Positions 1 through 64,000 are shown, counted from the first letter of the stretch. The stretch is DNA of 64,000 nt from an uncultured Ignavibacteriota bacterium (GCA_903884005.1 CAISDA010000072.1:25284-89283); one strand, 5' to 3'. The notes: generated by a model from the sequence alone, not told the origin. A program made the numbers and translations.

Positions 1-1533
1 GGGACTGAAATCCAATCCCTTGAAATCTGTCGGCGCTCCCGCGGGAAACGTGACACGAGTGCGCGGATATGCTTCACCGTTTTCGCCATCGATCTGCACA
101 AGGTCCCACCCGCGTGCGCTTGTAAGTCCCCAGAACATCCCCGTTCGTGAATCCATTCGCGCACCAACGATCGAACCATAATGCGGCACGCCAACGGCTG
201 TCAGGACGCCGCTCGACGTATCCGCCGCGTAGACACGTGAACTGTCGGCCACTCCCGCTACTGCATAGCAGACACCGCGACGGGCGGCATGAGACCCGAC
301 AGTCCTGAGATACACGTCGAACAACGCAGTCAGAGCCCCTCCCGTGCTCGCATCTGATGAGTTGAATAATACCGCAAAGCTGGCGCCTGTGTGCAACAAA
401 TATCCGGTAATGGAGACGTACCCCATAACGGCGCCGACATGGCCGAACACTTGTTTTCCGTAATAGGCGCCTTGTCTCACCCCCAACCCGTAGCCGCTCC
501 AATCGAATCCTGTTGATTGTGTCGACGCCGCCGGTATGAACGTCAGCATCTGAGCAAGCGAAGACCGAGAGAGTACCGTTCCTTCATAGAGCGCTTTTAC
601 CCACCGCGCCATGTTCTCCCCGGTAGACATCACCGCGCCTGCAGTCCAGAGCGTACTGAAGTGCGCAGTGACTGGTGTTGATGCAAAGTCAATACCGCTA
701 TCCCACGGATGCACCACCGGATCGGCATGTTGTTCTTCAACTTCCAGGAACGTATGGTCCAGAGCGAGCGGCGTGAGGATACGTTCTCTGATCTGCGATG
801 AGACCGACTTGCCGGTGACTTTGTTGATGACCATGCCCAGGAGCACGTAGTCGGTATTGCAATACGTGTATGCTCCCCCCGGAAGCCTGTGCGGCGGGCC
901 GACGAATGTGCGAATAAGTTCTTCGGGAGTCCACAGCCGCGTCGGATTCGCCGCGACAGCATTACCTTGTGCGTTAGAATCGTTCAGATAATCATACAGC
1001 CCGGAGGTCATGTTCAAGAGCTGACGGATCGTGACCGACGCGGTGATATTTGGATACGAAGGCAGATACTTGCTCAGTGAATCGTCGAGCGAGAGCATGC
1101 CTGCGTCTACGAGGCTAAGGATCGTCGTGCTGATGAACGCCTTGGTATTGCTCCCGATACCGAAAAGCATCGCCGGCTGAACGTTCACCGACGGAGACTT
1201 GGACGAAATGCCCGAGACTCCCTGCCAGACGCCCTGCCCCGGAACCAGCACTGCTGCAGATATACCCGGAACACCCTGTGTTGTCCGAACACTGTCCAGG
1301 GCGCGCTGAAGACCAATTGCCAGGGCGGGATCGAACGCCAGGCGTCCGTTATTGTCGGGCAGGATGACGAACTGCCCCGCCGGATACACCTGACTCGCGG
1401 CGTCGAACCGCGCCTCGACAGACGAGGAAGAATCGACATGCCGCCCTTTTACACGCGCCTCTTCCTGCGCATCGGCGTGGGCCGATGCGCAGAGAAAGAC
1501 TGCAACGATCCAGCTGAAATGTTTTACACTCAC
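1..1533 (-). CDS. Serine hydrolase, beta-lactamase family (class C/PBP-like) with extra C-terminal domain. Partial: the 3' end runs past the window start.
   Basis: The frame was not in the ORF track because it hits the window edge. Manual translation is open from the GTG at 1533..1531 down to nt 1. N-terminal signal peptide VSVKHFSWIVAVFLCASAHA. Motifs SNTK (SxxK, in GIGSNTKAF) and Y-C-N-T-D-Y (YxN) are typical of the beta-lactamase/transpeptidase fold. Spot-checked at four positions with no stop codons. Confidence 0.7.
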   Translation of the reverse strand, partial: MSVKHFSWIVAVFLCASAHADAQEEARVKGRHVDSSSSVEARFDAASQVYPAGQFVILPDNNGRLAFDPALAIGLQRALDSVRTTQGVPGISAAVLVPGQGVWQGVSGISSKSPSVNVQPAMLFGIGSNTKAFISTTILSLVDAGMLSLDDSLSKYLPSYPNITASVTIRQLLNMTSGLYDYLNDSNAQGNAVAANPTRLWTPEELIRTFVGPPHRLPGGAYTYCNTDYVLLGMVINKVTGKSVSSQIRERILTPLALDHTFLEVEEQHADPVVHPWDSGIDFASTPVTAHFSTLWTAGAVMSTGENMARWVKALYEGTVLSRSSLAQMLTFIPAASTQSTGFDWSGYGLGVRQGAYYGKQVFGHVGAVMGYVSITGYLLHTGASFAVLFNSSDASTGGALTALFDVYLRTVGSHAARRGVCYAVAGVADSSRVYAADTSSGVLTAVGVPHYGSIVGARMDSRTGMFWGLTSARGWDLVQIDGENGEAYPRTRVTFPAGAPTDFKGLDFSP

Positions 1534-1694
1534 GTTCTCTCCGGGACATCGACAAAAAAATTCCTGAACACGTTATGGTGGACGACGGGAGCAGTCATGA
1601 GTACCGGCAAAAAAAAATCGGCACGGCAGTACTTCCCTCGCATAAGGTAGGTATATCTTTTTGCAGATGCGACTTTCTCTTTTTCGGTTAAGGG

Positions 1695-2702
1695 TTACAG
1701 AAGGTTATTCCATGTCTCAAATACTTTGTAGACGTTGTCAGGATTTCCGGCCGGGCCGAATTCGCATTGCGCAATGCAGCCGCCATTTTGCCACAGAGCC
1801 TCCTTCACATGCATCACGGCCTGCTCGATCTCCTCCGGCGTTCCGCTGGGAAGAAGCCGCTGTCTATCGATCTCCCCCCAGAACGTTATGCTGCCTTTAA
1901 ATTGGGCGAGTTCATCCAGTCCGATACAGAAGATCTGACTATTCAGCGCATCGAGTCCCAGTTCGACAAGATGAGGAATGATCGGAAGCGTGTATCCATC
2001 CGAATGCATGAATATTTTTTTCCCATGCGCATGAGCAATATCGATATACTCCTTATACATGGGTTTAAAGAGTTCCGACCAGATGCACGGGTCGATCAAA
2101 AGACTGTTCTGCGCCCCCCAGTCGTCCATGATGGACAGAGCGTCGACATCAGTCCTTGCCCACACTGTCAGCAATCGGCAATAGAAATCATGCATTTTCC
2201 GAATCACTTCAAACATCCCCTCCGGCTGTATGAGCAGATCGACGAACAACTGCTCAGTTCCTCTGATGAATTGAAGTTGTTCAAAGGGTCGGGGACAGGC
2301 GCCTGCCAGGACAAATTTGTCCGTCCCTGCACAAAACTCGTTCACCCGGGCTGCATCTACGCTCAGCAATTCCTCCGGCAGTATTAGTCTCTCAGCGTCA
2401 CGCCACTCCTCATCTTTTATTAAAGGAGCTTTCACCTCGCCGATGAGTCCATCCTGGATATTTTTGAATGTGCATCCCCATTCATCCGTGTATTCCCCGA
2501 TCGTGTACGGGTCTCCCGAACTCGATGCAGGCAGTTTCAGAAAACTCGGAGCATTAATGATGTCGTCCGGGAAGTCCCGTTGAATTTTTCGGAGCATGCT
2601 GCCATGCTGACGTTCGGCCCAGGGCAATGTCCACAACTGCCGCGGCACTCTCTGGGGGTTGTTAAACTCAAGTGTTCGTACAACGAGTTCTCTTGATCGC
2701 AT
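1695..2702 (-). CDS. Uroporphyrinogen decarboxylase (URO-D) family protein (MtaA/CmuA-like methyltransferase fold).
   Basis: 335-aa product MRSRELVVRTLEFNNPQRVPRQLWTLPW...; URO-D-like TIM-barrel family signature. I set the start at the internal ATG at 2702 rather than the track start at 2783. Confidence 0.7.
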   Translation of the reverse strand: MRSRELVVRTLEFNNPQRVPRQLWTLPWAERQHGSMLRKIQRDFPDDIINAPSFLKLPASSSGDPYTIGEYTDEWGCTFKNIQDGLIGEVKAPLIKDEEWRDAERLILPEELLSVDAARVNEFCAGTDKFVLAGACPRPFEQLQFIRGTEQLFVDLLIQPEGMFEVIRKMHDFYCRLLTVWARTDVDALSIMDDWGAQNSLLIDPCIWSELFKPMYKEYIDIAHAHGKKIFMHSDGYTLPIIPHLVELGLDALNSQIFCIGLDELAQFKGSITFWGEIDRQRLLPSGTPEEIEQAVMHVKEALWQNGGCIAQCEFGPAGNPDNVYKVFETWNNLL

Positions 2703-2821
2703 TCGAAGGTTCCATTCATTCAAATTTCGCTTCCCCGTACCGGAGCGGTACGTTAAAAGTAAATATTTGAAAAATAATACCATTTAGTCAAGGGAATAAT
2801 TTGGATATGTATTGCCGATGG

Positions 2822-3157
2822 TCATTGCGATGCTGCCGCGGTATCCATTTGTTTTTTAATGGCATCTTCCATCCGCGTTCTAAACGAATCGAATTCAGTC
2901 ATGGAGAGCGAACCATCGCCGTTCGCGTCGATCTTCGCAACCATATTTTTTACTTGTGCATCCGGTGTCTTGACGGCTTCTTTTGCCGCGCCTCTGCCGA
3001 GGGCGTGCCGAGCGATTGCACTGTGTATGTCGATTTTGAAGAAACGGAATCTACCATGTGTATTCTCCGAGAGGATACGGGCAATGTCGTCAATGACTAC
3101 ACATACACCATCGGCATGAATGTTGAAAGCTGGAATCCATAGAACGGCAATTTTCAA
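2822..3157 (-). CDS. Small EF-hand calcium-binding domain protein (hypothetical).
   Basis: Canonical EF-hand loop DANGDGSLSMTE near the C-terminus. The N-terminal part is not convincing and has no clear signal peptide, so the start is uncertain. Confidence 0.3.
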   Translation of the reverse strand: MKIAVLWIPAFNIHADGVCVVIDDIARILSENTHGRFRFFKIDIHSAIARHALGRGAAKEAVKTPDAQVKNMVAKIDANGDGSLSMTEFDSFRTRMEDAIKKQMDTAAASQ

Positions 3158-3238
3158 TTTTTTTGCGGTATAAAAGGGAAGTATTATTTTATCCGGACAT
3201 GCCGGAAGCCGAGGTTGTTGATGCGATACATCGGATAG

Positions 3239-3976
3239 TTACAGCTTATTGATGAGCGAGGCTTGACATGCGGCACCAAATCCGTTGTCTATATTGACGA
3301 TGGAAATTCCGTTGGCGCAGCTATTGAGCATGGACAATAAGGCGGACAGTCCCATGAAATTGGCGCCGTATCCGACGCTGGTTGGCACACCGATGACGGG
3401 TTTGTCGACCAGTCCGCCGATGACGCTCCCTAAGGCGCCTTCCATACCGGCTACAACAATGATCACGCGCGCCCCTCTGATCATTTCCAGCTTGTGGAAT
3501 AACCGGTGAATGCCGGCAACGCCCACATCGTACATCGTTTGTACTTCGTTTCCGAGAAAGCGTGCGGTTTCGGCTGCCTCTTCGGCGACCGGAATATCGG
3601 AAGTGCCGGCAGCGACAACGGCGATGTACCCTTTGGGATTTTGCACTTTTTGATGCCTGTAACTGACGATACGCGCCAATTCGTTATACTCGGCCAGGGG
3701 AATGACCTCTTTGACGGCCGCGCTCATTTCGGGAGTAACGCGGCTTGCCAGCACATCAATGCCGTTCTTATACATCCGCTCGGCAATTTGTCTGACCTGA
3801 TCGGTGGTTTTTCCGGCGGCATAGATCATTTCGGGCAGCCCGGTACGATGGAGGCGATCGGTATCGATCGTGGCAAAGCCCATTTCATCGATCCCGTATG
3901 TTGACACCAGCGTTAATGCTTCAGGCAAATTTAATTCGCCGTGTTTGTATTTTTCTAAAATGTCTGTTATTGTCAT
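3239..3976 (-). CDS. larB: LarB, nickel-pincer nucleotide cofactor biosynthesis carboxylase/hydrolase (PurE/AIR-carboxylase-like).
   Basis: 245 aa. PurE-like Gly-rich core (IAVVAAGTSDIPVAEEA...VAGMEGALGSVIGGLVDKPVIGVPTSVGYG). Its start ATG sits 1 nt after the larC stop (TAATATG). Confidence 0.85.
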   Translation of the reverse strand: MTITDILEKYKHGELNLPEALTLVSTYGIDEMGFATIDTDRLHRTGLPEMIYAAGKTTDQVRQIAERMYKNGIDVLASRVTPEMSAAVKEVIPLAEYNELARIVSYRHQKVQNPKGYIAVVAAGTSDIPVAEEAAETARFLGNEVQTMYDVGVAGIHRLFHKLEMIRGARVIIVVAGMEGALGSVIGGLVDKPVIGVPTSVGYGANFMGLSALLSMLNSCANGISIVNIDNGFGAACQASLINKL

Positions 3977-3977
3977 A

Positions 3978-5150
3978 TTAAAGATTCTTGATCACTTCAC
4001 GTTCAACTTCTTCGATGCTGATATTATACTGCTTAGCGATGGCTTTGCACACGCTGTATTCCGGTTTTGAACGAACAATTTTTCCCTCAAACATGCTTTG
4101 CTTCACTGTGATCGGCCCGAATTTTGTCTGTACCAATTTTTCGGTTCGCAACAGGGCACATTTATTAACCGTGTATTCCCGTACTCCGATCGTGGTGCTG
4201 TGGGCAAAGATGATTCCCTTGATCGCGTGCACTTTTTCCACCGAGCACAAGACGCTCAGCTGATTGGCGGGACGCAATTTTTTCATGATGATGGGAGTGA
4301 GCCAGGCGTCCGCAGCGCCTGCTTCGAACAGCTGCTCCATGATGAATTCGTACCGCTCGGGGTTCATGTCGTCGATGTTGCATTCCACCACTGTAGCGGT
4401 CTCTTCGTTCAGATCGGAGGTTGTTGTTTCAGTATCCGACAGGTAGACACGGAGCACATTGGGAACGTCTGAAATATCCCGATGCCCGATACCGTAGCCA
4501 ATTTTTGTGATCGGGAAGTTGATCTCCGACGTGAAGGCATCAACGGTTGCCACCAGTATTGCGGCTCCGGTTGGTGTGGTCGCCTCGTGCTGCACTAGTC
4601 CGGTCTTGACCGGAATATTCGCAACGATCAGGGCGGTTGCGGGAGCCGGGACCGGCATGACGCCGTGGGCGCATTTCACCGTTCCTCCCCCCAGTTGTAT
4701 CGGAGAGGAAAGCACTCTCTCCACATGCAGATATTCCAGGCAAATGGCGGCGCCCACAATATCGGCAATGGAATCGAGCGCGCCGACCTCATGAAAATGG
4801 ACCCGTTCAATTGCGATCTGGTGCACCGTTGCTTCTGCAACAGCGATGATACCGAAGATCTTCAGTGACGTGGTTTTCACTTTTTCCGACAGTGTGCTGT
4901 TGTTGATGAGCTCTTCAACATGGCGGAGGTGACGGTGCTTTTCATTATCAGGATCTTCCACAACGACAGTCGCTTTGGTTCCGGAAATGCCGCGACGGAG
5001 GTCCTTGGTTATTTCGAGATGAAATCCTTTGATATTCAGTTTTTGTACTTCGCTTTCCAGGAAGCCGGCGTCGACACCCAGGTCCAGCAAAGCGCCCAGG
5101 TTCATGTCGCCGCTGATACCGGCAAAGCAGTCGTAATATAATATTCTCAT
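3978..5150 (-). CDS. larC: LarC, nickel insertion protein (DUF111 family) for NPN cofactor maturation.
   Basis: N-terminus MRILYYDCFAGISGDMNLGALLDLGV is the DUF111/LarC hallmark. I set the start at the internal ATG at 5150, 8 nt after the larE stop. Confidence 0.85.
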   Translation of the reverse strand: MRILYYDCFAGISGDMNLGALLDLGVDAGFLESEVQKLNIKGFHLEITKDLRRGISGTKATVVVEDPDNEKHRHLRHVEELINNSTLSEKVKTTSLKIFGIIAVAEATVHQIAIERVHFHEVGALDSIADIVGAAICLEYLHVERVLSSPIQLGGGTVKCAHGVMPVPAPATALIVANIPVKTGLVQHEATTPTGAAILVATVDAFTSEINFPITKIGYGIGHRDISDVPNVLRVYLSDTETTTSDLNEETATVVECNIDDMNPERYEFIMEQLFEAGAADAWLTPIIMKKLRPANQLSVLCSVEKVHAIKGIIFAHSTTIGVREYTVNKCALLRTEKLVQTKFGPITVKQSMFEGKIVRSKPEYSVCKAIAKQYNISIEEVEREVIKNL

Positions 5151-5158
5151 GTATCTCG

Positions 5159-5986
5159 TTACCTGTTGGCTAAAACACGGTTCATTTTTCCTGAGACCAA
5201 CCCTTCGTGGTCGATCACACAATGTTCGAATCCGAGCGCTGTAATTTTTTTAATGACCTCATGCTGAACGAGAGTCAGTTGTTCCAGCTCTTCCTTGCGC
5301 ACTTCGACCCGGCAATAACTGCCGTAATGTCTCACGCGGACGTCTTCAAAGCCATACCTGTTGAGTATCTCTTCGGCAGCCTCGATCTGTCTGAGTTTTT
5401 CAGCGGTGACGTCGTTGTTGTATGGAATCCGTGAGCTCAGGCAGGGGCTTGCAGGCTTATTCCAGTTGGGAAGTTCAAAATATCGGGCAAGCTGGCGTAT
5501 TTCTTCCTTTGTGACGCTGCAATCGACCAGGGGCGACTGCACCTGAAATATTTTTGCGGCATCGAGGCCGGGCCTGTAGTCGCCCAGATCATCGGCATTG
5601 GTGCCGCTGAGGACGTCGAAGCCTGGATATTTTTTGCTGATATCGGTCAGGTCGTGGTACAGGTGTTCTTTACAAAAGAAACACCGGTTCACCGGATTCT
5701 GGTTGTACCGCTCGTCGTCCAGCTCTCTGGTAACGATGACTTCCAGCTGTATATCGGACTGTTCGCAGAACGTTGTTGCAAGCTCAAAGTCCCTGTGTTT
5801 CAGGCTCTCCGAATTGGAGATGACGCCGATCGCTTTTTCCTTGCCCTGAAATTTTCGCGCCAGATACAGCACCAGCGTCGAATCGATTCCGCCCGAGAAC
5901 GCGACGATCGATCCATGCCGATGCGCATACCACTGTTCCAGCGCGTCGAGTTTTTCGGTAAGTTGTGCGGATAGTTGTTCCATCAT
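5159..5986 (-). CDS. larE: LarE, ATP-dependent sacrificial sulfur transferase (PP-loop ATP pyrophosphatase family).
   Basis: PP-loop SGGIDS, plus CFFCK and further conserved Cys typical of LarE. ATG ATG at 5986/5983; the track began at an upstream TTG at 5995. Confidence 0.85.
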   Translation of the reverse strand: MMEQLSAQLTEKLDALEQWYAHRHGSIVAFSGGIDSTLVLYLARKFQGKEKAIGVISNSESLKHRDFELATTFCEQSDIQLEVIVTRELDDERYNQNPVNRCFFCKEHLYHDLTDISKKYPGFDVLSGTNADDLGDYRPGLDAAKIFQVQSPLVDCSVTKEEIRQLARYFELPNWNKPASPCLSSRIPYNNDVTAEKLRQIEAAEEILNRYGFEDVRVRHYGSYCRVEVRKEELEQLTLVQHEVIKKITALGFEHCVIDHEGLVSGKMNRVLANR

Positions 5987-6118
5987 CAGTCTCAATCAGT
6001 TTCGGATATTTTATAATATCGCGATTTTTTTTTATAAATACATTTGCGCACACCGTATTTCCGCACAACCATTCGCTTCACATTTGTACATAGTACCTGC
6101 CGTCCATTGATCACTCAA

Positions 6119-6922
6119 CTACTTCGCCTCAGCCTTTGCTGCAGCCCACAGAATGGCGCCGATGAGATGATTTCTGAACATTTCATTATCGTATAATTCC
6201 GGCATATGCCCAAGCGCGGTGTGAAAGCTTCGTCCGCGCCCGATATGCTGACACCAGATCAACGGATGGTCTCCCATGACGATATTGACGTTCTTAAACC
6301 ATGGGTTCTCATCAATGTTATACGATTTCTCGTCGACTGAAGCCAACACGTTCACATTGCTGTTCATCCTGGGATTTCGGTCGAAGCTGTAAAATTCATC
6401 TTTCCATTTCAGTGTGTCGGCGCCAAAGCATCGTGTTGCGGGATGATCCCTCTTCTCTATGATCAGCCGTGCTTCATGCACCGGAGGATGACCGATAAAA
6501 TACGCTCCCACCAGTTTTTCATACCATGGCCATTTGAATTCAGTATCAGTGGCGGTATGAACGCCGACAAAGCCGCCGCCGCCTTCAACATAGTGCTGAA
6601 GCGCACGTTTCTCATCCTCATTGAGCAGGTCGTTACCGGTGGTCAACAAAAACACAACCGCATTATATTTACTCAATTCCTTATCGGTGAAAAAAGTAGA
6701 ATCTTCGGTAAACGTGACCTGCCATTTTTTCCCGTGTGCGATCTCATAGAGAGCCTTAATCGCGTTCGGTTTGGAGCCATGATAAAATCCGAGCGTCTTT
6801 GAGAATACCAGCACATTCATTCCCTGCCCCGGCTGCTGAATGTTTTCGGGTGTACGATTTTGCGAAAAAGAAATGCTCGCCAGGACGGCGATACAAAAAC
6901 AGACCGGAAGTATATGGATCAT
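6119..6922 (-). CDS. ThuA-like (trehalose utilisation) class-I glutamine-amidotransferase-like domain protein with signal peptide.
   Basis: MIHILPVCFCIAVLASISFSQN signal peptide. ThuA-family motifs (VLVFSKT..YHGS, GGGFVGVHTATDT, FIGHPP). Confidence 0.7.
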   Translation of the reverse strand: MIHILPVCFCIAVLASISFSQNRTPENIQQPGQGMNVLVFSKTLGFYHGSKPNAIKALYEIAHGKKWQVTFTEDSTFFTDKELSKYNAVVFLLTTGNDLLNEDEKRALQHYVEGGGGFVGVHTATDTEFKWPWYEKLVGAYFIGHPPVHEARLIIEKRDHPATRCFGADTLKWKDEFYSFDRNPRMNSNVNVLASVDEKSYNIDENPWFKNVNIVMGDHPLIWCQHIGRGRSFHTALGHMPELYDNEMFRNHLIGAILWAAAKAEAK

Positions 6923-7028
6923 AAGTGCAGCCTCTGGAAGAAGTGTGTGTGTGTCTATGAGCAGGGTCATGGTTCTCATGTACTCACGATGATGGCAGTG
7001 TGGAAGCAATGCGCCCAGTAACTATATT

Positions 7029-8075
7029 TTATTGTGTTGTATTTTTATTCACACTTTTTTCAATTGTGGTCATAGTAGGAGCGCTATTATTGATCAGCCA
7101 ATATTTTATAAACTCGCCTTCCTGTGTAGTGTTATTCCACAAACCTTTGCTGCAGCTATTCGGCTTCAAGGCCGACGTGCTTTCATCCTTATCTCCATAG
7201 CTGAAATTGCACCAACTGATTGAAACGGTATCATTCATCGTTGCATGGTGTTTCATCGTTCTTAAAAAAAGAGAACTGGCAGCAGTATCATTGATCCCTA
7301 ATCCGGAAGATTCACAGGTTCCCCATTCACTGACAAAAACCGGAATACGGTGAATTTGACGGGTAAACATTGGATAGAGCGATTTATGCGAAGCAGCATA
7401 AAAATGGAATGTAAACATCACGTTGCTCGTGTCGTGCAGCTTCTTTGTATCAACACGTTCGAGCTGTTGGTCCCAATCGGGGGTGCCGATGAGAATAATG
7501 GCATGAGGATCATTTTTTCTTATTATCGGCACAATTCTATTGGCATAGCCGGCTATTGTATCCCACGTGATCATTGTTCCATAGGGTTCGTTGAATAGTT
7601 CGTACATGACATTTTTTTTCCCCGCATATTTAGCCGACAGTAAGTCAAAAAAAGTGTCAGCACAGATGTGGTTGGGATCGTTTGGATTTCCATAACGGTC
7701 ATTATGAAAATCAATGATGCAATACACACCCAGCATTTCAGACCACGCGACAATACTGTCGATCAAGATGTTGTTGAACGCGGGATTCTGGTTGTAATTG
7801 TTCGGGTTACTGTAATTGGCAATATACACTGGCGCCCGAAGTACATTTGTATTCCAGTCTTCTTTCAGCACCTTAAAACTCGTGTATGCAATACATTCGG
7901 GCATATGCATCAGCCCGAACATACTCATTCCCCTCAGTTGAAAAGGCGTTCCTTGTTCGTTGCAGAGTTGATGGCCGATCACCTGCAATCGGCCGTTTTC
8001 AGCAACCGGGTTTTGCGACAAGGAAATGCTGGCAAGGGAAAAAAGGTAACAACATAATGAAAGTATTTTCGTCAT
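7029..8075 (-). CDS. Glycoside hydrolase family 5 (cellulase-like endoglycanase), secreted.
   Basis: Signal peptide, GH5 motifs (LRGMSMFG, YELFNEP with catalytic Glu in NEP, FVSEWG with nucleophile Glu). Confidence 0.8.
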   Translation of the reverse strand: MTKILSLCCYLFSLASISLSQNPVAENGRLQVIGHQLCNEQGTPFQLRGMSMFGLMHMPECIAYTSFKVLKEDWNTNVLRAPVYIANYSNPNNYNQNPAFNNILIDSIVAWSEMLGVYCIIDFHNDRYGNPNDPNHICADTFFDLLSAKYAGKKNVMYELFNEPYGTMITWDTIAGYANRIVPIIRKNDPHAIILIGTPDWDQQLERVDTKKLHDTSNVMFTFHFYAASHKSLYPMFTRQIHRIPVFVSEWGTCESSGLGINDTAASSLFLRTMKHHATMNDTVSISWCNFSYGDKDESTSALKPNSCSKGLWNNTTQEGEFIKYWLINNSAPTMTTIEKSVNKNTTQ

Positions 8076-8124
8076 ACGTACCGCTTTCAAATTTTGATAA
8101 CGAGTCAGTTCATGCTGCCGGACC

Positions 8125-8988
8125 TTATTTTATAATGATATAATCGGCTTCTTTAAAACATGCTGCCAATCCCTTGGTCATCCCATTGAAATCATATGAA
8201 TAGACAAAACCATTTTCAACATAGGTCGCCTTTTCACGGCCGTCCCCGCCATTGTGATCGGCGTAATGAACATTCGGAAACGCCGCGCGGCATTTGTCGT
8301 AAATATTATCGGTAATAAACCGGCTGGGGTCGGCAAGCGTAATGTTTTCCTGCGGGACTCCGGCTTCATTTACCAAACTTGTTAATACCGACAGGGTCAA
8401 CTGCGGATTGGCATTGATCTCGTTGTTGCTTTTATGGGCATCGGTATTGTTTTGGTTGATCTTAATGGCTATTTTTTCGCCCGATGCATATCCGGCCTCA
8501 ATGTTCCGGCTTGTTTTATTATAGTAACGGAACAGCTCGTCCCACGATGCAATTTTTGTATTATGGCTCCAGGCAACCCGGCCGGGATGAATGCCTCTGG
8601 CGATGCCAAGCGGCGCGTTCGGGTTATACCAGATCTCCAATTTTTTGCTGCTTGTTTGTGCATCCGATTCCACGGAATAGAGACCGGCGGCGCCAATGCC
8701 AAGCACGACAAACAATGCCGCAGCGACGTACCTGGCCTCAAATAGTTTATTTTTTGTTTTTTTAAACGCAAAGGAGGCGCCGGTTACGGCTAACACCCAC
8801 AGGACAAAACCCGACATCATCGGATAGGACGCCTGCATGCATGGGTAGGCTGCGCGTGAAGGCTTTGGTATGACACGGATGAGAAACCACAGTGTAGAGA
8901 TGATACCCAGGAATAGAAAGCTCAATGTTGCCCAGTGCTTTTTTGCACCTTGAGCGTATGCTAAAAAACTCTTCCCGGTGGTCTTCAT
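8125..8988 (-). CDS. Membrane-anchored DUF362-like domain protein; C-terminus may be truncated.
   Basis: Three N-terminal TM helices, then a DUF362-like core (GEKIAIKINQNNT...TLSVLTSLVNEAGV...NITLADPS). Ends abruptly after ADYIIIK. Confidence 0.4.
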   Translation of the reverse strand: MKTTGKSFLAYAQGAKKHWATLSFLFLGIISTLWFLIRVIPKPSRAAYPCMQASYPMMSGFVLWVLAVTGASFAFKKTKNKLFEARYVAAALFVVLGIGAAGLYSVESDAQTSSKKLEIWYNPNAPLGIARGIHPGRVAWSHNTKIASWDELFRYYNKTSRNIEAGYASGEKIAIKINQNNTDAHKSNNEINANPQLTLSVLTSLVNEAGVPQENITLADPSRFITDNIYDKCRAAFPNVHYADHNGGDGREKATYVENGFVYSYDFNGMTKGLAACFKEADYIIIK

Positions 8989-9081
8989 AATAGTGGCTTT
9001 TGCTATTGTTGTGTGGAATGCGTGTCAAGAGTGAAAATAGGATGTTTTTTCACCCAACGGTTATTTCCCCATTTCAGCAAT

Positions 9082-9672
9082 TCATTTTTTATCCAGGCCG
9101 CTGAGCAACTTGCTGAGAAGCGCAAGCTGTTCCTGCTGCATCGTCAGAAGCCCGGCCCACTGCTTCTCTTTGAGCTCATCTATTTTTTCGTGAAGCGTCA
9201 TGATCTCCAGTTCCGCCTTCAGGTTGACTTCGTAATCATGTTCGGCATTCACCCGGTCTTTGTAGTTCTGACGGTTTTGAGACATCATAATGATGGGCGC
9301 CTGAATGGCGGCAAGCATCGATAAAAAAAGATTCAGCAGAATGTACGGGTACGGATCGAATGAATCCCGATAGATGATAAGGACGAATGAATTCAGGATG
9401 ATCCAAATGAATAAGATGGCAGCGAAGATCGAAATGAACGTCCAGGATCCTCCGAATGCAGCAACCCTGTCTGCCAGTCTTTGCCCAACCGTCATCGGTT
9501 CAAAATGATCCTCAGCGACATTGCTCGACACATGCGTTCTCTCTGCAAGGTGCTGAGCAACGTTTTGTTCCCGCTTGCCGAGCTGGTCATAGTTCTTGCG
9601 GAAATGTTTTTCCGCTATGTCGTGCACCTTCTGATTCATTGCACCCTCCCTCTTATAGTGACGTTCACTCAT
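9082..9672 (-). CDS. DUF1003 domain membrane protein.
   Basis: RLADRVAAFGGSWTFISIF..LFIWIILN, two TM helices plus C-terminal coiled coil. Overlaps the upstream MOSC gene by 8 nt. Confidence 0.65.
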   Translation of the reverse strand: MSERHYKREGAMNQKVHDIAEKHFRKNYDQLGKREQNVAQHLAERTHVSSNVAEDHFEPMTVGQRLADRVAAFGGSWTFISIFAAILFIWIILNSFVLIIYRDSFDPYPYILLNLFLSMLAAIQAPIIMMSQNRQNYKDRVNAEHDYEVNLKAELEIMTLHEKIDELKEKQWAGLLTMQQEQLALLSKLLSGLDKK

Positions 9673-10213
9673 CCCGTTCGCGCTTCTTCACGTCATCGAC
9701 AATTGTATACCCAGGCGTGCCTTCTCGTTCCATCGATATCGCGTCTCCCGCGTGTATTCTACCTTCTTCGAGCACCGTACAATAGAATCCCGATTTGCGG
9801 CTTTTCATGAAACGGCGTATGATATCATTGGAACCGAATTTGGCGGCAAGTTTGAAGCACGGCATCCGGGCTTCGGTGATTTGAAGCAGCGCAGTGCCGA
9901 TCCTGTACACAGATCCGATGAGTATGTCCGTTTCGAGCAATCCTTCTGTCGTAATGTTCTCGCCAAACATTCCCCACTCCATTTTTACGTCAGGGTATTG
10001 GCTGCGCCAGAATTCATAATGTTCAGACGGATAGCCGTACACCGCCTTGTATTCGCCGCCATGGACGCGCACATCCGAGACAGTGTCTTCCGCGACGAAG
10101 AACTTGCGGATGTCTATCGCTTCGACGGGCTCTTTGTAGATTCCCGTTTTTATCATCTTCTCCTGATACAGGATTTCCCGTATCCGGCCGATATTTGTGG
10201 AAATAATTTTCAT
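9665..10213 (-). CDS. MOSC domain protein (YiiM-like).
   Basis: VRVHGGEYKAVYGYPSEHYEFW...GENITTEGL...ARMPCFKL is the MOSC beta-barrel with conserved Cys. I set the start at the internal ATG at 10213. Confidence 0.7.
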   Translation of the reverse strand: MKIISTNIGRIREILYQEKMIKTGIYKEPVEAIDIRKFFVAEDTVSDVRVHGGEYKAVYGYPSEHYEFWRSQYPDVKMEWGMFGENITTEGLLETDILIGSVYRIGTALLQITEARMPCFKLAAKFGSNDIIRRFMKSRKSGFYCTVLEEGRIHAGDAISMEREGTPGYTIVDDVKKRERDE

Positions 10214-10397
10214 GTGCGTTTCCGGAATTCTATTGAAGAAGATGGCGGCGCTGACATCAGGGCATTCTCTCTTCGCGCAAAAAGCAACTGAGGATGACCG
10301 TATAATATAGCAGACTGAGCGTACATAGTCCAATCCGATCACTGTGTCCGCCGTCATCACGCCTTTCGAAAAAAAAGACTGATGCATTACGCTTGTT

Positions 10398-11933
10398 TTG
10401 TTCGGCATTCGTTCGTATTTTCATGTGACAAAAATATTCACTCAACGAGGCGAACGCGTGGCTCTGGAACAGTATTTCTCCCCTTTCCGCAACAATATCG
10501 TCGGCATTGCTCAAACGTTCACGACGCCGTATGGCGAGCAGACCATTGTCTACGCGGATTGGACCGCCAGCGGCCGATTGTACGGACCGATCGAGCGCCG
10601 CCTGCTGGAGACGTTCGGCCCCTTCGTCGGGAACACACATTCGGATTCATCGATCACAGGCCAGCTGATGACGAGCGCGTACCACCATGCGCATACGATC
10701 ATCAAGCGGCATGTGAACGCCGGTTCGGACGACGCGCTGCTGTTCGTCGGCACCGGCATGACGGCGGGCATCAACAAGCTGCAGCGCATACTGGGAGTGA
10801 AGGCGCCCGAGCAGTTCCGCAGTTCCATTCATCTCAGCGAAGAGGATACTCCGGTGGTGTTCGTCACGCACATGGAACATCATTCCAATCAAACGACGTG
10901 GTACGAGACGCTCGCCGATGTGCATGTGCTGGCGGCAACGATTGACGGACATGTCGATACGAACGATCTCTCGGCCGCCCTTGAGCGCTACAGGAACCGC
11001 CGCATAAAGATCGGTTCGTTCAGCGCATGCTCGAACGTGACGGGAGTACAGGCACCGCTCCACGCGCTGGCAACGATCATGCATGAACACGGCGGCATTG
11101 CCATTGTCGATTTTGCCGCGTCGGCTCCGTATGTCTCAATAGACATGCACCCGGCTGAGGATGCCGAACGTCTGGATGCGATCATTTTTTCCCCTCACAA
11201 ATTCATCGGCGGTCCCGCAACGCCCGGCGTGCTTATTCTTCACAAGGATCTCTATACATTGAAGACGCCGGACCAGCCCGGAGGCGGAACAGTGCTGTGG
11301 ACGAATCCATGGGGAGAGCATCGGTACATCCCTGACATCGAAATGCGCGAAGACGGGGGGACGCCGGGATTTTTGCAGGCGATCAAAGCATCGCTGGCAG
11401 TGATGCTGAAGGAAGAAATGCAGGTGGAGAAGATCGCCGAGAGGGAGAAGGAACTGTGCTCGATGATGTTCGAACGCATGCGCACCGTGCCGGGCCTGCA
11501 CATTCTCGCAGACGGCATAGAGGAACGGCTGCCGGTATTTTCGTTTTACATCGAGCACCTTCACTTCAATCTGATCGTGCGTCTGCTCAACGACCGGTAC
11601 GGCATACAGGCGCGAGGCGGCTGTTCGTGCGCCGGAACGTACGGACATTATCTGCTGCATGTGGACAGGGAACATTCGCACCGTATCACCAACCAGATCG
11701 ATCACGGGGACCTGTCGGCCAAGCCGGGATGGGTGAGACTGTCGCTGCACCCGACCACGACTGGGAAGGAAGTCGACCTCATCGCAGACGCTCTCGCCGC
11801 GATCGCGCGTCACGGGCAGGAATGGCAAGTGGATTACGACTATTCGCCGCACAACAACGAATTCTATCATCGCACGGGACTCTCCTACGCAGCCGACCTG
11901 ACAAAATCGTGGTTCGCGGCGGACCTGCGATAA
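10398..11933 (+). CDS. Aminotransferase class V-fold PLP-dependent enzyme (cysteine desulfurase/selenocysteine lyase-like).
   Basis: 511 aa. SPHKFIGGPATPGVL with the PLP Lys in HK; fold-type I features. Confidence 0.7.
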   Translation: MFGIRSYFHVTKIFTQRGERVALEQYFSPFRNNIVGIAQTFTTPYGEQTIVYADWTASGRLYGPIERRLLETFGPFVGNTHSDSSITGQLMTSAYHHAHTIIKRHVNAGSDDALLFVGTGMTAGINKLQRILGVKAPEQFRSSIHLSEEDTPVVFVTHMEHHSNQTTWYETLADVHVLAATIDGHVDTNDLSAALERYRNRRIKIGSFSACSNVTGVQAPLHALATIMHEHGGIAIVDFAASAPYVSIDMHPAEDAERLDAIIFSPHKFIGGPATPGVLILHKDLYTLKTPDQPGGGTVLWTNPWGEHRYIPDIEMREDGGTPGFLQAIKASLAVMLKEEMQVEKIAEREKELCSMMFERMRTVPGLHILADGIEERLPVFSFYIEHLHFNLIVRLLNDRYGIQARGGCSCAGTYGHYLLHVDREHSHRITNQIDHGDLSAKPGWVRLSLHPTTTGKEVDLIADALAAIARHGQEWQVDYDYSPHNNEFYHRTGLSYAADLTKSWFAADLR

Positions 11934-11984
11934 CGTTTATCGCACGAGATTGTAAACGATACATTTCCTTTCACACCTAATCGA

Positions 11985-12842
11985 ATGACAATGAAAATTA
12001 TTCCACTGACGTTGTTGGCACTATCATTTTTTCTTTCATCCTGCGTAACACTCGGCAAGTATGAGGAGATGGAAGCATCGCGCAATGCGGTCCGGCACCA
12101 GGCGGATTCTCTGGGCACGGTTATCGCGTCGTACGATTCGCTGCTTGGAGTGTGCCGGACGACGATCGCGGACCTCGAGCACAAACGCGATTCGGCGCAA
12201 TATGATTACGAAACCCTCTATCAAAATTATTTGCAGGCGAAGGCGTCGACGAAGGAAGAACTGCAGAAAGCAGTGACCGCGCTGGAGGAAGCGCAGAAGA
12301 GGATCCGTGCGCGCGAAGCCCGGCTGCAGGAGGCCGAACAAAAACTCGCCGCTCGCGATTCGTCGCTTGTCGCCCTGAAGAACCGGCTTGCCGACGCGCT
12401 GCTCGGATTCCAGGATACGGGACTCACACTGAACATCAAGGGCGGCAAACTCTACGTGTCACTGTCCAATCAGCTGTTGTTTTCGACAGGCAAGACGGAG
12501 ATCGATAAGCGCGGGAAGGCGGCCCTCATCGAACTGGCGAACGTGCTGAACAATCAGCGCGATATTTCCATTCTTGTGGAAGGACACACGGACAACCAGG
12601 CGGTGGCGAATCTGGGCGCACTGAAGGACAACTGGGATCTGAGCGTAATGCGCGCGACGCAGGTGGTGCGCTATTTGACGGAGGACGGAAAGATGGAGCC
12701 GGCGCGTATCACTGCCTCGGGCCGGGGCGAATATGCACCGCTGGCCGAAGGCAATGCTCCCGCGGCTCGCGCCCAAAACAGAAGGACGGAAATTATACTC
12801 GTGCCGAAACTCGGAGAGCTCTTCGAACTGCTCCAGCAATAA
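11985..12842 (+). CDS. OmpA-family lipoprotein (coiled-coil N-region plus OmpA/MotB C-terminal peptidoglycan-binding domain).
   Basis: Lipoprotein signal LSFFLSSC; coiled coil; OmpA_C motifs (ILVEGHTDN...NWDLSVMRA..V..YL, NRRTEII). Confidence 0.8.
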   Translation: MTMKIIPLTLLALSFFLSSCVTLGKYEEMEASRNAVRHQADSLGTVIASYDSLLGVCRTTIADLEHKRDSAQYDYETLYQNYLQAKASTKEELQKAVTALEEAQKRIRAREARLQEAEQKLAARDSSLVALKNRLADALLGFQDTGLTLNIKGGKLYVSLSNQLLFSTGKTEIDKRGKAALIELANVLNNQRDISILVEGHTDNQAVANLGALKDNWDLSVMRATQVVRYLTEDGKMEPARITASGRGEYAPLAEGNAPAARAQNRRTEIILVPKLGELFELLQQ

Positions 12843-12894
12843 CAGGCACACCAGCGTTGAAGGCGTCAATTTTACTCATCACAGGGAACACACA

Positions 12895-14256
12895 GTGACG
12901 ACAACGGCACCTCAGGGACAGGAAAAGCTCGACCGCGCGCTCGGATTGAAAGAAGCGACGGCTCTGAACATGATCGATATGATCGGCATCGGGCCGTTCG
13001 TCGTGCTGCCCCTCGTGATCAAAACGATGAATGGTCCAGACGCGATCTGGGCGTACGTAGCGGGGGCGCTGCTTTCGGTATTCGACGGATTTATCTGGGC
13101 CGAGCTCGGAGCCGCAATGCCCCGGGCCGGGGGAAGCTACGTCTTCCTGCGCGAGGCATTCGGCAAGGAGCGCTGGGGCAAATTCATGTCGTTCCTCATC
13201 ATCTGGCAGACGATGATACAGGCTCCACTCGTGGTCGCCTCGGGGGCCATCGGGTTCGCGCAATACCTTTCGTACATCGTTCCGCTCACCACCGTCACAC
13301 AGAAGCTCGCATCCGGCACGCTCGTGATCATCCTTGTCGCGCTTTTATACAGGAAAATCACGACGATCGGCAAGATCACCGTGCTGCTGTGGGTCGGTGT
13401 GATCGGCACGATGCTGTGGTTCATCATCGGCGGACTCTCCCATTTCAATCCCGCGTTCATCACCTTTCCCGCGGAACATCACTGGGACTTTTCATGGGTC
13501 TTCATGGTCGCGCTCGGACAGGCGACGGTCCAGACGATCTACACGTATCTCGGGTATTACAATGTGTGTCATCTGGGAGGCGAGATCAAGAATCCGGAGT
13601 CCGTCATTCCCCGCTCCATTTTCCTTTCCATCGCGGGAATCGCCGTGCTCTACCTTGCAATGATTGTGAGCGTGCTGGGAGCGATGCCGTGGCAGGAATC
13701 GATGCATTCGCAATTCATTGTGAGCACGCTGGTGGAGCGGTTGTACGGCGGCGGCGCGGCCACCATTGCGACATTGCTTGTGCTGTGGATAGCATTCGCG
13801 TCGCTCTTTGCCGTGATGCTCGGCTACTCGCGCATACCGTACGCTGCCGCGCTCGATGGAAATTTTTTCAGTGTGATGGGAAGATTGCATCCGACAAAAC
13901 ATTTTCCGCATGTCGCGCTTCTCACGCTCGGCGCAACGGCATTCGTGTTCAGTCTGCTCTTCAGGCTCTCGGATGTGATCAAGGCCATACTCGCGATGAG
14001 GATCATCGTGCAGTTCATCGGCGGAGGGATCGGGGTGATGATCCTGCGCAGGCGGATCGGGGCGGCGGCGCTTCCGTACAGAATGCCGCTCTTTCCGCTG
14101 CCGGCGGTGATCGCGATCACCGCGTGGGGCGCAATTTTTTTCTCGACGGGGCCGGCATTCGTGGCAGGCGGATTGACGGTGATCTCGCTGGGAACGATCG
14201 TCTTCTTTATACGGGCCCGCATGCAGCGCGAGTGGCCGTTCGCGATAGAACCTTAA
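12895..14256 (+). CDS. Amino-acid permease (APC superfamily transporter).
   Basis: About 12 TM helices; N-terminal IDMIGIGPFVVLP and GGSYVFLREAFG motifs of the APC family. GTG start chosen after a purine-rich RBS-like AGGGAA; the track start at 12733 lies inside the OmpA gene. Confidence 0.75.
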   Translation: MTTTAPQGQEKLDRALGLKEATALNMIDMIGIGPFVVLPLVIKTMNGPDAIWAYVAGALLSVFDGFIWAELGAAMPRAGGSYVFLREAFGKERWGKFMSFLIIWQTMIQAPLVVASGAIGFAQYLSYIVPLTTVTQKLASGTLVIILVALLYRKITTIGKITVLLWVGVIGTMLWFIIGGLSHFNPAFITFPAEHHWDFSWVFMVALGQATVQTIYTYLGYYNVCHLGGEIKNPESVIPRSIFLSIAGIAVLYLAMIVSVLGAMPWQESMHSQFIVSTLVERLYGGGAATIATLLVLWIAFASLFAVMLGYSRIPYAAALDGNFFSVMGRLHPTKHFPHVALLTLGATAFVFSLLFRLSDVIKAILAMRIIVQFIGGGIGVMILRRRIGAAALPYRMPLFPLPAVIAITAWGAIFFSTGPAFVAGGLTVISLGTIVFFIRARMQREWPFAIEP

Positions 14257-14267
14257 TCGTGAGCGGC

Positions 14268-15134
14268 CTATTTCATCTGCGTGAGGGCGACGCCGGCAAT
14301 CGTGATGCAGCCGCCGACGATGAATGCCGCGCTGAACGACTGGTGAAGCAGCATCACGGAGAGGATCGTCGTCACAATGGGCTGTGCATTTGAAAACACA
14401 GCCACCTTCGTGGTATCGATCTTGCCGATCGCATACATCCAGAGAAAATATCCGAGTATCGACGTTCCCAATCCCAGGTAGACGATCCCCTGCCAGTGCA
14501 GCGCCGTCATCGTCGTAACATCGAATCCCGACAATCCGTAGAGCCCGAGCGGCAGGAACATGATCGTCCCGCCGATCATCGAGAGCGCGCTGATGTGGAA
14601 GGCCCCGTATTTCACGATCATGCGTTTCCCCTGTATCGTATAGAGCGCCCAGGCGAGCACGGCCAGCAACAGTATGGCATTGCCCCACACATAGTCCGCA
14701 GAAAGATCGATGCCCCGTTCGAACACGACAACAAGCACACCCACAAACGCAATGGCGACGCCGATAAGTTTCCTCCGGGTGATCGCTTCCTTGAGCATAA
14801 TATGGGAGAGGAGGAGCACGAAGCTCGGCGTTGTGGCGTATAACAGCGCTCCGTTCGCCGCGGGCGTGAACCGGATGCCGTAGAGGAAGAGAAATTGATT
14901 CAACGGAATGCACAGAAACGACAGCCACGCGAGCATGGCGTAATCCTCCCGCTGCACTTTGATGCGCTTTTCCTTGATGAAGAAAATGAACAGCAGCGCC
15001 GCGGTAGCGACAACAGAACGGAGGCAGGTGAGCACCACGGCGTTAATATCGGTAGCGACTGCTTTGGCAACGAGATGGGTGCCGCTGGAGATCAGGACCT
15101 GAAACACAAGAACGATATAAATATTCATAGACAT
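14268..15134 (-). CDS. DMT-superfamily (EamA-like) transporter.
   Basis: Ten predicted TM helices with duplicated EamA pattern. Convergent with the permease, 11-nt gap. Confidence 0.8.
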   Translation of the reverse strand: MSMNIYIVLVFQVLISSGTHLVAKAVATDINAVVLTCLRSVVATAALLFIFFIKEKRIKVQREDYAMLAWLSFLCIPLNQFLFLYGIRFTPAANGALLYATTPSFVLLLSHIMLKEAITRRKLIGVAIAFVGVLVVVFERGIDLSADYVWGNAILLLAVLAWALYTIQGKRMIVKYGAFHISALSMIGGTIMFLPLGLYGLSGFDVTTMTALHWQGIVYLGLGTSILGYFLWMYAIGKIDTTKVAVFSNAQPIVTTILSVMLLHQSFSAAFIVGGCITIAGVALTQMK

Positions 15135-15230
15135 ACAATATACGCATCCGCGGCCATTTTGCAAGTCGGCACGATGTTGGGTATATTTATTTACTAAAGA
15201 CATTCACATTACATTCAAGGCGGCACGGAC

Positions 15231-18200
15231 ATGGCATCATCATCGCAGCGGGAACGCTTGTTTTTACTGGACGGCATGGGACTGGTCTATCGGGCATTTT
15301 ATAGTTTCGGCGCGAAGCCGCTCGTCAATTCGCGGGGTGAAAATACGAGCGCCGTGTTCGGGTTCGTCAATTATCTGAATAAAATTCTGGACGAGCATGC
15401 GCCCGACTATATCGCCGTCGTGTTCGATACCGATCAGCCGACATTCCGCCACATTGCCTATGCGGAATACAAGGCGACGCGCACGAAAATGCCGGAGGAT
15501 CTGGCGGCATGCCTGCCGATACTCAAAGACGTCGTGAAGGCGTATCACATCCCCGTCGTTGAACTGCACGGGTTCGAGGCGGACGATATCATCGGCACGC
15601 TTGCCCGGCGCGCGGAAAAAGAGAATGTTGAAACATACATGGTGACCTCGGACAAGGATTTCATGCAGCTGGTCTCCCCCCTGGTAAAAATTTACCGTCC
15701 GGGCAAGGCGGGCAATGACGACGAGGTGCTGGACGACAAGGCCGTCATGGAAAAATTCGGCGTTGCCCCTTCTCAGGTGATCGACGTGCTTGGGTTGATG
15801 GGCGATCAGTCCGATAATGTGCCGGGCGTACCGGGGATCGGCGAAAAGACGGCGATACCGCTGGTGCAACAATACGGAACGATGGAGAACATCTATGTCC
15901 ATCTCGAAGAGATCCCGCAGAAGGGCGTCAGGGAAAAATTGCGCACTCATCGGGAACTGGCGGCGCTCTCGAAGCACCTCGTGACCATCGACACGGCCGT
16001 ACCCGTTGAGATCGATTTTCATACGCTGCGCGCCCGGGGCAGGAATCTGCCGGCGCTCATCGCGCTCTTCGAGCGACTTGAATTCGGTTCGCACCTCCGG
16101 CGCGTGAAAGAGCAATTGAAACAATCGGGACTGGCAGTATCCGGTGCCGGATATTCCGCGCTGGGTGATACGAACGGACAGAGAAGCCCCGGTGCCGTAG
16201 ATATCGTGCAGGGTGAAACAAGCGGGCAGAGCAGACCCAGTGCCGCGGATGTCGGCACTGGAACGGGGGCATCCGGAAAAGCGGATATGCTCCATGGACA
16301 GACAGGAATCGACGGGTCCTCTGCGGATACAGCAAACGGGACGGCGAATGCCGGCGCCGAGACTGCCGCGGAAGTGCTCGCACCGTTATCGGATATACGC
16401 ACGGACGAGCACACATACATTATCGTCGATTCGGACGCCGCCTATCTTCGGTTCATATCCCTGCTGAAGAAGGTGAAGGCATTCGTCTTCGACACCGAGA
16501 CTACATCGACCGATTCGCTGCGCGCGGAACTGGTGGGCGTTGCCTTCTGCTTCGAGCCGCGCACGGCGTATTACATTCCCGTGCACTGCGACGGTCCCGG
16601 AGAGGCGACATCGCTGTTCGACGCACCAGGTGCGTCCACGACAGACGCCTATTCCATCCGTCCCGAGCAGTTTGTGAGAGACACGGGGAACATCTTCGCC
16701 GACTCGCGCGTAAAAAAATACGGGCAGAACATCAAATACGACATGCTGGTGCTCTCCCGGTACGGCATTGACGTGCAGGGGGCGGACTTCGACACGATGG
16801 TGGCAAGTTACGTCCTGCGCCCCGACGGCAAACATAATCTCGATGCGCTCGCCGTTGAACACCTCAACTATGCGATGGTGTCGTTCGACGATCTGACCGA
16901 CAACGGCAAAAAGGACATACGCACCATTGCCTACGACGTGGTCGGCAATTATTCCGCAGAGGACGCTGACATCACCTATCGTCTCACCGACATGCTGCAC
17001 GACAAGCTCAACGTACAAGGCATGACGACGGTGTGCACGGAGATCGAGTTTCCGCTCATCGAAGTGCTCACGGACATGGAGAAGACGGGCATCGCCATCG
17101 ATGTGCCGTTCCTGCACGACATGTCGGCCAGGATGGACAAGCAATTGAAAATTCTGATCGGACAGATCTATGCCGCGGCGGGCGAAGAATTCAACATCAA
17201 CTCCACGCAGCAGCTTGCGCAGATCCTGTTCACCAAACTGAACTTGACGCCGACCAAAAAAACGAAGACCGGATATTCAACCGATGTGGGCGTGCTCGAG
17301 GCGCTGCAGAAGGAGCACCCGATCGTTGCCCATATGCTGGAGTACCGGCAGCTGCAAAAATTAAAGTCGACATATGTGGATGCACTCCCAAAACTCATCC
17401 ATTCGAAATCGGGGCGGGTGCACACGTCGTACAATCAGACGGTGGCAGCCACGGGCCGGCTCTCGAGCAGCGATCCAAACCTTCAGAACATCCCGATACG
17501 CACCGAAATGGGACGCGAGATCCGGCGCGCGTTCATCCCCGGGGCCGAAGGCATGAAGATCCTCTCGGCAGATTATTCCCAGATCGAGCTGCGCGTAATG
17601 GCGCACATCTCGCAGGACGAGGGGTTCCTGGCAGCCTTCAATGCGGGCGAGGACATACACTCCTCCACCGCCGCAAAAATATTCAATGTGCCGCAGGCGG
17701 ACGTCACCAAGGACATGCGCCGCAAGGCAAAGGAAGTGAATTTCGGCATCATGTACGGACTCGGACCGTTCGGACTCGCTTCACGGCTTGAAATCCCTCA
17801 GAGCGAAGCCAAAGAGATCATCGCAAAATATTTTGAACGGTTCCCGAATGTGAAGAAATACATAGCCGAAACGATCGAGTTCGCCCGCGAGCACGGGTAC
17901 GTGGAAACGCTCAGCGGCAGGCGCCGGTTCCTGCCGGACATACACAGCCGCAACAAGAACATCAGCCAGAATGCGGAACGGCAGGCCATCAACATGCCGA
18001 TACAGGGAACATCGGCCGACATGATCAAGCACGCCATGATCGACATTTACCGGGCGCTGAGGGAACAAAAGCTGAAAAGCAAAATGCTGCTGCAAGTGCA
18101 CGATGAACTCGTGTTTGAAGTGTACGAAAAGGAAGTGGAACCTGTGCGCGCGCTCGTGGAAGACAAGATGAAACATGCGCTTGCGATGAATGTGCCGATC

Positions 18201-18245
18201 GAAGTGGAGATCGGCGTCGGGGAGAACTGGCTCGAAGCCCACTGA
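15231..18245 (+). CDS. polA: DNA polymerase I (5'-3' exonuclease, 3'-5' exonuclease and polymerase domains).
   Basis: 1004 aa. 5'-nuclease motifs (LLDGMGLVYRAFY), 3'-5' exo (VFDTETT), pol motif A (LSADYSQIELR), motif B (RRKAKEVNFGIMYG) and motif C (LQVHDEL). Contains an Ala/Gly/Ser/Thr-rich linker between the 5'-nuclease and 3'-5' exonuclease domains (nt 16113–16386). Confidence 0.95.
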   Translation: MASSSQRERLFLLDGMGLVYRAFYSFGAKPLVNSRGENTSAVFGFVNYLNKILDEHAPDYIAVVFDTDQPTFRHIAYAEYKATRTKMPEDLAACLPILKDVVKAYHIPVVELHGFEADDIIGTLARRAEKENVETYMVTSDKDFMQLVSPLVKIYRPGKAGNDDEVLDDKAVMEKFGVAPSQVIDVLGLMGDQSDNVPGVPGIGEKTAIPLVQQYGTMENIYVHLEEIPQKGVREKLRTHRELAALSKHLVTIDTAVPVEIDFHTLRARGRNLPALIALFERLEFGSHLRRVKEQLKQSGLAVSGAGYSALGDTNGQRSPGAVDIVQGETSGQSRPSAADVGTGTGASGKADMLHGQTGIDGSSADTANGTANAGAETAAEVLAPLSDIRTDEHTYIIVDSDAAYLRFISLLKKVKAFVFDTETTSTDSLRAELVGVAFCFEPRTAYYIPVHCDGPGEATSLFDAPGASTTDAYSIRPEQFVRDTGNIFADSRVKKYGQNIKYDMLVLSRYGIDVQGADFDTMVASYVLRPDGKHNLDALAVEHLNYAMVSFDDLTDNGKKDIRTIAYDVVGNYSAEDADITYRLTDMLHDKLNVQGMTTVCTEIEFPLIEVLTDMEKTGIAIDVPFLHDMSARMDKQLKILIGQIYAAAGEEFNINSTQQLAQILFTKLNLTPTKKTKTGYSTDVGVLEALQKEHPIVAHMLEYRQLQKLKSTYVDALPKLIHSKSGRVHTSYNQTVAATGRLSSSDPNLQNIPIRTEMGREIRRAFIPGAEGMKILSADYSQIELRVMAHISQDEGFLAAFNAGEDIHSSTAAKIFNVPQADVTKDMRRKAKEVNFGIMYGLGPFGLASRLEIPQSEAKEIIAKYFERFPNVKKYIAETIEFAREHGYVETLSGRRRFLPDIHSRNKNISQNAERQAINMPIQGTSADMIKHAMIDIYRALREQKLKSKMLLQVHDELVFEVYEKEVEPVRALVEDKMKHALAMNVPIEVEIGVGENWLEAH

Positions 18246-18268
18246 TGCGATGCGTATCACACTGCTGA

Positions 18269-18328
18269 CCCCCGGCACAAGGTGCCGGGGGTTTATTAAA
18301 AAGCCCTCTTTCGAGGGCTTTTTTTTAT
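18269..18328. terminator. Tandem, bidirectional rho-independent terminators between the convergent polA (+) and FG-GAP gene (-).
   Basis: Hairpin 1 CCCCCGGCAC-AA-GGTGCCGGGGG (18269–18291), then TTTATT. Hairpin 2 AGCCCTC-TTTCG-GAGGGCT (18302–18319), followed by T8 on the + strand and by TTTTTAATAAA on the minus strand. The minus-gene stop TAA (18327..18325) lies in the T-run. Confidence 0.65.
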
Positions 18329-21300
18329 TTCACAAGCATCATTTTACGGACCTGCGTGAAACGAACGTTTGGATCGGTGAGACCGACTGCTTCGATGCGG
18401 TAGAAATATACACCGCTCGCGGCATGTGCGTTCCACACGGCCTCATGCCAGCCGCCGGATTGTTCCGCACTCACAAGATCTTCAACGAGCTGACCGAGCG
18501 TATTATAAATTTTAATTGATACGCGTCCGGCGGACGGCAATCCGTAGCGAATCGTGGTCGACGGATTGAACGGATTGGGATAATTTTGGGAGAGTGCAAA
18601 CTCCGTCGGCGTTAAAGGGACTCCATTCTTCTGCAGATAGGAATTTGAGCCAATGACGAGCCGGTACCGCACTTCCTCCGAACTCTGAGGAACAGGTATT
18701 GCCTGAAGCTGCCTCAGATCGTATGATGCGGACGACAGCACATTATACAGATAGACTTCGTCGTTCGGCATCGACTGCATTCCCTCGGCATGCAGATATG
18801 CCTCAGCCGCCGCTTTGTTGTGGAGGAGAAGATCGAATATCTGACCATCCCCCACTTCCTTTCTGTGGTCGATGAACAGACGCGTTGCAGGCATATACGG
18901 CGACTCGTTATCGATGACGATACTTGCCGATGCGAAGGTCGTCGGGGGCGCAAAATAATCTTTCACATCATAATCCGTGCAGGATGTTGAATCGAACCCG
19001 GCATACACGGAAGCGACTTCCCTTCCCATTGATGACAGCGACAACCGGATTGCACGGTCGCTGACGTACGGAACGGCATCCAGTTCACGGTCGGTTTTGT
19101 AAAAGGATCCCGCGGGATCGTATGGAAGCAACAGAGACGGCGCGTTGCCAATATTGAGGAAATAATACGCGGTAAAAGGGATCATGGTGGACGCTTGCAC
19201 CCATGCCCCGCTTTTCCAATCGTAAATGACCGCATTAGCCGATAATGCATTGAGTTTGACCACCTCGCTCCACGTAACAGACTTTTCGTAGGGACTGGCA
19301 ATAATATTCCAGCCTGGCTGCACATTCACAGAATACAGACCGGTAGACGTCGTGACATTCGCTGCATTGCCGGAAACGATGAATCCCTTTCTGCTGAGCG
19401 CCCAAAATCCCTTGCCGGCTCCGAAGTCGAATGCGGACGATCCATCATATTCAATGAAATTTGCGGAGACCCCATTATCGCGATACATTCTCCAATCGGT
19501 CTTATACTCGCCCGGCAGCACCGATGCCGCCCCATGCGGTGTGGCTCCGGGAATGCTGACCAGTTTGTAACTCATCGGATTGTCCGGAGTGGAAAATGTG
19601 ATGGTTCTCGTGACGTCGATTGTTTGAGGAATGACCACGATACGCACTTCAATGGGAATGTTCACCGGTGCACTCACGGCATTATGTGTAATGGCAATGG
19701 CCGCGTTATACGTTCCTGCAGTGAGAGTCTGTGAACTATTTTGCTGAAGAGTGATGAACGACGATGTGCCTCCCGCCACGGACAATACTGTGCCCGATGT
19801 CAGTTGCAGCAATGGCGTACCGCTGTATGAAACTGTCCCGGTCAAGGTCTGTTGGCCGCTGTTTGAAATAGTGATGGAGACGGAAGACAATGTGCCCGTC
19901 GTTCCGTTTTTCATGATGAGAATTGAAGCAGGTGCAACAGCGATCGTCGCAACACTGCCTGTTGCTTTGCCGGTGCCTGATAATGCCACGAATGACGGGC
20001 TGCCGGTTGCATTGTGTACAATTGTTAGCGTGTCCTTATATTGTACCGCAAGGGCCGGTGTGAATGTAATGATGATACTGTCGCTGGCGTGAGCAGGAAC
20101 GCCCAACGAAATTTTATTTAATGTAAACACGGAGTTTGTTTGAAGGGATGCGGTGACGGTGAGAACAGCATCGCCGGTATTCGTGACGACCAGTGTTTTT
20201 TTGGACAGTGCGCCGAGAGCAACCGTATCAAATGCCAATGACTTTGCAGAGAGAGCGATCGTCGGTGCTGCAGTGTTGAACGTTTTTGCGCTGTCTTCAT
20301 TCGACGGGGACGACTCACCTGCGCTATTGACTGCTGTAACCCGATACCAATAAATCGTATTCTGATTCAATCCTATGTTAGCGTAACTCGTCTGCGACGC
20401 GCTCGCGGAATCGATCTTTACATATCCTGTACCGGAAGATGCAGAACGGTAGATCCGGTACGATGCAGGCGAGCCCGTTGCGCTTGATGTCCACGTAAGA
20501 TTGACCTGAGATTGCGAAACAGCGGCGGCCAACAGTGTCGTTGGCGCGGCCGGCAGAAATACAGCCGGAGTGGCGATCGTATTCCGAAGCACCGATACGG
20601 CATTGGCGCCATAATTTGCAACAGCCACGTCCGGTATGCCATCTCCGTCAACATCACCGATGGCGGCCGCATACGGAGCTTTCCCTGTAACGATATCCAT
20701 CTTCGCAGCGAATGAACTGGCAATGATGTGACCGGGAATGATGGAGCCGATATTGCTCCGATTCATGAGAATCGAAATTGTATTGCCGCCATTGTTTGCA
20801 ACGACGATATCCGGTCTATCGTCGCCATCCAAGTCACCAAGGGCAACGCAATAAGGAGTAGTCCCCGTGGCGAAATCAACTTTTGCAGCAAATGACCCCG
20901 CGGTCATGGAACCGGAAGTCCCGGTGTTTGAAAAAACAGAAACGGAATTGCTCCCAAAATTTGATACGACCACATCGGCCTTGCCGTCGCCGTCCACATC
21001 ACCGATCGCAACACTATAGGGATTGACTCCTGCAGTCAATTTCACAGCGGCGGCGAAGGACCCTGCAGTGATGGAGCCGGAGGTGCCGACATTTCTATAC
21101 ACAGCAACAGCGTTGCTGCCGCCCCACAGGGTTACGGCTATATCCGGTTTGCCGTCGCCATCGATATCACCGACGGCAATCCCTTGAACATTGCCGCCCG
21201 CGGCAATGTCCACCTTCGGAGCAAACGAGCCGATACCAAGTGAACCAGGGCTGCTTATATTCCTGAACACAGAAACGGAACTGCTACCATAGTTACCGAC

Positions 21301-23067
21301 GATCAGATCCGGTTTGCCGTCACCATCGATGTCGCCGACCGCAATGCTATACGGATACTGTCCGGTCGGTAGATCGAATTTTGCAGCGAAGGAACCCGTG
21401 GTAATGGAACCGGTTGTGCTGATATTTCTGATCACCGATACCGTATTGTCGAGGCCATTAGCGACTGCTACATCCAATTTGCCGTCCCCGTCGAAGTCAC
21501 ACAGGACGACGCCGCATGGATTCGTTCCCGTGAGAACATCGACCCTGGCGGCGAATGACCCCGCCAGCATGGAACCGGAAGTGCTCGTGTTTCTGAAAAT
21601 GGAAACAGCATTGCTGTTATTGCTGGTGACGGCTATATCCGGTTTCCCATCCCCGTCAATGTCGCCAATGATGATACTCTGCGGAAAAATTCCGGTTGTA
21701 AAATCAACTTTTGAAGCGATGGCCGTGGTATCAAAATTCCGTGAATTGGTGAATGTCACGGAAAACGGATTCCTGGAATATGCAGTCAATCCATTCACGG
21801 TGACCGTGATCGGTTGATAGGTTGTTCCGATTGGAACTTTAACTTGTACTTGCGTTGCTGTGGCTGACGTCACCACGGCCTTCACCGCGCCGAACCAGAC
21901 AATGTTATTTGCAGCGGTAGTACTGAAGTTCGTACCGGTGATGGCGACAGCAGTACCGATCGGACCGGAGTCGGGAGCAAATGAGGAAATTGTCGGCGGC
22001 ACAGCGGGCGCTGCAGCAAGAACCGTGAACGGTTCGGGACTCGTGTATTTGCGCACACGGATATTATCTTCAAATCGCGGAAGTGTACTCCCTCCGGATT
22101 GCGACCAGACCCTGTCATACGCGTAGACTTTAAATGCGGAATCCAGCGGCATTGTTTTATTGATGATCGTGGCGGACCCGGACCACGGACCGCCGGGTTC
22201 GGATGCGGGAACAGATTCGGTAAAAATAAACGTGCCGTCAGACTTTCGGATGATCTGCAGGTAATATTCGGGATTATACGTAGTGCTCCAATAATCGTCT
22301 CTGAGGGGGGCATCGGTTTGAACACCGCGCACGAAAATACCGGCGCTGAACGATCCCCAGTCCTGCCACTGGCAATATGCCGAGTTGGTAAAATCCCCGA
22401 CGACTCTGGTCAATCCCGCGGCTCTGTAAATGTATCCGCCTTTTATAAATTGCATCTCAAGAACGATCGGTCCAGTGAATTGCGGCTTTGAGTACAGATT
22501 CGAGTTCGATTGCGGATTCGTTGCGGGCGAAAGATGCTCGAGCCGTTGATTCTGCTCGACAATCTTTCCCTGGGCATCGTAGACGATCTGCCATTTCGCG
22601 GTATCCAGTTTGTTGTCGTTAAAATCGTCTCCGAACAAAAACGTCGTGCCGATATTGCTTTTGGCGGCGGCAGTCGGATCTCCATAGAACATCGAGAGCG
22701 CGGCGACGGCAGATCCCGGAATGACCGGCATTTTCACCCAGATGTGAGTACTATCGTGATTCATGCCGTACTCATTTTGGATACCGGGGTCGATCCAATA
22801 GGACAGGTCATTCGTTGAATCGGTCGTGAACCGGATATCCGAACCATCGGCGTTCATTTTCCCCTGCGTGATAAGGACGGACGTATTGACCTTGACAAGC
22901 ACAGGGTAATCGGTAAGCGTTGCGGGATTGGCGGTATTGTTGACCGAGATGGAGAACACCCATTTCCCAGTCATAACGTTAGAAGAGCCGGCAACGCTTT
23001 GCGCATACGATAAACCGACAAAGAGCGACAGAAGCAGAATCGTTTTGTTTAAGTGTCTCATGGTCAT
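18325..23067 (-). CDS. Giant secreted FG-GAP/VCBS-repeat beta-propeller protein with fibronectin-III/Ig-like domains and a T9SS C-terminal sorting domain.
   Basis: Signal peptide MTMRHLNKTILLLSLFVGLSYAQS. Seven tandem blades, each with a GDIDGDGKPDIAV-type Ca-binding loop. FN3-like segment (SPASYRIYRSASSGTGY). C-terminal NYPNPFNPSTTIRYGL...GVYFYRIEAVG is the T9SS CTD (type A). Start M20 is 4 nt after the upstream stop. Confidence 0.85.
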   Translation of the reverse strand: MTMRHLNKTILLLSLFVGLSYAQSVAGSSNVMTGKWVFSISVNNTANPATLTDYPVLVKVNTSVLITQGKMNADGSDIRFTTDSTNDLSYWIDPGIQNEYGMNHDSTHIWVKMPVIPGSAVAALSMFYGDPTAAAKSNIGTTFLFGDDFNDNKLDTAKWQIVYDAQGKIVEQNQRLEHLSPATNPQSNSNLYSKPQFTGPIVLEMQFIKGGYIYRAAGLTRVVGDFTNSAYCQWQDWGSFSAGIFVRGVQTDAPLRDDYWSTTYNPEYYLQIIRKSDGTFIFTESVPASEPGGPWSGSATIINKTMPLDSAFKVYAYDRVWSQSGGSTLPRFEDNIRVRKYTSPEPFTVLAAAPAVPPTISSFAPDSGPIGTAVAITGTNFSTTAANNIVWFGAVKAVVTSATATQVQVKVPIGTTYQPITVTVNGLTAYSRNPFSVTFTNSRNFDTTAIASKVDFTTGIFPQSIIIGDIDGDGKPDIAVTSNNSNAVSIFRNTSTSGSMLAGSFAARVDVLTGTNPCGVVLCDFDGDGKLDVAVANGLDNTVSVIRNISTTGSITTGSFAAKFDLPTGQYPYSIAVGDIDGDGKPDLIVGNYGSSSVSVFRNISSPGSLGIGSFAPKVDIAAGGNVQGIAVGDIDGDGKPDIAVTLWGGSNAVAVYRNVGTSGSITAGSFAAAVKLTAGVNPYSVAIGDVDGDGKADVVVSNFGSNSVSVFSNTGTSGSMTAGSFAAKVDFATGTTPYCVALGDLDGDDRPDIVVANNGGNTISILMNRSNIGSIIPGHIIASSFAAKMDIVTGKAPYAAAIGDVDGDGIPDVAVANYGANAVSVLRNTIATPAVFLPAAPTTLLAAAVSQSQVNLTWTSSATGSPASYRIYRSASSGTGYVKIDSASASQTSYANIGLNQNTIYWYRVTAVNSAGESSPSNEDSAKTFNTAAPTIALSAKSLAFDTVALGALSKKTLVVTNTGDAVLTVTASLQTNSVFTLNKISLGVPAHASDSIIITFTPALAVQYKDTLTIVHNATGSPSFVALSGTGKATGSVATIAVAPASILIMKNGTTGTLSSVSITISNSGQQTLTGTVSYSGTPLLQLTSGTVLSVAGGTSSFITLQQNSSQTLTAGTYNAAIAITHNAVSAPVNIPIEVRIVVIPQTIDVTRTITFSTPDNPMSYKLVSIPGATPHGAASVLPGEYKTDWRMYRDNGVSANFIEYDGSSAFDFGAGKGFWALSRKGFIVSGNAANVTTSTGLYSVNVQPGWNIIASPYEKSVTWSEVVKLNALSANAVIYDWKSGAWVQASTMIPFTAYYFLNIGNAPSLLLPYDPAGSFYKTDRELDAVPYVSDRAIRLSLSSMGREVASVYAGFDSTSCTDYDVKDYFAPPTTFASASIVIDNESPYMPATRLFIDHRKEVGDGQIFDLLLHNKAAAEAYLHAEGMQSMPNDEVYLYNVLSSASYDLRQLQAIPVPQSSEEVRYRLVIGSNSYLQKNGVPLTPTEFALSQNYPNPFNPSTTIRYGLPSAGRVSIKIYNTLGQLVEDLVSAEQSGGWHEAVWNAHAASGVYFYRIEAVGLTDPNVRFTQVRKMMLVK

Positions 23068-23071
23068 CCCA

Positions 23072-23890
23072 TTATTTTTTAACAACCTGAATCTGAGCGC
23101 TCGCGGAACATCGCTGATCCACACGGATCTTCGCGAGCCAGGTGTTATATTCGAGCAGCGTGATAAATTCTTTTTTGCTGTTCATGCCACCGCAGGGAAC
23201 ATTGTCACTCGTCACGATCGCGATAATAAATTCTATCGCTCGTTCGCCGTCTCCGCCTTCCAGGTCCAATACGTACGAATACGGTTTCGACTGGGGAGGA
23301 ATCTCGACCTCCACATTGGCCATGATGCGGTTGTCTTTTGTTTTCGGCAGCAATGGATGAGGATAGAGAATAAAGCAGGAATCGTTTTTAATCTGGAACA
23401 AGGATAGGTATCCGCTTTTTGAGGAACGAATGGTCAATTGCAGGTCTTCCCCTTCAACATAGGATTGTTTGTCTGTGTGCACTTGCACTTCAAACGTATT
23501 GTCCGTTTCACCGAGCGGCAATTCTATCAGGGCTTCAACATAGACAATGATTTGCGGAAGCTGGACGCCGTTCACGTCGATAAACGCGCTGGTGATTTTC
23601 AGATTTCGTTCTTCAACAATGATGCCCCGGGTGTCACATTGAGCGAATGCGCCGTACATATCCACAGCGAGTCTGCCAACGTCACCCTGCAATCGAACCT
23701 GCGTCGAATGGATTGCAATTCCGGCTTGCTGCAGCACATTCACACGCGCCTGCTGCAGTGCGCGCTGCCGAAGCTGTGACGGACTTTCGTTCTCGCTGCC
23801 GACGACTGTTGCTCCTCCCTTAAACCACTGCTGTGAAAAAAGAGAGGAAGCAAAAAGGAGAGTCACACAGAGTACCGTTCTCATGTTCAT
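23072..23890 (-). CDS. Secreted protein with LPP20-like N-region and DUF4384-like C-terminal beta-domain.
   Basis: Signal peptide. The segment LTIRSSKSGYLSLFQIKNDSCFILYP resembles the DUF4384 core often fused to caspase-domain proteins. ATGA overlap with the caspase gene upstream. Confidence 0.45.
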   Translation of the reverse strand: MNMRTVLCVTLLFASSLFSQQWFKGGATVVGSENESPSQLRQRALQQARVNVLQQAGIAIHSTQVRLQGDVGRLAVDMYGAFAQCDTRGIIVEERNLKITSAFIDVNGVQLPQIIVYVEALIELPLGETDNTFEVQVHTDKQSYVEGEDLQLTIRSSKSGYLSLFQIKNDSCFILYPHPLLPKTKDNRIMANVEVEIPPQSKPYSYVLDLEGGDGERAIEFIIAIVTSDNVPCGGMNSKKEFITLLEYNTWLAKIRVDQRCSASAQIQVVKK

Positions 23891-25629
23891 TTATACTCGA
23901 CAAGTATTTGCGATTCATCCCCGAAAAATTCCGGAGTCTGCAGGCCGCTTTTTTTACGCGACGTTTCAATAACGTTGGCAATGACATACTCTTTCAATTC
24001 GCCGAGTGTGACTTTCCCGTCCTTGTTTTTATCCGCTTCGCCCTTTAATCCGGCAGTCACATAATAGGTAAAGAGCCCCATTTCGGCTTCATCGAAACCG
24101 AGAGAGGTTTCGTCGCTGGTCGAAGAATTAATGACGGTAAAATTATTATAGGATTCCCAGGGGCGGTTAATTTTCAGCCTGATCCCCTTTTGTCCCGTCA
24201 GGTTGGCAAGCAGCGTGTTCTGAGTTTTTCTCGCCGCACCGCTGAAGCAGGCATCGAGTATGACGGTAACGGTGCGAGCATTGAGTCTGTTCAGGTCGGC
24301 ATAGAATTTTGGCAGCGAGTACGCTCTATTTTCCAGGTTCGAAATCTTCCCATCGCTGGGAAACAGATACGTCGTCTCGCCGGTTTTATCCGGAATGCCG
24401 TGGCCGGAATAAAAAACAAACACATCGGTTTCATTTTTTTTAATAGCGGAAGCCAGCTCGCCCGATAGCGGATTAAAGATATCATCCATCCTTGAATATG
24501 TCACTTCGTCGTTTTTCAGCACAATGATCTGTTCCACACCGAGCACTTTTTTAAAATATTCAGCCATCACGGTCGCATCGTTGGCGGCGAAGGGCGCCGG
24601 CGCGATATCCTTATATTGTTCGACGCCGATCACCACACCGATGGAATGTGCCCGTTTGGATATGCTCTGACCGACATTCCGGATATCAATCACGTTGTCC
24701 ATATTCGCCTTGAACTTATTGGACAGTTCAAATTTGGCGAACGTTTTTTTCACGTTGTCGAGGCGCGGTTTCACCTCGACAATATTTTGCGCCATTGGCG
24801 GCTGATCGATTTTTAACGGCAATTGATACCCCTCGAGGCGGCCTTCAAGTTCATCATTGCGCAGGGTCAGAAAGAGCGGCAGCTTGTCCTTAATATCAGC
24901 CATGCGCTGCGCGGAGGGAGTCGTAATTTTAAATGTAAATTCCTTCCATTCGCCGGGCTGCATGGTGCCGAGCACGCCGCTGGCCTGTTCGATGCGAATG
25001 CTTTGATGAGTATTTTCAAGTGAATACGTCACATTGGGGGCCGGTGACTGTCCGACATTCTGCACAACGACGCGGATGTAGACACGTTCTTTCGGATGCA
25101 ACTGGCCATCCGCTTTTTTTACATCCACGTCCTCCCCTACTTCGATCACTTCCAGTCCGGCACACTGCAGTTTAGGCGGATCGTATGCCAATGTCGGCAG
25201 AATGAGGTATGCAGGGTCCATGTCCTGCATCGAACCATTCTCGGTGACGAGAATTTCAATTTTATTTTCTTGTGTTTTGATCTGTTTCGATGCGGAGATG
25301 GAGAACTCGAGCCTGACTGAGTCGGCCGGCGCCAGGATATTCACTTGCTTTGGATCCGATATTTTTAGTTCCGGGTCAGGAACAAGGTTATTAACAGCAA
25401 CCAGAATACCCTGGGCTTTTGATTTACCCTTATTCGTGATCGTCAAAATAATTTTCCCGGACTCACGGTTTTCCAGAATTTTATTTCCGTTACTGTCGAT
25501 GAAATCGATCGTGGCATAGAGGTCTGGCAGGCCGCTTTCGGTGAATGAGAATTTTTTACTTCGTACTTGCGCCGACAGTATGCCACAGAACAACATCGCG
25601 AAGATGGCAATATGGATGACTTTATTCAT
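23887..25629 (-). CDS. Caspase-family (peptidase C14) protein with signal peptide, two CARDB/Ig-like N-terminal domains and a C-terminal EF-hand/dockerin-like Ca-binding loop.
   Basis: Caspase His/Cys dyad contexts: HSIGVVIGVEQYKD...VFYSGHG (His) and VILDACFSG (Cys). C-terminal DKNKDGKVTLGELKEY loop. N-terminal hydrophobic leader. Confidence 0.8.
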   Translation of the reverse strand: MNKVIHIAIFAMLFCGILSAQVRSKKFSFTESGLPDLYATIDFIDSNGNKILENRESGKIILTITNKGKSKAQGILVAVNNLVPDPELKISDPKQVNILAPADSVRLEFSISASKQIKTQENKIEILVTENGSMQDMDPAYLILPTLAYDPPKLQCAGLEVIEVGEDVDVKKADGQLHPKERVYIRVVVQNVGQSPAPNVTYSLENTHQSIRIEQASGVLGTMQPGEWKEFTFKITTPSAQRMADIKDKLPLFLTLRNDELEGRLEGYQLPLKIDQPPMAQNIVEVKPRLDNVKKTFAKFELSNKFKANMDNVIDIRNVGQSISKRAHSIGVVIGVEQYKDIAPAPFAANDATVMAEYFKKVLGVEQIIVLKNDEVTYSRMDDIFNPLSGELASAIKKNETDVFVFYSGHGIPDKTGETTYLFPSDGKISNLENRAYSLPKFYADLNRLNARTVTVILDACFSGAARKTQNTLLANLTGQKGIRLKINRPWESYNNFTVINSSTSDETSLGFDEAEMGLFTYYVTAGLKGEADKNKDGKVTLGELKEYVIANVIETSRKKSGLQTPEFFGDESQILVEYK

Positions 25630-25641
25630 GGTAGTGTCCCT

Positions 25642-26205
25642 CTAATTTGGCCGTGCAACGCCGATCGCCGGAATTCCTGCAACCGCCGTTTGACCCGGTG
25701 TATCGACGCTATTTTTGCCTCCGAGAAGCAATACTGCGGCAGCGCCGCCGGCTGCGGCACCGATTCCGACCCATGCCCAGGGGAACGAATTTTGTTCGAT
25801 TTTACGAACGGTCAGGTCAAAGCGGTAATCATTCCCTTTTAAGTCTTTGAGAATATCCTGTTTATAGTTCCACACGATCGAATTATTTTTTCCGGAAAAC
25901 GATCCAACGCCAATTTTCCCCATGATGTGCCGGGGAATGATGCGAAAGTTCGGGTCACTTTCACGGACCAGGACCAATGATACTTCAAATTCGTCGTCCT
26001 GCGAACCGTTGATGTAGTAGTATATTTCAAACACTGCATCGGTCTTTTTGACGTCGATGATATCATACAACGGAGAAATTTTATTCTGTGCCATTTGGGC
26101 GTTCTCCCGCATAGCATCGACGTTGATGCCGTTATTTTGCGGAAAGGCCTGGAAGGTAAAAACTGCCATGAGCAGCCATACAGCATGGTAGATGCGAACA
26201 TTCAT
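25642..26205 (-). CDS. Hypothetical secreted protein with a C-terminal Gly/Ala-rich hydrophobic anchor; first gene of the caspase operon.
   Basis: Signal peptide MNVRIYHAVWLLMAVFTFQAF. Beta-rich middle region. C-terminal WAWVGIGAAAGGAAAVLLLGG TM-like segment. 12-nt gap to the caspase gene. Confidence 0.5.
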   Translation of the reverse strand: MNVRIYHAVWLLMAVFTFQAFPQNNGINVDAMRENAQMAQNKISPLYDIIDVKKTDAVFEIYYYINGSQDDEFEVSLVLVRESDPNFRIIPRHIMGKIGVGSFSGKNNSIVWNYKQDILKDLKGNDYRFDLTVRKIEQNSFPWAWVGIGAAAGGAAAVLLLGGKNSVDTPGQTAVAGIPAIGVARPN

Positions 26206-26555
26206 AGGTGAACTCCGCCGACTGATGATGGTGAATTACGGGAACGTGAATATGATATCGATGAACCAGCTCGCCGTACGTGGCAGTCGGTGTCATTGCG
26301 GGCGAAAGATCCAGAGGAATTAATGGTGACGGAATGATAGCATTAAAATCTGTAGTAAGCAATACCTTCGGGGGAAGAACTAAATTTACTTTACAGTAAT
26401 GGGTAACAATGATTCGGCCTGTCCTTTAACGCACGCAGATCGGTGCTCCCATTCTTGATATTGAACATGGATCTATATACATTTGTCCGATGCATCCATC
26501 CCGCACGAACGGCGGGGTGGAGTACAATCACTGACAACTCGAAAGGATTAACGCA

Positions 26556-26678
26556 ATGAGCAAAGGCCAGGACAGCAAAAAAGACACGAAGAAGGCGCCG
26601 AAGCTAACGCCGAAAGAAAAGCAAGCCGCGAAAAGAGACAAGAAAAATGGAACGAAACCCACAGGGTCGCTCAAATAG
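26556..26678 (+). CDS. Putative 40-aa lysine-rich small protein (MSKGQDSKKDTKKAPKLTPKEKQAAKRDKKNGTKPTGSLK).
   Basis: Not in the ORF track (<60 aa). ATG preceded by AAAGGA 6 nt upstream. 13 Lys and 1 Arg in 40 aa (14 basic residues) and no hydrophobic core. Lies in the gap between the divergent caspase and Hyf-like operons. Confidence 0.3.
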   Translation: MSKGQDSKKDTKKAPKLTPKEKQAAKRDKKNGTKPTGSLK

Positions 26679-26785
26679 CGATGTCATACCGCAGCATATC
26701 ATGGAAGCAGCAGCCGCACGTCTCAGCTAAGCTCTCGTAAAAGAGGATGCACGGGCGGGATACGTTGGTGATGTATACCCACCAA

Positions 26786-27535
26786 TTATTTCCGCCCGAA
26801 CCAGTCCAGCAGTCCCGTAATGAATGTGAGCGGGTGCGGCGGGCAGCCTGGTATGAATAGGTCAATGGGATGCTGTTCGAGGAACTCGCGGTTCACTTCC
26901 ATGGAATCCTGGAAGATGCCCCCGGAGACGGCGCAGGCTCCGACGAGGATCACGATTTTCGGAGACGGCACGGCATCGTAACAGATGAACGCCGCATCGG
27001 CCATAGCCTTGGTGATCGGGCCGGTGATGACAATACCGTCCGCATGGCGGGGTGAAGCGACAAATTCGATGCCGAAACGTCCCATATCGAAATTCACATT
27101 GCTCAATGCATTCAACTCCGCCTCGCACCCGTTGCACCCGCCCGCCGATATCTGACGTAGTTTTAATGAGCTGCCGAAATATTTCCGGATCTGCTTCGAG
27201 GCAAGCTCAGGCGTGATTCTCTTCTGCGATCCGTCGACGACCAACTGGCTGCGTGTGCTGCACGCGATGTGGTATTCGTTAGTGAAATGTATGGCCTGTT
27301 CGGGACATTCCTGTTCGCACAACGGACAAAAGACGCACAGCCCGAGATCGACCTTCAGGGGATTCAGCTGTATCGCGTGCGTCGGGCACACAGACTGGCA
27401 TGTGCCGCAGCCATCCGGACATGTTTCGGGATGGAGGGCGGGCATGCCGCGAAAGAGCGGCGGCAGTGAGGCATGATGAACGTCGTGAACGATCGGGTCG
27501 CCCTGCAGCACACGGAGGTGAATGCTTTCAATCAT
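26786..27535 (-). CDS. Fused 2x[4Fe-4S] ferredoxin (HycF/NuoI-like) and NuoB/HycG-like small subunit of a group-4 hydrogenase/complex-I-related module.
   Basis: N-terminal CPDGCGTCQSVCP and CVFCPLCEQECP motifs. C-terminal NuoB-like GGCNGCEAE, VGACAVSGG and PGCPPHP cysteine motifs. Confidence 0.8.
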   Translation of the reverse strand: MIESIHLRVLQGDPIVHDVHHASLPPLFRGMPALHPETCPDGCGTCQSVCPTHAIQLNPLKVDLGLCVFCPLCEQECPEQAIHFTNEYHIACSTRSQLVVDGSQKRITPELASKQIRKYFGSSLKLRQISAGGCNGCEAELNALSNVNFDMGRFGIEFVASPRHADGIVITGPITKAMADAAFICYDAVPSPKIVILVGACAVSGGIFQDSMEVNREFLEQHPIDLFIPGCPPHPLTFITGLLDWFGRK

Positions 27536-27547
27536 AACTCTCCTTTG

Positions 27548-29032
27548 TTATAAATCGTGTCCGGCGTAGGACAGGTCAAAGCTTTTGTTGATCAGTGGGA
27601 AATCGGAGATCGCCACGCTTCGCATCGCGAGCGCCAGGCCGTACCAATTATGAAACGACGGATCCTTGATCTTATAGCGCGTGAACGCGCCGGCGGCATC
27701 GGTGAAGGCACAGTGGGCAATTTCACCCCTCCACCCCTCGACGAGGGAGATAACACCGCACTCGGGCAGCATATCGGCCAATGGACCGATCACAGGACCG
27801 GGGGCTAGATTTTCCAGCTGATCGAAAATAAATTGGAGCGATTCGTCTATTTCAAAAGACCGCATGCGCGTCCGCGCGAAGACATCGCCTGTCGACAGCG
27901 TGATGAGCGGAAGATGTGTATACCGGTACGTGCCGTACGGAAATTGGCTGCGCGTATCGATCTCTATGCCGCACGCGCGCGCTGCCGGTCCGACCATCCC
28001 GATCGATCGCGCCCACTCTTTCGTGACGACACCCGTCTGGTCGAGCCGTGAGATGACGCTCGTGGATTCGATCATCACACGATTGATCGCGGCGATATCG
28101 TTCTGCACAACGCGCAGATTGTCCTGGATGCGTTCGAGCGCCTCGTCCGCGGGATCGAACCGAAGTCCGCCCGGAGTGATAAAACCGCGCCCGAAGCGGG
28201 AGCCGCACAGAAGCGCGGAGCTGTTGATCACGAGAGTCCGCAGCCGCCCGTACGACGACGCACCGATGGCGTATCCGATATCGTTGCCAATGCCGCCCAG
28301 GCCTGCAAGGTGCATCGCGATGCGTTCAAGTTCTTCGGCGATCGTGCGGAGAACCTGCGTCCGCAGGCTGACCGTGGCGTGAGACAGTGCCTCGATGGCG
28401 AGCGTGTATGCCATCGTATGGCCGATCACCGTGTCTCCGGCGATCGATTCGCACAGAATGTTCCGCTGCCTCGCATCTGCAGCAAGCAGCATTGCCTCTA
28501 TGCCGCGATGCTGGTATCCGAGACTGATCTCGAGATGGTATACTTCCTCGCCATGGCACTGAAAACGGAAATGGCCCGGTTCGATGATGCCTGCATGTAT
28601 CGGCCCGACGGCAACCTCGTGAACCTCTTCGCCTTCCATCGCATACAGTGAATACGGCTGATCGCCCAGCACCGTCGTCTGTTTCCGCACGGGACGCAGC
28701 CAGGGATGGCCAACGGGGATGACATGGTGATTCTCCGCGAGTTCACATTCGAAATAATGCGTCTGGGGATATTCCCCCGCGAAGCTCGCGAAATGATTTT
28801 CCGTCGGCGTGAACGTTGTGCCTACCAGGTGTATCGACGATGACAATCGGTTGGCCAGGACTGCGATGACCGTTCCGGGAGACGCCGATGGGTCCATTCC
28901 GAACAATCCGATCATTCGCGAATGCGCCATCAACAGTTCGCGCACCGACGCCTCGAATTCGGCAATGGAGACGATGGGAATATCGCCGATCGCAAACGGC
29001 TGATGATTTTGTACCGACAAAGAGATCATAAT
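27548..29032 (-). CDS. Fused NuoC/NuoD-like large subunit (HycE/HyfG-like) that lacks the [NiFe]-ligating cysteines (Ehr-type).
   Basis: NuoD/large-subunit signatures (GPIHAGIIEPGHFRF, LEISLGYQHRGIE). The L1 position reads LCESIAGDTVIGH (no CGxC) and the C-terminal L2 position reads DPSFHNW instead of DPCxxCxxH. I trimmed the start to the ATG at 29032 to exclude the upstream repeat element. Confidence 0.8.
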   Translation of the reverse strand: MMISLSVQNHQPFAIGDIPIVSIAEFEASVRELLMAHSRMIGLFGMDPSASPGTVIAVLANRLSSSIHLVGTTFTPTENHFASFAGEYPQTHYFECELAENHHVIPVGHPWLRPVRKQTTVLGDQPYSLYAMEGEEVHEVAVGPIHAGIIEPGHFRFQCHGEEVYHLEISLGYQHRGIEAMLLAADARQRNILCESIAGDTVIGHTMAYTLAIEALSHATVSLRTQVLRTIAEELERIAMHLAGLGGIGNDIGYAIGASSYGRLRTLVINSSALLCGSRFGRGFITPGGLRFDPADEALERIQDNLRVVQNDIAAINRVMIESTSVISRLDQTGVVTKEWARSIGMVGPAARACGIEIDTRSQFPYGTYRYTHLPLITLSTGDVFARTRMRSFEIDESLQFIFDQLENLAPGPVIGPLADMLPECGVISLVEGWRGEIAHCAFTDAAGAFTRYKIKDPSFHNWYGLALAMRSVAISDFPLINKSFDLSYAGHDL

Positions 29033-29071
29033 AGTGGATATTAGTAACTCAGCGTACACAAAATAGCCCCT

Positions 29072-29155
29072 GTCATTCTGAAGGAGCTCGAGCGACTGAA
29101 GAATCTCGCCGGGTGCTAACACGATGCAAGATTCTTCGCTTGCGCTCAGAATGTC
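29072..29155. repeat. Inverted pair of a short dispersed repeat (long variant GTCATTCTGAAGGAGCTCGAGCGACTGAAGAATCTC plus inverted short variant GACATTCTGAGCGCAAGCGAAGAATC).
   Basis: 29072–29107 (forward) and 29129–29155 (reverse) in the intergenic gap between Hyf-like genes. The same family recurs at 34301–34325 and 34387–34420. Confidence 0.55.
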
Positions 29156-29212
29156 AGAGTACTTATGTCATATGCATGAAGATTCTTGACGCAGGCGAGC
29201 GAACAGCCCGCC

Positions 29213-30670
29213 CTACAGGACAATCCCGAAATCTTTAGATATCTGAACGACCGTTGCGTATAATTGCGCCGGCATGCCGACGCCAAGCGCGACCAGTGCT
29301 GCAAGCAGCACGATCGACGCAAAATGCATGATGTCGAATTTTTCGGCCGGGATCTCCGCCTGCACCGCATCCGAAGGCGGAGCGGCGTAGAGCATGCGGA
29401 ACACGGTTTTGCTCATGCCGACGAATATAAAGAACAACAGGAACATCACGCCCGCGAGCAGCCACGGCCTGGACATCAGTCCCTGGAAGATCATCAACTC
29501 GCTGAAAAAGATGCCGAAGGGCGGCATCGCAATGATGGCGAAGAACCCCGCAAGGAACAGCCACCCTGTCCACGGCATCGCGTTGAGCACGTTCCAGACC
29601 GAGGACACTTCGCGCGAGCGGTATGACCGATGGATATTGCCCGCATTGAAGAACAGCACCATTTTGGTGAGCGAGTTGAACACAGTATGAAGCATCGCTC
29701 CGACAAATGCGATGCCACCGGTGCCGATGCCGAGCGTGATGAGCCCGAGGTGCTCAACGCTCGAATACGCGATCATGCGTTTGTAATTAACAACCTTGAA
29801 CATGAAGACGAACGCGACGAAGAGCGAGAACATGCCGCCGATGACCATGATTGTGCGGGCGAATTCGGCCGTCGCCGTCGGCACCATAATTTGATAAATG
29901 CGGAGCACGCCGATGAGTGCCGTGCCCCTGAGCGAACCCGACATGAGCGCTGCAATGGGGCTCGGGGCATTGCTCGTGGCATCGATGTCTCCGGGATGCA
30001 TCGGGGCGATGCCGATCTTGGTGCTTAATCCGACTAAGACAAAGATGAAGCTTGCCTTGAGCCAGATAGGATTCAGGAGGACCGAATACCGGGTGTACGT
30101 CGAGATCAGCAATTGCTGCCCGGCGATCGCGGTGCCGCTGGCAGAGAGCGTGAGAAAGAGCAATCCGATGAATGCAAACGCGATGCCCACGGACACCAGG
30201 AAGAGATATTTCCACATCGCCTCGAGCGATTCTTCATCCGCGTAATAATAGATCAGCGGGGCGACGCTGAGCGTGGTGGTTTCGGATGCGACCCAGAACA
30301 ATCCGAGGTGGTTGCTGATGAGCGCCATCGTATTGGCGAACAGGAACAGGTTCAGCATCATGAAATACAGCCGCTTCCCCGATTCTTCGTTCACCAGCGT
30401 CGGGCGGTTGAGGTACGAATAGGACACGAGCACGACCCAGAAATAGACGTGCGAGAGGATCAACAGAAACAGCCGGCTCAGCGCATCGAAGCGAATAAAT
30501 TCATTGTCCGCCGGATGCACGACGCCGGAAAAAATGAGGAACGAAACACCGAGATGCAGGCCGGCGATCAGCAGCGAGATGCCGAATTGCGCTTTTCTGC
30601 TGCGAAGCAGATAATTGGCCCCGATGCCGATCAATGGCAGTCCAAGCAAAATAATGAGTTCGGTCATCAA
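29213..30670 (-). CDS. NuoN/NuoM/HyfF-like proton-translocating antiporter-type membrane subunit.
   Basis: 485 aa, about 14 TM helices, complex-I antiporter-like subunit pattern. 4-nt overlap with the upstream gene. Confidence 0.8.
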   Translation of the reverse strand: MMTELIILLGLPLIGIGANYLLRSRKAQFGISLLIAGLHLGVSFLIFSGVVHPADNEFIRFDALSRLFLLILSHVYFWVVLVSYSYLNRPTLVNEESGKRLYFMMLNLFLFANTMALISNHLGLFWVASETTTLSVAPLIYYYADEESLEAMWKYLFLVSVGIAFAFIGLLFLTLSASGTAIAGQQLLISTYTRYSVLLNPIWLKASFIFVLVGLSTKIGIAPMHPGDIDATSNAPSPIAALMSGSLRGTALIGVLRIYQIMVPTATAEFARTIMVIGGMFSLFVAFVFMFKVVNYKRMIAYSSVEHLGLITLGIGTGGIAFVGAMLHTVFNSLTKMVLFFNAGNIHRSYRSREVSSVWNVLNAMPWTGWLFLAGFFAIIAMPPFGIFFSELMIFQGLMSRPWLLAGVMFLLFFIFVGMSKTVFRMLYAAPPSDAVQAEIPAEKFDIMHFASIVLLAALVALGVGMPAQLYATVVQISKDFGIVL

Positions 30671-31299
30671 TCTTTTAGCCTTCCAAGAACGCTCACATCC
30701 TGTTGAGTGAATGTGGAACGGATCTTATTGATCGTGATACCCATGAGGAACACCACCACGAAGACGTCCAGCATGGCGCCGAGTTCCACGATGGTGGGCA
30801 TTTCGCCTGCGACGGAGGTTCCAAAGAGGAAGATGCCGTTCTCCAGGATCATAAAACCGACGACATGGACGATGAGCTTTTTCCTGAAGATGATGATATA
30901 GATCCCGACGATGATTGCCGAAAAGGCGGAAGCAAACGGGATCGGTTCGATGGGCGTGAAGCCGGAGAGCACATGGGCCGAGACGAACATGACGGACATC
31001 GACGCGACGGTGAGCAGAAGAAAGTTGAACGGCTGGATGCTCGGCTCGACGATGCGTTTCACATCGAGATCGATCACGATTTTATTGATGAACCGCGGAA
31101 TGATGACCGCCTTCACGATGAACGATGTGATCGGGATGATAAGGATGTGCACCGACAGATGGTTGATGAACGGGAACACCATGATCGCCGAAAGCAGTAT
31201 GCCCTGCGTGCGCAATATCGACACGTATGTTTTGAGCCGGGATGTGACGACGATATACAGCAGCGTCAGGCAGAACAAAATACTCAGTACATTTTCCAT
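30667..31299 (-). CDS. HyfE-like small membrane subunit of hydrogenase-4/complex-I-related module.
   Basis: 210 aa with 6–7 TM helices; a size and topology match to HyfE; sits in the HyfE position. Confidence 0.65.
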   Translation of the reverse strand: MENVLSILFCLTLLYIVVTSRLKTYVSILRTQGILLSAIMVFPFINHLSVHILIIPITSFIVKAVIIPRFINKIVIDLDVKRIVEPSIQPFNFLLLTVASMSVMFVSAHVLSGFTPIEPIPFASAFSAIIVGIYIIIFRKKLIVHVVGFMILENGIFLFGTSVAGEMPTIVELGAMLDVFVVVFLMGITINKIRSTFTQQDVSVLGRLKD

Positions 31300-31315
31300 T
31301 GCATTTGTTTTTCGG

Positions 31316-32245
31316 TTATTGGCGGACGAACGTGTAAATAAGCAAATTGAGAATTCCGATCGCAGTCGCGAACAGCAGATACTGCGGAATGCTCTTCATC
31401 TTAAAGCGCGCGATCATCGTTTCCACCCACGCAATGAGGGCCGTGAGCAGCAGCAGCATGACAATAAACACCGAAAACCCCAGCCAGGGATTCTGCATGC
31501 TGAACGGATTGAAGAACGATGCCTCATAGATCGCATAGATCATGATCTTGATAAAGCTCGAATACTGATAGAGGAAAAGGTCGATCCCCGAATTGTCGAG
31601 GATCATCACTTCGTGGATCATTGTCAGTTCCAGGTGCGTGTTCGGATCGTCGATAGGCATGCGCGAGCATTCGGTCATCATCAGGAAGAACGCTGAGATC
31701 GAGCTGACGATGATGAACACGAGCGATGTCGGATTATCGAGCCGTATGGAATGGTAGATATCATAGATCGACGTGTGCCCGCTGATGAACGCCAGGCTGC
31801 CGAGCGTGAAGAAATAGATGGGTTCGGCAAAGACGGCAAACGTGGCTTCGCGCGCGGCGCCCATGCCTTCGAACGAGCTGCCGATATCCATGGCCCCGAG
31901 AATTTGGAAGAAGCGCGCGAGGCCGAGCAGGTAGGCGAACACGATGATATCGCCGTTGAAGCTCAGGATCGGTTTCACATAGCCGATCGGCAGCATGAGG
32001 CTCGAGATGAGAACAGCGGCGAATGCGACGACCGGTGCCAGACGGCTGACGAACGACGCGGTCACCGCATAGATCGTCTCTTTCCGAGTGAGCCGGAGCA
32101 GGTCAAAGTACGGCTGCCAGAGCGGGGCGCCGATTCTGCCGGTGAGCAGAGCCTTCTGCTTGTTGATCAGGCCCACCAGCAGCGGCGAGATGCCGAGGAT
32201 GAACAGGAATGGGAACAGTCCCTGGATATTTAAAAATATGTCCAT
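31316..32245 (-). CDS. NuoH/HyfC/HycD-like membrane subunit (complex-I subunit-1 family).
   Basis: 309 aa, 8 TM helices, NuoH-like conserved charged residues. Overlaps the upstream gene by 16 nt. Confidence 0.8.
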   Translation of the reverse strand: MDIFLNIQGLFPFLFILGISPLLVGLINKQKALLTGRIGAPLWQPYFDLLRLTRKETIYAVTASFVSRLAPVVAFAAVLISSLMLPIGYVKPILSFNGDIIVFAYLLGLARFFQILGAMDIGSSFEGMGAAREATFAVFAEPIYFFTLGSLAFISGHTSIYDIYHSIRLDNPTSLVFIIVSSISAFFLMMTECSRMPIDDPNTHLELTMIHEVMILDNSGIDLFLYQYSSFIKIMIYAIYEASFFNPFSMQNPWLGFSVFIVMLLLLTALIAWVETMIARFKMKSIPQYLLFATAIGILNLLIYTFVRQ

Positions 32246-34257
32246 ACGATCGCGACTCCGCCGTACACCAGTACGACAATTAACATAAATAAAATATAGT
32301 ACCGAATATCCGTTCGGCTCAACGATTCAATTGCGCCGGCCCTGTCGACGATGGCATGATAGAGCGGCGCGACGAACGTCTCTTCCGAAAAATCTCCGGC
32401 GTGGGAATCGAATTTCGACCGTTTTGGAAAAATCGTTTCCGGAGCCGATGTGTGCGTGCGCAGATGAAGCGTCGCGGCTGCGATGCTGTTGATCTCATCG
32501 GCAAACGACGATGCGGTATACTGCATTTTCGGAGTCTGCCGGCGATATCCGCAGGCCCATGCAGGCGCCGCGCGCCGGCGAGCGCCGATCGTCTTCGCGG
32601 CAAACACGCATCCGATCGCAGCGAGAACGCTCACGAACACGAGCGTCAGCATGTTCCATTGCGCGAAGATCGTGTACGGCTGCAGGGCGATGCCCCATCG
32701 GTTATTTGCAATAACGGAAGTAATGATCCCGAGCACCGGCTGGGGATAAATGCCGAACAAAATGCAGAGCAGCGCGGGAAACCCCATTGCGGCATAGTCG
32801 GCCGCTGTCACGGTGAATGCGCCGAGACTGCTCCGTTCGGTTCCGAGGAACATCACGCTGTCGATCTTCGTGAAACAGGCGAGCGCCAAACCGCCGACGA
32901 ATGCCAGGCCGACGGCCATGACCAGCATGAACAGCGGGAAATATTTTCCGAGCGCCGATGCCGATTCGAAGAACCCCTTGAAGATCAAAAATTCGGACAT
33001 GAACCCGTTCAGCGGAGGCAGGCCGCTGATGGCCAGGGTTCCGACGAGGAACAACGCCGTGAACCATGGCGCGCGATGAACGATGCCGCCCATGCGTTCG
33101 ATATCGCGCGTGCCGAAATTCTGATAGATGACGCCAGATCCGATAAACAACAGAGTCTTGAAGATGGCGTGGTTGAACGTATGGAACAATGCGCCGCCAA
33201 ATCCCAGCCAGATAAGCGACTGGACCGAATACGAAATGCCGATGACGCCGGTGCCGATACCGATGCCGATGATGCCGATATTTTCGATGGAATGATATGC
33301 CAGCAGTTTTTTTATATCATGCTGCGCGAGCGCGTACCACACGCCGAAGATGGCACTGAACACGCTGACGACCATGATCAGGATGCCGATCCATGCAGGC
33401 AGCGGAGAACAAAATTCTATCACCCGGAAGATCCCGTAGATGCCGGTCTTAATGATGACTCCGGAAAGAAACGCGCTCAGCACCGTGGGTGCAATGGGAT
33501 GCGCCCATGGGAGCCAGAAATGGAACGGCATGAATCCCGCCTTGATGCCGAAGCCCAAAAATCCTAGTCCGCACACGCCGTAAAAAAGAAGCCCCAGATC
33601 GGGAGCGATATGGAAGTCGGTGAAGAACCAGCTGCCCGCATGCGCATGAAGCATGAAAAAAAAGACATATAGGATGAACGTCGCCATGTGCGTCGTTGTG
33701 AAATAGATGAAGCTTCCCTTCTGCACTTCCTCCTTCTCCTTCTCCAGGAGCATGCCGAGATACGCCGCGAGCGTCATTAGTTCCCAGAAGACAAGGAAGA
33801 CAATCGCATGATTTGCGAGGACGACCAACTGCGTCGCCAACAGCAGCAATGAGAATGACACGAGGAACGCGCGGACCGCCGCCCCCCTGCCCAGATGCTG
33901 CTGAAGGTACGAATGTGCTGAGATGATCGTCGGCACGGCAACGGTCGTGACGACAAGAAGGAAATAGAGCGCAAGCCCGTCTGCCCGGAAGAACGGTTCA
34001 CACCAGGGAATCGAAGGTATCAGTGGATAGACCGAAGGAAGCGAGACGATGCGTTCGATGGAAAAGCCTGCATTCATGACGAGTCCGGGAACGACCGCGG
34101 CGACGAACAGCGTCAGCGCGCGCCCCAACGGGCGGACAGTCGCTGCGATGACCGCACCGGCGATAATGAAACCGCACCCGAAAAGAAAGACAGCGTCCAT
34201 AAGAAATATTTCACTAATGATCGTAACGTCCGATAATCCTTGTCCTGAGGTATTCAT
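32230..34257 (-). CDS. NuoL/HyfB/HyfD-like antiporter-type membrane subunit (second copy).
   Basis: 675 aa. NuoL-family motifs (WLPWAHPIAPTVLSAFLSGVIIKTGIYG, IENIGIIGIGIG). Confidence 0.8.
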   Translation of the reverse strand: MNTSGQGLSDVTIISEIFLMDAVFLFGCGFIIAGAVIAATVRPLGRALTLFVAAVVPGLVMNAGFSIERIVSLPSVYPLIPSIPWCEPFFRADGLALYFLLVVTTVAVPTIISAHSYLQQHLGRGAAVRAFLVSFSLLLLATQLVVLANHAIVFLVFWELMTLAAYLGMLLEKEKEEVQKGSFIYFTTTHMATFILYVFFFMLHAHAGSWFFTDFHIAPDLGLLFYGVCGLGFLGFGIKAGFMPFHFWLPWAHPIAPTVLSAFLSGVIIKTGIYGIFRVIEFCSPLPAWIGILIMVVSVFSAIFGVWYALAQHDIKKLLAYHSIENIGIIGIGIGTGVIGISYSVQSLIWLGFGGALFHTFNHAIFKTLLFIGSGVIYQNFGTRDIERMGGIVHRAPWFTALFLVGTLAISGLPPLNGFMSEFLIFKGFFESASALGKYFPLFMLVMAVGLAFVGGLALACFTKIDSVMFLGTERSSLGAFTVTAADYAAMGFPALLCILFGIYPQPVLGIITSVIANNRWGIALQPYTIFAQWNMLTLVFVSVLAAIGCVFAAKTIGARRRAAPAWACGYRRQTPKMQYTASSFADEINSIAAATLHLRTHTSAPETIFPKRSKFDSHAGDFSEETFVAPLYHAIVDRAGAIESLSRTDIRYYILFMLIVVLVYGGVAIVWTYF

Positions 34258-34300
34258 CTAGACTAGGGTCAAGAATCTTCGTGCACACAACTACATCACC

Positions 34301-34420
34301 GTCATCCTGAGCGAAGCGAAGGATCTAAAATGGTGATTGCCAGTAGTAGCTATAAATACATGCTGCCTGATGTCATGAGCATTGTAGATTCTTCGGTCGC
34401 TCGAGCTCCCTCAGAATGAC
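34301..34420. repeat. Inverted pair of the same dispersed repeat (GTCATCCTGAGCGAAGCGAAGGATC forward; long variant reversed at 34387–34420).
   Basis: Short variant 34301–34325. Reverse-complement long variant GATTCTTCGGTCGCTCGAGCTCCCTCAGAATGAC at 34387–34420, two mismatches versus 29072–29107. A poly-C9 tract follows at 34445–34453. Confidence 0.55.
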
Positions 34421-34459
34421 ATGGCACAGTACATACAGTGAGTTCCCCCCCCCTTTTAA

Positions 34460-36436
34460 TCAGATCTGGAACGCCAGGAACAGATAGAGCAGCAGGGCTA
34501 TGATTGAAAACGTCACATACACCTGGATCTTGCCCGACTGAAGCCATTTGAACCATTCCACGAGCCAGGACACGAACGCGCCCGCGGGTTCGACGAACCT
34601 GTTGAGCACAAGATCCGCCGCGTTCGTGCGGAACGAACTCGTTGCGGGCAGAGGAATTTCCGGCAGGTGAATATCGTGGTGCACATTCAACGCCTTCCCT
34701 GCAATGTTCACGATATCGTCGGAGAAGGATGTTCCCGAATACTGCATACGCGCAGTGAGTGCCGTGTATCCACAGCCCCATGGAACGCTCGTGCGCACGG
34801 AACGGCGCGCGGCCAGCCTCGTTTTGGCGATCATCATAAGCGCAATGACAATGATCACTGCCACCGCGATCGTTCCGACCGATGTGATCGTTCCCACGGA
34901 CGACGACCATGACAGCCCTTGTGACAATGGGAAAAGATCCCGATACACTGCCTCGCACCAGCCAACAACGATCTGCGGAAATAATCCAAGGACGAACACA
35001 GCCAGTGCAAGAGCGGACAGGGTTACGAGTTCATACTTCGTGATGTGAACATCGTGTTCGGGAGGCCGTTTGGGAGAGCCGAGGAAGACCATCGACATGA
35101 TTTTTGAGAACGCGACAACAGCCAATCCGCCGACGAATGCCAGGGCAACGGCGGAAGTGAGCATGAAGAATGGGAAATACAACGAGAGGGATCGGGAAGC
35201 CTCGAAGAAGCCGCTGTATATCAAAAACTCGGAGGCGAAGCCGTTGAGCGGAGGAAGTCCGCAGATGGCAATGGAGCCGATGAGGACGATGCCGCCGAAG
35301 AGCGGCGCCGATTTCATCAAGCCGCCCATGAGTTCGATATTGCGGTGATGATAATGGTGGTAAATTGTTCCGGCACTCATGAACAGCAATGATTTGAAGA
35401 CAAAATGGTTCGCCGTATGGAAGAGCGCCCCGGCGAGTCCGAGGAACGTGAGCAGCGGCTGCTGGTGCTGCAGCCCAAACATCATGAGCGAGAGCCCGAT
35501 GCCGATGATGCCGATATTTTCGATCGAGGAATAGGCGAGCATTCGTTTGAGGTCTTTTTGGGCGAGCGCATTCCAGATTCCGAAGATCGCCGTCGTGCCG
35601 GCAATGAACAACAGCGAGGCCGGAATAAAGTAATCGATCGGATGCGTCCATGTGATGACGCGAATGAGTCCATAGATGCCGGTCTTCAGCATGACGGCGG
35701 ACAGCACCGCCGAGATGTGGCTGGGTGCGACCGGGTGCGCTTCGGGAAGCCAGAAATGAAACGGCATGAATCCGGCTTTCATGCCGAAGCCGATGAAGCC
35801 GAACCAAAATATTGTTGTGATCGCAGACGGCAGGTACGCCTGATGTGTGAACGCTGAAAATTCCCAGCTGTTGGTCTGCTGATGGAGCAGAAGGAACATC
35901 AGGTACAGAAAGAGCGTGCCGACGTGCGCAGCCGCAAAGAAAATGAAACTGCCGCGCTGCACTTCCTCCTTTTCACGCTCGAAGACGATCCCGACATAGC
36001 CGGCGAGCGCCATGAGTTCCCATGCGGCCAAAAACAGCAGCGCATGGTTGGCGATCACGATGACCTGCATCGACAAGAACAACACGGCGGTTGCAGCGAT
36101 GGTCGGTTTCAGCGAGCGGGTCTGTTCGTAGTGAGAGAGATATCCGATGCCGTAGATGGAAGACACGATCCCTCCGCACTGGATGAGGCCGAGGAAGAAG
36201 AGCGAGAGCTTATCGAACGACAGTGAAATAGTCCCGAGGCTCGGGTGCGCGAAGAGCACGATCACCGGGGGTGTCGGGAAAAAAAATGCGCGCGTTGTAA
36301 ACGCAAGGCCGCAGGCCGTGGCGGCTGCGATCAGCCCATGTGCGGCGCGATTGAGGACGAATTGGCTGCGGGAAACGGCAATGACGATGATCGCAAGCGC
36401 GAGCAGCATGCAGTCCGCGACAAAAAATTCAATCAT
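34460..36436 (-). CDS. NuoL/HyfB-like antiporter-type membrane subunit (first copy).
   Basis: About 658 aa. Motifs WLPEAHPVAPSHISAVLSAVMLKTGIYG and IENIGIIGIGLS. Start ATG forms an ATGA overlap with the upstream regulator gene. Confidence 0.8.
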   Translation of the reverse strand: MIEFFVADCMLLALAIIVIAVSRSQFVLNRAAHGLIAAATACGLAFTTRAFFFPTPPVIVLFAHPSLGTISLSFDKLSLFFLGLIQCGGIVSSIYGIGYLSHYEQTRSLKPTIAATAVLFLSMQVIVIANHALLFLAAWELMALAGYVGIVFEREKEEVQRGSFIFFAAAHVGTLFLYLMFLLLHQQTNSWEFSAFTHQAYLPSAITTIFWFGFIGFGMKAGFMPFHFWLPEAHPVAPSHISAVLSAVMLKTGIYGLIRVITWTHPIDYFIPASLLFIAGTTAIFGIWNALAQKDLKRMLAYSSIENIGIIGIGLSLMMFGLQHQQPLLTFLGLAGALFHTANHFVFKSLLFMSAGTIYHHYHHRNIELMGGLMKSAPLFGGIVLIGSIAICGLPPLNGFASEFLIYSGFFEASRSLSLYFPFFMLTSAVALAFVGGLAVVAFSKIMSMVFLGSPKRPPEHDVHITKYELVTLSALALAVFVLGLFPQIVVGWCEAVYRDLFPLSQGLSWSSSVGTITSVGTIAVAVIIVIALMMIAKTRLAARRSVRTSVPWGCGYTALTARMQYSGTSFSDDIVNIAGKALNVHHDIHLPEIPLPATSSFRTNAADLVLNRFVEPAGAFVSWLVEWFKWLQSGKIQVYVTFSIIALLLYLFLAFQI

Positions 36437-37101
36437 CGGTGTACTTGCCCCTCGCATTGTTCAATGACCGAGATCAATTGCGGATACGGCAGGCGCTGTT
36501 CCAACGCCAGTTGAATTTCTTTTTTCGACAGCAGCAGACTGATGTGCGCCAATAGACTTAAATGCTGCTTGATCGTCTGTGAAATGATGAGGATCAGCGT
36601 ATGCACCGGTTTTCCGTCGAGCGAATTGAGGTTGAGGAACCGGGACGGGAAGAAGAAATGGATCAGTGGTTTTTCGCGCCCGATGACAAGCGGGATGCGA
36701 GGATGGGGCAGGCTGATCCCGTTGCCGATCGCGGTGGTCATTAATTGCTCGCGGCTCTTCAGCAATTGTATCACCACGTCCCGGTCGACAGTCGGATCGA
36801 ACGAGGCCATGTGCGTCATTTGTTCGATATACCCGTCCTCGGTGAAATCGCAATTGTAGAACACCGATTCTTCGGTCAGCAGCGGCAGCAGGCTGCCGAT
36901 ATGGTACTCCTGGAAATGGGAGTTTCCGGAAAGATTGAGTGGAAGACTCTTGTCCAGTGCCCATTCGATAATTTTTTCTTTATTGAAAATTATTCTATCC
37001 TGGATGATCTGGTGAGGAATCCCCTTGGCCTTCACTAATTTTTGTATTTCTTTTTCGGAAAGCAGCAATAACTGTGCAATATCTTTAATTCGTAAATCCA
37101 C
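36433..37101 (-). CDS. Putative transcriptional regulator: N-terminal excisionase/MerR-type HTH (HTH_17) fused to a PTS EIIA type-2 (PtsN/EIIA-Ntr-like) domain.
   Basis: HTH segment DLRIKDIAQLLLLSEKEIQKLVKAKGIPHQII. EIIA_2 segment with phospho-His context TAIGNGISLPHPR and a C-terminal LLSKKEIQLAL region. GTG start at 37101 after an AAAGG RBS-like motif; the long N-terminal extension in the track is Arg/Cys-rich junk. Confidence 0.55.
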   Translation of the reverse strand: MDLRIKDIAQLLLLSEKEIQKLVKAKGIPHQIIQDRIIFNKEKIIEWALDKSLPLNLSGNSHFQEYHIGSLLPLLTEESVFYNCDFTEDGYIEQMTHMASFDPTVDRDVVIQLLKSREQLMTTAIGNGISLPHPRIPLVIGREKPLIHFFFPSRFLNLNSLDGKPVHTLILIISQTIKQHLSLLAHISLLLSKKEIQLALEQRLPYPQLISVIEQCEGQVHR

Positions 37102-37357
37102 TGGCGTTCGCCTTTCTCTTTCAGATGCCTCACTTTGTGCGCGATCATGATCTATGGTTGGCTCACGCCAGTACTGTGATGCCGGAAGTGATGCCGCCGT
37201 TGAGCGACGGCTGCGACAGCGAAAAATTCTCTCAGCACGCTGTGGTGGAGCACACATCGGATGCGACGGGGGACCATGGTGGACAACAGTAACGTGTTCA
37301 GGGGTATCTGCGCAGCATACACCGGCATCATGTCTTTCAGCCTGAGCGCAGGTTTTA

Positions 37358-37370
37358 CAACCTGTGGTTG
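37358..37370. promoter_or_regulatory. Perfect palindrome CAACC-TGT-GGTTG in the divergent add/Hyf-like intergenic region; candidate operator.
   Basis: 5-bp inverted arms with a 3-bp spacer, about 255 nt upstream of the regulator start and about 210 nt upstream of add. Confidence 0.2.
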
Positions 37371-37581
37371 CACTAACATAGAAAAATAATACCATTCTTT
37401 CAACCCCCTCGCCTCACTTCATGGGGACCCCGGCTCTGCGTGCGCGGGCGCCGAGTTTTTTGTTGCAACTGAACAGAGTCCTCCCTACATTGAATCTACT
37501 AATTTTCATTCACCCATTGCACCTCCTCTCGCGCACTCTGTCTCTTGCTGCGACGGGGAGAGGCCAATCATTGGAACCATT

Positions 37582-38655
37582 ATGGATCTTTCACGAGATA
37601 TTCTCCAAGCAATGCCCAAAGTGTTGCTGCACGATCACCTGGACGGAGGAGTCCGTCCCCAGACAGTCATCGACTTGGCGCAAGACCAGCAGTACACAAA
37701 ATTGCCCACGAAGGATGCGGGGGAATTAAGCGCATGGTTCCAGCGAGGCGCGCAGCGCGGAAGCCTTCCGCTGTTCCTGGAGGGATTCGAGCATACGTGC
37801 GGCGTCATGCAGACCGAGGAGGCATTGGAGCGCATCGCCTATGAGATGATGGAAGACATGCGGAAGGACGGCGTCGTGTATGTCGAGACGCGCTTCGCCC
37901 CCGTTTTTCACACGGGGAAAGGACTTGCCCAGCACAAGGTCGTGCGTGCGGTGCTGCGCGGATTGGAACGCGGACGCGCGGACTTCAAGGTCCAGTTCGG
38001 CATGATCCTGTGTGCAATGCGGCATATGGAGCCGGCGGTATCACAGGAAGTGGCCGAGCTTGCCGTTGAATTCAGGAATTTTGGCGTCGTCGGTTTCGAT
38101 CTCGCGGGTGAAGAAGGCGGATATCCGCCGAAGAAGCATGTGGACGCGTTCCATTACATCCAGCGTGAAAATTTCAACATCACCATCCATGCCGGAGAGG
38201 CATTCGGCAAGGAATCCATCTGGCAGGCGATCCAATGGTGCGGCGCACACCGCATCGGGCATGGAACCCGCATCATCGAAGACATGCGTATCAAGGAAGG
38301 CGAAGTGCTCAGCATGGGAACGCTGGCGCAATACGTGCTCGATAAACGCATCCCGCTTGAAATATGCATGACGAGCAACGTTCACACGGGAGCGGTGCGC
38401 AGCCTGGAGGAGCATCCGTTCGGCATCCTCTATAAGTACAAGTTCCGCGTGACGTTGAACACGGACGACCGGCTCATGAGCGGCATCACGCTGACGGATG
38501 AATATGAAGTGGCGAACAAAACATTCGGATTGAGGTTCGACGATCTCGAGAAGCTGACGATCAACGCGATGAAGAGCGCGTTCATTCCGTACAAGGACCG
38601 CATTAAAATCATCTACGAGGTGATCAAGCCGGGGTTTGCAGCGATCAGGCCGTAG
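37582..38655 (+). CDS. add: Adenosine deaminase.
   Basis: LLHDHLDGG zinc-binding HxH region, ITIHAGE, and SLNTDD(R) motifs of the adenosine/AMP deaminase family. Confidence 0.9.
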   Translation: MDLSRDILQAMPKVLLHDHLDGGVRPQTVIDLAQDQQYTKLPTKDAGELSAWFQRGAQRGSLPLFLEGFEHTCGVMQTEEALERIAYEMMEDMRKDGVVYVETRFAPVFHTGKGLAQHKVVRAVLRGLERGRADFKVQFGMILCAMRHMEPAVSQEVAELAVEFRNFGVVGFDLAGEEGGYPPKKHVDAFHYIQRENFNITIHAGEAFGKESIWQAIQWCGAHRIGHGTRIIEDMRIKEGEVLSMGTLAQYVLDKRIPLEICMTSNVHTGAVRSLEEHPFGILYKYKFRVTLNTDDRLMSGITLTDEYEVANKTFGLRFDDLEKLTINAMKSAFIPYKDRIKIIYEVIKPGFAAIRP

Positions 38656-38771
38656 GCGCCATTGTATCATTCAATGAACTTCCGAGACACACGGTCCCCC
38701 CATCGCAGAGCGAGACGACACTCGCCCTGCGGCGACTCCGCCCCGTTTGGGCGGGCATACACGTACGATAG

Positions 38772-39275
38772 TTGATACAACGAATGATATTATATTTTAT
38801 CCGCCATGGTGAAGCAGGTCACATTGCCCCGAGCGATTTTGAACGAACGCTGACGGTGCGCGGCGAAGGCGCGGTGCAGGGAGTAGGCCGCGCGCTCTGC
38901 GGCGTGATCCATCGTGTGCATTGCATCTTTGCAAGTCCGTTGGTGCGCGCGCAGCAGACTGCGGCGATTCTTCAGGGCTATTTCGATCCGGTGCCGATCG
39001 AGACGTGCAACCATCTCACACCGGAGGCAGCTCCGTCGAACTTGCTTGCAGAACTGGGGCATTGCACGAACGATAGTAACATTCTTCTGGTGAGCCATGA
39101 ACCATTCATCAGCACCTGCATCTCGTATTTAACATACGGCACAGCCGATGCCCGGATCAGCATCAGGCCGGCAAGCGTGGCATGCGTGCATGTGGGAGCC
39201 GTCATTGCTCAAGGAGCGGGCAGGCTGGATTGGCTGATGACAGCAGAACAACTCGCGCGCATGAACCTTGCATGA
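38772..39275 (+). CDS. sixA: Histidine phosphatase family protein, SixA-like phosphohistidine phosphatase.
   Basis: About 165 aa with RHGEA catalytic motif near the N-terminus and SHEP later, as in SixA. Confidence 0.6.
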   Translation: MIQRMILYFIRHGEAGHIAPSDFERTLTVRGEGAVQGVGRALCGVIHRVHCIFASPLVRAQQTAAILQGYFDPVPIETCNHLTPEAAPSNLLAELGHCTNDSNILLVSHEPFISTCISYLTYGTADARISIRPASVACVHVGAVIAQGAGRLDWLMTAEQLARMNLA

Positions 39276-39465
39276 GCGGTGTGCGCCGACACCGGCATCA
39301 ACGCTCCACACGTGAACCAACATGCGTGGGATGATGAAGGTCACACTCACACCCGCGGTCGGCAGTATGGAACCCCTTCCATTTGTTTTCTGGAATTTAA
39401 TATTTATATTTACATTCTTATGGCATCAGTTATTCATTGAAACCTAACACAACGGGAAAATCTGT

Positions 39466-41583
39466 ATGGCTACGAAAAAAAAATCCGTCGACGCGCGGGC
39501 ACTTCTCACAGGCTTACGGGATGTGTCGCGCAATCTGTGGTGGAGCTGGGACTTCGACGCCCAGCAGATATTTAACGAATTAGCGCCGCGCCTCTGGGAA
39601 ACATCGAACCACAACCCATCGGTGCTGCTGGCCGAGATTTCTGAACAGGAAATTCTCGCCCGGCTGGCCAACATAGATTTTGCGCTGCGCGTACAGAAGG
39701 TGATCAAACATTTTTCGGCCTACATGAAGCAGACGCAAACCTGGGCCTCCGCGCATGCAAAATTGCTGAAGGCCCCGGTGGCATATTTTAGCGCTGAATT
39801 CGGTTTCCACGAAAGCCTGCGCACGTATTCAGGCGGGCTGGGAATTCTCGCCGGCGATCACACAAAGTCGGCGAGCGATTTGGGCGTTCCGTTCATCGGC
39901 ATCACACTGTTTTATCGCCAGGGGTATTTCGAACAGCGTCTCGGCGTGGAAGGATGGCAGCAGGAAGAATACATCACAGCCGACACGCACAAACTGCCGA
40001 TCCTCCGGGTGACGGACGCCCACGGCAACCCCGTGACGATCTCGGTGCAGATCGGGTTCAGCATCGTGAAAGTGGCCGCGTGGAAATTGATGGTCGGGCG
40101 CAGCACGCTGTACATGCTCGATACCAATCTTCCCCAAAATGAGGAGCGCTTCCGTGACATCACCGCACACGTGTACGGCGGCGATACGACAACGCGCATC
40201 TCGCAGGAAATCGTGCTCGGCATCGGCGGCGTGCGCATGCTCCGTGCGCTGGGGATCTCCCCCTCGATCTTCCACATGAACGAAGGACATTCGGCATTTT
40301 TAACAATCGAACTGCTTCGTGAACAGATCGCCAATAAAGTTCCGCTCGAAAAATCTGTGGCCAGCGTCGTCAAGCACTGCGCATTCACGACCCACACGCC
40401 CGTGCCCGCGGGCCACGACCGTTTCAACCGGGACCTCTTCGAATATGCCTTCGGCCAAAAAGTAAGCGAACTGAAAATGACGGTGGATGAATTGATGGGC
40501 CTCGGGCGCATCCATCCGACCGACCAGAACGAATCGTTCTGCATGACGGTCCTGGCGTTGAAGATGTCGCGCTCGGCCAACGGCGTCAGCGAGCTGCACG
40601 GTCACGTCAGCCGCGAAATGTGGCGCCCGCTCTATCCGAAACTGACAACCGAGAAGGTGCCGATCGGGCACATCACGAACGGCGTGCACATGAAAGGCTG
40701 GTCGAATCCCGTCACCGATGCGTTCTGGACGGAAAAGATCGGACCGGCCTGGGACGAACATTTTCTCGAGCCGGCAGCCTGGCGCAAGGCGTTGAGCGCG
40801 CAGAATATTTCGGACGAAGAACTCTGGGCGCTGCGCTACAGACTGCGGCGGACGCTTGTGGAATTTGCGCGCAGGACTATGCAGAAGCAGCATGCGCGGT
40901 ACGGCAACATGACGAATGCCTTCGAGAACATCTTGAATCCGGACGTGCTGACGATCGGGTTTGCGCGCCGCTTCGCCACGTATAAACGCGCGCCGCTGCT
41001 CTTCTCGCATTTCGAACGGACGCTTGAGCTGTTCAACGATACGAAACAGCCGGTGCAGCTGATCTTCGCGGGCAAGGCGCATCCGCGCGACGACGAAGGG
41101 AAAAAATTCATTCAGCGCATCATCGACCTGACGAAGCATCCTCAATTGTTCGGCAAGGTGATCTTCCTTGAAAATTACGACATCAATGTTGCGCGGTATC
41201 TCGTAGCGGGCGCGGATGTGTGGTTGAACAATCCGCGACGCCCGCTTGAAGCCAGCGGCACCAGCGGACAGAAAGTCTCGATTCATGGCGGCCTCAATTG
41301 CAGTATCATGGACGGATGGTGGCGCGAGGCGTACGACGGCACCAACGGTTGGTCCATCGGCGGCGACGAACAGCCTGCATCGGAACAGGTGCAGGACGAA
41401 CAGGATTCACAATTCCTGTACGATGTGATCAAGTATCAGATCATCCCCGAGTTCTATAAACGCGGCGCGAACAATGTGCCGGCGCAATGGATCAAGCGCG
41501 TGCGGCGCGCGATACAAACGCTCGTGCCGCAATATAACACGCACCGCATGGTCTCGGACTACGTGAAGAAATACTATGTGTGA
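39466..41583 (+). CDS. glgP: Alpha-glucan family phosphorylase (GT35, GlgP/maltodextrin phosphorylase-like).
   Basis: 705 aa. N-terminal LWWSWDFDAQQIF (DUF3417-type), EFGFHESLRTYSGGLGILAGDHTKSASDLGVP, and PLP-Lys region FTTHTPVPAGHD. Confidence 0.85.
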   Translation: MATKKKSVDARALLTGLRDVSRNLWWSWDFDAQQIFNELAPRLWETSNHNPSVLLAEISEQEILARLANIDFALRVQKVIKHFSAYMKQTQTWASAHAKLLKAPVAYFSAEFGFHESLRTYSGGLGILAGDHTKSASDLGVPFIGITLFYRQGYFEQRLGVEGWQQEEYITADTHKLPILRVTDAHGNPVTISVQIGFSIVKVAAWKLMVGRSTLYMLDTNLPQNEERFRDITAHVYGGDTTTRISQEIVLGIGGVRMLRALGISPSIFHMNEGHSAFLTIELLREQIANKVPLEKSVASVVKHCAFTTHTPVPAGHDRFNRDLFEYAFGQKVSELKMTVDELMGLGRIHPTDQNESFCMTVLALKMSRSANGVSELHGHVSREMWRPLYPKLTTEKVPIGHITNGVHMKGWSNPVTDAFWTEKIGPAWDEHFLEPAAWRKALSAQNISDEELWALRYRLRRTLVEFARRTMQKQHARYGNMTNAFENILNPDVLTIGFARRFATYKRAPLLFSHFERTLELFNDTKQPVQLIFAGKAHPRDDEGKKFIQRIIDLTKHPQLFGKVIFLENYDINVARYLVAGADVWLNNPRRPLEASGTSGQKVSIHGGLNCSIMDGWWREAYDGTNGWSIGGDEQPASEQVQDEQDSQFLYDVIKYQIIPEFYKRGANNVPAQWIKRVRRAIQTLVPQYNTHRMVSDYVKKYYV

Positions 41584-41617
41584 TCGGACCGCACCGATAC
41601 GTGCAAGAGGAAAAAAA

Positions 41618-41653
41618 AGCCCCGGGAAAATGTATCCCCGGGGCTTTTTTTTT
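41618..41653. terminator. Rho-independent terminator after glgP (bidirectional: A8 upstream, T9 downstream).
   Basis: GCCCCGGG-AAAATGTAT-CCCCGGGGC stem-loop followed by TTTTTTTTT. Confidence 0.7.
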
Positions 41654-41718
41654 ATGGCGGATGACGGAAATTTTCGGTATCTTTCTCGCAATAAAAACCC
41701 GGCCTTCAGCACGGTCCG

Positions 41719-41916
41719 GTGCACATTCGACAACTGCACGACAATAAGACTCACCACATAATGAAAGTACTGCTGAACATCGTCAAATGGTCTGCCATCA
41801 TCGCCGGCGTCATTTCAATTCCGCTTCTCTTTCAGAAGCGTGTCACCGAACTGGAGCGCCGCGCCCAGGATGTCCGCTACGATACCAACGATTACATTTC
41901 AGACACGATCCTCTAG
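41719..41916 (+). CDS. Small hypothetical single-TM protein (doubtful).
   Basis: Contains one TM-like helix (WSAIIAGVISIPLLF), but occupies what would be the pyk 3'UTR and abuts the pyk stop. Confidence 0.15.
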   Translation: MHIRQLHDNKTHHIMKVLLNIVKWSAIIAGVISIPLLFQKRVTELERRAQDVRYDTNDYISDTIL

Positions 41917-43344
41917 CTATTGAAGTTTCTCCACTTTAATAGTGTTCGTTGAATTGCGCGCAAGCAGCGGGATGCCCGCGGTCATGACGACATAGTCGCC
42001 GTGCTGCACCGCACCCGAGCTGAGCAGCTCTTCATGGATGCGAGCGAAGGTCGCATCGGTATCCCCGATGGCGCTGACGAGGATCGACCGCACTCCCCAG
42101 ACCAACGTGAGCCTCCGCTGTACACGGTCCAGATCGGTGAATGCAATGAGCGGAGTGGCCGGCCGGTACCGTGCGATGATCTTCACCATGTCCCCCGAGT
42201 GTGTCACGCACACGATGGCTGCCGCGTCGATATTTTTCGCGAGCATCGTTGCCGACCGGCCCAGCGCCTTGAACACACCCACTTGCTCGTCGTTGACAGT
42301 CTCATCGAGATACAAATTCATATGCGATTCTTCTTCGGCTTTCCGGATAATGGAGCTCATTGTCTGGACCACCGTAACAACATTTTTCCCGACAGACGTC
42401 TCGCCCGAAAGCATCACCGCATCTGCGCCGTCGAGCACCGCATTGGCCACATCGTTCGCCTCGGCGCGCGTGGGCCGCGCGTTTTCGATCATCGACTCGA
42501 GCATCTGCGTGGCAATGATGACCGGCTTCCCGGCAGCATTGGCCTTGCGGCAGATCATTTTTTGCGCGATCGGCACATCCTCCGTTGGACATTCCACGCC
42601 CAGGTCGCCCCGCGCCACCATGAGCGCATCGGCCTCGGCGATGATGCCGTCGATATCCACGAGCGCCTCGGGTTTTTCGATCTTCGCGATGATGGGAAGG
42701 CGGCGCGTGCCGATGGCGTCGGAGATGAATTTGCGTATATGCCGGATGTCCTCGGATGTGCGAACGAACGAGAGCGCGACATAGTCGATATTGTTGGCAA
42801 TGCCGAACAGGAGATCCGCCGCATCTTTGTCCGTCATGGACGGGGAACTGACTGCGACGCCGGGGAGATTGATGCCCTTATGATTTTTGAGGAGGCCGCC
42901 GTGGACAACTTCGGTGATGACGTCCGTGTCGATCACTTCAAGCGCCTTAAATTGGAGCAGGCCGTCGTCCATGAGAATCGTATCGCCCGGTTTCACGTCG
43001 TGCGGAAGGTGCTTGTATGTCGTCGAGACGCGTTGTGCTGTGCCGATGATATCGTCGGTCGTGATGGCAAACCTGTCGCCGTCATGCAGCAGTACCGGCG
43101 CGGCAAGCATGCCGGTCCGGATCTTGGGCCCCTGGAGGTCCTGCAGTATGGCGACCGGTTCGCCCACATTGGCGGCAGCCTCGCGCACCCGGGCCATCAT
43201 CTGCAGATGATCGTCATGTGTGCCGTGCGAAAAATTCAACCGCGCGACATTCATGCCCGCACGGATCATCTTCTCGAGCGTTTCCACGGACGAGGATGCG
43301 GGCCCGAGCGTACAGACGATTTTAGTTTTTGCCAAACGAGTCAT
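41917..43344 (-). CDS. pyk: Pyruvate kinase.
   Basis: 475 aa. KIVCTLGPAS, NFSHG, and the MVARGDLGVE motif. Confidence 0.95.
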   Translation of the reverse strand: MTRLAKTKIVCTLGPASSSVETLEKMIRAGMNVARLNFSHGTHDDHLQMMARVREAAANVGEPVAILQDLQGPKIRTGMLAAPVLLHDGDRFAITTDDIIGTAQRVSTTYKHLPHDVKPGDTILMDDGLLQFKALEVIDTDVITEVVHGGLLKNHKGINLPGVAVSSPSMTDKDAADLLFGIANNIDYVALSFVRTSEDIRHIRKFISDAIGTRRLPIIAKIEKPEALVDIDGIIAEADALMVARGDLGVECPTEDVPIAQKMICRKANAAGKPVIIATQMLESMIENARPTRAEANDVANAVLDGADAVMLSGETSVGKNVVTVVQTMSSIIRKAEEESHMNLYLDETVNDEQVGVFKALGRSATMLAKNIDAAAIVCVTHSGDMVKIIARYRPATPLIAFTDLDRVQRRLTLVWGVRSILVSAIGDTDATFARIHEELLSSGAVQHGDYVVMTAGIPLLARNSTNTIKVEKLQ

Positions 43345-43430
43345 GTGTATTTTTCCGATTTGGTGAAGAAGGAATACTCATAGAACCGCCCCCGGGAGCA
43401 GGCGGGCCATGGACACAATGGGTTTTCACA

Positions 43431-44162
43431 TTACGGCAGAGGCGGCAGGCCCCAGAGCCTGACATATGGGCCATATGCCACGCGTGGAATCTGCACGAGC
43501 AGCGGCCTCTTGCCCGGATCGATCCATTGCAGAAGAGTCAGCATTTGTTCTTCATCCATTGCCGTACACCCGACGGTCGGAGTTCTATCCGGGCTGTTGA
43601 GATGAAGGAAAATGCAGCTGCCTTTTCCCGGAATGCACCCCGGATTGTGTTTCACGAAGATAACATATTTATAGTCGATGCCCTCGAATTTCATTCTCTC
43701 GGCGGAGCGCCATTGCGTTGCGCCTTTCACTGTCTTCGGCACTTTTTTTTCATCGATCATTTTATTGTAATATGCCGACAGCGGATCGTCGACCCATCGG
43801 AGCGTCGAAGTGCTGCGCGTATAGGGGTAGCGCACGCCGGCAGGCGCGGCAGAATCGTATCCACAGAATGCGCCGAGCTCAAAGATCCCCGCAGGAGAGC
43901 GGCGATCGCCTTCACGTTTGAAGCGGGCATCGAGAGGCAGCGGATGCACGCCGAGGCCCCATGCCATGCCCGAATCGCCGTATGTCACCTTCCACGACGG
44001 CCTGACCATGCTCCAGCCCTGCTTCGTTTTTTCAAACAGCATCATTGTGCCGTGCTGGGAGTTCCATTCGGGTCCCACCGAGACGAGCAGTTGCTGCGAA
44101 GTGCCGAGCTGCGCTGACGCCGTGGCTGCCGCGAGGCTGAGCAGAAGAAGGATAATTTTCAT
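43431..44162 (-). CDS. Secreted L,D-transpeptidase (YkuD)-like domain protein.
   Basis: Signal peptide MKIILLLLSLAAATASA. C-terminal GSCIFLHLN...GCTAM resembles the YkuD His/Cys catalytic region. Confidence 0.5.
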   Translation of the reverse strand: MKIILLLLSLAAATASAQLGTSQQLLVSVGPEWNSQHGTMMLFEKTKQGWSMVRPSWKVTYGDSGMAWGLGVHPLPLDARFKREGDRRSPAGIFELGAFCGYDSAAPAGVRYPYTRSTSTLRWVDDPLSAYYNKMIDEKKVPKTVKGATQWRSAERMKFEGIDYKYVIFVKHNPGCIPGKGSCIFLHLNSPDRTPTVGCTAMDEEQMLTLLQWIDPGKRPLLVQIPRVAYGPYVRLWGLPPLP

Positions 44163-44326
44163 AATGTCCGTTGTATGTGAAGCAGAATCGCTGCAATGAA
44201 TGATCGATAATGTGATTCGTTATGGGAGCGGAATATCGCCTGCTGTCGCGTCCTGTCTGCTCCCAGACATGTAAATATACCCTTCGACATCAACGGAATC
44301 AAGCAGCTTTTCAGGCAGCCTGACGC

Positions 44327-47300
44327 TTATTTTACAAGCATCATTGTTTTGCTCTGAACAAAGCCCTGGGTGCCGGAAGAAGCGGACGCCGAAATCCGGT
44401 AGACATACACACCGCTTGAAAGAGCAAAGGCGGAAGCGTCGAATCTCACACTGCGGTAACCGGCCGGCTGTGTACCGTTGACGAGCCGGGCAACTTCATT
44501 TCCAAGAATGTCGTAGACCGTGAGAGTGACCCTGCCTGCGAACGGCAGACTGTAGCTGATCGTTGTCGCCGGGTTGAATGGGTTCGGATAATTATTGCCA
44601 AGCGCATATTCGATCGGCACTCCGCCGGCGGTCTCCGGCACGGACGTCGCGGTATTGACCTGCAGATTGTCGAAATACAGTTCGCCCGCGGTTTCTGCGC
44701 CATTCATTTGTCGAAGCGCTATTGCGCTGAACGCCGCAATATTTTTATCCTTCAATGCGATAGTCATTATTTTCCAGCCCGTCCAGTTCACGGTATCGAC
44801 AGCACACGTCAACGTCCCGCCGGCATTATCCTTAAAACGATATTCAAGGATGTTGCCGCTGAGGTCGCCATAGACCCACATGCCAAATAGAGTCGATCCG
44901 TCCGCATGTATCGCCTGTCCCGAAGTCTTTTCCATCACGCACAGTCCTTCCCTGCCGGAAAACGCATAGGCTAATTTTCCCGCCGCGTCCCCGCTGCATT
45001 TTATCGCTGTGGAGAGCGTTAATGCGGTCCCGGCCGCATCCACGTTGCTGCTCTGGACGTTGACTGCCGGCTGCATCCAATTGCTGACTGTTTCGAAACT
45101 GTCGGCTATTGCTCCGTCGCAATACGTTGAGGCTTCAGTGAAAAATGGAATGTCAATATTTTCTCCCAGAGCCAGTTTTTCCGTATCCATGATTCCGGAT
45201 TTCAATTTTATTTTATACTGTGCATTGGCACTTAACGCCGTGCCCGGTGTAAAGATGATAATGCCTGCGGCATACAACGCGCTGTTCACTTTAACAGTGA
45301 GCGCTTTGTCCGAAGCATCGGTCAGTGAAACATTATTCGCAAGCGACGAGGGGGCGATTGCGCCGTCGAAGGTCAGACGGATCTGAACTGTTTTGCTGAT
45401 CTCCGATTGCAGAGCCGCCGGATATTTTTTAAGGAGCATCAGCCTCACCCTGATTGTGGTAAAACTGAACGAGCACGGTGTTTTCAGATGAAGACCGTTG
45501 ACATCCGCTGCGGAGGTATCAACAGTGACAGTATACGCCGTCTGGCGTTTCAGTGAACCTGCAGGGATGAAGGTGAGACGCGCATCGTTATTGTCCCATG
45601 CAAACGCGCCCGCGGTCTGCGGAACGATGCTGAATGCCGATTGACATTTTTGCCTGTCCATCGCTTTATTAAAATTGATGGCGACAGGGCTGAGCGTGTC
45701 CACTTTGGTGAGAACGGAGGGAGAATAACTCCTGACCGTGACTGCTGTCTGGAACAACTCGGCCTGATCGAGAAAGATGCTGCCGGATGTGAGCCCGAGG
45801 GACGCTTGTTTGACGACAATGCCCGCGAACATTTTTTTGCCGGTATCGGCGATGCTGCTCAATTGTATCTGCGCGAATTTCCAGCCGGTCCAGTTGAGCG
45901 TATCAACATAGAATATTTTTTCCCTCAGCTGCGCGTCTACGAATACGTAGCCGAGCAGGTTGGTGCTTGCATCGCCGAAGATCCACATGCCGAAGGACGT
46001 ATCGGCGCTCGCACCGAGTGCCGTGGGAAAAGGATTCTTGAGGTAACAGACCCCGCCGGTGGTTGAAGTGAATACATACGTTAATTTTCCCGACGCCTTT
46101 CCATCCGTGTGGTGATTGTTATCGACCGCAAAGAACGTTTGGGCGGCAATCGTGCCGACGGTTCCAGTAGTATTGTCCGGATCTGGCCAGACGGCGCCGT
46201 CTTCAAAATCGATGACCGTTCTGCCAGTGACCGCCGCCTGGGATGTCCCGGTTGTAAAGCTGAATTGTTTTTGTGTTAACAGCGTCAGAGCATTCGTGCT
46301 CTGCAGGGCAGGCGCTATGACAACCGTATACTCCGCATGATCAGCGAAACGCTGCTTCGGCTCCACGATCACGAGGCCGGAAGAGCACAACGACGTATCG
46401 ATTGTGAATGCTGCGTTCTTCCCGTCTGTACCGAGGAGCGAAATATTCTCCGCGGCTGATGCCGGGAGAACGGGCTCGCTGAACTGCAATTTCACCGCGG
46501 CAGTGGGAATGATATTCGTTTGATTGTTTTTCGGATAGGTCGATTGCAATTGTTCTCTGCGCTGGTATCTGGCGCTGACAGCCCACGGCAGCGGTGTGAT
46601 CTGCTGGTGGCCCGTATTGGCATCCGACCAGTCGTAGATGGCATTTTTGCCGTCAAGTTTTGAATGATTATACCCGTTGGGATTCTTATCGCCATACGGG
46701 TCATTGACGTAGACTGTATGACCCGTGCCGTATTGTTTGACGATCATCACGATATGAGCCGCCGTCAGACCGGTGCTGCAGACAATGTATGGATAGCCCA
46801 GATTGATTTCGGTCATGGCGCTTGTCCAGGTGACGTCGTCAGTTCGCGTTGAACTGATTCCGTAGTTGGTAAGGAATGTCACGATATTGGAATAGGGTGA
46901 TCCGTTATTCCACAAGCATCCGTGTGCGCCGGTCATCCAACTTCCGCCATAGCCGGCATACGTCACCCCGTTATAGGTGTACGGATCGGAAATATATTTT
47001 CCATACGGGCTGTAGATGCCATAGTGATACGAATAGATCGGATCGGGCGGCAGTATTTTATAAGAGGCGATCGCTTCCAGCGCACTGGAAGCACCGCAGC
47101 AGGCATATCCTATGCTTCCGCTATACCAGTCGGAATTCGTGCCGGTCTGCAGCACTTGGTGGATGTGCACGTACTCCCAGTCGACGGCAGACACGTTGGC
47201 CGGCCGAAGGGTCTTCGCCGCCGGTATTTCCATAAAAGCGCCGATCTCGAGTGCCTGTGAGCTTTTAAAGAGCACGGTGTTCGCTTTTGTATCGAGGGAT

Positions 47301-48256
47301 ATTTTCAGGATCTCGCGGCTGCCGCAGGTTTGGCAGACAATGTCGCCGCCTGAAAACGAAGCATCCATCTCCTTTATGCCGGGGGTATTGGTAAGTTTCG
47401 CAAGGTTGTTCATGCCGGCATCATAAAGGAAGATATCGGAATTATTCAGCAGCATGTTCGTCATATCGATATCCCGCTTGTGGAAGACAAGCGTGTTGGC
47501 ATCCGGTGCCCATCGTGCATTCTCGCCGTCCGAAACGACAACCGTTTCGCCGTTGACGAGGTTCTTCACGAGGATTCTCGCATCGATGGACTGGAACGAC
47601 AGTCGGGATCCGTCGAAGGACCATTGCGCATCGCCGTAGCCGGCTTTCGCATCCGTCAGGAGTTCCTTCGTTTCGGTTGCCGGTTCATATTTCCAGAGTT
47701 GATCATCATTATTATAGATGACATATCGTCCGTCGGGTGAAACGGGAGTTCTGTTGGAGTAGACACCGAGATCGTAGCGTTCAACGGACGATTCTTTTTT
47801 TATCACGAGCTGGCTGCCCACGGTAAAAACAATCGTTCCGTCGCCGGCGAAGGAAGGCTGGCCGCAGAGTTCTGCCGGTGCCGCCAATTTTTCAATGACG
47901 AGTGATTGCAAATGACAGACCGCCGGCGATTGCATGCGCGTCAGCGGATCGATGAATTTAAAGCCGAGGGTCTTTTGGTCGAAAGACAACGTCATATATC
48001 TTCCGCAACCAGGGGCCGTGATAATTTTCTTCATCTCGCCGTTCGTGATCAGATAGACCGAGGAAGAAAATTCGTCCGTACACACAATGCCATATGGAGT
48101 GATCATGGGTGACGAAAAATATCCGTGCGGCGTGGTTTCGGGCGCGGAGGCGTTCAACGCGGCTGAGCTTTGCGAATGCACATCGATTGAGAAACAGGCC
48201 AGACAGCACAACAATAAAAATTTGACAGATGGAGCATGAGCGTATGTGAGGGACAT
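44327..48256 (-). CDS. Large secreted multidomain protein: PD40/TolB-like beta-propeller, peptidase C39-like (C39_2) cysteine-peptidase domain, Ig-like domains, T9SS C-terminal sorting domain.
   Basis: Signal peptide. PD40-like repeats (SPDGRYVIY, SFDGSRLSF, WAPDANTLVF). C39-like Cys context SIGYACCGASSALEAIASY and His context GHTVYVNDPYG. C-terminal NYPNPFNPATTISYSL...GVYVYRISA CTD. Confidence 0.8.
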   Translation of the reverse strand: MSLTYAHAPSVKFLLLCCLACFSIDVHSQSSAALNASAPETTPHGYFSSPMITPYGIVCTDEFSSSVYLITNGEMKKIITAPGCGRYMTLSFDQKTLGFKFIDPLTRMQSPAVCHLQSLVIEKLAAPAELCGQPSFAGDGTIVFTVGSQLVIKKESSVERYDLGVYSNRTPVSPDGRYVIYNNDDQLWKYEPATETKELLTDAKAGYGDAQWSFDGSRLSFQSIDARILVKNLVNGETVVVSDGENARWAPDANTLVFHKRDIDMTNMLLNNSDIFLYDAGMNNLAKLTNTPGIKEMDASFSGGDIVCQTCGSREILKISLDTKANTVLFKSSQALEIGAFMEIPAAKTLRPANVSAVDWEYVHIHQVLQTGTNSDWYSGSIGYACCGASSALEAIASYKILPPDPIYSYHYGIYSPYGKYISDPYTYNGVTYAGYGGSWMTGAHGCLWNNGSPYSNIVTFLTNYGISSTRTDDVTWTSAMTEINLGYPYIVCSTGLTAAHIVMIVKQYGTGHTVYVNDPYGDKNPNGYNHSKLDGKNAIYDWSDANTGHQQITPLPWAVSARYQRREQLQSTYPKNNQTNIIPTAAVKLQFSEPVLPASAAENISLLGTDGKNAAFTIDTSLCSSGLVIVEPKQRFADHAEYTVVIAPALQSTNALTLLTQKQFSFTTGTSQAAVTGRTVIDFEDGAVWPDPDNTTGTVGTIAAQTFFAVDNNHHTDGKASGKLTYVFTSTTGGVCYLKNPFPTALGASADTSFGMWIFGDASTNLLGYVFVDAQLREKIFYVDTLNWTGWKFAQIQLSSIADTGKKMFAGIVVKQASLGLTSGSIFLDQAELFQTAVTVRSYSPSVLTKVDTLSPVAINFNKAMDRQKCQSAFSIVPQTAGAFAWDNNDARLTFIPAGSLKRQTAYTVTVDTSAADVNGLHLKTPCSFSFTTIRVRLMLLKKYPAALQSEISKTVQIRLTFDGAIAPSSLANNVSLTDASDKALTVKVNSALYAAGIIIFTPGTALSANAQYKIKLKSGIMDTEKLALGENIDIPFFTEASTYCDGAIADSFETVSNWMQPAVNVQSSNVDAAGTALTLSTAIKCSGDAAGKLAYAFSGREGLCVMEKTSGQAIHADGSTLFGMWVYGDLSGNILEYRFKDNAGGTLTCAVDTVNWTGWKIMTIALKDKNIAAFSAIALRQMNGAETAGELYFDNLQVNTATSVPETAGGVPIEYALGNNYPNPFNPATTISYSLPFAGRVTLTVYDILGNEVARLVNGTQPAGYRSVRFDASAFALSSGVYVYRISASASSGTQGFVQSKTMMLVK

Positions 48257-48470
48257 AACGATACCTGTGGAGTTTAAGCGGACGTGGCAACCGATAGTGG
48301 AAAGAAACCTTAACCGCTATTAACATAAGGCCTTATTAGTGCTATGTCAATGCTTTGCGATAAATAGGACTTCAACCGCCCCGCCCCCTTTCGCCGCCGA
48401 AGTACGATAGACGGGAGGAGGAGGCGCTCGGACATTCGTGAGAGTGTTGACCGGCGAATAACGGTCAGGA

Positions 48471-48516
48471 AAAAAGCATGCCGATGAGATATTTCTTCTC
48501 ATCGGCATGTTTTGTT
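48471..48516. terminator. Perfect 13-bp inverted-repeat hairpin followed by a T-run (bidirectional terminator-like).
   Basis: CATGCCGATGAGA-tatttct-TCTCATCGGCATG followed by TTTTGTT, with A6 upstream. Confidence 0.5.
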
Positions 48517-48610
48517 ACAACCGGTTACAAAACTCACAGTGCGTCATAGCGAGATAAAGCGGTTGAGCGTTACCACAGGTTACCAAACACACTCAAAACA
48601 GGGGTTTGGC

Positions 48611-48643
48611 CAAAAAAAAACAGGCCAAATTGGCCTGTTTTCG
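48611..48643. terminator. Rho-independent terminator immediately 3' of tRNA-Pro (minus strand).
   Basis: On the minus strand: AACAGGCC-AATT-GGCCTGTT followed by TTTTTTTT. Confidence 0.65.
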
Positions 48644-48718
48644 TCGGAACGGCGGGATTCGAACCCGCGACCCCTACCACCCCAAGGTAGTGCGCTAGCC
48701 GGGCTGCGCTACGTTCCG
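48644..48718 (-). tRNA. tRNA-Pro (anticodon GGG).
   Basis: Manual fold: acceptor CGGAACG/CGTTCCG, D-arm GCGC/GCGC, anticodon stem CTACC/GGTAG with loop TTGGGGT (anticodon GGG), T-arm GCGGG-TTCGAAT-CCCGC, discriminator A. Confidence 0.85.
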
Positions 48719-48768
48719 TGCATATCAATGTACGAACTTCCACTTGAATTTCAAAGAGGAAAATCCGA

Positions 48769-49185
48769 TTAAATTTTCACCAGGAGCTCTTCAAGAAGCA
48801 ATTTCATTTCGAGCAAATCGGCCTTCAGTGCATCGCCGGTTGCGGTATTCTTTTTCTCAGGCGACGCGGCAACGGCGACCGGTTTTTCCTCCGGCGTCTC
48901 GCCGAAGAGTGTTTCCTGCTTTCCCTCCTGCTCCGATGTCCAGCTCTTGAGTATCTGCTTGGCCCCTTCTATTGTATACCGCTCCTCACGCAGCAAGTGC
49001 TTGATGTGCAGGATCAATTTAATATCCTTATTGCCGTACACTCTGTTGCCAGCTCTGTTCTTCTGAGGCTTGAGCAGTTCAAACTCCGACTCCCAGTACC
49101 GAAGCACGTATTGTTCCAGATCGGTGATCTTACTGACCTCGCTGATCGAGTAGTACAGTTTTTTGATGCCTGTCGATTTTGTCAT
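48769..49185 (-). CDS. MerR-family transcriptional regulator.
   Basis: HTH_MerR segment KKLYYSISEVSKITDLEQYVLRYWESEF...NRVYGNKDIKLILHIKHLL. Start set at the internal ATG at 49185. Confidence 0.75.
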   Translation of the reverse strand: MTKSTGIKKLYYSISEVSKITDLEQYVLRYWESEFELLKPQKNRAGNRVYGNKDIKLILHIKHLLREERYTIEGAKQILKSWTSEQEGKQETLFGETPEEKPVAVAASPEKKNTATGDALKADLLEMKLLLEELLVKI

Positions 49186-49430
49186 ACGGTATCCGCAGTG
49201 TGGTGAGCAAAGTCCTCTTGTGTAAATAGTATTAAAAAGCATTGTGATTTGCAATCATTAATATTGACTTCGGTGCAATTTTCTGAAAATTTTGTATTTG
49301 CATTTCACCCATTGAATGGCTAATTTCCCGAAGAGAGACAGGAATTGGATGTGCGGCGGGTGGCCGCGCCGTCGAAATCAGCGCTGGGTGTGGACAAATC
49401 AACGTTCCTATCAAATTAGGAGGAATCCTT

Positions 49431-50318
49431 ATGAAAAATATTTTTCTCTTGCTTATGCTGGCACTGTTGATCACCGCACCTTCTTTATCGCAGATCGACA
49501 GCCATTTTGGCTATATCGATGAAAAGGAAATAGCACAATTTGCCAAACCGCTGGTGACGTCTCTTGGCATTGCCATGAATACGGGCGCGTTTCATACCGC
49601 ACATATACCCACGTTCTTCGGATTTTCCATCGGGGTCAGGGGGATGATCATGATGATCCCCGACAATCAAAAGACATTCACGCCCGCAATTCCCGCCGGG
49701 TATAAATCGGCCACGGGCACGAATGAAACTGCGACGTTCTATGGCACTGACGGGGGCGTTTATTCGGGGCCGGGCGGCTTCATCACATATCCGAGCGGCG
49801 TGAACGAATCGACGCTGCCGTTCGTTTTTCCCCAGGCAACGGTGAGCATCTTGGGCACCGAATTGCTCCTTCGCTATGTTCCGTTAAATATTAAAGAAAC
49901 AAAAATAAATCTCTTCGGCATAGGACTGAAGCACAGCGTCAGCCAGTACATCCCCTTCTGTCCGGTCGATCTTGCCGTGCAGGTGCTCTATAATAAATTC
50001 AACGTCGAAAATTTGGTCACGTCAACGCATATAGCATTCAGCGGGCAGGTCAGTAAAACATTTGCCGTCGTCACTGCGTATGGAGGCGTGCAGTATGAAT
50101 CGTCGAAGCTTACATTCGACTACAACATCAAGGGAGATCCCACGAGCGCGAATCCGTTATTACAGACCGACAGAAAAGTGTCCGCCGATGTGACGGGAGA
50201 TAATTCGATGAGACTCACGGTCGGCGGCGCGCTGAGCCTTGGATTCTTCGTGCTGAATGCCGATTACAGTGTGGGTTCACAACCGGTTGCTTCTGCCGGA
50301 ATAACTTTTGAATTTTAA
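49431..50318 (+). CDS. Hypothetical secreted/outer-membrane beta-barrel-like protein.
   Basis: Strong SD AGGAGG. Signal peptide. Alternating amphipathic beta-strand pattern. C-terminal ...AGITFEF (terminal aromatic). Confidence 0.5.
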   Translation: MKNIFLLLMLALLITAPSLSQIDSHFGYIDEKEIAQFAKPLVTSLGIAMNTGAFHTAHIPTFFGFSIGVRGMIMMIPDNQKTFTPAIPAGYKSATGTNETATFYGTDGGVYSGPGGFITYPSGVNESTLPFVFPQATVSILGTELLLRYVPLNIKETKINLFGIGLKHSVSQYIPFCPVDLAVQVLYNKFNVENLVTSTHIAFSGQVSKTFAVVTAYGGVQYESSKLTFDYNIKGDPTSANPLLQTDRKVSADVTGDNSMRLTVGGALSLGFFVLNADYSVGSQPVASAGITFEF

Positions 50319-50332
50319 ACAGGAGAAGAGCC

Positions 50333-50905
50333 ATGAAACGATTTCGCTTTTTATTGTTCCTCTTTATCGTGCCGGCAGCGGCGTTGTTGTTCAACGGCTG
50401 TATTTTAGATGCATTCAAGAATCTTGTACAAAACATGCCCATCGACTACACCTTTACACTTTCGGGCAACACTACGGCGATACCAAAACAAACGGGAACA
50501 TTTACACTGAACGATTCGAAGACCTATCGGGATAACAAGGACAAGGTAAAGCAGCTGCGGTACAAGGCGGCGGCATTCTGCGTTTCATCGAACACGGTAC
50601 CGTCGCTGCAGGGGGACATCATACTCACGCTGAAGGCGGGAAGCGGCATCGGCGCAACAACGTTATTTTCGAAGACGCTCGCGGGTTTCAAGCCCAACGA
50701 TTACCTGGGCATTCAAGCCAAAGACCTGCCTCTGACGCAGACGGAAATAAACGCGATCAACTCATACCTGAGCAACAGCGACCTGTTCAGTTCAATGGTG
50801 TTTACCACCGAACTGTCGGTGCAGAATGCTACGCCGGCAAACACCACTATCGCGCTCACATGCTTTTTGAGCCTGGCCCTGGAGATGACGCTGAATCTTG
50901 AGTGA
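50333..50905 (+). CDS. Hypothetical lipoprotein.
   Basis: SD AGGAGA. Signal peptide with lipobox LLFNGC. 14-nt gap after the upstream gene. Confidence 0.5.
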   Translation: MKRFRFLLFLFIVPAAALLFNGCILDAFKNLVQNMPIDYTFTLSGNTTAIPKQTGTFTLNDSKTYRDNKDKVKQLRYKAAAFCVSSNTVPSLQGDIILTLKAGSGIGATTLFSKTLAGFKPNDYLGIQAKDLPLTQTEINAINSYLSNSDLFSSMVFTTELSVQNATPANTTIALTCFLSLALEMTLNLE

Positions 50906-50999
50906 TGAGTCGGAAGTCCGGCAGGCATAGAGCGGAGTGAGCTGCGAACATCACCGGCTGACGTGAAGGAGTCAGCCGGTGATGTGTTTTGTGATGTGC

Positions 51000-52112
51000 T
51001 TAGTGATGCGTTTTCGGAACCTTCAGGAAGAATGTCGCCCCCTGCCCCGTCTCGCTCTCGAGCCAGAGCGAACATTGATTCGCTTCGGCCAGTTTTTGCG
51101 CGATGTAGAGACCGAGCCCCGATCCCTGCTGTTCGTGTTTTTCCCGGTTGATCTGGTAGAATTTTTGAAATACCTCCAGCTGATATTCCTTTGCGATGCC
51201 GATGCCGTTGTCTCTGATCACGAATGTGCTCACATCATCATCTTCCGTGCAGCGAATCTCGATCAGGCCACCGGGCGGTGTGAATTTGATCGCATTATCG
51301 ATGAGCCGGCGGAGTACGTTTTCGATATGCGGCAGATACGCAGCGAGTCCGATGGAGGCCTGGATCTCGGGCAGAGTGATGCGCAAATCTTTTTTCCTGA
51401 TGACCGGTTCGAAATCCTGCATGATGCGATCGATGAGCTGATAGGGAGAGATAAATCCCTCCTGGCTGCCGGCTTCACGCACAATGTCATTCGATTCGAT
51501 CTTCACAACGAAGAGGAAATCTTCCACCATGGAGTTGAGCCGTTTGCTGCCTGCTTTGAGCATCTCGAGAAATTCGGTAAAATCTTCCGCCGAGAGCGAA
51601 TCTTTTCCTTCAGCCAGGATCTCCGTGGCGCCGAGGATGGAGGTGAGCGGAGTGCGCATTTCGTGCGAGATGATGTTGAAGAGTTGGCTCTTCATCTGTT
51701 CTATCTGATGCGTAAACGAATCGCTGAGCTGCTGGCGGCGTTTCAATTTTCCTTTGATCACCGAGAGCAGAAAATCCGGTTCGAATGGCTTCGTGATGTA
51801 CTCGTCGCTGCCCAGTTCTTTGCCGATCTTCACATGGGCAAAATCGCTGTGCCCCGACACGAAGATGAACGGAGTGTTTTGGAGACGCGGATTTTGGCGG
51901 ACACGGGAGAAAAAATCGAACCCGGAAAATTCCGGCATCGTCACATCGGAAATGATGATATCGGGTGTGATCGTTTCCAGCATCTGGAGCGCATGAGGAA
52001 CATCCAATGCTTTGGAAACAGAATATCCTTCCATTTCAAGGATCGAGGCCGTGATGTCCAGCAGATCGGGTTCATCGTCCACAATGAGAATGACATATTT
52101 CGGATCGGCCAT
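51000..52112 (-). CDS. Hybrid two-component protein: N-terminal response-regulator receiver domain fused to HisKA-HATPase histidine kinase core (no TM region).
   Basis: REC domain (ILIVDDEPDLLD...phospho-Asp context IIISDVTMP). H-box ISHEMRTPL. N/G-boxes (RLIDNAIKFT, IRDNGIGI, GSGLGL). Start at the internal ATG at 52112. Confidence 0.8.
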   Translation of the reverse strand: MADPKYVILIVDDEPDLLDITASILEMEGYSVSKALDVPHALQMLETITPDIIISDVTMPEFSGFDFFSRVRQNPRLQNTPFIFVSGHSDFAHVKIGKELGSDEYITKPFEPDFLLSVIKGKLKRRQQLSDSFTHQIEQMKSQLFNIISHEMRTPLTSILGATEILAEGKDSLSAEDFTEFLEMLKAGSKRLNSMVEDFLFVVKIESNDIVREAGSQEGFISPYQLIDRIMQDFEPVIRKKDLRITLPEIQASIGLAAYLPHIENVLRRLIDNAIKFTPPGGLIEIRCTEDDDVSTFVIRDNGIGIAKEYQLEVFQKFYQINREKHEQQGSGLGLYIAQKLAEANQCSLWLESETGQGATFFLKVPKTHH

Positions 52113-52137
52113 AGAGTCGCAGTCTAAGTGATAAAAA

Positions 52138-52911
52138 CTAGAGGGACTTCCGTAACACATCGAGCATCGCCTGATGGATGATGCCGTTTGATGCCAGCGT
52201 GTTCGGTGTGTAAATACTGTCGGGATTGCCGAGGATGTCGGTGACACGACCGCCCGCTTCGCGGACGAGGAGCACGCCTGCCGCCTTATCCCACGGAAAG
52301 AGCGTCATTTCCCAATACCCGTCGAGCCGGCCGGCCGCAATGTAGGCCAGGTCGATGGCGGCGGAGCCGAGTCGTCGGATCCCCTGCGCTTCCATCAAAA
52401 AATTATTAAAATGCTCGATGATGCGTCCCGGATGTTCCCGGATGGTGTACGGGAATCCGGTGACGAGCAAGCTGTTGATGAGCGAATCGGCGGCCGACAC
52501 ATGGAGCCGGGTGCCGTTGCAAAATGCGCCCTTCCCTTTTTCAGCGCTGAATACTTCGTCGGCGCTCGGGTCGTATACCACACCGGCAACAATCTCTCCC
52601 CGATACTCGACGGCGATCGAGACGGAAAACAGCGGCAGCCCATGTGCAAAATTTGTCGTTCCATCCAGGGGATCGATGACCCATCGGTAGTCCGATACGA
52701 TCGCATGACTCCCGCTCTCTTCGGCGAGAATATCGTGCGATGGAAAGCGCTCATGAATTTTGGCGATGATGAGCGCTTCGGCCAGTTTGTCGAACTCCGT
52801 CACGAGATTGGTCGCTTCGCCCTGTTTGCGTTCGATGGACGTGATCTTGCCGACGCCTTCACGCAACAATTTTCCCGCTTCACGGGCGGCTTCAATGGCT
52901 GTAGTAAGCAT
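52138..52911 (-). CDS. Inositol monophosphatase family protein.
   Basis: IMPase motifs WVIDPLDGTTNF and the downstream metal-binding Asp/Gly-rich segments. Confidence 0.85.
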   Translation of the reverse strand: MLTTAIEAAREAGKLLREGVGKITSIERKQGEATNLVTEFDKLAEALIIAKIHERFPSHDILAEESGSHAIVSDYRWVIDPLDGTTNFAHGLPLFSVSIAVEYRGEIVAGVVYDPSADEVFSAEKGKGAFCNGTRLHVSAADSLINSLLVTGFPYTIREHPGRIIEHFNNFLMEAQGIRRLGSAAIDLAYIAAGRLDGYWEMTLFPWDKAAGVLLVREAGGRVTDILGNPDSIYTPNTLASNGIIHQAMLDVLRKSL

Positions 52912-53062
52912 TCACATTCTGTTGGTTTAAATTGTCAACACATAAGATAAAGTACTCAATTATTTCGCGATGTTCAATTTGTTTCTGAGAAACAACACCG
53001 CTATATTTCGGTTCGGATCGCACACGCACTGATCGCGCATTGCACACAGGAATGAGACCGCC

Positions 53063-54439
53063 ATGGGAACGACATCATTGATGGACATGCTCCGCCGGGG
53101 CATTGACGCGCACGGAGCGTGGGCATCGAACTGGGAAGATTTTTCACCCGACGGCACGCTGGCAGTGTCCGAGGCGGATGCGCACGCCGCTCTCGACGCA
53201 TTATCGGAGCGGCTGCGCGAGAACTACCCATTTTTCCATCCCGACTATGCAGGACAGATGATCAAGCCCCCGCATCCCGTGGCGATCGCAGCGTATATGA
53301 CCGCTATGCTTGTCAATCCCAACAACCACGCTCTTGACGGCGGGCCGGCGACTGCGCGCATGGAACTGGATGCCGTGGAGGATATTGCGCGGATGTTCGG
53401 CTTACCGACACATCTCGGACATTTGACATCGGGCGGGACGATGGCGAACATTGAGGCGTTGTGGGTGGGCCGGACGCTGCATCCAGACAAAGCTGTCGCG
53501 TATTCTTCCGCGGCTCATTACACGCATCAACGGATGTGCGGCGTGCTGCAGATTCCGTCGCGAGAGATCCGCACGGATGGCAACGGCAGAATGGATCTGG
53601 GTGAACTGGAGGATGCGCTCCGATCGGGCGGAATCGGAACCATCGTTGCAACGATGGGGACAACATCGCTGGGTGCGGTCGATCCGCTGGACCGGATCAT
53701 TCCGCTGGCGAAACGGTACGGTGCGCGCGTGCATGCCGATGCGGCATACGGAGGATTCTTCATGCTCTGCGCGGCACAGGATCCGGTGCCAATCCATGCG
53801 GCCCCCTTCCACTCGCTGAAGGAGTGCGACAGCATTGTCGTGGATCCGCACAAGCACGGGCTGCAGCCGTACGGCTGCGGGTGCATACTCTTCCGCGATC
53901 CCTCTGTCGGCACGCTGTACAAGCATGAATCGCCGTACACCTATTTCACATCCAAAGAATTGCATCTTGGCGAAATTTCACTTGAATGCTCGCGCGCCGG
54001 CGCCTCGGCTGCGGCACTGTGGTGCACGCTCCAGTGCCTTCCGCTCAGGAGCGACAAGGGATTGGGGCCGATCGTTGCGGCAACGCGCGCCGCCGCCCTT
54101 GAGTGGAGCGCCCTTGCCAAGCACAGCAGCGTGGTGCTTCCCTTCACCTCCCCGGACCTGGACATCGTCACCTACCTGCCGCGCACCGAGCCATTCAGCG
54201 CGTCGATGGTTTCTGCAGCCACCGAAAAAATATTCCGGGCTCTGATGGAGCGGAAAGAACACCCGATCTATGTGGCAACGCTCACCGTCGACGCCGGGGC
54301 GATCTACAATACCTACCCGTCGTTTCATGCAGACCAGCCGACGGCGGTAATCTTCCGTTCTGTGCTGATGAAGCCCGAGCATCGGCATACTGTTGGAACA
54401 CTGTTCCATGAAATAGAGGCCATGATCGCTCCCTCGTAA
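53063..54439 (+). CDS. Pyridoxal-dependent amino-acid decarboxylase (group II, fold-type I).
   Basis: PLP-Lys context SIVVDPHKHGLQPYGCG plus SGGTMANIEAL, the group II decarboxylase signature. Confidence 0.7.
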   Translation: MGTTSLMDMLRRGIDAHGAWASNWEDFSPDGTLAVSEADAHAALDALSERLRENYPFFHPDYAGQMIKPPHPVAIAAYMTAMLVNPNNHALDGGPATARMELDAVEDIARMFGLPTHLGHLTSGGTMANIEALWVGRTLHPDKAVAYSSAAHYTHQRMCGVLQIPSREIRTDGNGRMDLGELEDALRSGGIGTIVATMGTTSLGAVDPLDRIIPLAKRYGARVHADAAYGGFFMLCAAQDPVPIHAAPFHSLKECDSIVVDPHKHGLQPYGCGCILFRDPSVGTLYKHESPYTYFTSKELHLGEISLECSRAGASAAALWCTLQCLPLRSDKGLGPIVAATRAAALEWSALAKHSSVVLPFTSPDLDIVTYLPRTEPFSASMVSAATEKIFRALMERKEHPIYVATLTVDAGAIYNTYPSFHADQPTAVIFRSVLMKPEHRHTVGTLFHEIEAMIAPS

Positions 54440-54625
54440 CTCACAAAAATTTGCACCGCTTCACCCGAGCGGGCGAGATACCATCTTGCCCTACATGCGC
54501 ACCGATGAAAGAACATGTAGAAGAATTTATATTTTACCGACGGAACAAATGCATCCGGTTGGCGTGTTACACCTGTTGATAACAGGATACAGACCGAGCA
54601 GATCTCTCAGGGGAATACAATAACT

Positions 54626-56908
54626 ATGAAGACCGTTTGCACAATTGTAGCGCTCTTATTGATGAGCGCAGCACCATCGGGATCGCAGACAAAGACGGGG
54701 ATACTGCGCGGGACGGTCATCAACGGCATGACAAAGGAACCGGTTGTTGGAGCGAATGTGGTGCTCAATGGGACCACGCTTGGCGCATCAACGAACGCGA
54801 ACGGCACGTTCGATATTTTCACTATTCCCGTCGGGAACTACGGCATCCGAGTATCGGCGGTCGGATATAAGCCCATCGTCAAAACTGATATCGTAGTCTC
54901 CAGCGGAAAGCCGGCGAGTCTGTCAATCGAGATGATGGAAACGGTCGTGGAATTCGAAGGCGTCACCGTGACCACCGAATTTTTTCAGAAGAATGACGAA
55001 TCGCCCATTTCCTTGCAGACGCTCGGCGCAGAAGAGATACGGAGGCTGCCCGGCGGATTGGAAGATGTCGTGCGCGCTGTATCTATTCTTCCCGGTGTGG
55101 CGCAGGTGCAGGCCGGAAGGAACGACCTGATCGTGCGGGGCGGCGCACCATCCGAGAATCTGTTCGTGGTCGATAATATTGAAGTGCCGAACATCAATCA
55201 CTTCGGCACACAGGGGGCAAGCGGCGGCCCGCTGAGTTTCATCAACCTCGATTATGTGAACGAGACGACATTCAAGACCGGCGGGTTCGGGGCGCAGTAC
55301 GGCGACAAACTGTCGTCGGTGCTCACGATCGACCTGAAAGACGGACGCACGGATAAGCTCGGCGGCAAGGTCACGATCGCCGCGACGCAATTCGGGTTGA
55401 ATCTGGAAGGCCCGGTGGACCAGGATGGTTCGTTCATCTTTTCCGCACGCAGGAGTTTTCTGGATTTCATTTTTAAGGCGGCGGGATTCGGCTTCGTTCC
55501 CGAATATTGGGACTTTCTCGGGAAGGCGACATTCCGCTTATCGGAGCACGACCGGCTCACGGTGGTCGGCGTTGCCGCGCTCGATGATGTGAAGCAGTTC
55601 AATGAGACGGAGAAAAAGCGTTTTGATAATTCACGCATCCTCGCCAGCGACCAGAAGCAGGCCGTGGGAGGCGTGAGCTGGCGGCATCTGCTTGGCCGCG
55701 GGTATACCTCCGTCACGCTCGGCCAATCGTATGTGGATTACGACACACGGCAGAACGACTCGCTCCTGACGCCCATCTTCACGAACAAATCGCTCGAATA
55801 TGAATCGTCGCTCCGGGGAGACATCGTGTATCAATTTTCGAAGACGGCGGAACTCAGCGGCGGTGTGCAGGGAAAAGTGATCCGTTTCTGGAGCGATCTG
55901 TTCCTCCGCCCGTTTACGTCGAGTCTCGGCGGCGCGGCGTTCGGTGCGCACTCAACGTATGATACGACGGCATATAAGGCAGCGCTGTACGTGCAGTACT
56001 CGCAGCAACTGGACAGGCTTCGCGTGACCGCCGGCGTTCGGGCGGATTATTTTAATGCGATCACCAACAGCTCCGCATTTTCTCCGCGCATCACGGCGTC
56101 GTATGCTCTCGACGAGATCACGAATCTGACATGCAGCGCGGGGCGCTATCATCAGGCTCCCGCCATGATCTGGCTCGTCTCTAATCCGGCGGTGAATGCA
56201 CACCTGGAGCACATCCGCGTCGACCAGCTTGTTGCCGGCTGGGACCGGTTGTTGAGAAATGATGTGAAGCTCAGCCTCGAAGCCTATTACAAGGACTATG
56301 GAAAGTATCCAGTGAGCCTCACGCGGCCGTATCTGGTCATGGCCAACACCGGCGCCGGGTTCGGAGGGGCGGAAGAGGGATTTGCATCGTACGGCACTGA
56401 TCCACTGGCGAGCATTGGCACGGGACGGTCCCGCGGAGTAGAATTTTTCCTGCAGAAAAAATCGTCCGATGTGCCCTACTACGGGCTGGTGAGCATCAGC
56501 TACAATGTGGCGGAATTCACCGCGCTCGACGGCATCGAGCGCCCCGGAAGTTTCGATCAGCGATGGATCGTCAATGTGGGAGGCGGGTATATATTCAACG
56601 AGCGATGGGAAGCCGGCATGAAATTCCGCTATGCGACTGGCCGGCCGTACACGCCGTTCAATGCGGACGGCACACAAGACCCGGCATTGTACAACACTGA
56701 ACGCATCGTTGCCAATCACAGTCTGGACGTCAGGCTTGACCGGCGCTGGATGTTTATTGGCTGGTCGTTCATCGCATATGTGGACATACAGAACATCTAC
56801 AATCGCAAGCCGGTGGATGTGCCGCGCTATAACCAGGAACTGAAACAGACCGAACAGCTCTCAAGCATCGGAATACTGCCGTCCATCGGCCTGAGCGCCG
56901 AATTTTAA
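54626..56908 (+). CDS. TonB-dependent outer-membrane receptor with N-terminal carboxypeptidase-regulatory-like domain.
   Basis: Signal peptide. CarbopepD_reg-like GTVINGMTKEPVVGANVVL. Plug domain. Long barrel with terminal ...GLSAEF. Confidence 0.85.
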   Translation: MKTVCTIVALLLMSAAPSGSQTKTGILRGTVINGMTKEPVVGANVVLNGTTLGASTNANGTFDIFTIPVGNYGIRVSAVGYKPIVKTDIVVSSGKPASLSIEMMETVVEFEGVTVTTEFFQKNDESPISLQTLGAEEIRRLPGGLEDVVRAVSILPGVAQVQAGRNDLIVRGGAPSENLFVVDNIEVPNINHFGTQGASGGPLSFINLDYVNETTFKTGGFGAQYGDKLSSVLTIDLKDGRTDKLGGKVTIAATQFGLNLEGPVDQDGSFIFSARRSFLDFIFKAAGFGFVPEYWDFLGKATFRLSEHDRLTVVGVAALDDVKQFNETEKKRFDNSRILASDQKQAVGGVSWRHLLGRGYTSVTLGQSYVDYDTRQNDSLLTPIFTNKSLEYESSLRGDIVYQFSKTAELSGGVQGKVIRFWSDLFLRPFTSSLGGAAFGAHSTYDTTAYKAALYVQYSQQLDRLRVTAGVRADYFNAITNSSAFSPRITASYALDEITNLTCSAGRYHQAPAMIWLVSNPAVNAHLEHIRVDQLVAGWDRLLRNDVKLSLEAYYKDYGKYPVSLTRPYLVMANTGAGFGGAEEGFASYGTDPLASIGTGRSRGVEFFLQKKSSDVPYYGLVSISYNVAEFTALDGIERPGSFDQRWIVNVGGGYIFNERWEAGMKFRYATGRPYTPFNADGTQDPALYNTERIVANHSLDVRLDRRWMFIGWSFIAYVDIQNIYNRKPVDVPRYNQELKQTEQLSSIGILPSIGLSAEF

Positions 56909-57026
56909 CGAGCGTGCATCGAATGCGCACGGCGAACTACCCGCGTGCGTCAATCGGAGCCGTTCGGGGATCGCCATTTTTCTGCATGCCAGGAACACGC
57001 CGTAACATTTCGTCCTTAAATAACAA

Positions 57027-57061
57027 CACCGCGGAGGAATGCTCCTGCGGTGTTTTTTTTT
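57027..57061 (+). terminator. Rho-independent terminator downstream of the TonB-dependent receptor gene.
   Basis: CACCGCGGAGGA-atg-CTCCTGCGGTG imperfect hairpin followed by T9. Confidence 0.5.
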
Positions 57062-57091
57062 GCGGAGGTCGAGACCTCTTTGGGCATCCGG

Positions 57092-58045
57092 TCAGGCGGC
57101 CTTAAATTGTTTCATTTTTTTATACTCGCCGTAGGTGCGGAGAACTTCGGCGGGTGTTTTGTTGCCGAGTTCGCTTGCCTTACGGGTGTTGTTGTATCCA
57201 TCGATGAACGCCTGCATCTTCTTCACCAGTTCCTCGGGCTCCCACTCTGTGTTAGTCTTATAAAATTCGTTCTCATCGATGCGGTGCGACCGGTCGACCT
57301 TCCTGTTTCGCACGATCCCACCGCGCTTCACGAGGATATGCGTCATACCCATATTTTCAACGTTCGCCGAGAAGGCATGGGTCTTCGCTCCGGGGTTCAC
57401 GATGCTTGTAAAGACGGTGTCGATCTTCGTCTGAACGCATACGATCGGGAACGGGAACGCATTGCGCATGTGCTGTATGAAATCGAGTGCATTGAGCGTC
57501 GAATGCGTTCGATAGAATTTTACGACACGCAGCCGGGTAATGCTGTCCAACGCCGTGTACTGCACGATATGCGAGTGCGGGAGCGGCACGCTGACGGAAA
57601 GCACACCCACCTGTATCACGTGGCCCGGCACGACTGGATTGGCAAACTGCTCGCGCATCGACTGGATGTTTGCTGCCGGACTCATCGGCGTGCGCTGGAA
57701 AATTTTCCAAATGGTGCGTTCCGACAGGCTGATGCCGTGTTGCTCGAGCAAAATATCGCGAATTTTTCTCGGGCCGTATCCGGTGTCGTTGCGCATTTGC
57801 TGGACCAGAACGCTGATCTCTCCCGAGGTCTGCTTCGGAGACCGGTGCGGTGTGCGCGATTGGTCGACGAGGCTTTCCGGATCCTGTCCGGCACGGCGGT
57901 AGCGCTTCAACCACTTGTAGAGCGTCTTACGGCTGATCGCGTATTTTTTGCACACGGTGTTGATATTAAGACACGATTCGTATTCATGCACCCAGAGTAA
58001 TCGTTCCGTCATTGATTCGGTCATGTTTTCCATAATATCCACCAA
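57092..58045 (-). mobile_element. IS481-like transposase ORF (HTH plus integrase-core/rve fold). Catalytic DDE residues look degenerate; no terminal inverted repeats identified.
   Basis: N-terminal HTH (KKYAISRKTLYKWLKRY) and rve-like core. Positions aligned by eye to the IS481 D/D/E read Q/G, ambiguous, and D. Confidence 0.55.
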
Positions 58046-58101
58046 GGTTATGTTGTTAATAATATTTTGACTGTGTATGTTGTTGATGCGATCCGAGTCG
58101 C

Positions 58102-59802
58102 TTATTTCGTCAAAAGAATTTTGTGCACCGACACGACGCCGCCCGCACGAAGCTCGGTGAGATACATACCGCTCGCCAGATTCGCTCCATTGAACGGTAC
58201 TTCATATTCGCCCTGCTGCATCTCCCCGTTCACGAGTGTTGCCACTTCCTGACCAAGCGCATTGAATATTTTCACGCTGACCGTGCCGGCTTGAAAGAGC
58301 TGGAACTTGATCATGGTCTGCGGATTGAACGGGTTGGGATAATTGCCGAGCAATTTCGACGCTTCCTGGCCGGTGCGTGACACTGCGGCGTTGAGCTCTT
58401 TCGAATATTCGAAGGCGCCGTTGCGGTCAACTTGTTTCAAGCGATAGACAACCGTTCCGGCCATGGGCATGTTATCGGAGTATGAATAGGTATGAGCCTG
58501 GTTCGATGAGCCGTTGCCGGCGACGAATCCGATTTTCTTCCAGAGGCCGTTCGTGTACCGGCGTTCGACGTCGAATCCATAGTTGTTGGTTTCTGTCGCT
58601 GTTGCCCATGCAAGCGAGACGGAGGTGCCGACGACATTCGCGCGGAATGTTGTCAACTCGACGGGCAGCGGATGCGAGACACTGGTCGAGTCAGAGGAAC
58701 TCGCACTGGAACCGATCCTCGTGTTCACGACGCGGTACTTCGGGTCGCCGATCACAACATCCATCCACGAAAGAAACGGTGACGCGCTGAAGAAGCTTTC
58801 TGCCAGCGAATATCCGTCCGCATACATCGGGAACAGGATACTTACATCGGCCATTGCGCTTGAATACGGTTCATACACATATCCCTTGACACCGGTCACG
58901 CCTTCGGCGATCATATCCGCGATCACAGATTGGCCATAGACGATCGGGGCGGATAGACTGCGCGCACCGTTCGATACATATGTTTCGGCGATCGCGCCGG
59001 GAAGATAGGTGTTATATTGTTTCGCATGGTCAGTCACAAGCGATGCATAGCGGTCGTTGCTTCCCCAGCTGACGTATCCGATCACATTGGTCTGGTGTGT
59101 GAGATACAGACTCGTTTTATCGAGCGTCACATTCAGGTTCTTTGCCTGCAACTGTGTTTTTGCGTTCGTCATGTTCGTGTTCAAATATCCGGCCTGACTG
59201 TCCCATGACGTGTCCTGGTCCATCACGAATGCGGCCGAGGCGGGGATGGAGGACGGGATTGTTGCGGCTCTGTCGATCAGTCCGTATACGTCGCTCACAG
59301 TGTATCCGTCCAAGCGCGTCACCAGGTAGATGTCGTAAACGGCGTGCGAAAAATCGCCATGCACGCCGAAATACGGCGAAAAAATACGGCTGTATCCGCC
59401 GATATACGACTGAAATCGTCCGAGAATGAGCATGAGTTCGCTTTCGACCGATGCGTTGAGATACAAATTGCCACGGTTGATCTTTAAGGGCATCCCCTTC
59501 GTGGTCACGATATAGTTGACGGTGTTCTGCAGGCCGCGGGCGACAATGATGGTCTCGAGCTTCGAGCGAAGATCCTGGAATTCCGCATCGGTGATCTCTT
59601 CGGTCACGGGAACCGCGATCCGAATGATATTCGTTGTCGGGATGTTGCGCTGCGTTGCAAAATACGATCCGATCTGTTCAGACACGGCACTGTTCGAGTT
59701 GATAACGACCAGCACGTCATTGTATGACTGCGATGCAAATGCTGATGCGGTCAGGGCGATGCAGGCGGTCAGGATGCTGAAGGTGATCGATAAAGTTTTC
59801 AT
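58102..59802 (-). CDS. Secreted hypothetical protein with T9SS C-terminal sorting domain.
   Basis: Signal peptide MKTLSITFSILTACIALTASAFA. C-terminal GNYPNPFNPQTMIKFQL...GMYLTELRAGG CTD. Start at the internal ATG at 59802. Confidence 0.7.
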   Translation of the reverse strand: MKTLSITFSILTACIALTASAFASQSYNDVLVVINSNSAVSEQIGSYFATQRNIPTTNIIRIAVPVTEEITDAEFQDLRSKLETIIVARGLQNTVNYIVTTKGMPLKINRGNLYLNASVESELMLILGRFQSYIGGYSRIFSPYFGVHGDFSHAVYDIYLVTRLDGYTVSDVYGLIDRAATIPSSIPASAAFVMDQDTSWDSQAGYLNTNMTNAKTQLQAKNLNVTLDKTSLYLTHQTNVIGYVSWGSNDRYASLVTDHAKQYNTYLPGAIAETYVSNGARSLSAPIVYGQSVIADMIAEGVTGVKGYVYEPYSSAMADVSILFPMYADGYSLAESFFSASPFLSWMDVVIGDPKYRVVNTRIGSSASSSDSTSVSHPLPVELTTFRANVVGTSVSLAWATATETNNYGFDVERRYTNGLWKKIGFVAGNGSSNQAHTYSYSDNMPMAGTVVYRLKQVDRNGAFEYSKELNAAVSRTGQEASKLLGNYPNPFNPQTMIKFQLFQAGTVSVKIFNALGQEVATLVNGEMQQGEYEVPFNGANLASGMYLTELRAGGVVSVHKILLTK

Positions 59803-60111
59803 TGTGTTCCTCGTTGTTCTTTGTGGGCATGCAGAAAGCCGTTCTGCCACTCAGTGGTCTATTGTTCTTGGCTATACATACATGGTCCCAACAACTGTGC
59901 CAATCGGCTTGTTATTTCCACTGATCGGTTTCACTCAATAAATTCGGCCTTTTTGAAAAAAATTATTTAAAAGTATTCTTCACGCCGGTGTATTTTGTAG
60001 AATGTACAGGCAAAGATTACATTGGAGTGCAGAAATTCCATAGCGAGTACACCCATGTCTGTAATGATTGCAGTGTGAGAGGCGTGATGAAGGTAAGAAT
60101 TGCACAGCATC

Positions 60112-60328
60112 GGTATGTACGACATGAGGATCACAAAACAAGGATGCAATAGCGGATATAGAGATCGGCTGGGGACGGGATTTTATGGGCGATTATGTAC
60201 GGAGTTGGGTGGCACGTGTGGCGATTTGACACAGCAGCCCCGGCGACAAGACTGCTTTTTTATATCCGTTATTGCCGCATCAACAACACATCAGGGATTG
60301 TATGGACAGAGTTGGGTCACAAGTCTGA
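60112..60328. repeat. Three related ~30-bp direct repeats spaced about 80–105 bp apart in a non-coding stretch upstream of tRNA-Glu.
   Basis: R1 60112–60143 GGTATGTACGACATGAGGATCACAAAACAAGG. R2 60191–60223 GATTATGTACGGAGTTGGGTGGCACGTGTGGCG. R3 60297–60328 GATTGTATGGACAGAGTTGGGTCACAAGTCTG. Confidence 0.4.
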
Positions 60329-60448
60329 ACGGAAGGGATTATTATAGCAATGGGAATAGATCTGAAGCAAGCGCTTTACCCTCATCAATACGATGAGTGG
60401 ATAATACGAAGGACATTTTTTTTTGGGGGGGGGAATCGAGATGAGTAG

Positions 60449-60520
60449 TAGCGCGTACGGGAATCGAACCCGTATTTAAGCCTTGAGAGGGCTCCGTCCT
60501 AACCGTTAGACGAACACGCC
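60449..60520 (-). tRNA. tRNA-Glu (anticodon CTC).
   Basis: Manual fold: acceptor GGCGTGT/ACGCGCT (two G-U pairs), D-stem GTCT/GGAC, anticodon stem GAGCC/GGCTT with loop CTCTCAA (U33, anticodon CTC, A37), T-arm with TTCGATT loop, discriminator A. No encoded CCA. Confidence 0.75.
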
Positions 60521-60851
60521 GGTTGCATATTCTTGAATTCGTGCTGGATTCGGCAGTTTGTGCAGGGTAACGATGCTCGAACTGCCGGATTTTGTACCTT
60601 TCAGTGCATAGATGGTCACCACTTAGTAACCATTTTATAATTCGGTATTTGAACCAATAAGTTACCGATTCTAAAGAGGATTTGCAAGAGGAGGATCGGA
60701 GTATTTTTTGCTCCTGCGGGATATTGTAGTCTCCCATTATAATGGCAGTTGGGCATCGATCAGGTACTTCATGCAACAACCTTCTGAATTGATTTGACCC
60801 TCGTCAACCGCGATGCGATCTGTATCAACGCCATGATATCCTCGGGCTCGA

Positions 60852-63800
60852 TTACAGGATAGTCAACGATGATCTGATCATTACACGCATCATCAGTTCC
60901 GTCAGTTCGTTCTTCCGATACGGCTTGATGATCCTGTCGGTAAATCCATGCTTGGTCGGATTAGAAACCACCGGGTCCTCAGAATACCCGCTTGAGACGA
61001 TGACGACGGAATTCGGATTTATTTTTAGCATTGCAGCGGCGGTCTCTTTACCGCCGGCCCCGCCGGGAATGGTCAGATCGAGAATAGAGGCGGCGAATGA
61101 GTGCCCTGATTTCTCAGCGTCGGTGAAAAGGGCAAGCGCTACCTTTCCATTATTCGCCTGCACCACGGTGTAACCCATTTCCTGGAGCATGCTGTCGAGT
61201 ATCTCGAGAATAAATTCTTCATCATCCATGACAAGGATCGTCCCTGTGCCCGTATGCTTCAGTGTATTATTTCCGATGCCACCGGCTGCCGTCTTTTGCG
61301 ACGCGGGAATGAAAATATGGAATGTCGATCCTTTGCCAACCGTCGATTCAACATCTATCCAACCATCATGTCGTTGTATAATGGAAAACACTGTGGCCAA
61401 TCCAAGGCCATGGCCTGTTGTTTTAGTGGAGAAGAACGGATCGAATATTTTGGGGAGGATGTCGTGAGGTATCCCCTGGCCTTCGTCTTTAATAGAGATG
61501 CGAACAAACATTCCCAAATGGCCCGGCACTTCCTTATCATTCGTGCATGATATACATATCGCCCCGCCCTTCGGCATCGCCTGTTTTCCATTAATGACGA
61601 TGTTGTCGATAACCTGCCCGATCTGATTTTCGTCACAGTCGCAGGCCCACAGATCTTCCGCAAGATTGAACTGACAGCTCACATTCGATCCGCTGAGGGC
61701 AAATGTTGCGCTGTGCTGAATGAGCGGAGCGATCGATTGTGTCTTGCGAACAGGAGCGCCACCCTTCGAAAATGTCAACAACTGCTGGGTGAGCCCTTTG
61801 GCGCGGTCATACACGCCGAGGGCTTTGTCCAGGTATTTCGGGACTTGGGCACTGTTATTCGTGGCGATTGACTCTTTGGCTAAATCCAAATACCCAAAAA
61901 TACCCGCAAGCATATTGTTGAAATCGTGCGCGATGCCGCCCGCCAGTGTGCCAAGGCTTTCCAATTTTTGTGCACGCTGCATGGCCTCGTTCAGTTTCCC
62001 CTTCTCGGTCATGTCTCTGAATACGAGGACGGCACCGATGATCCTGCTCTCGTTATCGCGGATCGGTGCTCCGCTATCGACGATCTGTATCTCACGGCCG
62101 TCTTTAGAGATCAGACACGTGTGGTTGCCCAATTCAACAATATTTCCTGTGCTGAGAATTTTTTCAACGGGATTGTCACATGGCTCGCGAGTAATTGCAT
62201 TGAGAGTACAAAACACTTCCGGTAATGGCCGTCCTACAACATCTTCCGATTTCCATCCGGTCAATTCTTCGGCCGCCCTGTTGATCATGACGATACTGCC
62301 GTCCGTATCGGTGGTGATCACGCCGTCGCCAATGCTGCGCAGTGTGACAGAGAGACGTTCCTTTTCCTGGGCAAGGACGAGTTCGTTATGCTTTCGGTCT
62401 GTGATATCTGCGGCGGTGGTCATGAGATACAGCGGCTTGTGTTGTTTATCGCGACGCATGGTTGAACTTAGATCCACCCAAACAACGCTGCCCTTCTTAT
62501 GAATGAACCGCTTGAAAAACCGCACCGATTCCTGATCGCCCGAGATGAGCGATCCAATTTGGCGCTGCGTCAACTCGATATCATCAGGATGAGTGATGTC
62601 CTGCCATGTTGCGTCCTGCATTTCCTTGATGGAATACCCGACCATATCGCAAAACGCCTTGTTCATATGAACCTTGCCATCGAGATGGGTGATCGATTTT
62701 CCAACCATGGAATATTCAAATATATATTTGAATTTGTCTTCGCTCTCGTTCAGCGCCTCATCCGCCTGTTTGCGCTTGGTGATGTCGCGTTCGATGACTA
62801 TTGCCAGGTGCTTCCCTCCAACCATGATCTGCTGTGCTCTGACTTCAGTATCGAAGAAGGAACCGTCTTTGCGTTTGTGGCGGATTTCGAAATCCGGCGT
62901 CATGTTCTCGAGGCCCTCCCGCTGTTTGGTTAGGATCACTTGCGCTCTGGCATGGATCGTTGCCATGGATACTTCCGGCTCTATGAATCCGATCGGCTTG
63001 TTGAGAAGTTCGTCGCGGGAGTAGCCGAGAGAGTGGAGCGTCATGTTGTTGACATCTCTGATGATAGGGGGCCCATCCGGCGAAAGTTCGAGTATGAGGA
63101 TCAGATCGCCAGCGTGCTCGAAGAGAGAGCGGTATCGTTCTTCGCTCTCGTGCAGTTTTTCTTCACCATGTTTGCGTTCGGTGATGTCAGTATTCAGGCC
63201 GATCATCCTGACACCTATTCCATTACCATCACGGAGGACAAGGCCGTTCGCCTTAATATACACGATCGTATCGTCAGGATGCTGGACGCGGAACTCCGTA
63301 TCAAATTCCCGATCTCCTCGTATGGCCGCCTGGCATTTCTCGATCGCGCTAGCAGCATCATCGGGGTGCAATCCGTGCGTCCAGGCTTCACTGCCGCCTG
63401 GAAAATTTTCAGCAGTCAGTCCATACAGTTCCAGCATCCTGTCATCCCAGATCATTTCGTTTGTCTGAAGATTCCAATCCCAAACCCCAGCTTTTGCAGA
63501 TACCGTAGCAAGATGAAGGCGCTCGCTGGTTCTCTGTAATTGTTCCTCGACCCTTTTGCGCTCGGTGATATCGCGAACGAACGCGCAATTATATTCTTCA
63601 TCACCCCGTTGAATATAATTTGCAACAATTTCTACCGGAATCAGCCTTCCATCTTTTGCTCGGTGCTCTGTTTCTAACTTTAATGTTCCATGCTTCCGTA
63701 GTTCCGGGAAATGCTGCACCCATTTTTCCGCGTTATAATGCGCATCCACATCCGGAACTGACATCTGAAGTAATTCTTCGCGTGTATACCCAAGCATGCG

Positions 63801-64000
63801 GCAAGCCGCTTCATTGACATCCACAAACGTACCATTTGGTTTCATCCAGAATAGTGACTCTGAAGCAGATTCGACACTCATGCGTGTTAACAAAAGCGTT
63901 TTTTCCGCCAGCCTCATTTCTGTAACGATAGCGCTCAGAACCAGGCCCGAAAATGCCGCCACACTGAGAAATATCTGAATTGCTGCAAGACGTTCGGTTA
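60852..64000 (-). CDS. Large multi-PAS hybrid sensor histidine kinase/response regulator. Partial: the 5' end runs past the window end.
   Basis: Five or more PAS/PAC modules. HisKA H-box IAHDFNNMLAGI. HATPase N/G boxes. C-terminal REC domain (ILVMDDEEFILE). The reading frame stays open upstream of the track start to nt 64000. Confidence 0.85.
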   Translation of the reverse strand, partial: TERLAAIQIFLSVAAFSGLVLSAIVTEMRLAEKTLLLTRMSVESASESLFWMKPNGTFVDVNEAACRMLGYTREELLQMSVPDVDAHYNAEKWVQHFPELRKHGTLKLETEHRAKDGRLIPVEIVANYIQRGDEEYNCAFVRDITERKRVEEQLQRTSERLHLATVSAKAGVWDWNLQTNEMIWDDRMLELYGLTAENFPGGSEAWTHGLHPDDAASAIEKCQAAIRGDREFDTEFRVQHPDDTIVYIKANGLVLRDGNGIGVRMIGLNTDITERKHGEEKLHESEERYRSLFEHAGDLILILELSPDGPPIIRDVNNMTLHSLGYSRDELLNKPIGFIEPEVSMATIHARAQVILTKQREGLENMTPDFEIRHKRKDGSFFDTEVRAQQIMVGGKHLAIVIERDITKRKQADEALNESEDKFKYIFEYSMVGKSITHLDGKVHMNKAFCDMVGYSIKEMQDATWQDITHPDDIELTQRQIGSLISGDQESVRFFKRFIHKKGSVVWVDLSSTMRRDKQHKPLYLMTTAADITDRKHNELVLAQEKERLSVTLRSIGDGVITTDTDGSIVMINRAAEELTGWKSEDVVGRPLPEVFCTLNAITREPCDNPVEKILSTGNIVELGNHTCLISKDGREIQIVDSGAPIRDNESRIIGAVLVFRDMTEKGKLNEAMQRAQKLESLGTLAGGIAHDFNNMLAGIFGYLDLAKESIATNNSAQVPKYLDKALGVYDRAKGLTQQLLTFSKGGAPVRKTQSIAPLIQHSATFALSGSNVSCQFNLAEDLWACDCDENQIGQVIDNIVINGKQAMPKGGAICISCTNDKEVPGHLGMFVRISIKDEGQGIPHDILPKIFDPFFSTKTTGHGLGLATVFSIIQRHDGWIDVESTVGKGSTFHIFIPASQKTAAGGIGNNTLKHTGTGTILVMDDEEFILEILDSMLQEMGYTVVQANNGKVALALFTDAEKSGHSFAASILDLTIPGGAGGKETAAAMLKINPNSVVIVSSGYSEDPVVSNPTKHGFTDRIIKPYRKNELTELMMRVMIRSSLTIL

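Follow-up and report, generated by a model that had tools for sequence, protein, structure and literature searches.

A compact set of three genes for synthesis of the cofactor nickel-pincer nucleotide (NPN), larE-larC-larB, is present in 64 kb of DNA from an uncultured bacterium (the whole stretch analysed, hereafter the window) without any known cofactor-using enzyme beside it. On balance, we consider it probable that these genes are a functional operon acquired horizontally as a bare core, that the gene for the cofactor-using enzyme lies in another part of the genome and that the adjoining genes have no part in the system. A user encoded elsewhere is the most likely arrangement, as it fits all of the findings and is the norm in the clade to which the genes belong, where only 1 of 80 related loci carries LarA within 10 kb of larC.

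The window is one more case of a well-documented pattern in which nickel-pincer genes lie at a distance from any LarA-family user or have none, and mining of such loci has already yielded two enzyme classes, the NphT-type aldo-keto reductases (AKRs) and the NPAD-dependent ornithine cyclodeaminases (OCDs). NphT, an NPMN-dependent AKR, came to light through the mining of larBCE clusters that lack LarA within 20 ORFs (Semersky et al., Nat Chem 2026, PMC13524815; PDB 9YEB), and the OCDs are likewise non-LarA users (Desguin, 2025, Int J Biol Macromol 330:147799, as cited in PMC13524815). The first-pass annotation had taken the lack of LarA to mean that the gene set is an orphan, an equation that these two families have made outdated.

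The features of the region are as follows, in order of coordinate:

1 to ~1530, minus strand, running off the window start: secreted beta-lactamase-family hydrolase (PF00144, 188 bits).
1695 to 2702, minus strand: URO-D/MtaA-fold TIM-barrel protein (PF01208, 47.7 bits against a cut-off of 23.9, C-terminal half only).
2822 to 3157, minus strand: small EF-hand ORF, one loop intact and the other decayed (Pfam EF-hand matches below gathering scores).
3239 to 3976, minus strand: larB, NaAD carboxylase/hydrolase forming P2CMN (NF033503, 297.7 bits against a cut-off of 175).
3978 to 5150, minus strand: larC, CTP-dependent nickel insertase (cyclometallase), LarC1 and LarC2 fused in a single ORF.
5159 to 5983, minus strand: larE, ATP-dependent sulfur transferase acting in nickel-pincer cofactor synthesis (TIGR00268, 285.5 bits against a cut-off of 150).
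3236 to 6000, no strand: extent of nucleotide homology, marking the cassette boundaries (blastn against 84 lar loci).
6119 to 7009, minus strand: ThuA-family protein (PF06283, 226 bits), the upstream neighbor, outside the cassette.

All five ORFs from larE through the URO-D-like gene are real and lie on the minus strand. The first-pass annotation was right about the presence of the three genes, their order, E-C-B, and their gaps of 8 nt (larE stop codon from 5159, larC start at 5150) and 1 nt (larC stop codon from 3978, larB start at 3976), and all three products exceed the NCBIfam equivalog cut-offs by a wide margin. In larC, the LarC1 and LarC2 domains are each above cut-off (TIGR00299, 212.6 bits against 90; NF052512, 145.4 bits against 50), and PF01969 covers its profile positions 1-374 of 375 with 482.7 bits. 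LarB also matches PF00731 (61.8 bits), the PurE-like AIRC fold. LarE, which starts at ATG 5983 (274 aa, following the gene call on a twin contig) or at ATG 5986, finds its best PDB match in Lactiplantibacillus plantarum LarE (5UDQ/6B2O; E 1e-40 to 3e-40, with 247 residues aligned for 5UDQ), and its PP-loop, SGGIDS, aligns with that protein as the SGGxDS ATP-binding motif. The cysteines of the window LarE are found in CFFC, which stands where the L. plantarum protein has WYYA, and in PCLSSR, in which the column of the sacrificial Cys176 is occupied by Pro and a Cys follows at +1. This three-cysteine pattern is presumably that of the [4Fe-4S] cluster type, and the window LarE is predicted to belong to it.

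In the lar operon of L. plantarum (Desguin et al., 2014/2015; LarA, 5HUQ; LarE, 5UDQ), LarB, LarC and LarE are shared with the window at equivalog level, whereas larA, the larD aquaglyceroporin and the larR/larMNQO nickel transporter have no counterpart in it; the window also differs in its E-C-B order, in the cysteine pattern of LarE and in its fused larC, which in L. plantarum is a frameshifted C1/C2 pair. Lengths of LarE, LarC and LarB (274, 390 and 245 aa) equal those of relatives, and dN/dS against three relatives is 0.04-0.11 overall (larC, 0.06-0.10; larB, 0.04-0.05) at dS ~1, a long branch on which a low ratio is no proof of present-day function. From the intact genes and these ratios, we infer that the cassette makes the NPN cofactor from NaAD as a self-contained operon: LarB would carboxylate and hydrolyze NaAD, LarE of the [4Fe-4S] type would insert two sulfurs and LarC would insert nickel.

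The earlier claim that no LarA-family gene occurs in the 64 kb was upheld. Pfam scans of ~48 window ORFs of at least 150 aa revealed no LarA domain (PF09861/PF21113), and searches of the six-frame translation of the window by phmmer (--max) and tblastn, using L. plantarum LarA (identical to PDB 5HUQ) and a second LarA from related locus L077 as seeds, gave no match at E ≤ 0.01. The gene cut by the window start was excluded as a LarA, as it belongs to the PF00144 beta-lactamase family. Unlike the NphT discovery loci, with which it shares larBCE genes lacking a nearby LarA, the window contains no AKR of any kind: PF00248 is absent, and the AKR of related loci, used as a phmmer query, had a best window match of E 0.61. 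Biosynthetic genes without a nearby LarA are also a feature of larBCE-only genomes, such as those of cyanobacteria, and of the NPAD-dependent OCD systems, from which the window differs in that its ORFs gave no Pfam match to PF02423 (OCD/mu-crystallin). No nikR, membrane protein gene or AKR remnant was found between larB and the URO-D-like gene or across the window, and an Rfam gathering scan of the window yielded two tRNAs only, with no NiCo or other riboswitch. Scans for sigma-70 promoters and terminators stayed at background level and were uninformative.

Because nikR, a nickel transporter and a known user are all missing from the window, a partnerless cassette, either recently stranded or serving a scaffold that has yet to be described, has to be weighed against a user of known type. 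Elsewhere in the genome, the likeliest candidates would be a LarA-superfamily racemase/epimerase or an NphT-type AKR. It is less likely, though not far-fetched, that the genome is truly devoid of LarA, NphT-type AKR and OCD homologues and that a still-undescribed family outside the window uses the cofactor. Precedent for this idea comes from the ~15% of surveyed genomes that have larBCE without larA and from most cyanobacteria, which carry larBCE with no identified user (PMC11796402), as well as from the putative donor clade, in which 62 of 80 loci have neither an AKR nor LarA within 10 kb. Absence from 10 kb, however, has no bearing on what other parts of a genome encode. LarA homologues and AKRs occur very commonly, and no positive evidence for such a family emerged from this analysis. 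Should the full MAG in fact contain none of the three user families known so far, this organism would be a good place in which to look for another scaffold.

The closest relatives of the cassette are operons of Prolixibacteraceae-type Bacteroidales. Amino acid identity to Bacteroidales proteins is 79-84% for LarE, 85-91% for LarB and 82-86% for LarC (Prolixibacteraceae-type), the best LarC match among GTDB representatives being 86%, and the top LarC matches and the 80 genome loci come nearly all from Prolixibacteraceae or other Bacteroidales MAGs. When window positions 1-10500 were compared with 84 lar loci by blastn, all alignments to other taxa fell inside 3221-6000; those of the closest relatives ran from 3236/3239 to 5986/6000 at 78-81% identity, and the flanks never aligned. 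Only same-population contigs extended beyond the cassette (L003, to 2624, and L004, to 2789; 99.5% identical), such twin contigs being 1.3-2.9 kb in size. Gene order and gene lengths are thus shared with the Prolixibacteraceae/Bacteroidales loci (L007-L087; 79-91% aa identity), as is the near-complete lack of an adjacent LarA, while the flanks are unrelated and the window is without the nikR (48/80), DsbD_2-like membrane protein (58/80) and AKR (18/80) genes found within 10 kb in those loci.

One housekeeping protein and base composition suggest that the host belongs to another, Ignavibacteria-like lineage of Bacteroidota. Pyruvate kinase matched sequences labelled "Bacteroidota bacterium" at 72-95% and Ignavibacteriales at 56-64%, no match carried a Bacteroidia or Prolixibacteraceae label, and GC3 is 0.70-0.77 for housekeeping genes compared with 0.60 for the window lar genes and 0.43-0.53 for most lar genes of relatives. 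Because lar homology is limited to the cassette and the host lineage differs and has a higher GC3, the cassette was probably acquired horizontally as a bare three-gene core. Composition itself is weak evidence of transfer, and was set aside as sole proof, because several accessory blocks in the window share a lower GC3. The larECB core would have been transferred whole, with Prolixibacteraceae-type Bacteroidales as the apparent donor and another Bacteroidota lineage as recipient, leaving behind the nikR, putative Ni-permease-like membrane protein and NphT-like AKR genes that often accompany operons of the donor clade; as such, it offers a clean example of this kind of transfer.

Arrival without nikR, transporter or AKR is also what would be expected had the cassette been stranded, so that the cofactor is made without need or the genes are silent and decaying. 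The flanks of the cassette, with a decayed EF-hand ORF on one side and a 287-aa ORF of no family on the other, resemble gene remnants, and the cassette sits within an accessory block of lower GC3. Such a fate is nonetheless improbable: larE, larC and larB are intact, full-length and tightly coupled, their dN/dS values at dS ~1 point to long-standing purifying selection, and two further metagenomes contain the same arrangement at 99.5% identity. The 287-aa ORF (8125-8988) had been considered as a truncated DUF362 protein, a member of LarA's Pfam clan, and was dropped because Pfam (full and sub-domain searches, E up to 10), phmmer against the PDB and single-sequence AF2 (pLDDT 45) gave it no support.

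The first-pass annotation had also raised the possibility that one of the genes downstream of larB encodes a novel NPN user. The URO-D-like gene, whose start was corrected from 2783 to 2702, the Met from which homologues of 335-340 aa align, lies on the same strand as larB, ~540 nt downstream and with no convincing terminator between, roughly where relatives carry the NphT-like AKR after the membrane-protein gene. Its product is cytoplasmic and, like NphT, a TIM barrel. It belongs to a large and highly conserved family (4449 homologues; 60-66% identity to Clostridia proteins) of unassigned function, for which searches gave no literature and, in the PDB, no sequence homologue at E ≤ 0.01, and in which His171, Lys228 and His233 are invariant. 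The predicted structure (AF2 pLDDT 94) resembles in Foldseek a Methanosarcina mazei methyltransferase (4AY7/4AY8, TM 0.70) and URO-D (0.63-0.68), rather than AKRs, and the NCBIfam MtaA models NF040654 and TIGR01463 gave 24-26 bits, below their cut-offs of 235-400. A conserved MHSDG motif takes the place of the His-x-Cys zinc motif of MtaA. The family is not NAD(P)-binding, whereas NAD(P)-binding families are the kind recruited as users so far.

Genomic context also speaks against a role for this protein. The lar homology extends no further than the larB stop codon, short of the URO-D-like gene, and a URO-D protein of the window type occurs in none of the 80 lar loci, making the adjacency unique to this window. 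Conversely, among 80 loci carrying URO-D homologues of 52-66% identity, LarB, LarE and LarA are absent from all, and the one larC found is solitary and unrelated, with GT2, SOD and AraC genes between it and the URO-D gene. The two sets of loci reveal no association between larBCE and the URO-D-like gene. Neighbors typical of the family are ABC transporters, AraC, ROK and sulfatase genes, and the nearest homologues (79% and 72%) are found beside a GH42-like gene or with AraC regulators and URO-D paralogues. That the protein is a new nickel-pincer-dependent enzyme is therefore very doubtful, and so is the combined proposition that the host lacks any LarA, NphT-type AKR and OCD and uses this URO-D-fold protein as a new, non-NAD(P)-derived scaffold. 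This negative result takes the URO-D-like family off the list of plausible candidates.

Of the "EF-hand protein" described earlier, the ORF exists, and its designation needs qualifying. Matches to EF-hand_7, EF-hand_5 and EF-hand_1 (PF13499/PF13202/PF00036) score 17.7-21.9 bits, all below cut-off; one canonical 12-residue Ca loop, DANGDGSLSMTE, is present, and the first loop is degenerate, with a 2-residue deletion in pairwise alignment. Of the 546 representative proteins that match, most do so over residues ~55-110 only, the C-terminal ~55 residues, the best non-self match being P0367 (47%; phmmer best non-self E 1.7e-21). The frame stays open up to the larB stop, and gene callers on the 99.5%-identical twin contigs chose an antisense ORF (2807-3142, plus strand) instead. 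The ORF is probably what remains of a gene for a multi-EF-hand protein, outside the cofactor system, and this remnant-like character, along with the findings on the URO-D family, leaves the proposal of a user among the neighbors without support.

Upstream of larE, the ThuA-family protein has a Sec-type signal peptide at its N-terminus, MIHILPVCFCIAVLASISFSQ, and its gene (GC3 0.54) has no nucleotide homology to the flanks of relatives. In principle, the lar genes could work for the neighboring secreted carbohydrate enzymes, ThuA and GH5, for instance in a keto-sugar pathway: six of the closest relatives (L008-L011, L013 and L016) have ThuA-type genes within 10 kb of lar, GFO/IDH/MocA and 3-keto-disaccharide hydrolase genes recur near the lar genes of relatives, and sugars are NphT substrates (PMC13524815). 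This idea is most improbable, as the signal peptides of both window proteins are incompatible with cofactor loading in the cytoplasm, the window ThuA is distant from the ThuA proteins of relatives (41 bits) and co-occurrence of ThuA with lar is limited to closely related syntenic genomes. ThuA and GH5, like the EF-hand ORF and the URO-D-fold protein, are unrelated neighbors of the operon.

Stand-alone lar operons are common, have been described before and are the norm in the Prolixibacteraceae/Bacteroidales clade, in accord with our preferred reading of a user encoded at a distance. The census of related loci indicates that the operon of this clade is usually accompanied by nikR and a membrane protein gene, typically in the order nikR-larECB-membrane protein, and that an NphT-like reductase is its commonest enzyme neighbor. 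PF00248 is the most frequent family (14 of 125 neighbors of relatives' lar loci), and the AKR gene is often downstream of larB, usually past the membrane-protein gene; in the closest relatives, the position right after the lar operon is taken by such an NphT-like reductase. The best PDB match of this AKR is NphT (9YEB; E 4e-20, compared with 1e-10 for the next AKR). It retains the nickel ligand His144 and has Ser in the column of Lys200, which places it in the "His without Lys" class of PMC13524815.

The nickel-pincer cofactor genes lie within a run of nine minus-strand genes that extends from position 8988 of the window down to position 1:

8125-8988, minus strand: unclassified 287-aa ORF, first in the run
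second in the run, minus strand: GH5 cellulase
6119-7009, minus strand: ThuA-family protein, between GH5 and larE
5159-5983, minus strand: larE (TIGR00268 285.5 bits, cut-off 150)
3978-5150, minus strand: larC, a single fused ORF (LarC1 212.6 bits and LarC2 145.4 bits; PF01969 482.7 bits)
3239-3976, minus strand: larB (NF033503 297.7 bits, cut-off 175)
2822-3157, minus strand: small ORF ('EF-hand'), between larB and the URO-D-fold gene
1695-2702, minus strand: URO-D-fold protein gene
last in the run, minus strand: secreted beta-lactamase-family hydrolase, extending past the window start

The tightly spaced larE-larC-larB set reported in the first-pass annotation was borne out by family scores far above the cut-offs and by intergenic gaps of 8 nt and 1 nt, calculated from the gene coordinates. 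Judged by sequence, the three identities are unambiguous, and the cassette is real and intact, but ordinary. Following the chemistry established for these families, the product of larB would carry out the carboxylation and hydrolysis of NaAD, LarE, predicted to be [4Fe-4S]-dependent and non-sacrificial, would insert two sulfurs, and the fused LarC would insert nickel last. LarE contains the cysteine motifs CFFC and PCLSSR, with proline in the column of L. plantarum Cys176, which we take to be the pattern of the [4Fe-4S]-dependent, non-sacrificial type.

The earlier observation that LarA is missing from the 64 kb was confirmed, as both approaches used came back empty. A Pfam scan of approximately 48 ORFs, each 150 aa or longer and drawn from the entire window, gave no match to LarA (PF09861/PF21113), aldo-keto reductase (AKR; PF00248) or ornithine cyclodeaminase, and neither L. 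plantarum LarA (sequence verified as that of PDB 5HUQ) nor the LarA of a Desulfocapsaceae MAG (locus L077) found anything at E <= 0.01 in the six-frame translation of the window with filters off. The acceptor enzyme is absent from the window.

Annotation with phmmer of 80 genome loci carrying lar operons of the Prolixibacteraceae-type clade (+/-10 kb each) identified LarC in all 80, LarB in 79 and LarE in 75, while LarA was found only in L077. A DsbD_2-like membrane protein was encoded immediately 3' of larB in 58 of the 80, NikR (NF003381, above cut-off) immediately 5' of larE in 48, and an AKR in 18. A Pfam census of the 125 immediate flanking genes placed PF00248 first (14), followed by ABC ATPases (9), SDF (5) and Vut_1 (5). 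The typical layout is nikR-larE-larC-larB-membrane protein, often followed by an AKR of ~390 aa (L008-L087, e.g., L005:8604-14047). The membrane protein of the relatives starts with ...GFIHTLLGPDH..., presumably reminiscent of the HupE/UreJ nickel-permease signature. Compared with these loci, the window cassette is stripped, as no nikR, membrane protein or AKR was found in the window. Because LarA lies near the operon in 1 of 80 clade loci, and because ~15% of genomes in an earlier survey possess larBCE while lacking larA (PMC11796402), LarA-less surroundings are the rule for lar operons of this clade and a described phenomenon generally.

The best solved-structure match of the relatives' AKR was 9YEB (E 3e-16 with a single sequence and 4e-20 with a profile; next AKR 1e-10), which is NphT, a nickel-pincer-dependent AKR reported in 2026 and discovered through larBCE clusters without LarA within 20 ORFs (PMC13524815). 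In the alignment with 9YEB, the nickel-binding His144 corresponds to an invariant histidine and the Lys200 column to an invariant serine; among the AKRs of the 427 co-occurrences noted in the NphT paper, 40% have the histidine and lack the lysine (PMC13524815). An NPAD-dependent ornithine cyclodeaminase is cited in the same paper as another non-LarA user. We consider it fairly probable that the acceptor is encoded elsewhere and is of a known type, either a member of the LarA family or an AKR resembling NphT. An undescribed scaffold, likewise encoded elsewhere, is a less likely alternative.

The proposal that a neighbouring gene encodes a novel user was unsupported, and we regard either neighbour as a highly improbable acceptor. 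The start of the URO-D-fold gene was moved to 2702, as homologues of 335-340 aa align from that methionine. This family is very large (4449 matches), with proteins from Clostridia (Vallitalea, Clostridium sediminicola, [Eubacterium] contortum) 60-66% identical to that of the window. The two closest homologues (79% and 72%) have no lar genes beside them; they adjoin a GH42-like gene, or AraC regulators and URO-D paralogues. Among 80 metagenome loci (760 kb) containing 52-66% identical homologues, none encoded LarB, LarE or LarA, and one (L140:3415-13127) had a solitary larC: neither larB nor larE lay within 14.5 kb of it, and four URO-D paralogues formed an AraC-regulated cluster 5.3 kb away. 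Because unrelated genes (glycosyltransferase, SOD, AraC) stand between this larC and the cluster, their proximity was judged coincidental. The usual neighbours are ABC transporters, AraC regulators, URO-D paralogues, ROK kinases, DHDPS-family enzymes, sulfatases and GH95; conversely, window-type URO-D genes occurred in 0 of 80 lar loci. A high-confidence AF2 model (pLDDT 94) matched the M. mazei MtaA-like methyltransferase 4AY7/4AY8 (TM 0.70) and URO-D (TM 0.63-0.68), with no AKR among the folds matched, and the protein scored far under the cut-offs of the NCBIfam MtaA models. Its function is probably sugar-related, and no observation links it with the nickel-pincer cofactor. In ThuA and GH5, Sec-type signal peptides recognised in the sequences argue against either as a user, since the cofactor would be loaded in the cytoplasm.

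The small ORF, annotated earlier as an EF-hand protein, is a weak case: it retains one intact loop (DANGDGSLSMTE in the pairwise alignment with its best match), but the preceding loop is decayed with a 2-residue deletion, and all three Pfam EF-hand models fell under their gathering scores. Gene calling on contigs of 99.5% identity from two further metagenomes picked an antisense ORF instead. Against 1.8 billion representative proteins, essentially only residues ~55-110 gave matches, to repeat units of multi-EF-hand proteins, and the reading frame stays open as far as the larB stop. We read the ORF as what is left of a small gene for a multi-EF-hand protein.

The nearest LarC relatives (82-86% identical) are from MAGs labelled Bacteroidia, Prolixibacteraceae, Tangfeifania, Prolixibacter and Mariniphaga; LarE is 79-84% and LarB 85-91% identical to relatives. 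When window positions 1-10500 were compared by blastn with 84 lar loci, homology to other taxa stayed within 3221-6000 and the flanks gave no alignment; in the closest relatives the aligned span (78-81% nt identity) ran from 3236/3239 to 5986/6000, that is, from larB stop to larE start. Only the 99.5%-identical contigs L003 (window 2624-4900) and L004 (2789-4057), from metagenomes JGI 3300081887 and ENA ERZ4224321, aligned further, to 2624 and 2789; judging from these contigs, the same population, with an identical larB/small-ORF junction, occurs in several samples. Between the window and relatives, the lar genes show dN/dS of 0.04-0.11 at dS of about 1; that the cassette is simply stranded seems improbable.

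The pyruvate kinase of the window matched 'Bacteroidota bacterium' MAGs first (72-95%) and Ignavibacteriales next (56-64%), with no Bacteroidia or Prolixibacteraceae labels among the best 120 matches. GC3 is 0.70-0.77 in housekeeping genes of the window, 0.60 in its lar genes and 0.43-0.53 in those of most relatives. From this one protein and composition, the host looks different from the lineage of the cassette's relatives. The bare three-gene core was probably gained long ago by horizontal transfer, a reading kept at that strength because further accessory blocks besides the lar block are likewise low in GC3. Lower-GC3 blocks (0.47-0.63) at 1695-10408, which includes the cassette, 18325-26205, 44327-52247 and 60852-63962 are interspersed with housekeeping blocks (0.68-0.78), a pattern suggestive of mosaic accessory and core gene content.

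Several other features were observed. The 287-aa ORF (8125-8988, minus strand) has three N-terminal TM helices and a soluble part of ~170 aa, and matched nothing in Pfam, NCBIfam or PDB. A by-eye likeness to a truncated DUF362 protein (LarA's Pfam clan) found no support in searches, and the AF2 model (pLDDT 45) was unusable. A homologue of its N-terminal 149 aa (116 bits) stands at a contig end in a Bacteroidales MAG (L022:1-447, minus strand), 2.6 kb upstream of larE. At 9665-11933, ~4.4 kb from larE, a MOSC-domain protein (minus strand) is divergent from a 511-aa class-V aminotransferase of cysteine-desulfurase fold (plus strand); the aminotransferase might in principle be a sulfur source for a [4Fe-4S]-type LarE, but its GC3 (0.70) is host-like. 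A membrane-bound Mbx/Mrp-like complex is encoded at 26786-36457 (minus strand), with Oxidored_q6 (with Fe-S domain), 49-kDa, NuoH-like, 4L-like and three antiporter-type subunits, and an IS481-type transposase (HTH_32, HTH_28, rve_3) at 57092-58045 (minus strand) adjoins T9SS-sorted surface proteins.

Follow-up and report, generated by a model that had tools for sequence, protein, structure and literature searches.

An Ehr membrane complex with a polar pocket at the former NiFe site and a proposed role as a ferredoxin-driven ion pump under HTH-EIIA control

Sequence comparisons support the view that the operon described here, located in a 64 kb stretch of DNA (the window), is an ordinary, intact member of the known Ehr (Ech/energy-converting-hydrogenase-related) family, of the Geobacter type. 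An earlier note on this DNA had assigned it to Ehr, and the cysteine-less large subunit and the Geobacteraceae-like gene order agree with that assignment, as may the position of the large subunit within a cysteine-less radiation. We lean towards the interpretation that the operon encodes an Ehr membrane complex that is built like a group 4 hydrogenase, carries a polar pocket in place of the NiFe site, and would act as a ferredoxin-driven ion pump under HTH-EIIA control.

Ehr complexes have reportedly been recognised from genomes since 2005, and to our knowledge they still lack a demonstrated substrate, ion or physiological role. A 2026 paper still terms Geobacter Ehr non-functional (PMC13194489). 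The leads from our comparison are strong purifying selection, one specific and conserved rebuild of the pocket, and a conserved first gene encoding an HTH-EIIA protein, the last of which points to the conditions for expression of the complex. Solving Ehr would fill a gap between energy-converting hydrogenases and complex I, and would alter energy-metabolism predictions for many uncultured anaerobes.

Operon organization and distribution

Eight co-directional ORFs, intact and without frameshift, occupy positions 26786-37101 on the minus strand, as the earlier note had stated (Table 1). In operon order, they encode a regulator (HTH_17 + PTS_EIIA_2), two HyfB-like proteins (both Proton_antipo_M), a HyfC-like protein (NADHdh), HyfE-like and HyfF-like proteins, a NuoCD-like large subunit (Complex1_49kDa) and a small subunit in which NuoI and NuoB are fused (Fer4x2 + Oxidored_q6). 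The gene order given previously stands as to domain content, but its C/D swap relative to hyfBCDEFGHI does not, because both large membrane genes are of the HyfB type, scoring 478 and 486 bits against HyfB vs. 162-165 bits against HyfD, with all matches of the operon to curated Hyf models lying below the model cut-offs.

The overlap behind the proposed translational coupling was also confirmed: the regulator stop overlaps the first membrane gene, with an ATGA overlap if the latter starts at Met8. This start is preferred because the relatives are 658 amino acids long and have a 4-nt overlap with the regulator, as seen in all three close-relative loci examined. For the second A gene, relatives of 657 amino acids suggest a start at Met20 (34200). 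The ATG of the D gene overlaps the ehrC stop by 1 nt, and the D proteins of relatives have 483-484 amino acids. The D and L genes overlap by 4 nt in more distant relatives, whereas here they are separated by one of two non-coding gaps that hold the same palindromic element. On the operon strand, the copy at 29033-29212 is predicted to fold into a long hairpin (-46.8 kcal/mol, z = -3.6), and no further copy was found within the 64 kb window.

Table 1. Genes and palindromic gaps of the Ehr operon, in the direction of transcription.
Feature	Position	Strand	Evidence
Regulator, 222 aa, GTG start; N-terminal HTH_17 and C-terminal PTS EIIA-2 (EIIA-Ntr-like)	36433..37101	-	PF12728, PF00359 (1.7e-14)
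EhrA-1-like antiporter-like subunit (HyfB/NuoL type), 658 aa from Met8	34460..36436	-	NF005086 HyfB 486 bits; longest ORF starts 36457
Gap inside operon, palindromic REP/MITE-like element, core ~34268-34424	34258..34459	.	Inverted-repeat pairs with 29033-29212 gap
EhrA-2-like antiporter-like subunit (HyfB type)	32230..34257	-	NF005086 478 bits; longest ORF 675 aa
EhrB-like membrane anchor (NuoH/HyfC/HycD/MbhM type), 309 aa	31316..32245	-	PF00146
EhrC-like subunit (HyfE type, NuoK-like C-terminal half), 210 aa	30667..31299	-	NF008556 HyfE 7.6e-18; PF00420 weakly
EhrD-like antiporter-like subunit (HyfF/NuoN type), 484 aa	29213..30667	-	HyfF models 228-260 bits
Second gap, same palindromic element in opposite orientation, core ~29068-29190	29033..29212	.	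Inverted-repeat pairs, alignment
EhrL-like large subunit, 494 aa; NuoC-like N-domain and NuoD/[NiFe]-large-subunit-like domain	27548..29032	-	PF00346
EhrS-like small subunit, 249 aa; NuoI/HyfH-like 2x[4Fe-4S] and NuoB/HyfI-like	26786..27535	-	PF00037, PF01058; NuoI, NuoB models

At least 596 species, spread over more than 10 phyla, carry the genes in the order Reg-A(-A)-B-C-D-L-S, with Geomonas limicola and Geobacter argillaceus among them. The large subunit has matches in more than 5,000 protein clusters (50% identity). The structural order ehrA(-A)BCDLS was likewise found in loci of Geomonas limicola (L053), Pelobacter (L040) and Geobacter argillaceus (L060) and in about 50 others, while that of G. 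sulfurreducens, which is not among the fetched loci, was taken from the literature (GSU0739-45; PMC7894505).

The absence of input and maturation genes noted earlier holds for ORFs of at least ~100 amino acids in the 64 kb window, among which there is no formate dehydrogenase (FDH), NuoEFG, HyfA-like or hyp gene. Neither FDH, NuoEFG nor hyp genes recur within 6 kb of 80 related loci, so that lacking an input module is the norm across them. NuoA, NuoJ and small Mrp-type subunits are missing from the operon, the sole NuoK-like protein being of the HyfE/NuoK kind. Of the larBCE genes claimed for the window, larB (3239-3976) and larC (3978-5222) were verified and larE was not found in the ORFs scanned; across the 80 loci, lar genes show no linkage to Ehr. 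A SulP/STAS transporter adjoins the operon in 7 of these loci.

Small subunit and membrane subunits

All 12 Fe-S cysteines (8 + 4) are present in EhrS and are conserved in 60-70 of 72 orthologues; those of the proximal [4Fe-4S] cluster (C134, C137, C201, and C231) are kept in 67-70 of the 72.

The best PDB match of the EhrA-1-like subunit is HycC (7z0s_C, 6e-56), and the protein has the TM5 Glu, TM7 Lys, TM8 Lys, TM11 Lys and TM12 Glu. It is 38% identical to the EhrA-2-like protein, which clusters with the A gene of the nearest genome relatives, where there is just one; among relatives, loci carry one to three HyfB-type A genes. In phmmer searches of the PDB, the EhrB-like subunit matched MbhM (9e-22) and HycD (1e-21), with no match to complex I NuoH at 1e-5.

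The large subunit and its remodelled pocket

The EhrL-like subunit matches PF00346 at 3.9e-37, and its best match is HycE both by sequence (1e-37) and by fold (E 2.7e-19, TMq 0.72, 502 columns); the NuoC-like domain (PF00329) is present in 31 of 39 family members. Aligned with HycE, MbhL and seven relatives that bear the cysteines, the protein proves to have all four NiFe-ligating cysteines replaced. At L1, RVCGICGFAH of HycE corresponds to SIAGDTVIGH, the column reading A-G-D-T with the two cysteines changed to Ala and Thr, as the earlier note had read it. The segment KDPSFHNW, which had been taken for L2, aligns instead with RAATYANW of HycE, and the true L2 consists of the last nine residues before the stop codon, DLSYAGHDL, opposite DPCYSCTDR of HycE (column S-Y-A-G, with Cys to Ser and Cys to Gly). 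The conclusion that both Cys pairs are absent survives this correction in the residue-level alignments. The protein ends where the mature hydrogenase C-terminus ends, without a C-terminal maturation peptide.

We scored pocket conservation over 144 divergent cysteine-less clusters, each at 50% identity. Common to them are A/S-G-D-T/S, L-S-Y-x-G-x-D-L-COOH and an extra Asp, with Asp200 kept in 130/140 clusters, Thr/Ser201 in 115/139, Ser488 in 120/129, Gly491 in 121/128 and Asp457 in 117/133, and the chain terminates exactly at the L494 position in 123 of 127. Glu151, the hydrogenase-type proton relay, is retained in 122 of 132 clusters. Position 490 is Cys in 45% of the family and Ala here. In the AlphaFold model, residues 113-175 and 459-494, exactly around the pocket, have pLDDT <50, and therefore the pocket geometry cannot be claimed. 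Gly199 and Ile150 stand at the positions of Tyr87 and His38, which in complex I are quinone ligands (T. thermophilus Nqo4 numbering), while Asp139 is kept as Asp251. In a neighbour-joining tree (279 columns, without support values), the query lies deep in a large cysteine-less radiation, which has one cysteine-bearing sequence nested inside and stands beside a few cysteine-bearing group 4 sequences.

The HTH-EIIA regulator

Homologues of the regulator, the first gene of the operon, are 222-223 amino acids long, and His133 (LPH motif) and His180 occur without exception in the orthologues from related loci (45/45). The protein scores 35.8 bits against the PtsN model TIGR01419 (cut-off 138.7). 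It thus falls below the PtsN cut-off and, unlike stand-alone PtsN (~150 amino acids), is fused to HTH_17, whereas the EIIA-2 fold and a phosphorylatable-type His are common to both. What had been called an unusual control input proved to be common: in many phyla, a gene of this type is conserved at the head of the operon, in about two thirds of the loci with enough upstream sequence to show the regulator.

Proposed function and alternatives

If Ehr is a ferredoxin-driven pump, a low-potential donor, most likely reduced ferredoxin, would dock directly on the NuoI-like N-terminal domain of EhrS. Electrons would then pass through the two [4Fe-4S] clusters to the NuoB-type proximal cluster, and reach a putative acceptor in the remodelled pocket, at the interface of the large, small and HyfC-like subunits. 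The free energy would drive H+ or Na+ through the HyfC-like, the HyfE-like and the three antiporter-like subunits (A1, A2, and D). The co-translated HTH-EIIA protein might gate expression, and perhaps activity, via phosphorylation of a conserved His by a PTS(Ntr)-type relay, which would tie the pump to PEP/pyruvate or carbon/nitrogen state. In this scheme, we infer the ferredoxin donor, the operating direction, the ion pumped and the phosphorylation control. Direct docking is suggested by analogy, since the minimal peripheral arm without an input module resembles that of Ech and Mbh, which take ferredoxin directly and so need no such module.

In a Bacteroidota/Ignavibacteria-like host, menaquinone is the default candidate for the acceptor, though the complex I quinone ligands are absent. 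The NuoH-like subunit, which is of the hydrogenase type with MbhM and HycD as its nearest matches, speaks against a canonical quinone site, and the occurrence of Ehr in Riflemargulisbacteria, a lineage reported to be without quinone biosynthesis (PMC6349859), also counts against a quinone acceptor. No donor or acceptor has been demonstrated for any Ehr complex (PMC10284858, PMC6349859).

A bolder and, in our judgement, unlikely version is that the proximal [4Fe-4S] cluster feeds a novel catalytic or ion-binding site without thiolates, formed by the remodelled pocket. Ehr would then be an as yet unrecognised kind of ion pump, driven by ferredoxin and acting on a substrate of its own, with a PTS(Ntr) phosphorelay as its switch via the dedicated HTH-EIIA. 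Such a putative site would comprise two family-specific Asp, Thr/Ser, Ser, the retained proton-relay Glu and the constant Asp-Leu carboxylate end.

EIIA-Ntr proteins classically control K+/ion transporters, and this counts in favour of a different function for Ehr, as an Mrp-like cation/proton antiporter that is redox-sensing or redox-independent, with a peripheral arm in which electron turnover has ceased, Fe-S clusters that only sense the ferredoxin state and a carboxylate-rich pocket that binds a cation or relays protons. In line with this, the pocket lost its thiolates and gained two conserved Asp, Ser and Thr, no acceptor or partner genes recur near the 80 loci, a SulP/STAS transporter is the neighbour in seven of them, and Ehr occurs in lineages reported without quinone biosynthesis (PMC6349859). 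However, conservation across phyla extends to all 12 cluster cysteines, eight of which belong to the entry ferredoxin domain, and purifying selection acts on the hydrogenase-type Glu151 and on the NuoC/NuoD scaffold, which together exceeds the expected needs of a sensor, and we consider such an antiporter improbable.

It is quite improbable that Ehr is instead the membrane module of an FDH-Ehr complex, with electrons supplied by a formate dehydrogenase whose genes lie in another part of the genome. G. sulfurreducens makes Ehr subunits as protein, and they are more abundant during growth on formate (PMC7894505); FDH-Ehr complexes were hypothesised for Riflemargulisbacteria and Saganbacteria (PMC6349859), and the nearest solved relative, HycE, is a formate hydrogenlyase subunit. 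By contrast, the larger ORFs scanned in the 64 kb window include no FDH, HycB/HyfA-like connector or NuoEF-like gene, and none of these recurs within 6 kb of the 80 loci.

The loss of the catalytic NiFe ligands could also mean that the operon is a non-functional hydrogenase relic under neutral drift; this is the view taken of Geobacter KN400, in which ehr mutations were read as relaxed selection (PMC13194489). Measured against a syntenic relative (L087, 82% identical), however, dN/dS is 0.03-0.14 across all eight genes (e.g., 0.06 for the regulator, 0.03 for EhrB-like, and 0.03 for EhrC-like), the ORFs are intact and align at full length, the same replacement residues recur in 144 divergent clusters, the gene order is kept across more than 10 phyla, and the protein is detected in Geobacter (PMC7894505). 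Taken together, the low dN/dS, the retained 12 Fe-S cysteines and antiporter charges, and the pocket remodelled alike in 144 clusters indicate that this is not a decaying hydrogenase, and neutral drift is very unlikely. There is next to no chance of a true Hyf-type [NiFe]-hydrogenase with misread motifs or a recently frameshifted pseudogene, despite the hyf-like gene set and the name "Ni,Fe-hydrogenase III large subunit" that automated pipelines give to homologues, since the HycE and MbhL alignments, which show none of the four cysteines, already refute it, the large subunit aligns without frameshift over 100% of its length with homologues of 492-493 amino acids, and no hyp gene is among the window ORFs scanned.

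Comparison with known systems

The Ehr complex of Geobacter was reportedly treated by Coppi in 2005 and by Marreiros et al. in 2013. Its subunits ehrA-1, ehrA-2, ehrB, ehrC, ehrD, ehrL and ehrS correspond to GSU0739-0745 (PMC7894505). All seven structural genes recur here in that order, two NuoL/HyfB-like A genes among them, and Geobacteraceae loci have cysteine-less large subunits 44-46% identical to the query. An HTH-EIIA gene adjoins the operon in loci of Geomonas, Pelobacter and Geobacter, as here, but it is divergent in some Geobacter loci, whereas here it runs in the operon direction and has an overlap with the first A gene. Further, the A pair of Geobacter is not orthologous to the pair here, the duplications being independent, and the host here is an uncultured Bacteroidota/Ignavibacteria-like organism.

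Subunit types and order match HyfB, C, E, F, G, H and I of E. coli hydrogenase-4/formate hydrogenlyase (HyfBCDEFGHI; HycCDEFG, PDB 7Z0S), and HycE likewise has a fused NuoC-like N-domain. In contrast to Hyf/Hyc, HyfH and HyfI are fused here, and HyfA, HyfD, HyfJ, FDH and hyp are absent from the operon or from the window ORFs scanned. The motifs of group 4a [NiFe]-hydrogenases (L1 RxCGxCxxxH, L2 DPCxxCxx(H/R)) do not fit SIAGDTVIGH and DLSYAGHDL.

With complex I, the complex shares a homologous core, three antiporter-like subunits with canonical Glu/Lys and a proximal N2-like cluster. Assignment as a quinone-reducing complex I was rejected, given Gly/Ile at the Tyr87/His38 positions, a hydrogenase-type NuoH-like subunit, and no NuoA, NuoJ or NuoEFG among the ORFs scanned. 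Ech and Mbh have the same minimal peripheral arm (NuoB, C, D, and I equivalents only) and no separate input module, but they reduce protons at the NiFe site, which the complex here cannot do.

Identity with the MBS/MBX sulfane reductase was likewise rejected, as similarity is weak (L 1e-23; NuoH-like 2e-7), the MBS L1 differs (RICVPEPDVP), and its Mrp-type multi-subunit module is absent here. Pyrococcus MBS/MBX (PDB 6U8Y) is derived from a hydrogenase and reduces sulfane sulfur. Like Ehr, it is a group 4 derivative that lost the NiFe ligands while retaining Fe-S clusters and ion-pumping modules, and it provides a precedent for new chemistry at a former NiFe site.

Gene Content and Family Membership of the Operon

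The operon comprises eight co-directional ORFs, whose identities were assigned with Pfam and NCBIfam models (first table). Both A1 and A2 fell under the HyfB cut-off of 667 bits, and all matches to curated Hyf and Nuo equivalogs were well under cut-off; therefore, the operon proteins are relatives, not members, of those enzymes. Apart from two gaps of about 200 and 180 nt, the junctions are tight throughout: the regulator stop and the A1 start form an ATGA overlap, given an A1 start at Met8 as indicated by relatives of 658 amino acids, A2 and B overlap by 16 nt, C and D by 1 nt, and L and S are spaced by 12 nt with an AAGGAG ribosome-binding site. Scanning for sigma-70 promoters and terminators gave nothing interpretable, promoter-like matches being at shuffle level, while alignment of the window with its three nearest genome relatives revealed no conserved stretch upstream of the regulator that could serve as an operator, and Rfam matches in the window were limited to two tRNAs. 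On the opposite strand of the membrane-subunit genes are three long ORFs of 212–403 amino acids with low-complexity translations rich in charged residues; they are almost certainly artefacts of sense-gene composition.

Coordinates and identities of features in the window and in loci fetched from other genomes (L-numbers)
Feature	Locus	Coordinates	Strand	Identity or content
Ehr operon	window	26786–37101	-	eight ORFs
Gene 1, regulator	window		-	222 aa; HTH_17 + PTS_EIIA_2
Genes 2 and 3, A1 and A2	window	32230–36436	-	antiporter-like, each ~660 aa; best model HyfB, 486 and 478 bits
Gene 4, B	window		-	NuoH/HyfC-like
Gene 5, C	window		-	HyfE-like
Gene 6, D	window		-	HyfF-like, antiporter-like
Gene 7, L	window		-	Complex1_49kDa, 494 aa
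Gene 8, S	window		-	two ferredoxin-type cluster motifs fused to NuoB (Oxidored_q6), 249 aa
Asp457 codon	window	27664–27666		within KDPSFHNW of L
Operon gaps	window	34258–34459; 29033–29212		one palindromic element each
Antisense ORFs	window	30703–31341; 30911–31696; 32356–33567	+	almost certain artefacts
URO-D/MtaA-like gene	window	1695–2783		distant family match
larB, larC	window	3239–5222		NF033503, 298 bits; LarC1 + LarC2
Extra block	window	18325–26205		~8 kb
MerR gene	window	48769–49254
IS481-like transposase	window	57092–58045		HTH_32 + rve_3 integrase core
Hybrid histidine kinase	window	60852–63962		large, PAS-rich
Three A genes	L084	10666–16726
MerR gene at regulator start	L084; L085	9610–10017; 2497–2904		overlaps start of HTH-EIIA gene
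Tandem Ehr-like operons	L023	5092–12277; 13473–20554
SulP permease	L003; L073	2535–4262; 2330–4237		with STAS domain
SulP permease	L004, L068, L075, L045, L079			with STAS domain

The assignment to the Ehr class made in the earlier note is supported by the missing NiFe cysteines, the family and the gene order. The gene order in the 80 fetched loci is Reg-A(-A)-B-C-D-L-S, and since the window genes are ordered as in the ehrA-1, A-2, B, C, D, L, S set of G. sulfurreducens (GSU0739-45; PMC7894505), the locus belongs to the Ehr family in its original sense. When one genome was scanned for each species with an 11-sequence alignment, a 39-sequence alignment being too diverse, relatives turned up in at least 596 species, from phyla that include Bacteroidota/Ignavibacteria, Spirochaetota, Verrucomicrobiota, Planctomycetota, Melainabacteria, Gemmatimonadota, Omnitrophota, Riflebacteria, Hydrogenedentota, Myxococcota and Desulfobacterota (including Geomonas limicola and Geobacter argillaceus). 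The locus is a typical member of a known and very widespread class. An uncultured Bacteroidota/Ignavibacteria-like source is indicated by the best matches, which are MAGs of this kind, and by type IX secretion sorting domains in several neighboring proteins. In L087, a syntenic relative with 82% identity, the operon is flanked as in the window: histidine phosphatase and adenosine deaminase lie to one side, polA, EamA and an amino-acid permease to the other.

What had been read as a hyfC/hyfD swap is instead explained by variation in the number of A genes and independent duplication. One A gene is present in the nearest genome-collection relatives (L002-L004), two in the window, L087 and Geobacteraceae, and three in L084. 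A1 and A2 share 38% identity, A2 clusters with the single A gene of L002-L004, and duplication occurred separately in Geobacteraceae, Planctomycetota and Verrucomicrobiota. With one to three copies even in close Ignavibacteria-like relatives, the number of antiporter-like modules is not fixed. A Geobacteraceae MAG (L023) carries two Ehr-like operons in tandem, and its second large subunit is only 33% identical to that of the window, which indicates paralogous Ehr subfamilies.

Loss of the NiFe Ligands and Remodelling of the Pocket

Residue-level alignments with HycE indicate that the first observation was essentially right, with one motif misplaced. In phmmer alignments to solved structures, RVCGICGFAH of HycE corresponds to SIAGDTVIGH in L, confirming the loss of the L1 cysteines (Cys1 to Ala, Cys2 to Thr). 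KDPSFHNW, which had been taken for L2, aligns with RAATYANW of HycE and so is not L2. The true L2 lies at the extreme C-terminus, where ...GSLDPCYS of HycE, which continues as CTDR past the end of the printed alignment, faces ...KSFDLSYAGHDL-stop in L, with Cys3 replaced by Ser and Cys4 by Gly. Both Cys pairs are absent despite the misassigned motif, and there is no frameshift, as 120 homologues among the matches listed (492–493 amino acids) align over 100% of L. The N-terminal 130 residues of L are NuoC-like, with PF00329 found in 31 of 39 family members. An AlphaFold model of L (mean pLDDT 71, N-domain 80–96) superposes best on HycE (502 columns), with the fused NuoCD proteins from E. coli and Aquifex ranking next; since pLDDT is below 50 around the pocket, the model was used for fold assignment only. 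A hidden thiolate site was also considered and rejected, because C159, C276, C481 and C490 each occur in 45–67% of the family and no Cys is universal.

An exhaustive HMMER search of cluster representatives returned 5,515 clusters at E ≤ 1e-3, and alignment columns were read in the best 150, of which 144 lack the NiFe cysteines, with replacements that follow one pattern (second table). The L chain ends exactly at Asp-Leu, the position of the mature hydrogenase C-terminus, in 123/127, and the IEPGHFRF loop keeps its hydrogenase-type Glu in 122/132. Judged from these columns, a conserved polar pocket takes the place of the former NiFe site. Asp457 and Asp200 are the two acidic residues gained around that site.

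Residues at the former NiFe site among the best 150 clusters
Position	Cysteine-less clusters	Cysteine-bearing relatives
Former Cys1	Ala or Ser, 122/140
Between L1 cysteines	Asp, 130/140	Ala, Val or Ser
Former Cys2	Thr or Ser, 115/139
Former Cys3	Ser, 120/129
Former Cys4	Gly, 121/128
457	Asp, 117/133	Ser 6/7, Ala 1/7

Both CxxC pairs are retained by seven of the best 150 representatives. In a rough neighbor-joining tree these lie beside, and one of them inside, the cysteine-less radiation, and HycE, MbhL, MbsL and Nqo4 are more distant from the two kinds of sequence than these are from each other. The tree agrees with published ones in which Ehr stands next to group 4f hydrogenases (PMC10284858), and with the report that a few "Ehr" large subunits still have cysteines (PMC3569383).

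As for what might be reduced in such a pocket, menaquinone is the default candidate acceptor in a Bacteroidota/Ignavibacteria-like host. However, several lines of evidence argue against a canonical quinone site: the complex I ligand positions Tyr87 and His38 align with Gly and Ile in L, MbhM and HycD are the closest matches to the NuoH-like subunit in a PDB search that did not reach complex I NuoH at 1e-5, and Ehr is present in lineages reported to lack quinone synthesis (PMC6349859).

Evidence for Function

The suggestion that Ehr is a non-functional relic (PMC13194489) is not tenable for the Ehr family, given dN/dS values against L087 of 0.03–0.14 in all eight genes (0.11 for the large subunit; dS 0.6–1.0), the kept Fe-S cysteines and antiporter Glu/Lys residues, and the detection of Ehr subunits as protein in Geobacter (PMC7894505). 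The small subunit retains the eight cysteines of two ferredoxin-type clusters and the four of a NuoB-type cluster, each conserved in 60–70 of 72 orthologues. Of the charged residues of antiporter-like subunits, A1 has Glu in TM5 and TM12 and Lys in TM7, TM8 and TM11, and the same Glu/Lys motifs are directly legible in A2 and D. At the sequence level, all three Fe-S sites and all three antiporter-like modules are intact on a hydrogenase-type scaffold. No study of Ehr function or structure turned up in our literature search.

Genomic Neighborhood

The earlier note had pointed out that no formate dehydrogenase, NuoEFG, HyfA-like or hyp gene lies nearby; this holds for the larger ORFs scanned across the whole 64 kb window, and none of these genes recurs within 6 kb of the 80 Ehr loci. 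In Ech and Mbh, ferredoxin docks directly on the NuoI-like subunit, and their peripheral arm consists only of NuoB, C, D and I equivalents, as does that of Ehr. With this anatomy, the absence of an input module is expected rather than puzzling.

Of the reported larBCE genes, larB and larC were found adjacent to each other, and neither larE nor larA is among the window ORFs scanned. A lar-Ehr linkage was rejected, as no lar genes recur near the 80 Ehr loci. The URO-D/MtaA-like gene lies about 450 bp from larB/larC on the same strand.

In seven of the 80 loci, representing four phyla, a SulP-family permease directly adjoins the Ehr operon, in most cases immediately upstream of the regulator and on the same strand. 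It may offer a hint on the substrate or ion of Ehr; it is not present in the window. The extra block is extra relative to L087, in which polA directly follows the small-subunit gene, and encodes a 1599-aa T9SS-sorted protein with FG-GAP repeats, a DUF4384 protein and a caspase-domain (Peptidase_C14) protein, besides a 187-aa ORF without a family match. The IS481-like transposase lies near two T9SS-sorted proteins and the hybrid histidine kinase.

The two gaps, the only sizeable non-coding stretches within the operon, carry a palindromic REP/MITE-like element of about 130–170 nt, one copy each and in opposite orientations, with arms TGTCATTCTGARGGAGCTCGAGCGACYGAAGAATCT ... AGATYCTTCGCTTSCGCTCAGRATG. 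It was detected by a repeat search, which found no further copy in the 64 kb window; a fixed-spacer pattern gave no matches. The element has no Rfam family match and is missing from the corresponding L087 gaps, and more distant relatives have a D-L overlap of 4 nt. The copy in the D-L gap is predicted to form a long stable hairpin on the operon (mRNA) strand (z = −3.6).

A Conserved Regulator

Control by a PTS-EIIA-type regulator had been considered unusual, but among loci whose upstream sequence is long enough, the regulator adjoins the operon in about two-thirds, across most of the listed phyla. In all three relatives examined (Ignavibacteria-like and Calditrichaceae) it shares 4 nt with the first A gene, and its His133 (LPH motif) and His180 are invariant (45/45). 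By these features, the regulator appears dedicated to Ehr and phosphorylatable. Databases name it "PTS sugar transporter subunit IIA" or "nitrogen PTS EIIA", and our literature search found no published mention of the HTH-EIIA regulator, nor of GSU0738, which we assume to be a possible Geobacter regulator. In the close relatives L084 and L085, a MerR-family gene overlapping the regulator start provides a second regulator in the operon; the window has no MerR gene at that position.

Possible Mechanism

Taken together, we hypothesize that reduced ferredoxin would enter at the NuoI-like domain and that electrons would pass on to the proximal cluster, so that an acceptor might be reduced in the pocket with proton uptake via Glu151, the released energy driving export of H+ or Na+. 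The PTS(Ntr)-type phosphorylation state may set the expression level; it is conceivable, more speculatively, that the PEP/pyruvate ratio would report pyruvate supply to PFOR, and hence the reduced-ferredoxin load.

The window locus is itself typical of the Ehr class, for which the selection evidence, the pocket signature and the conserved regulator provide leads, not an answer. For a different, small-molecule chemistry at an old hydrogenase site, MBS provides a precedent.
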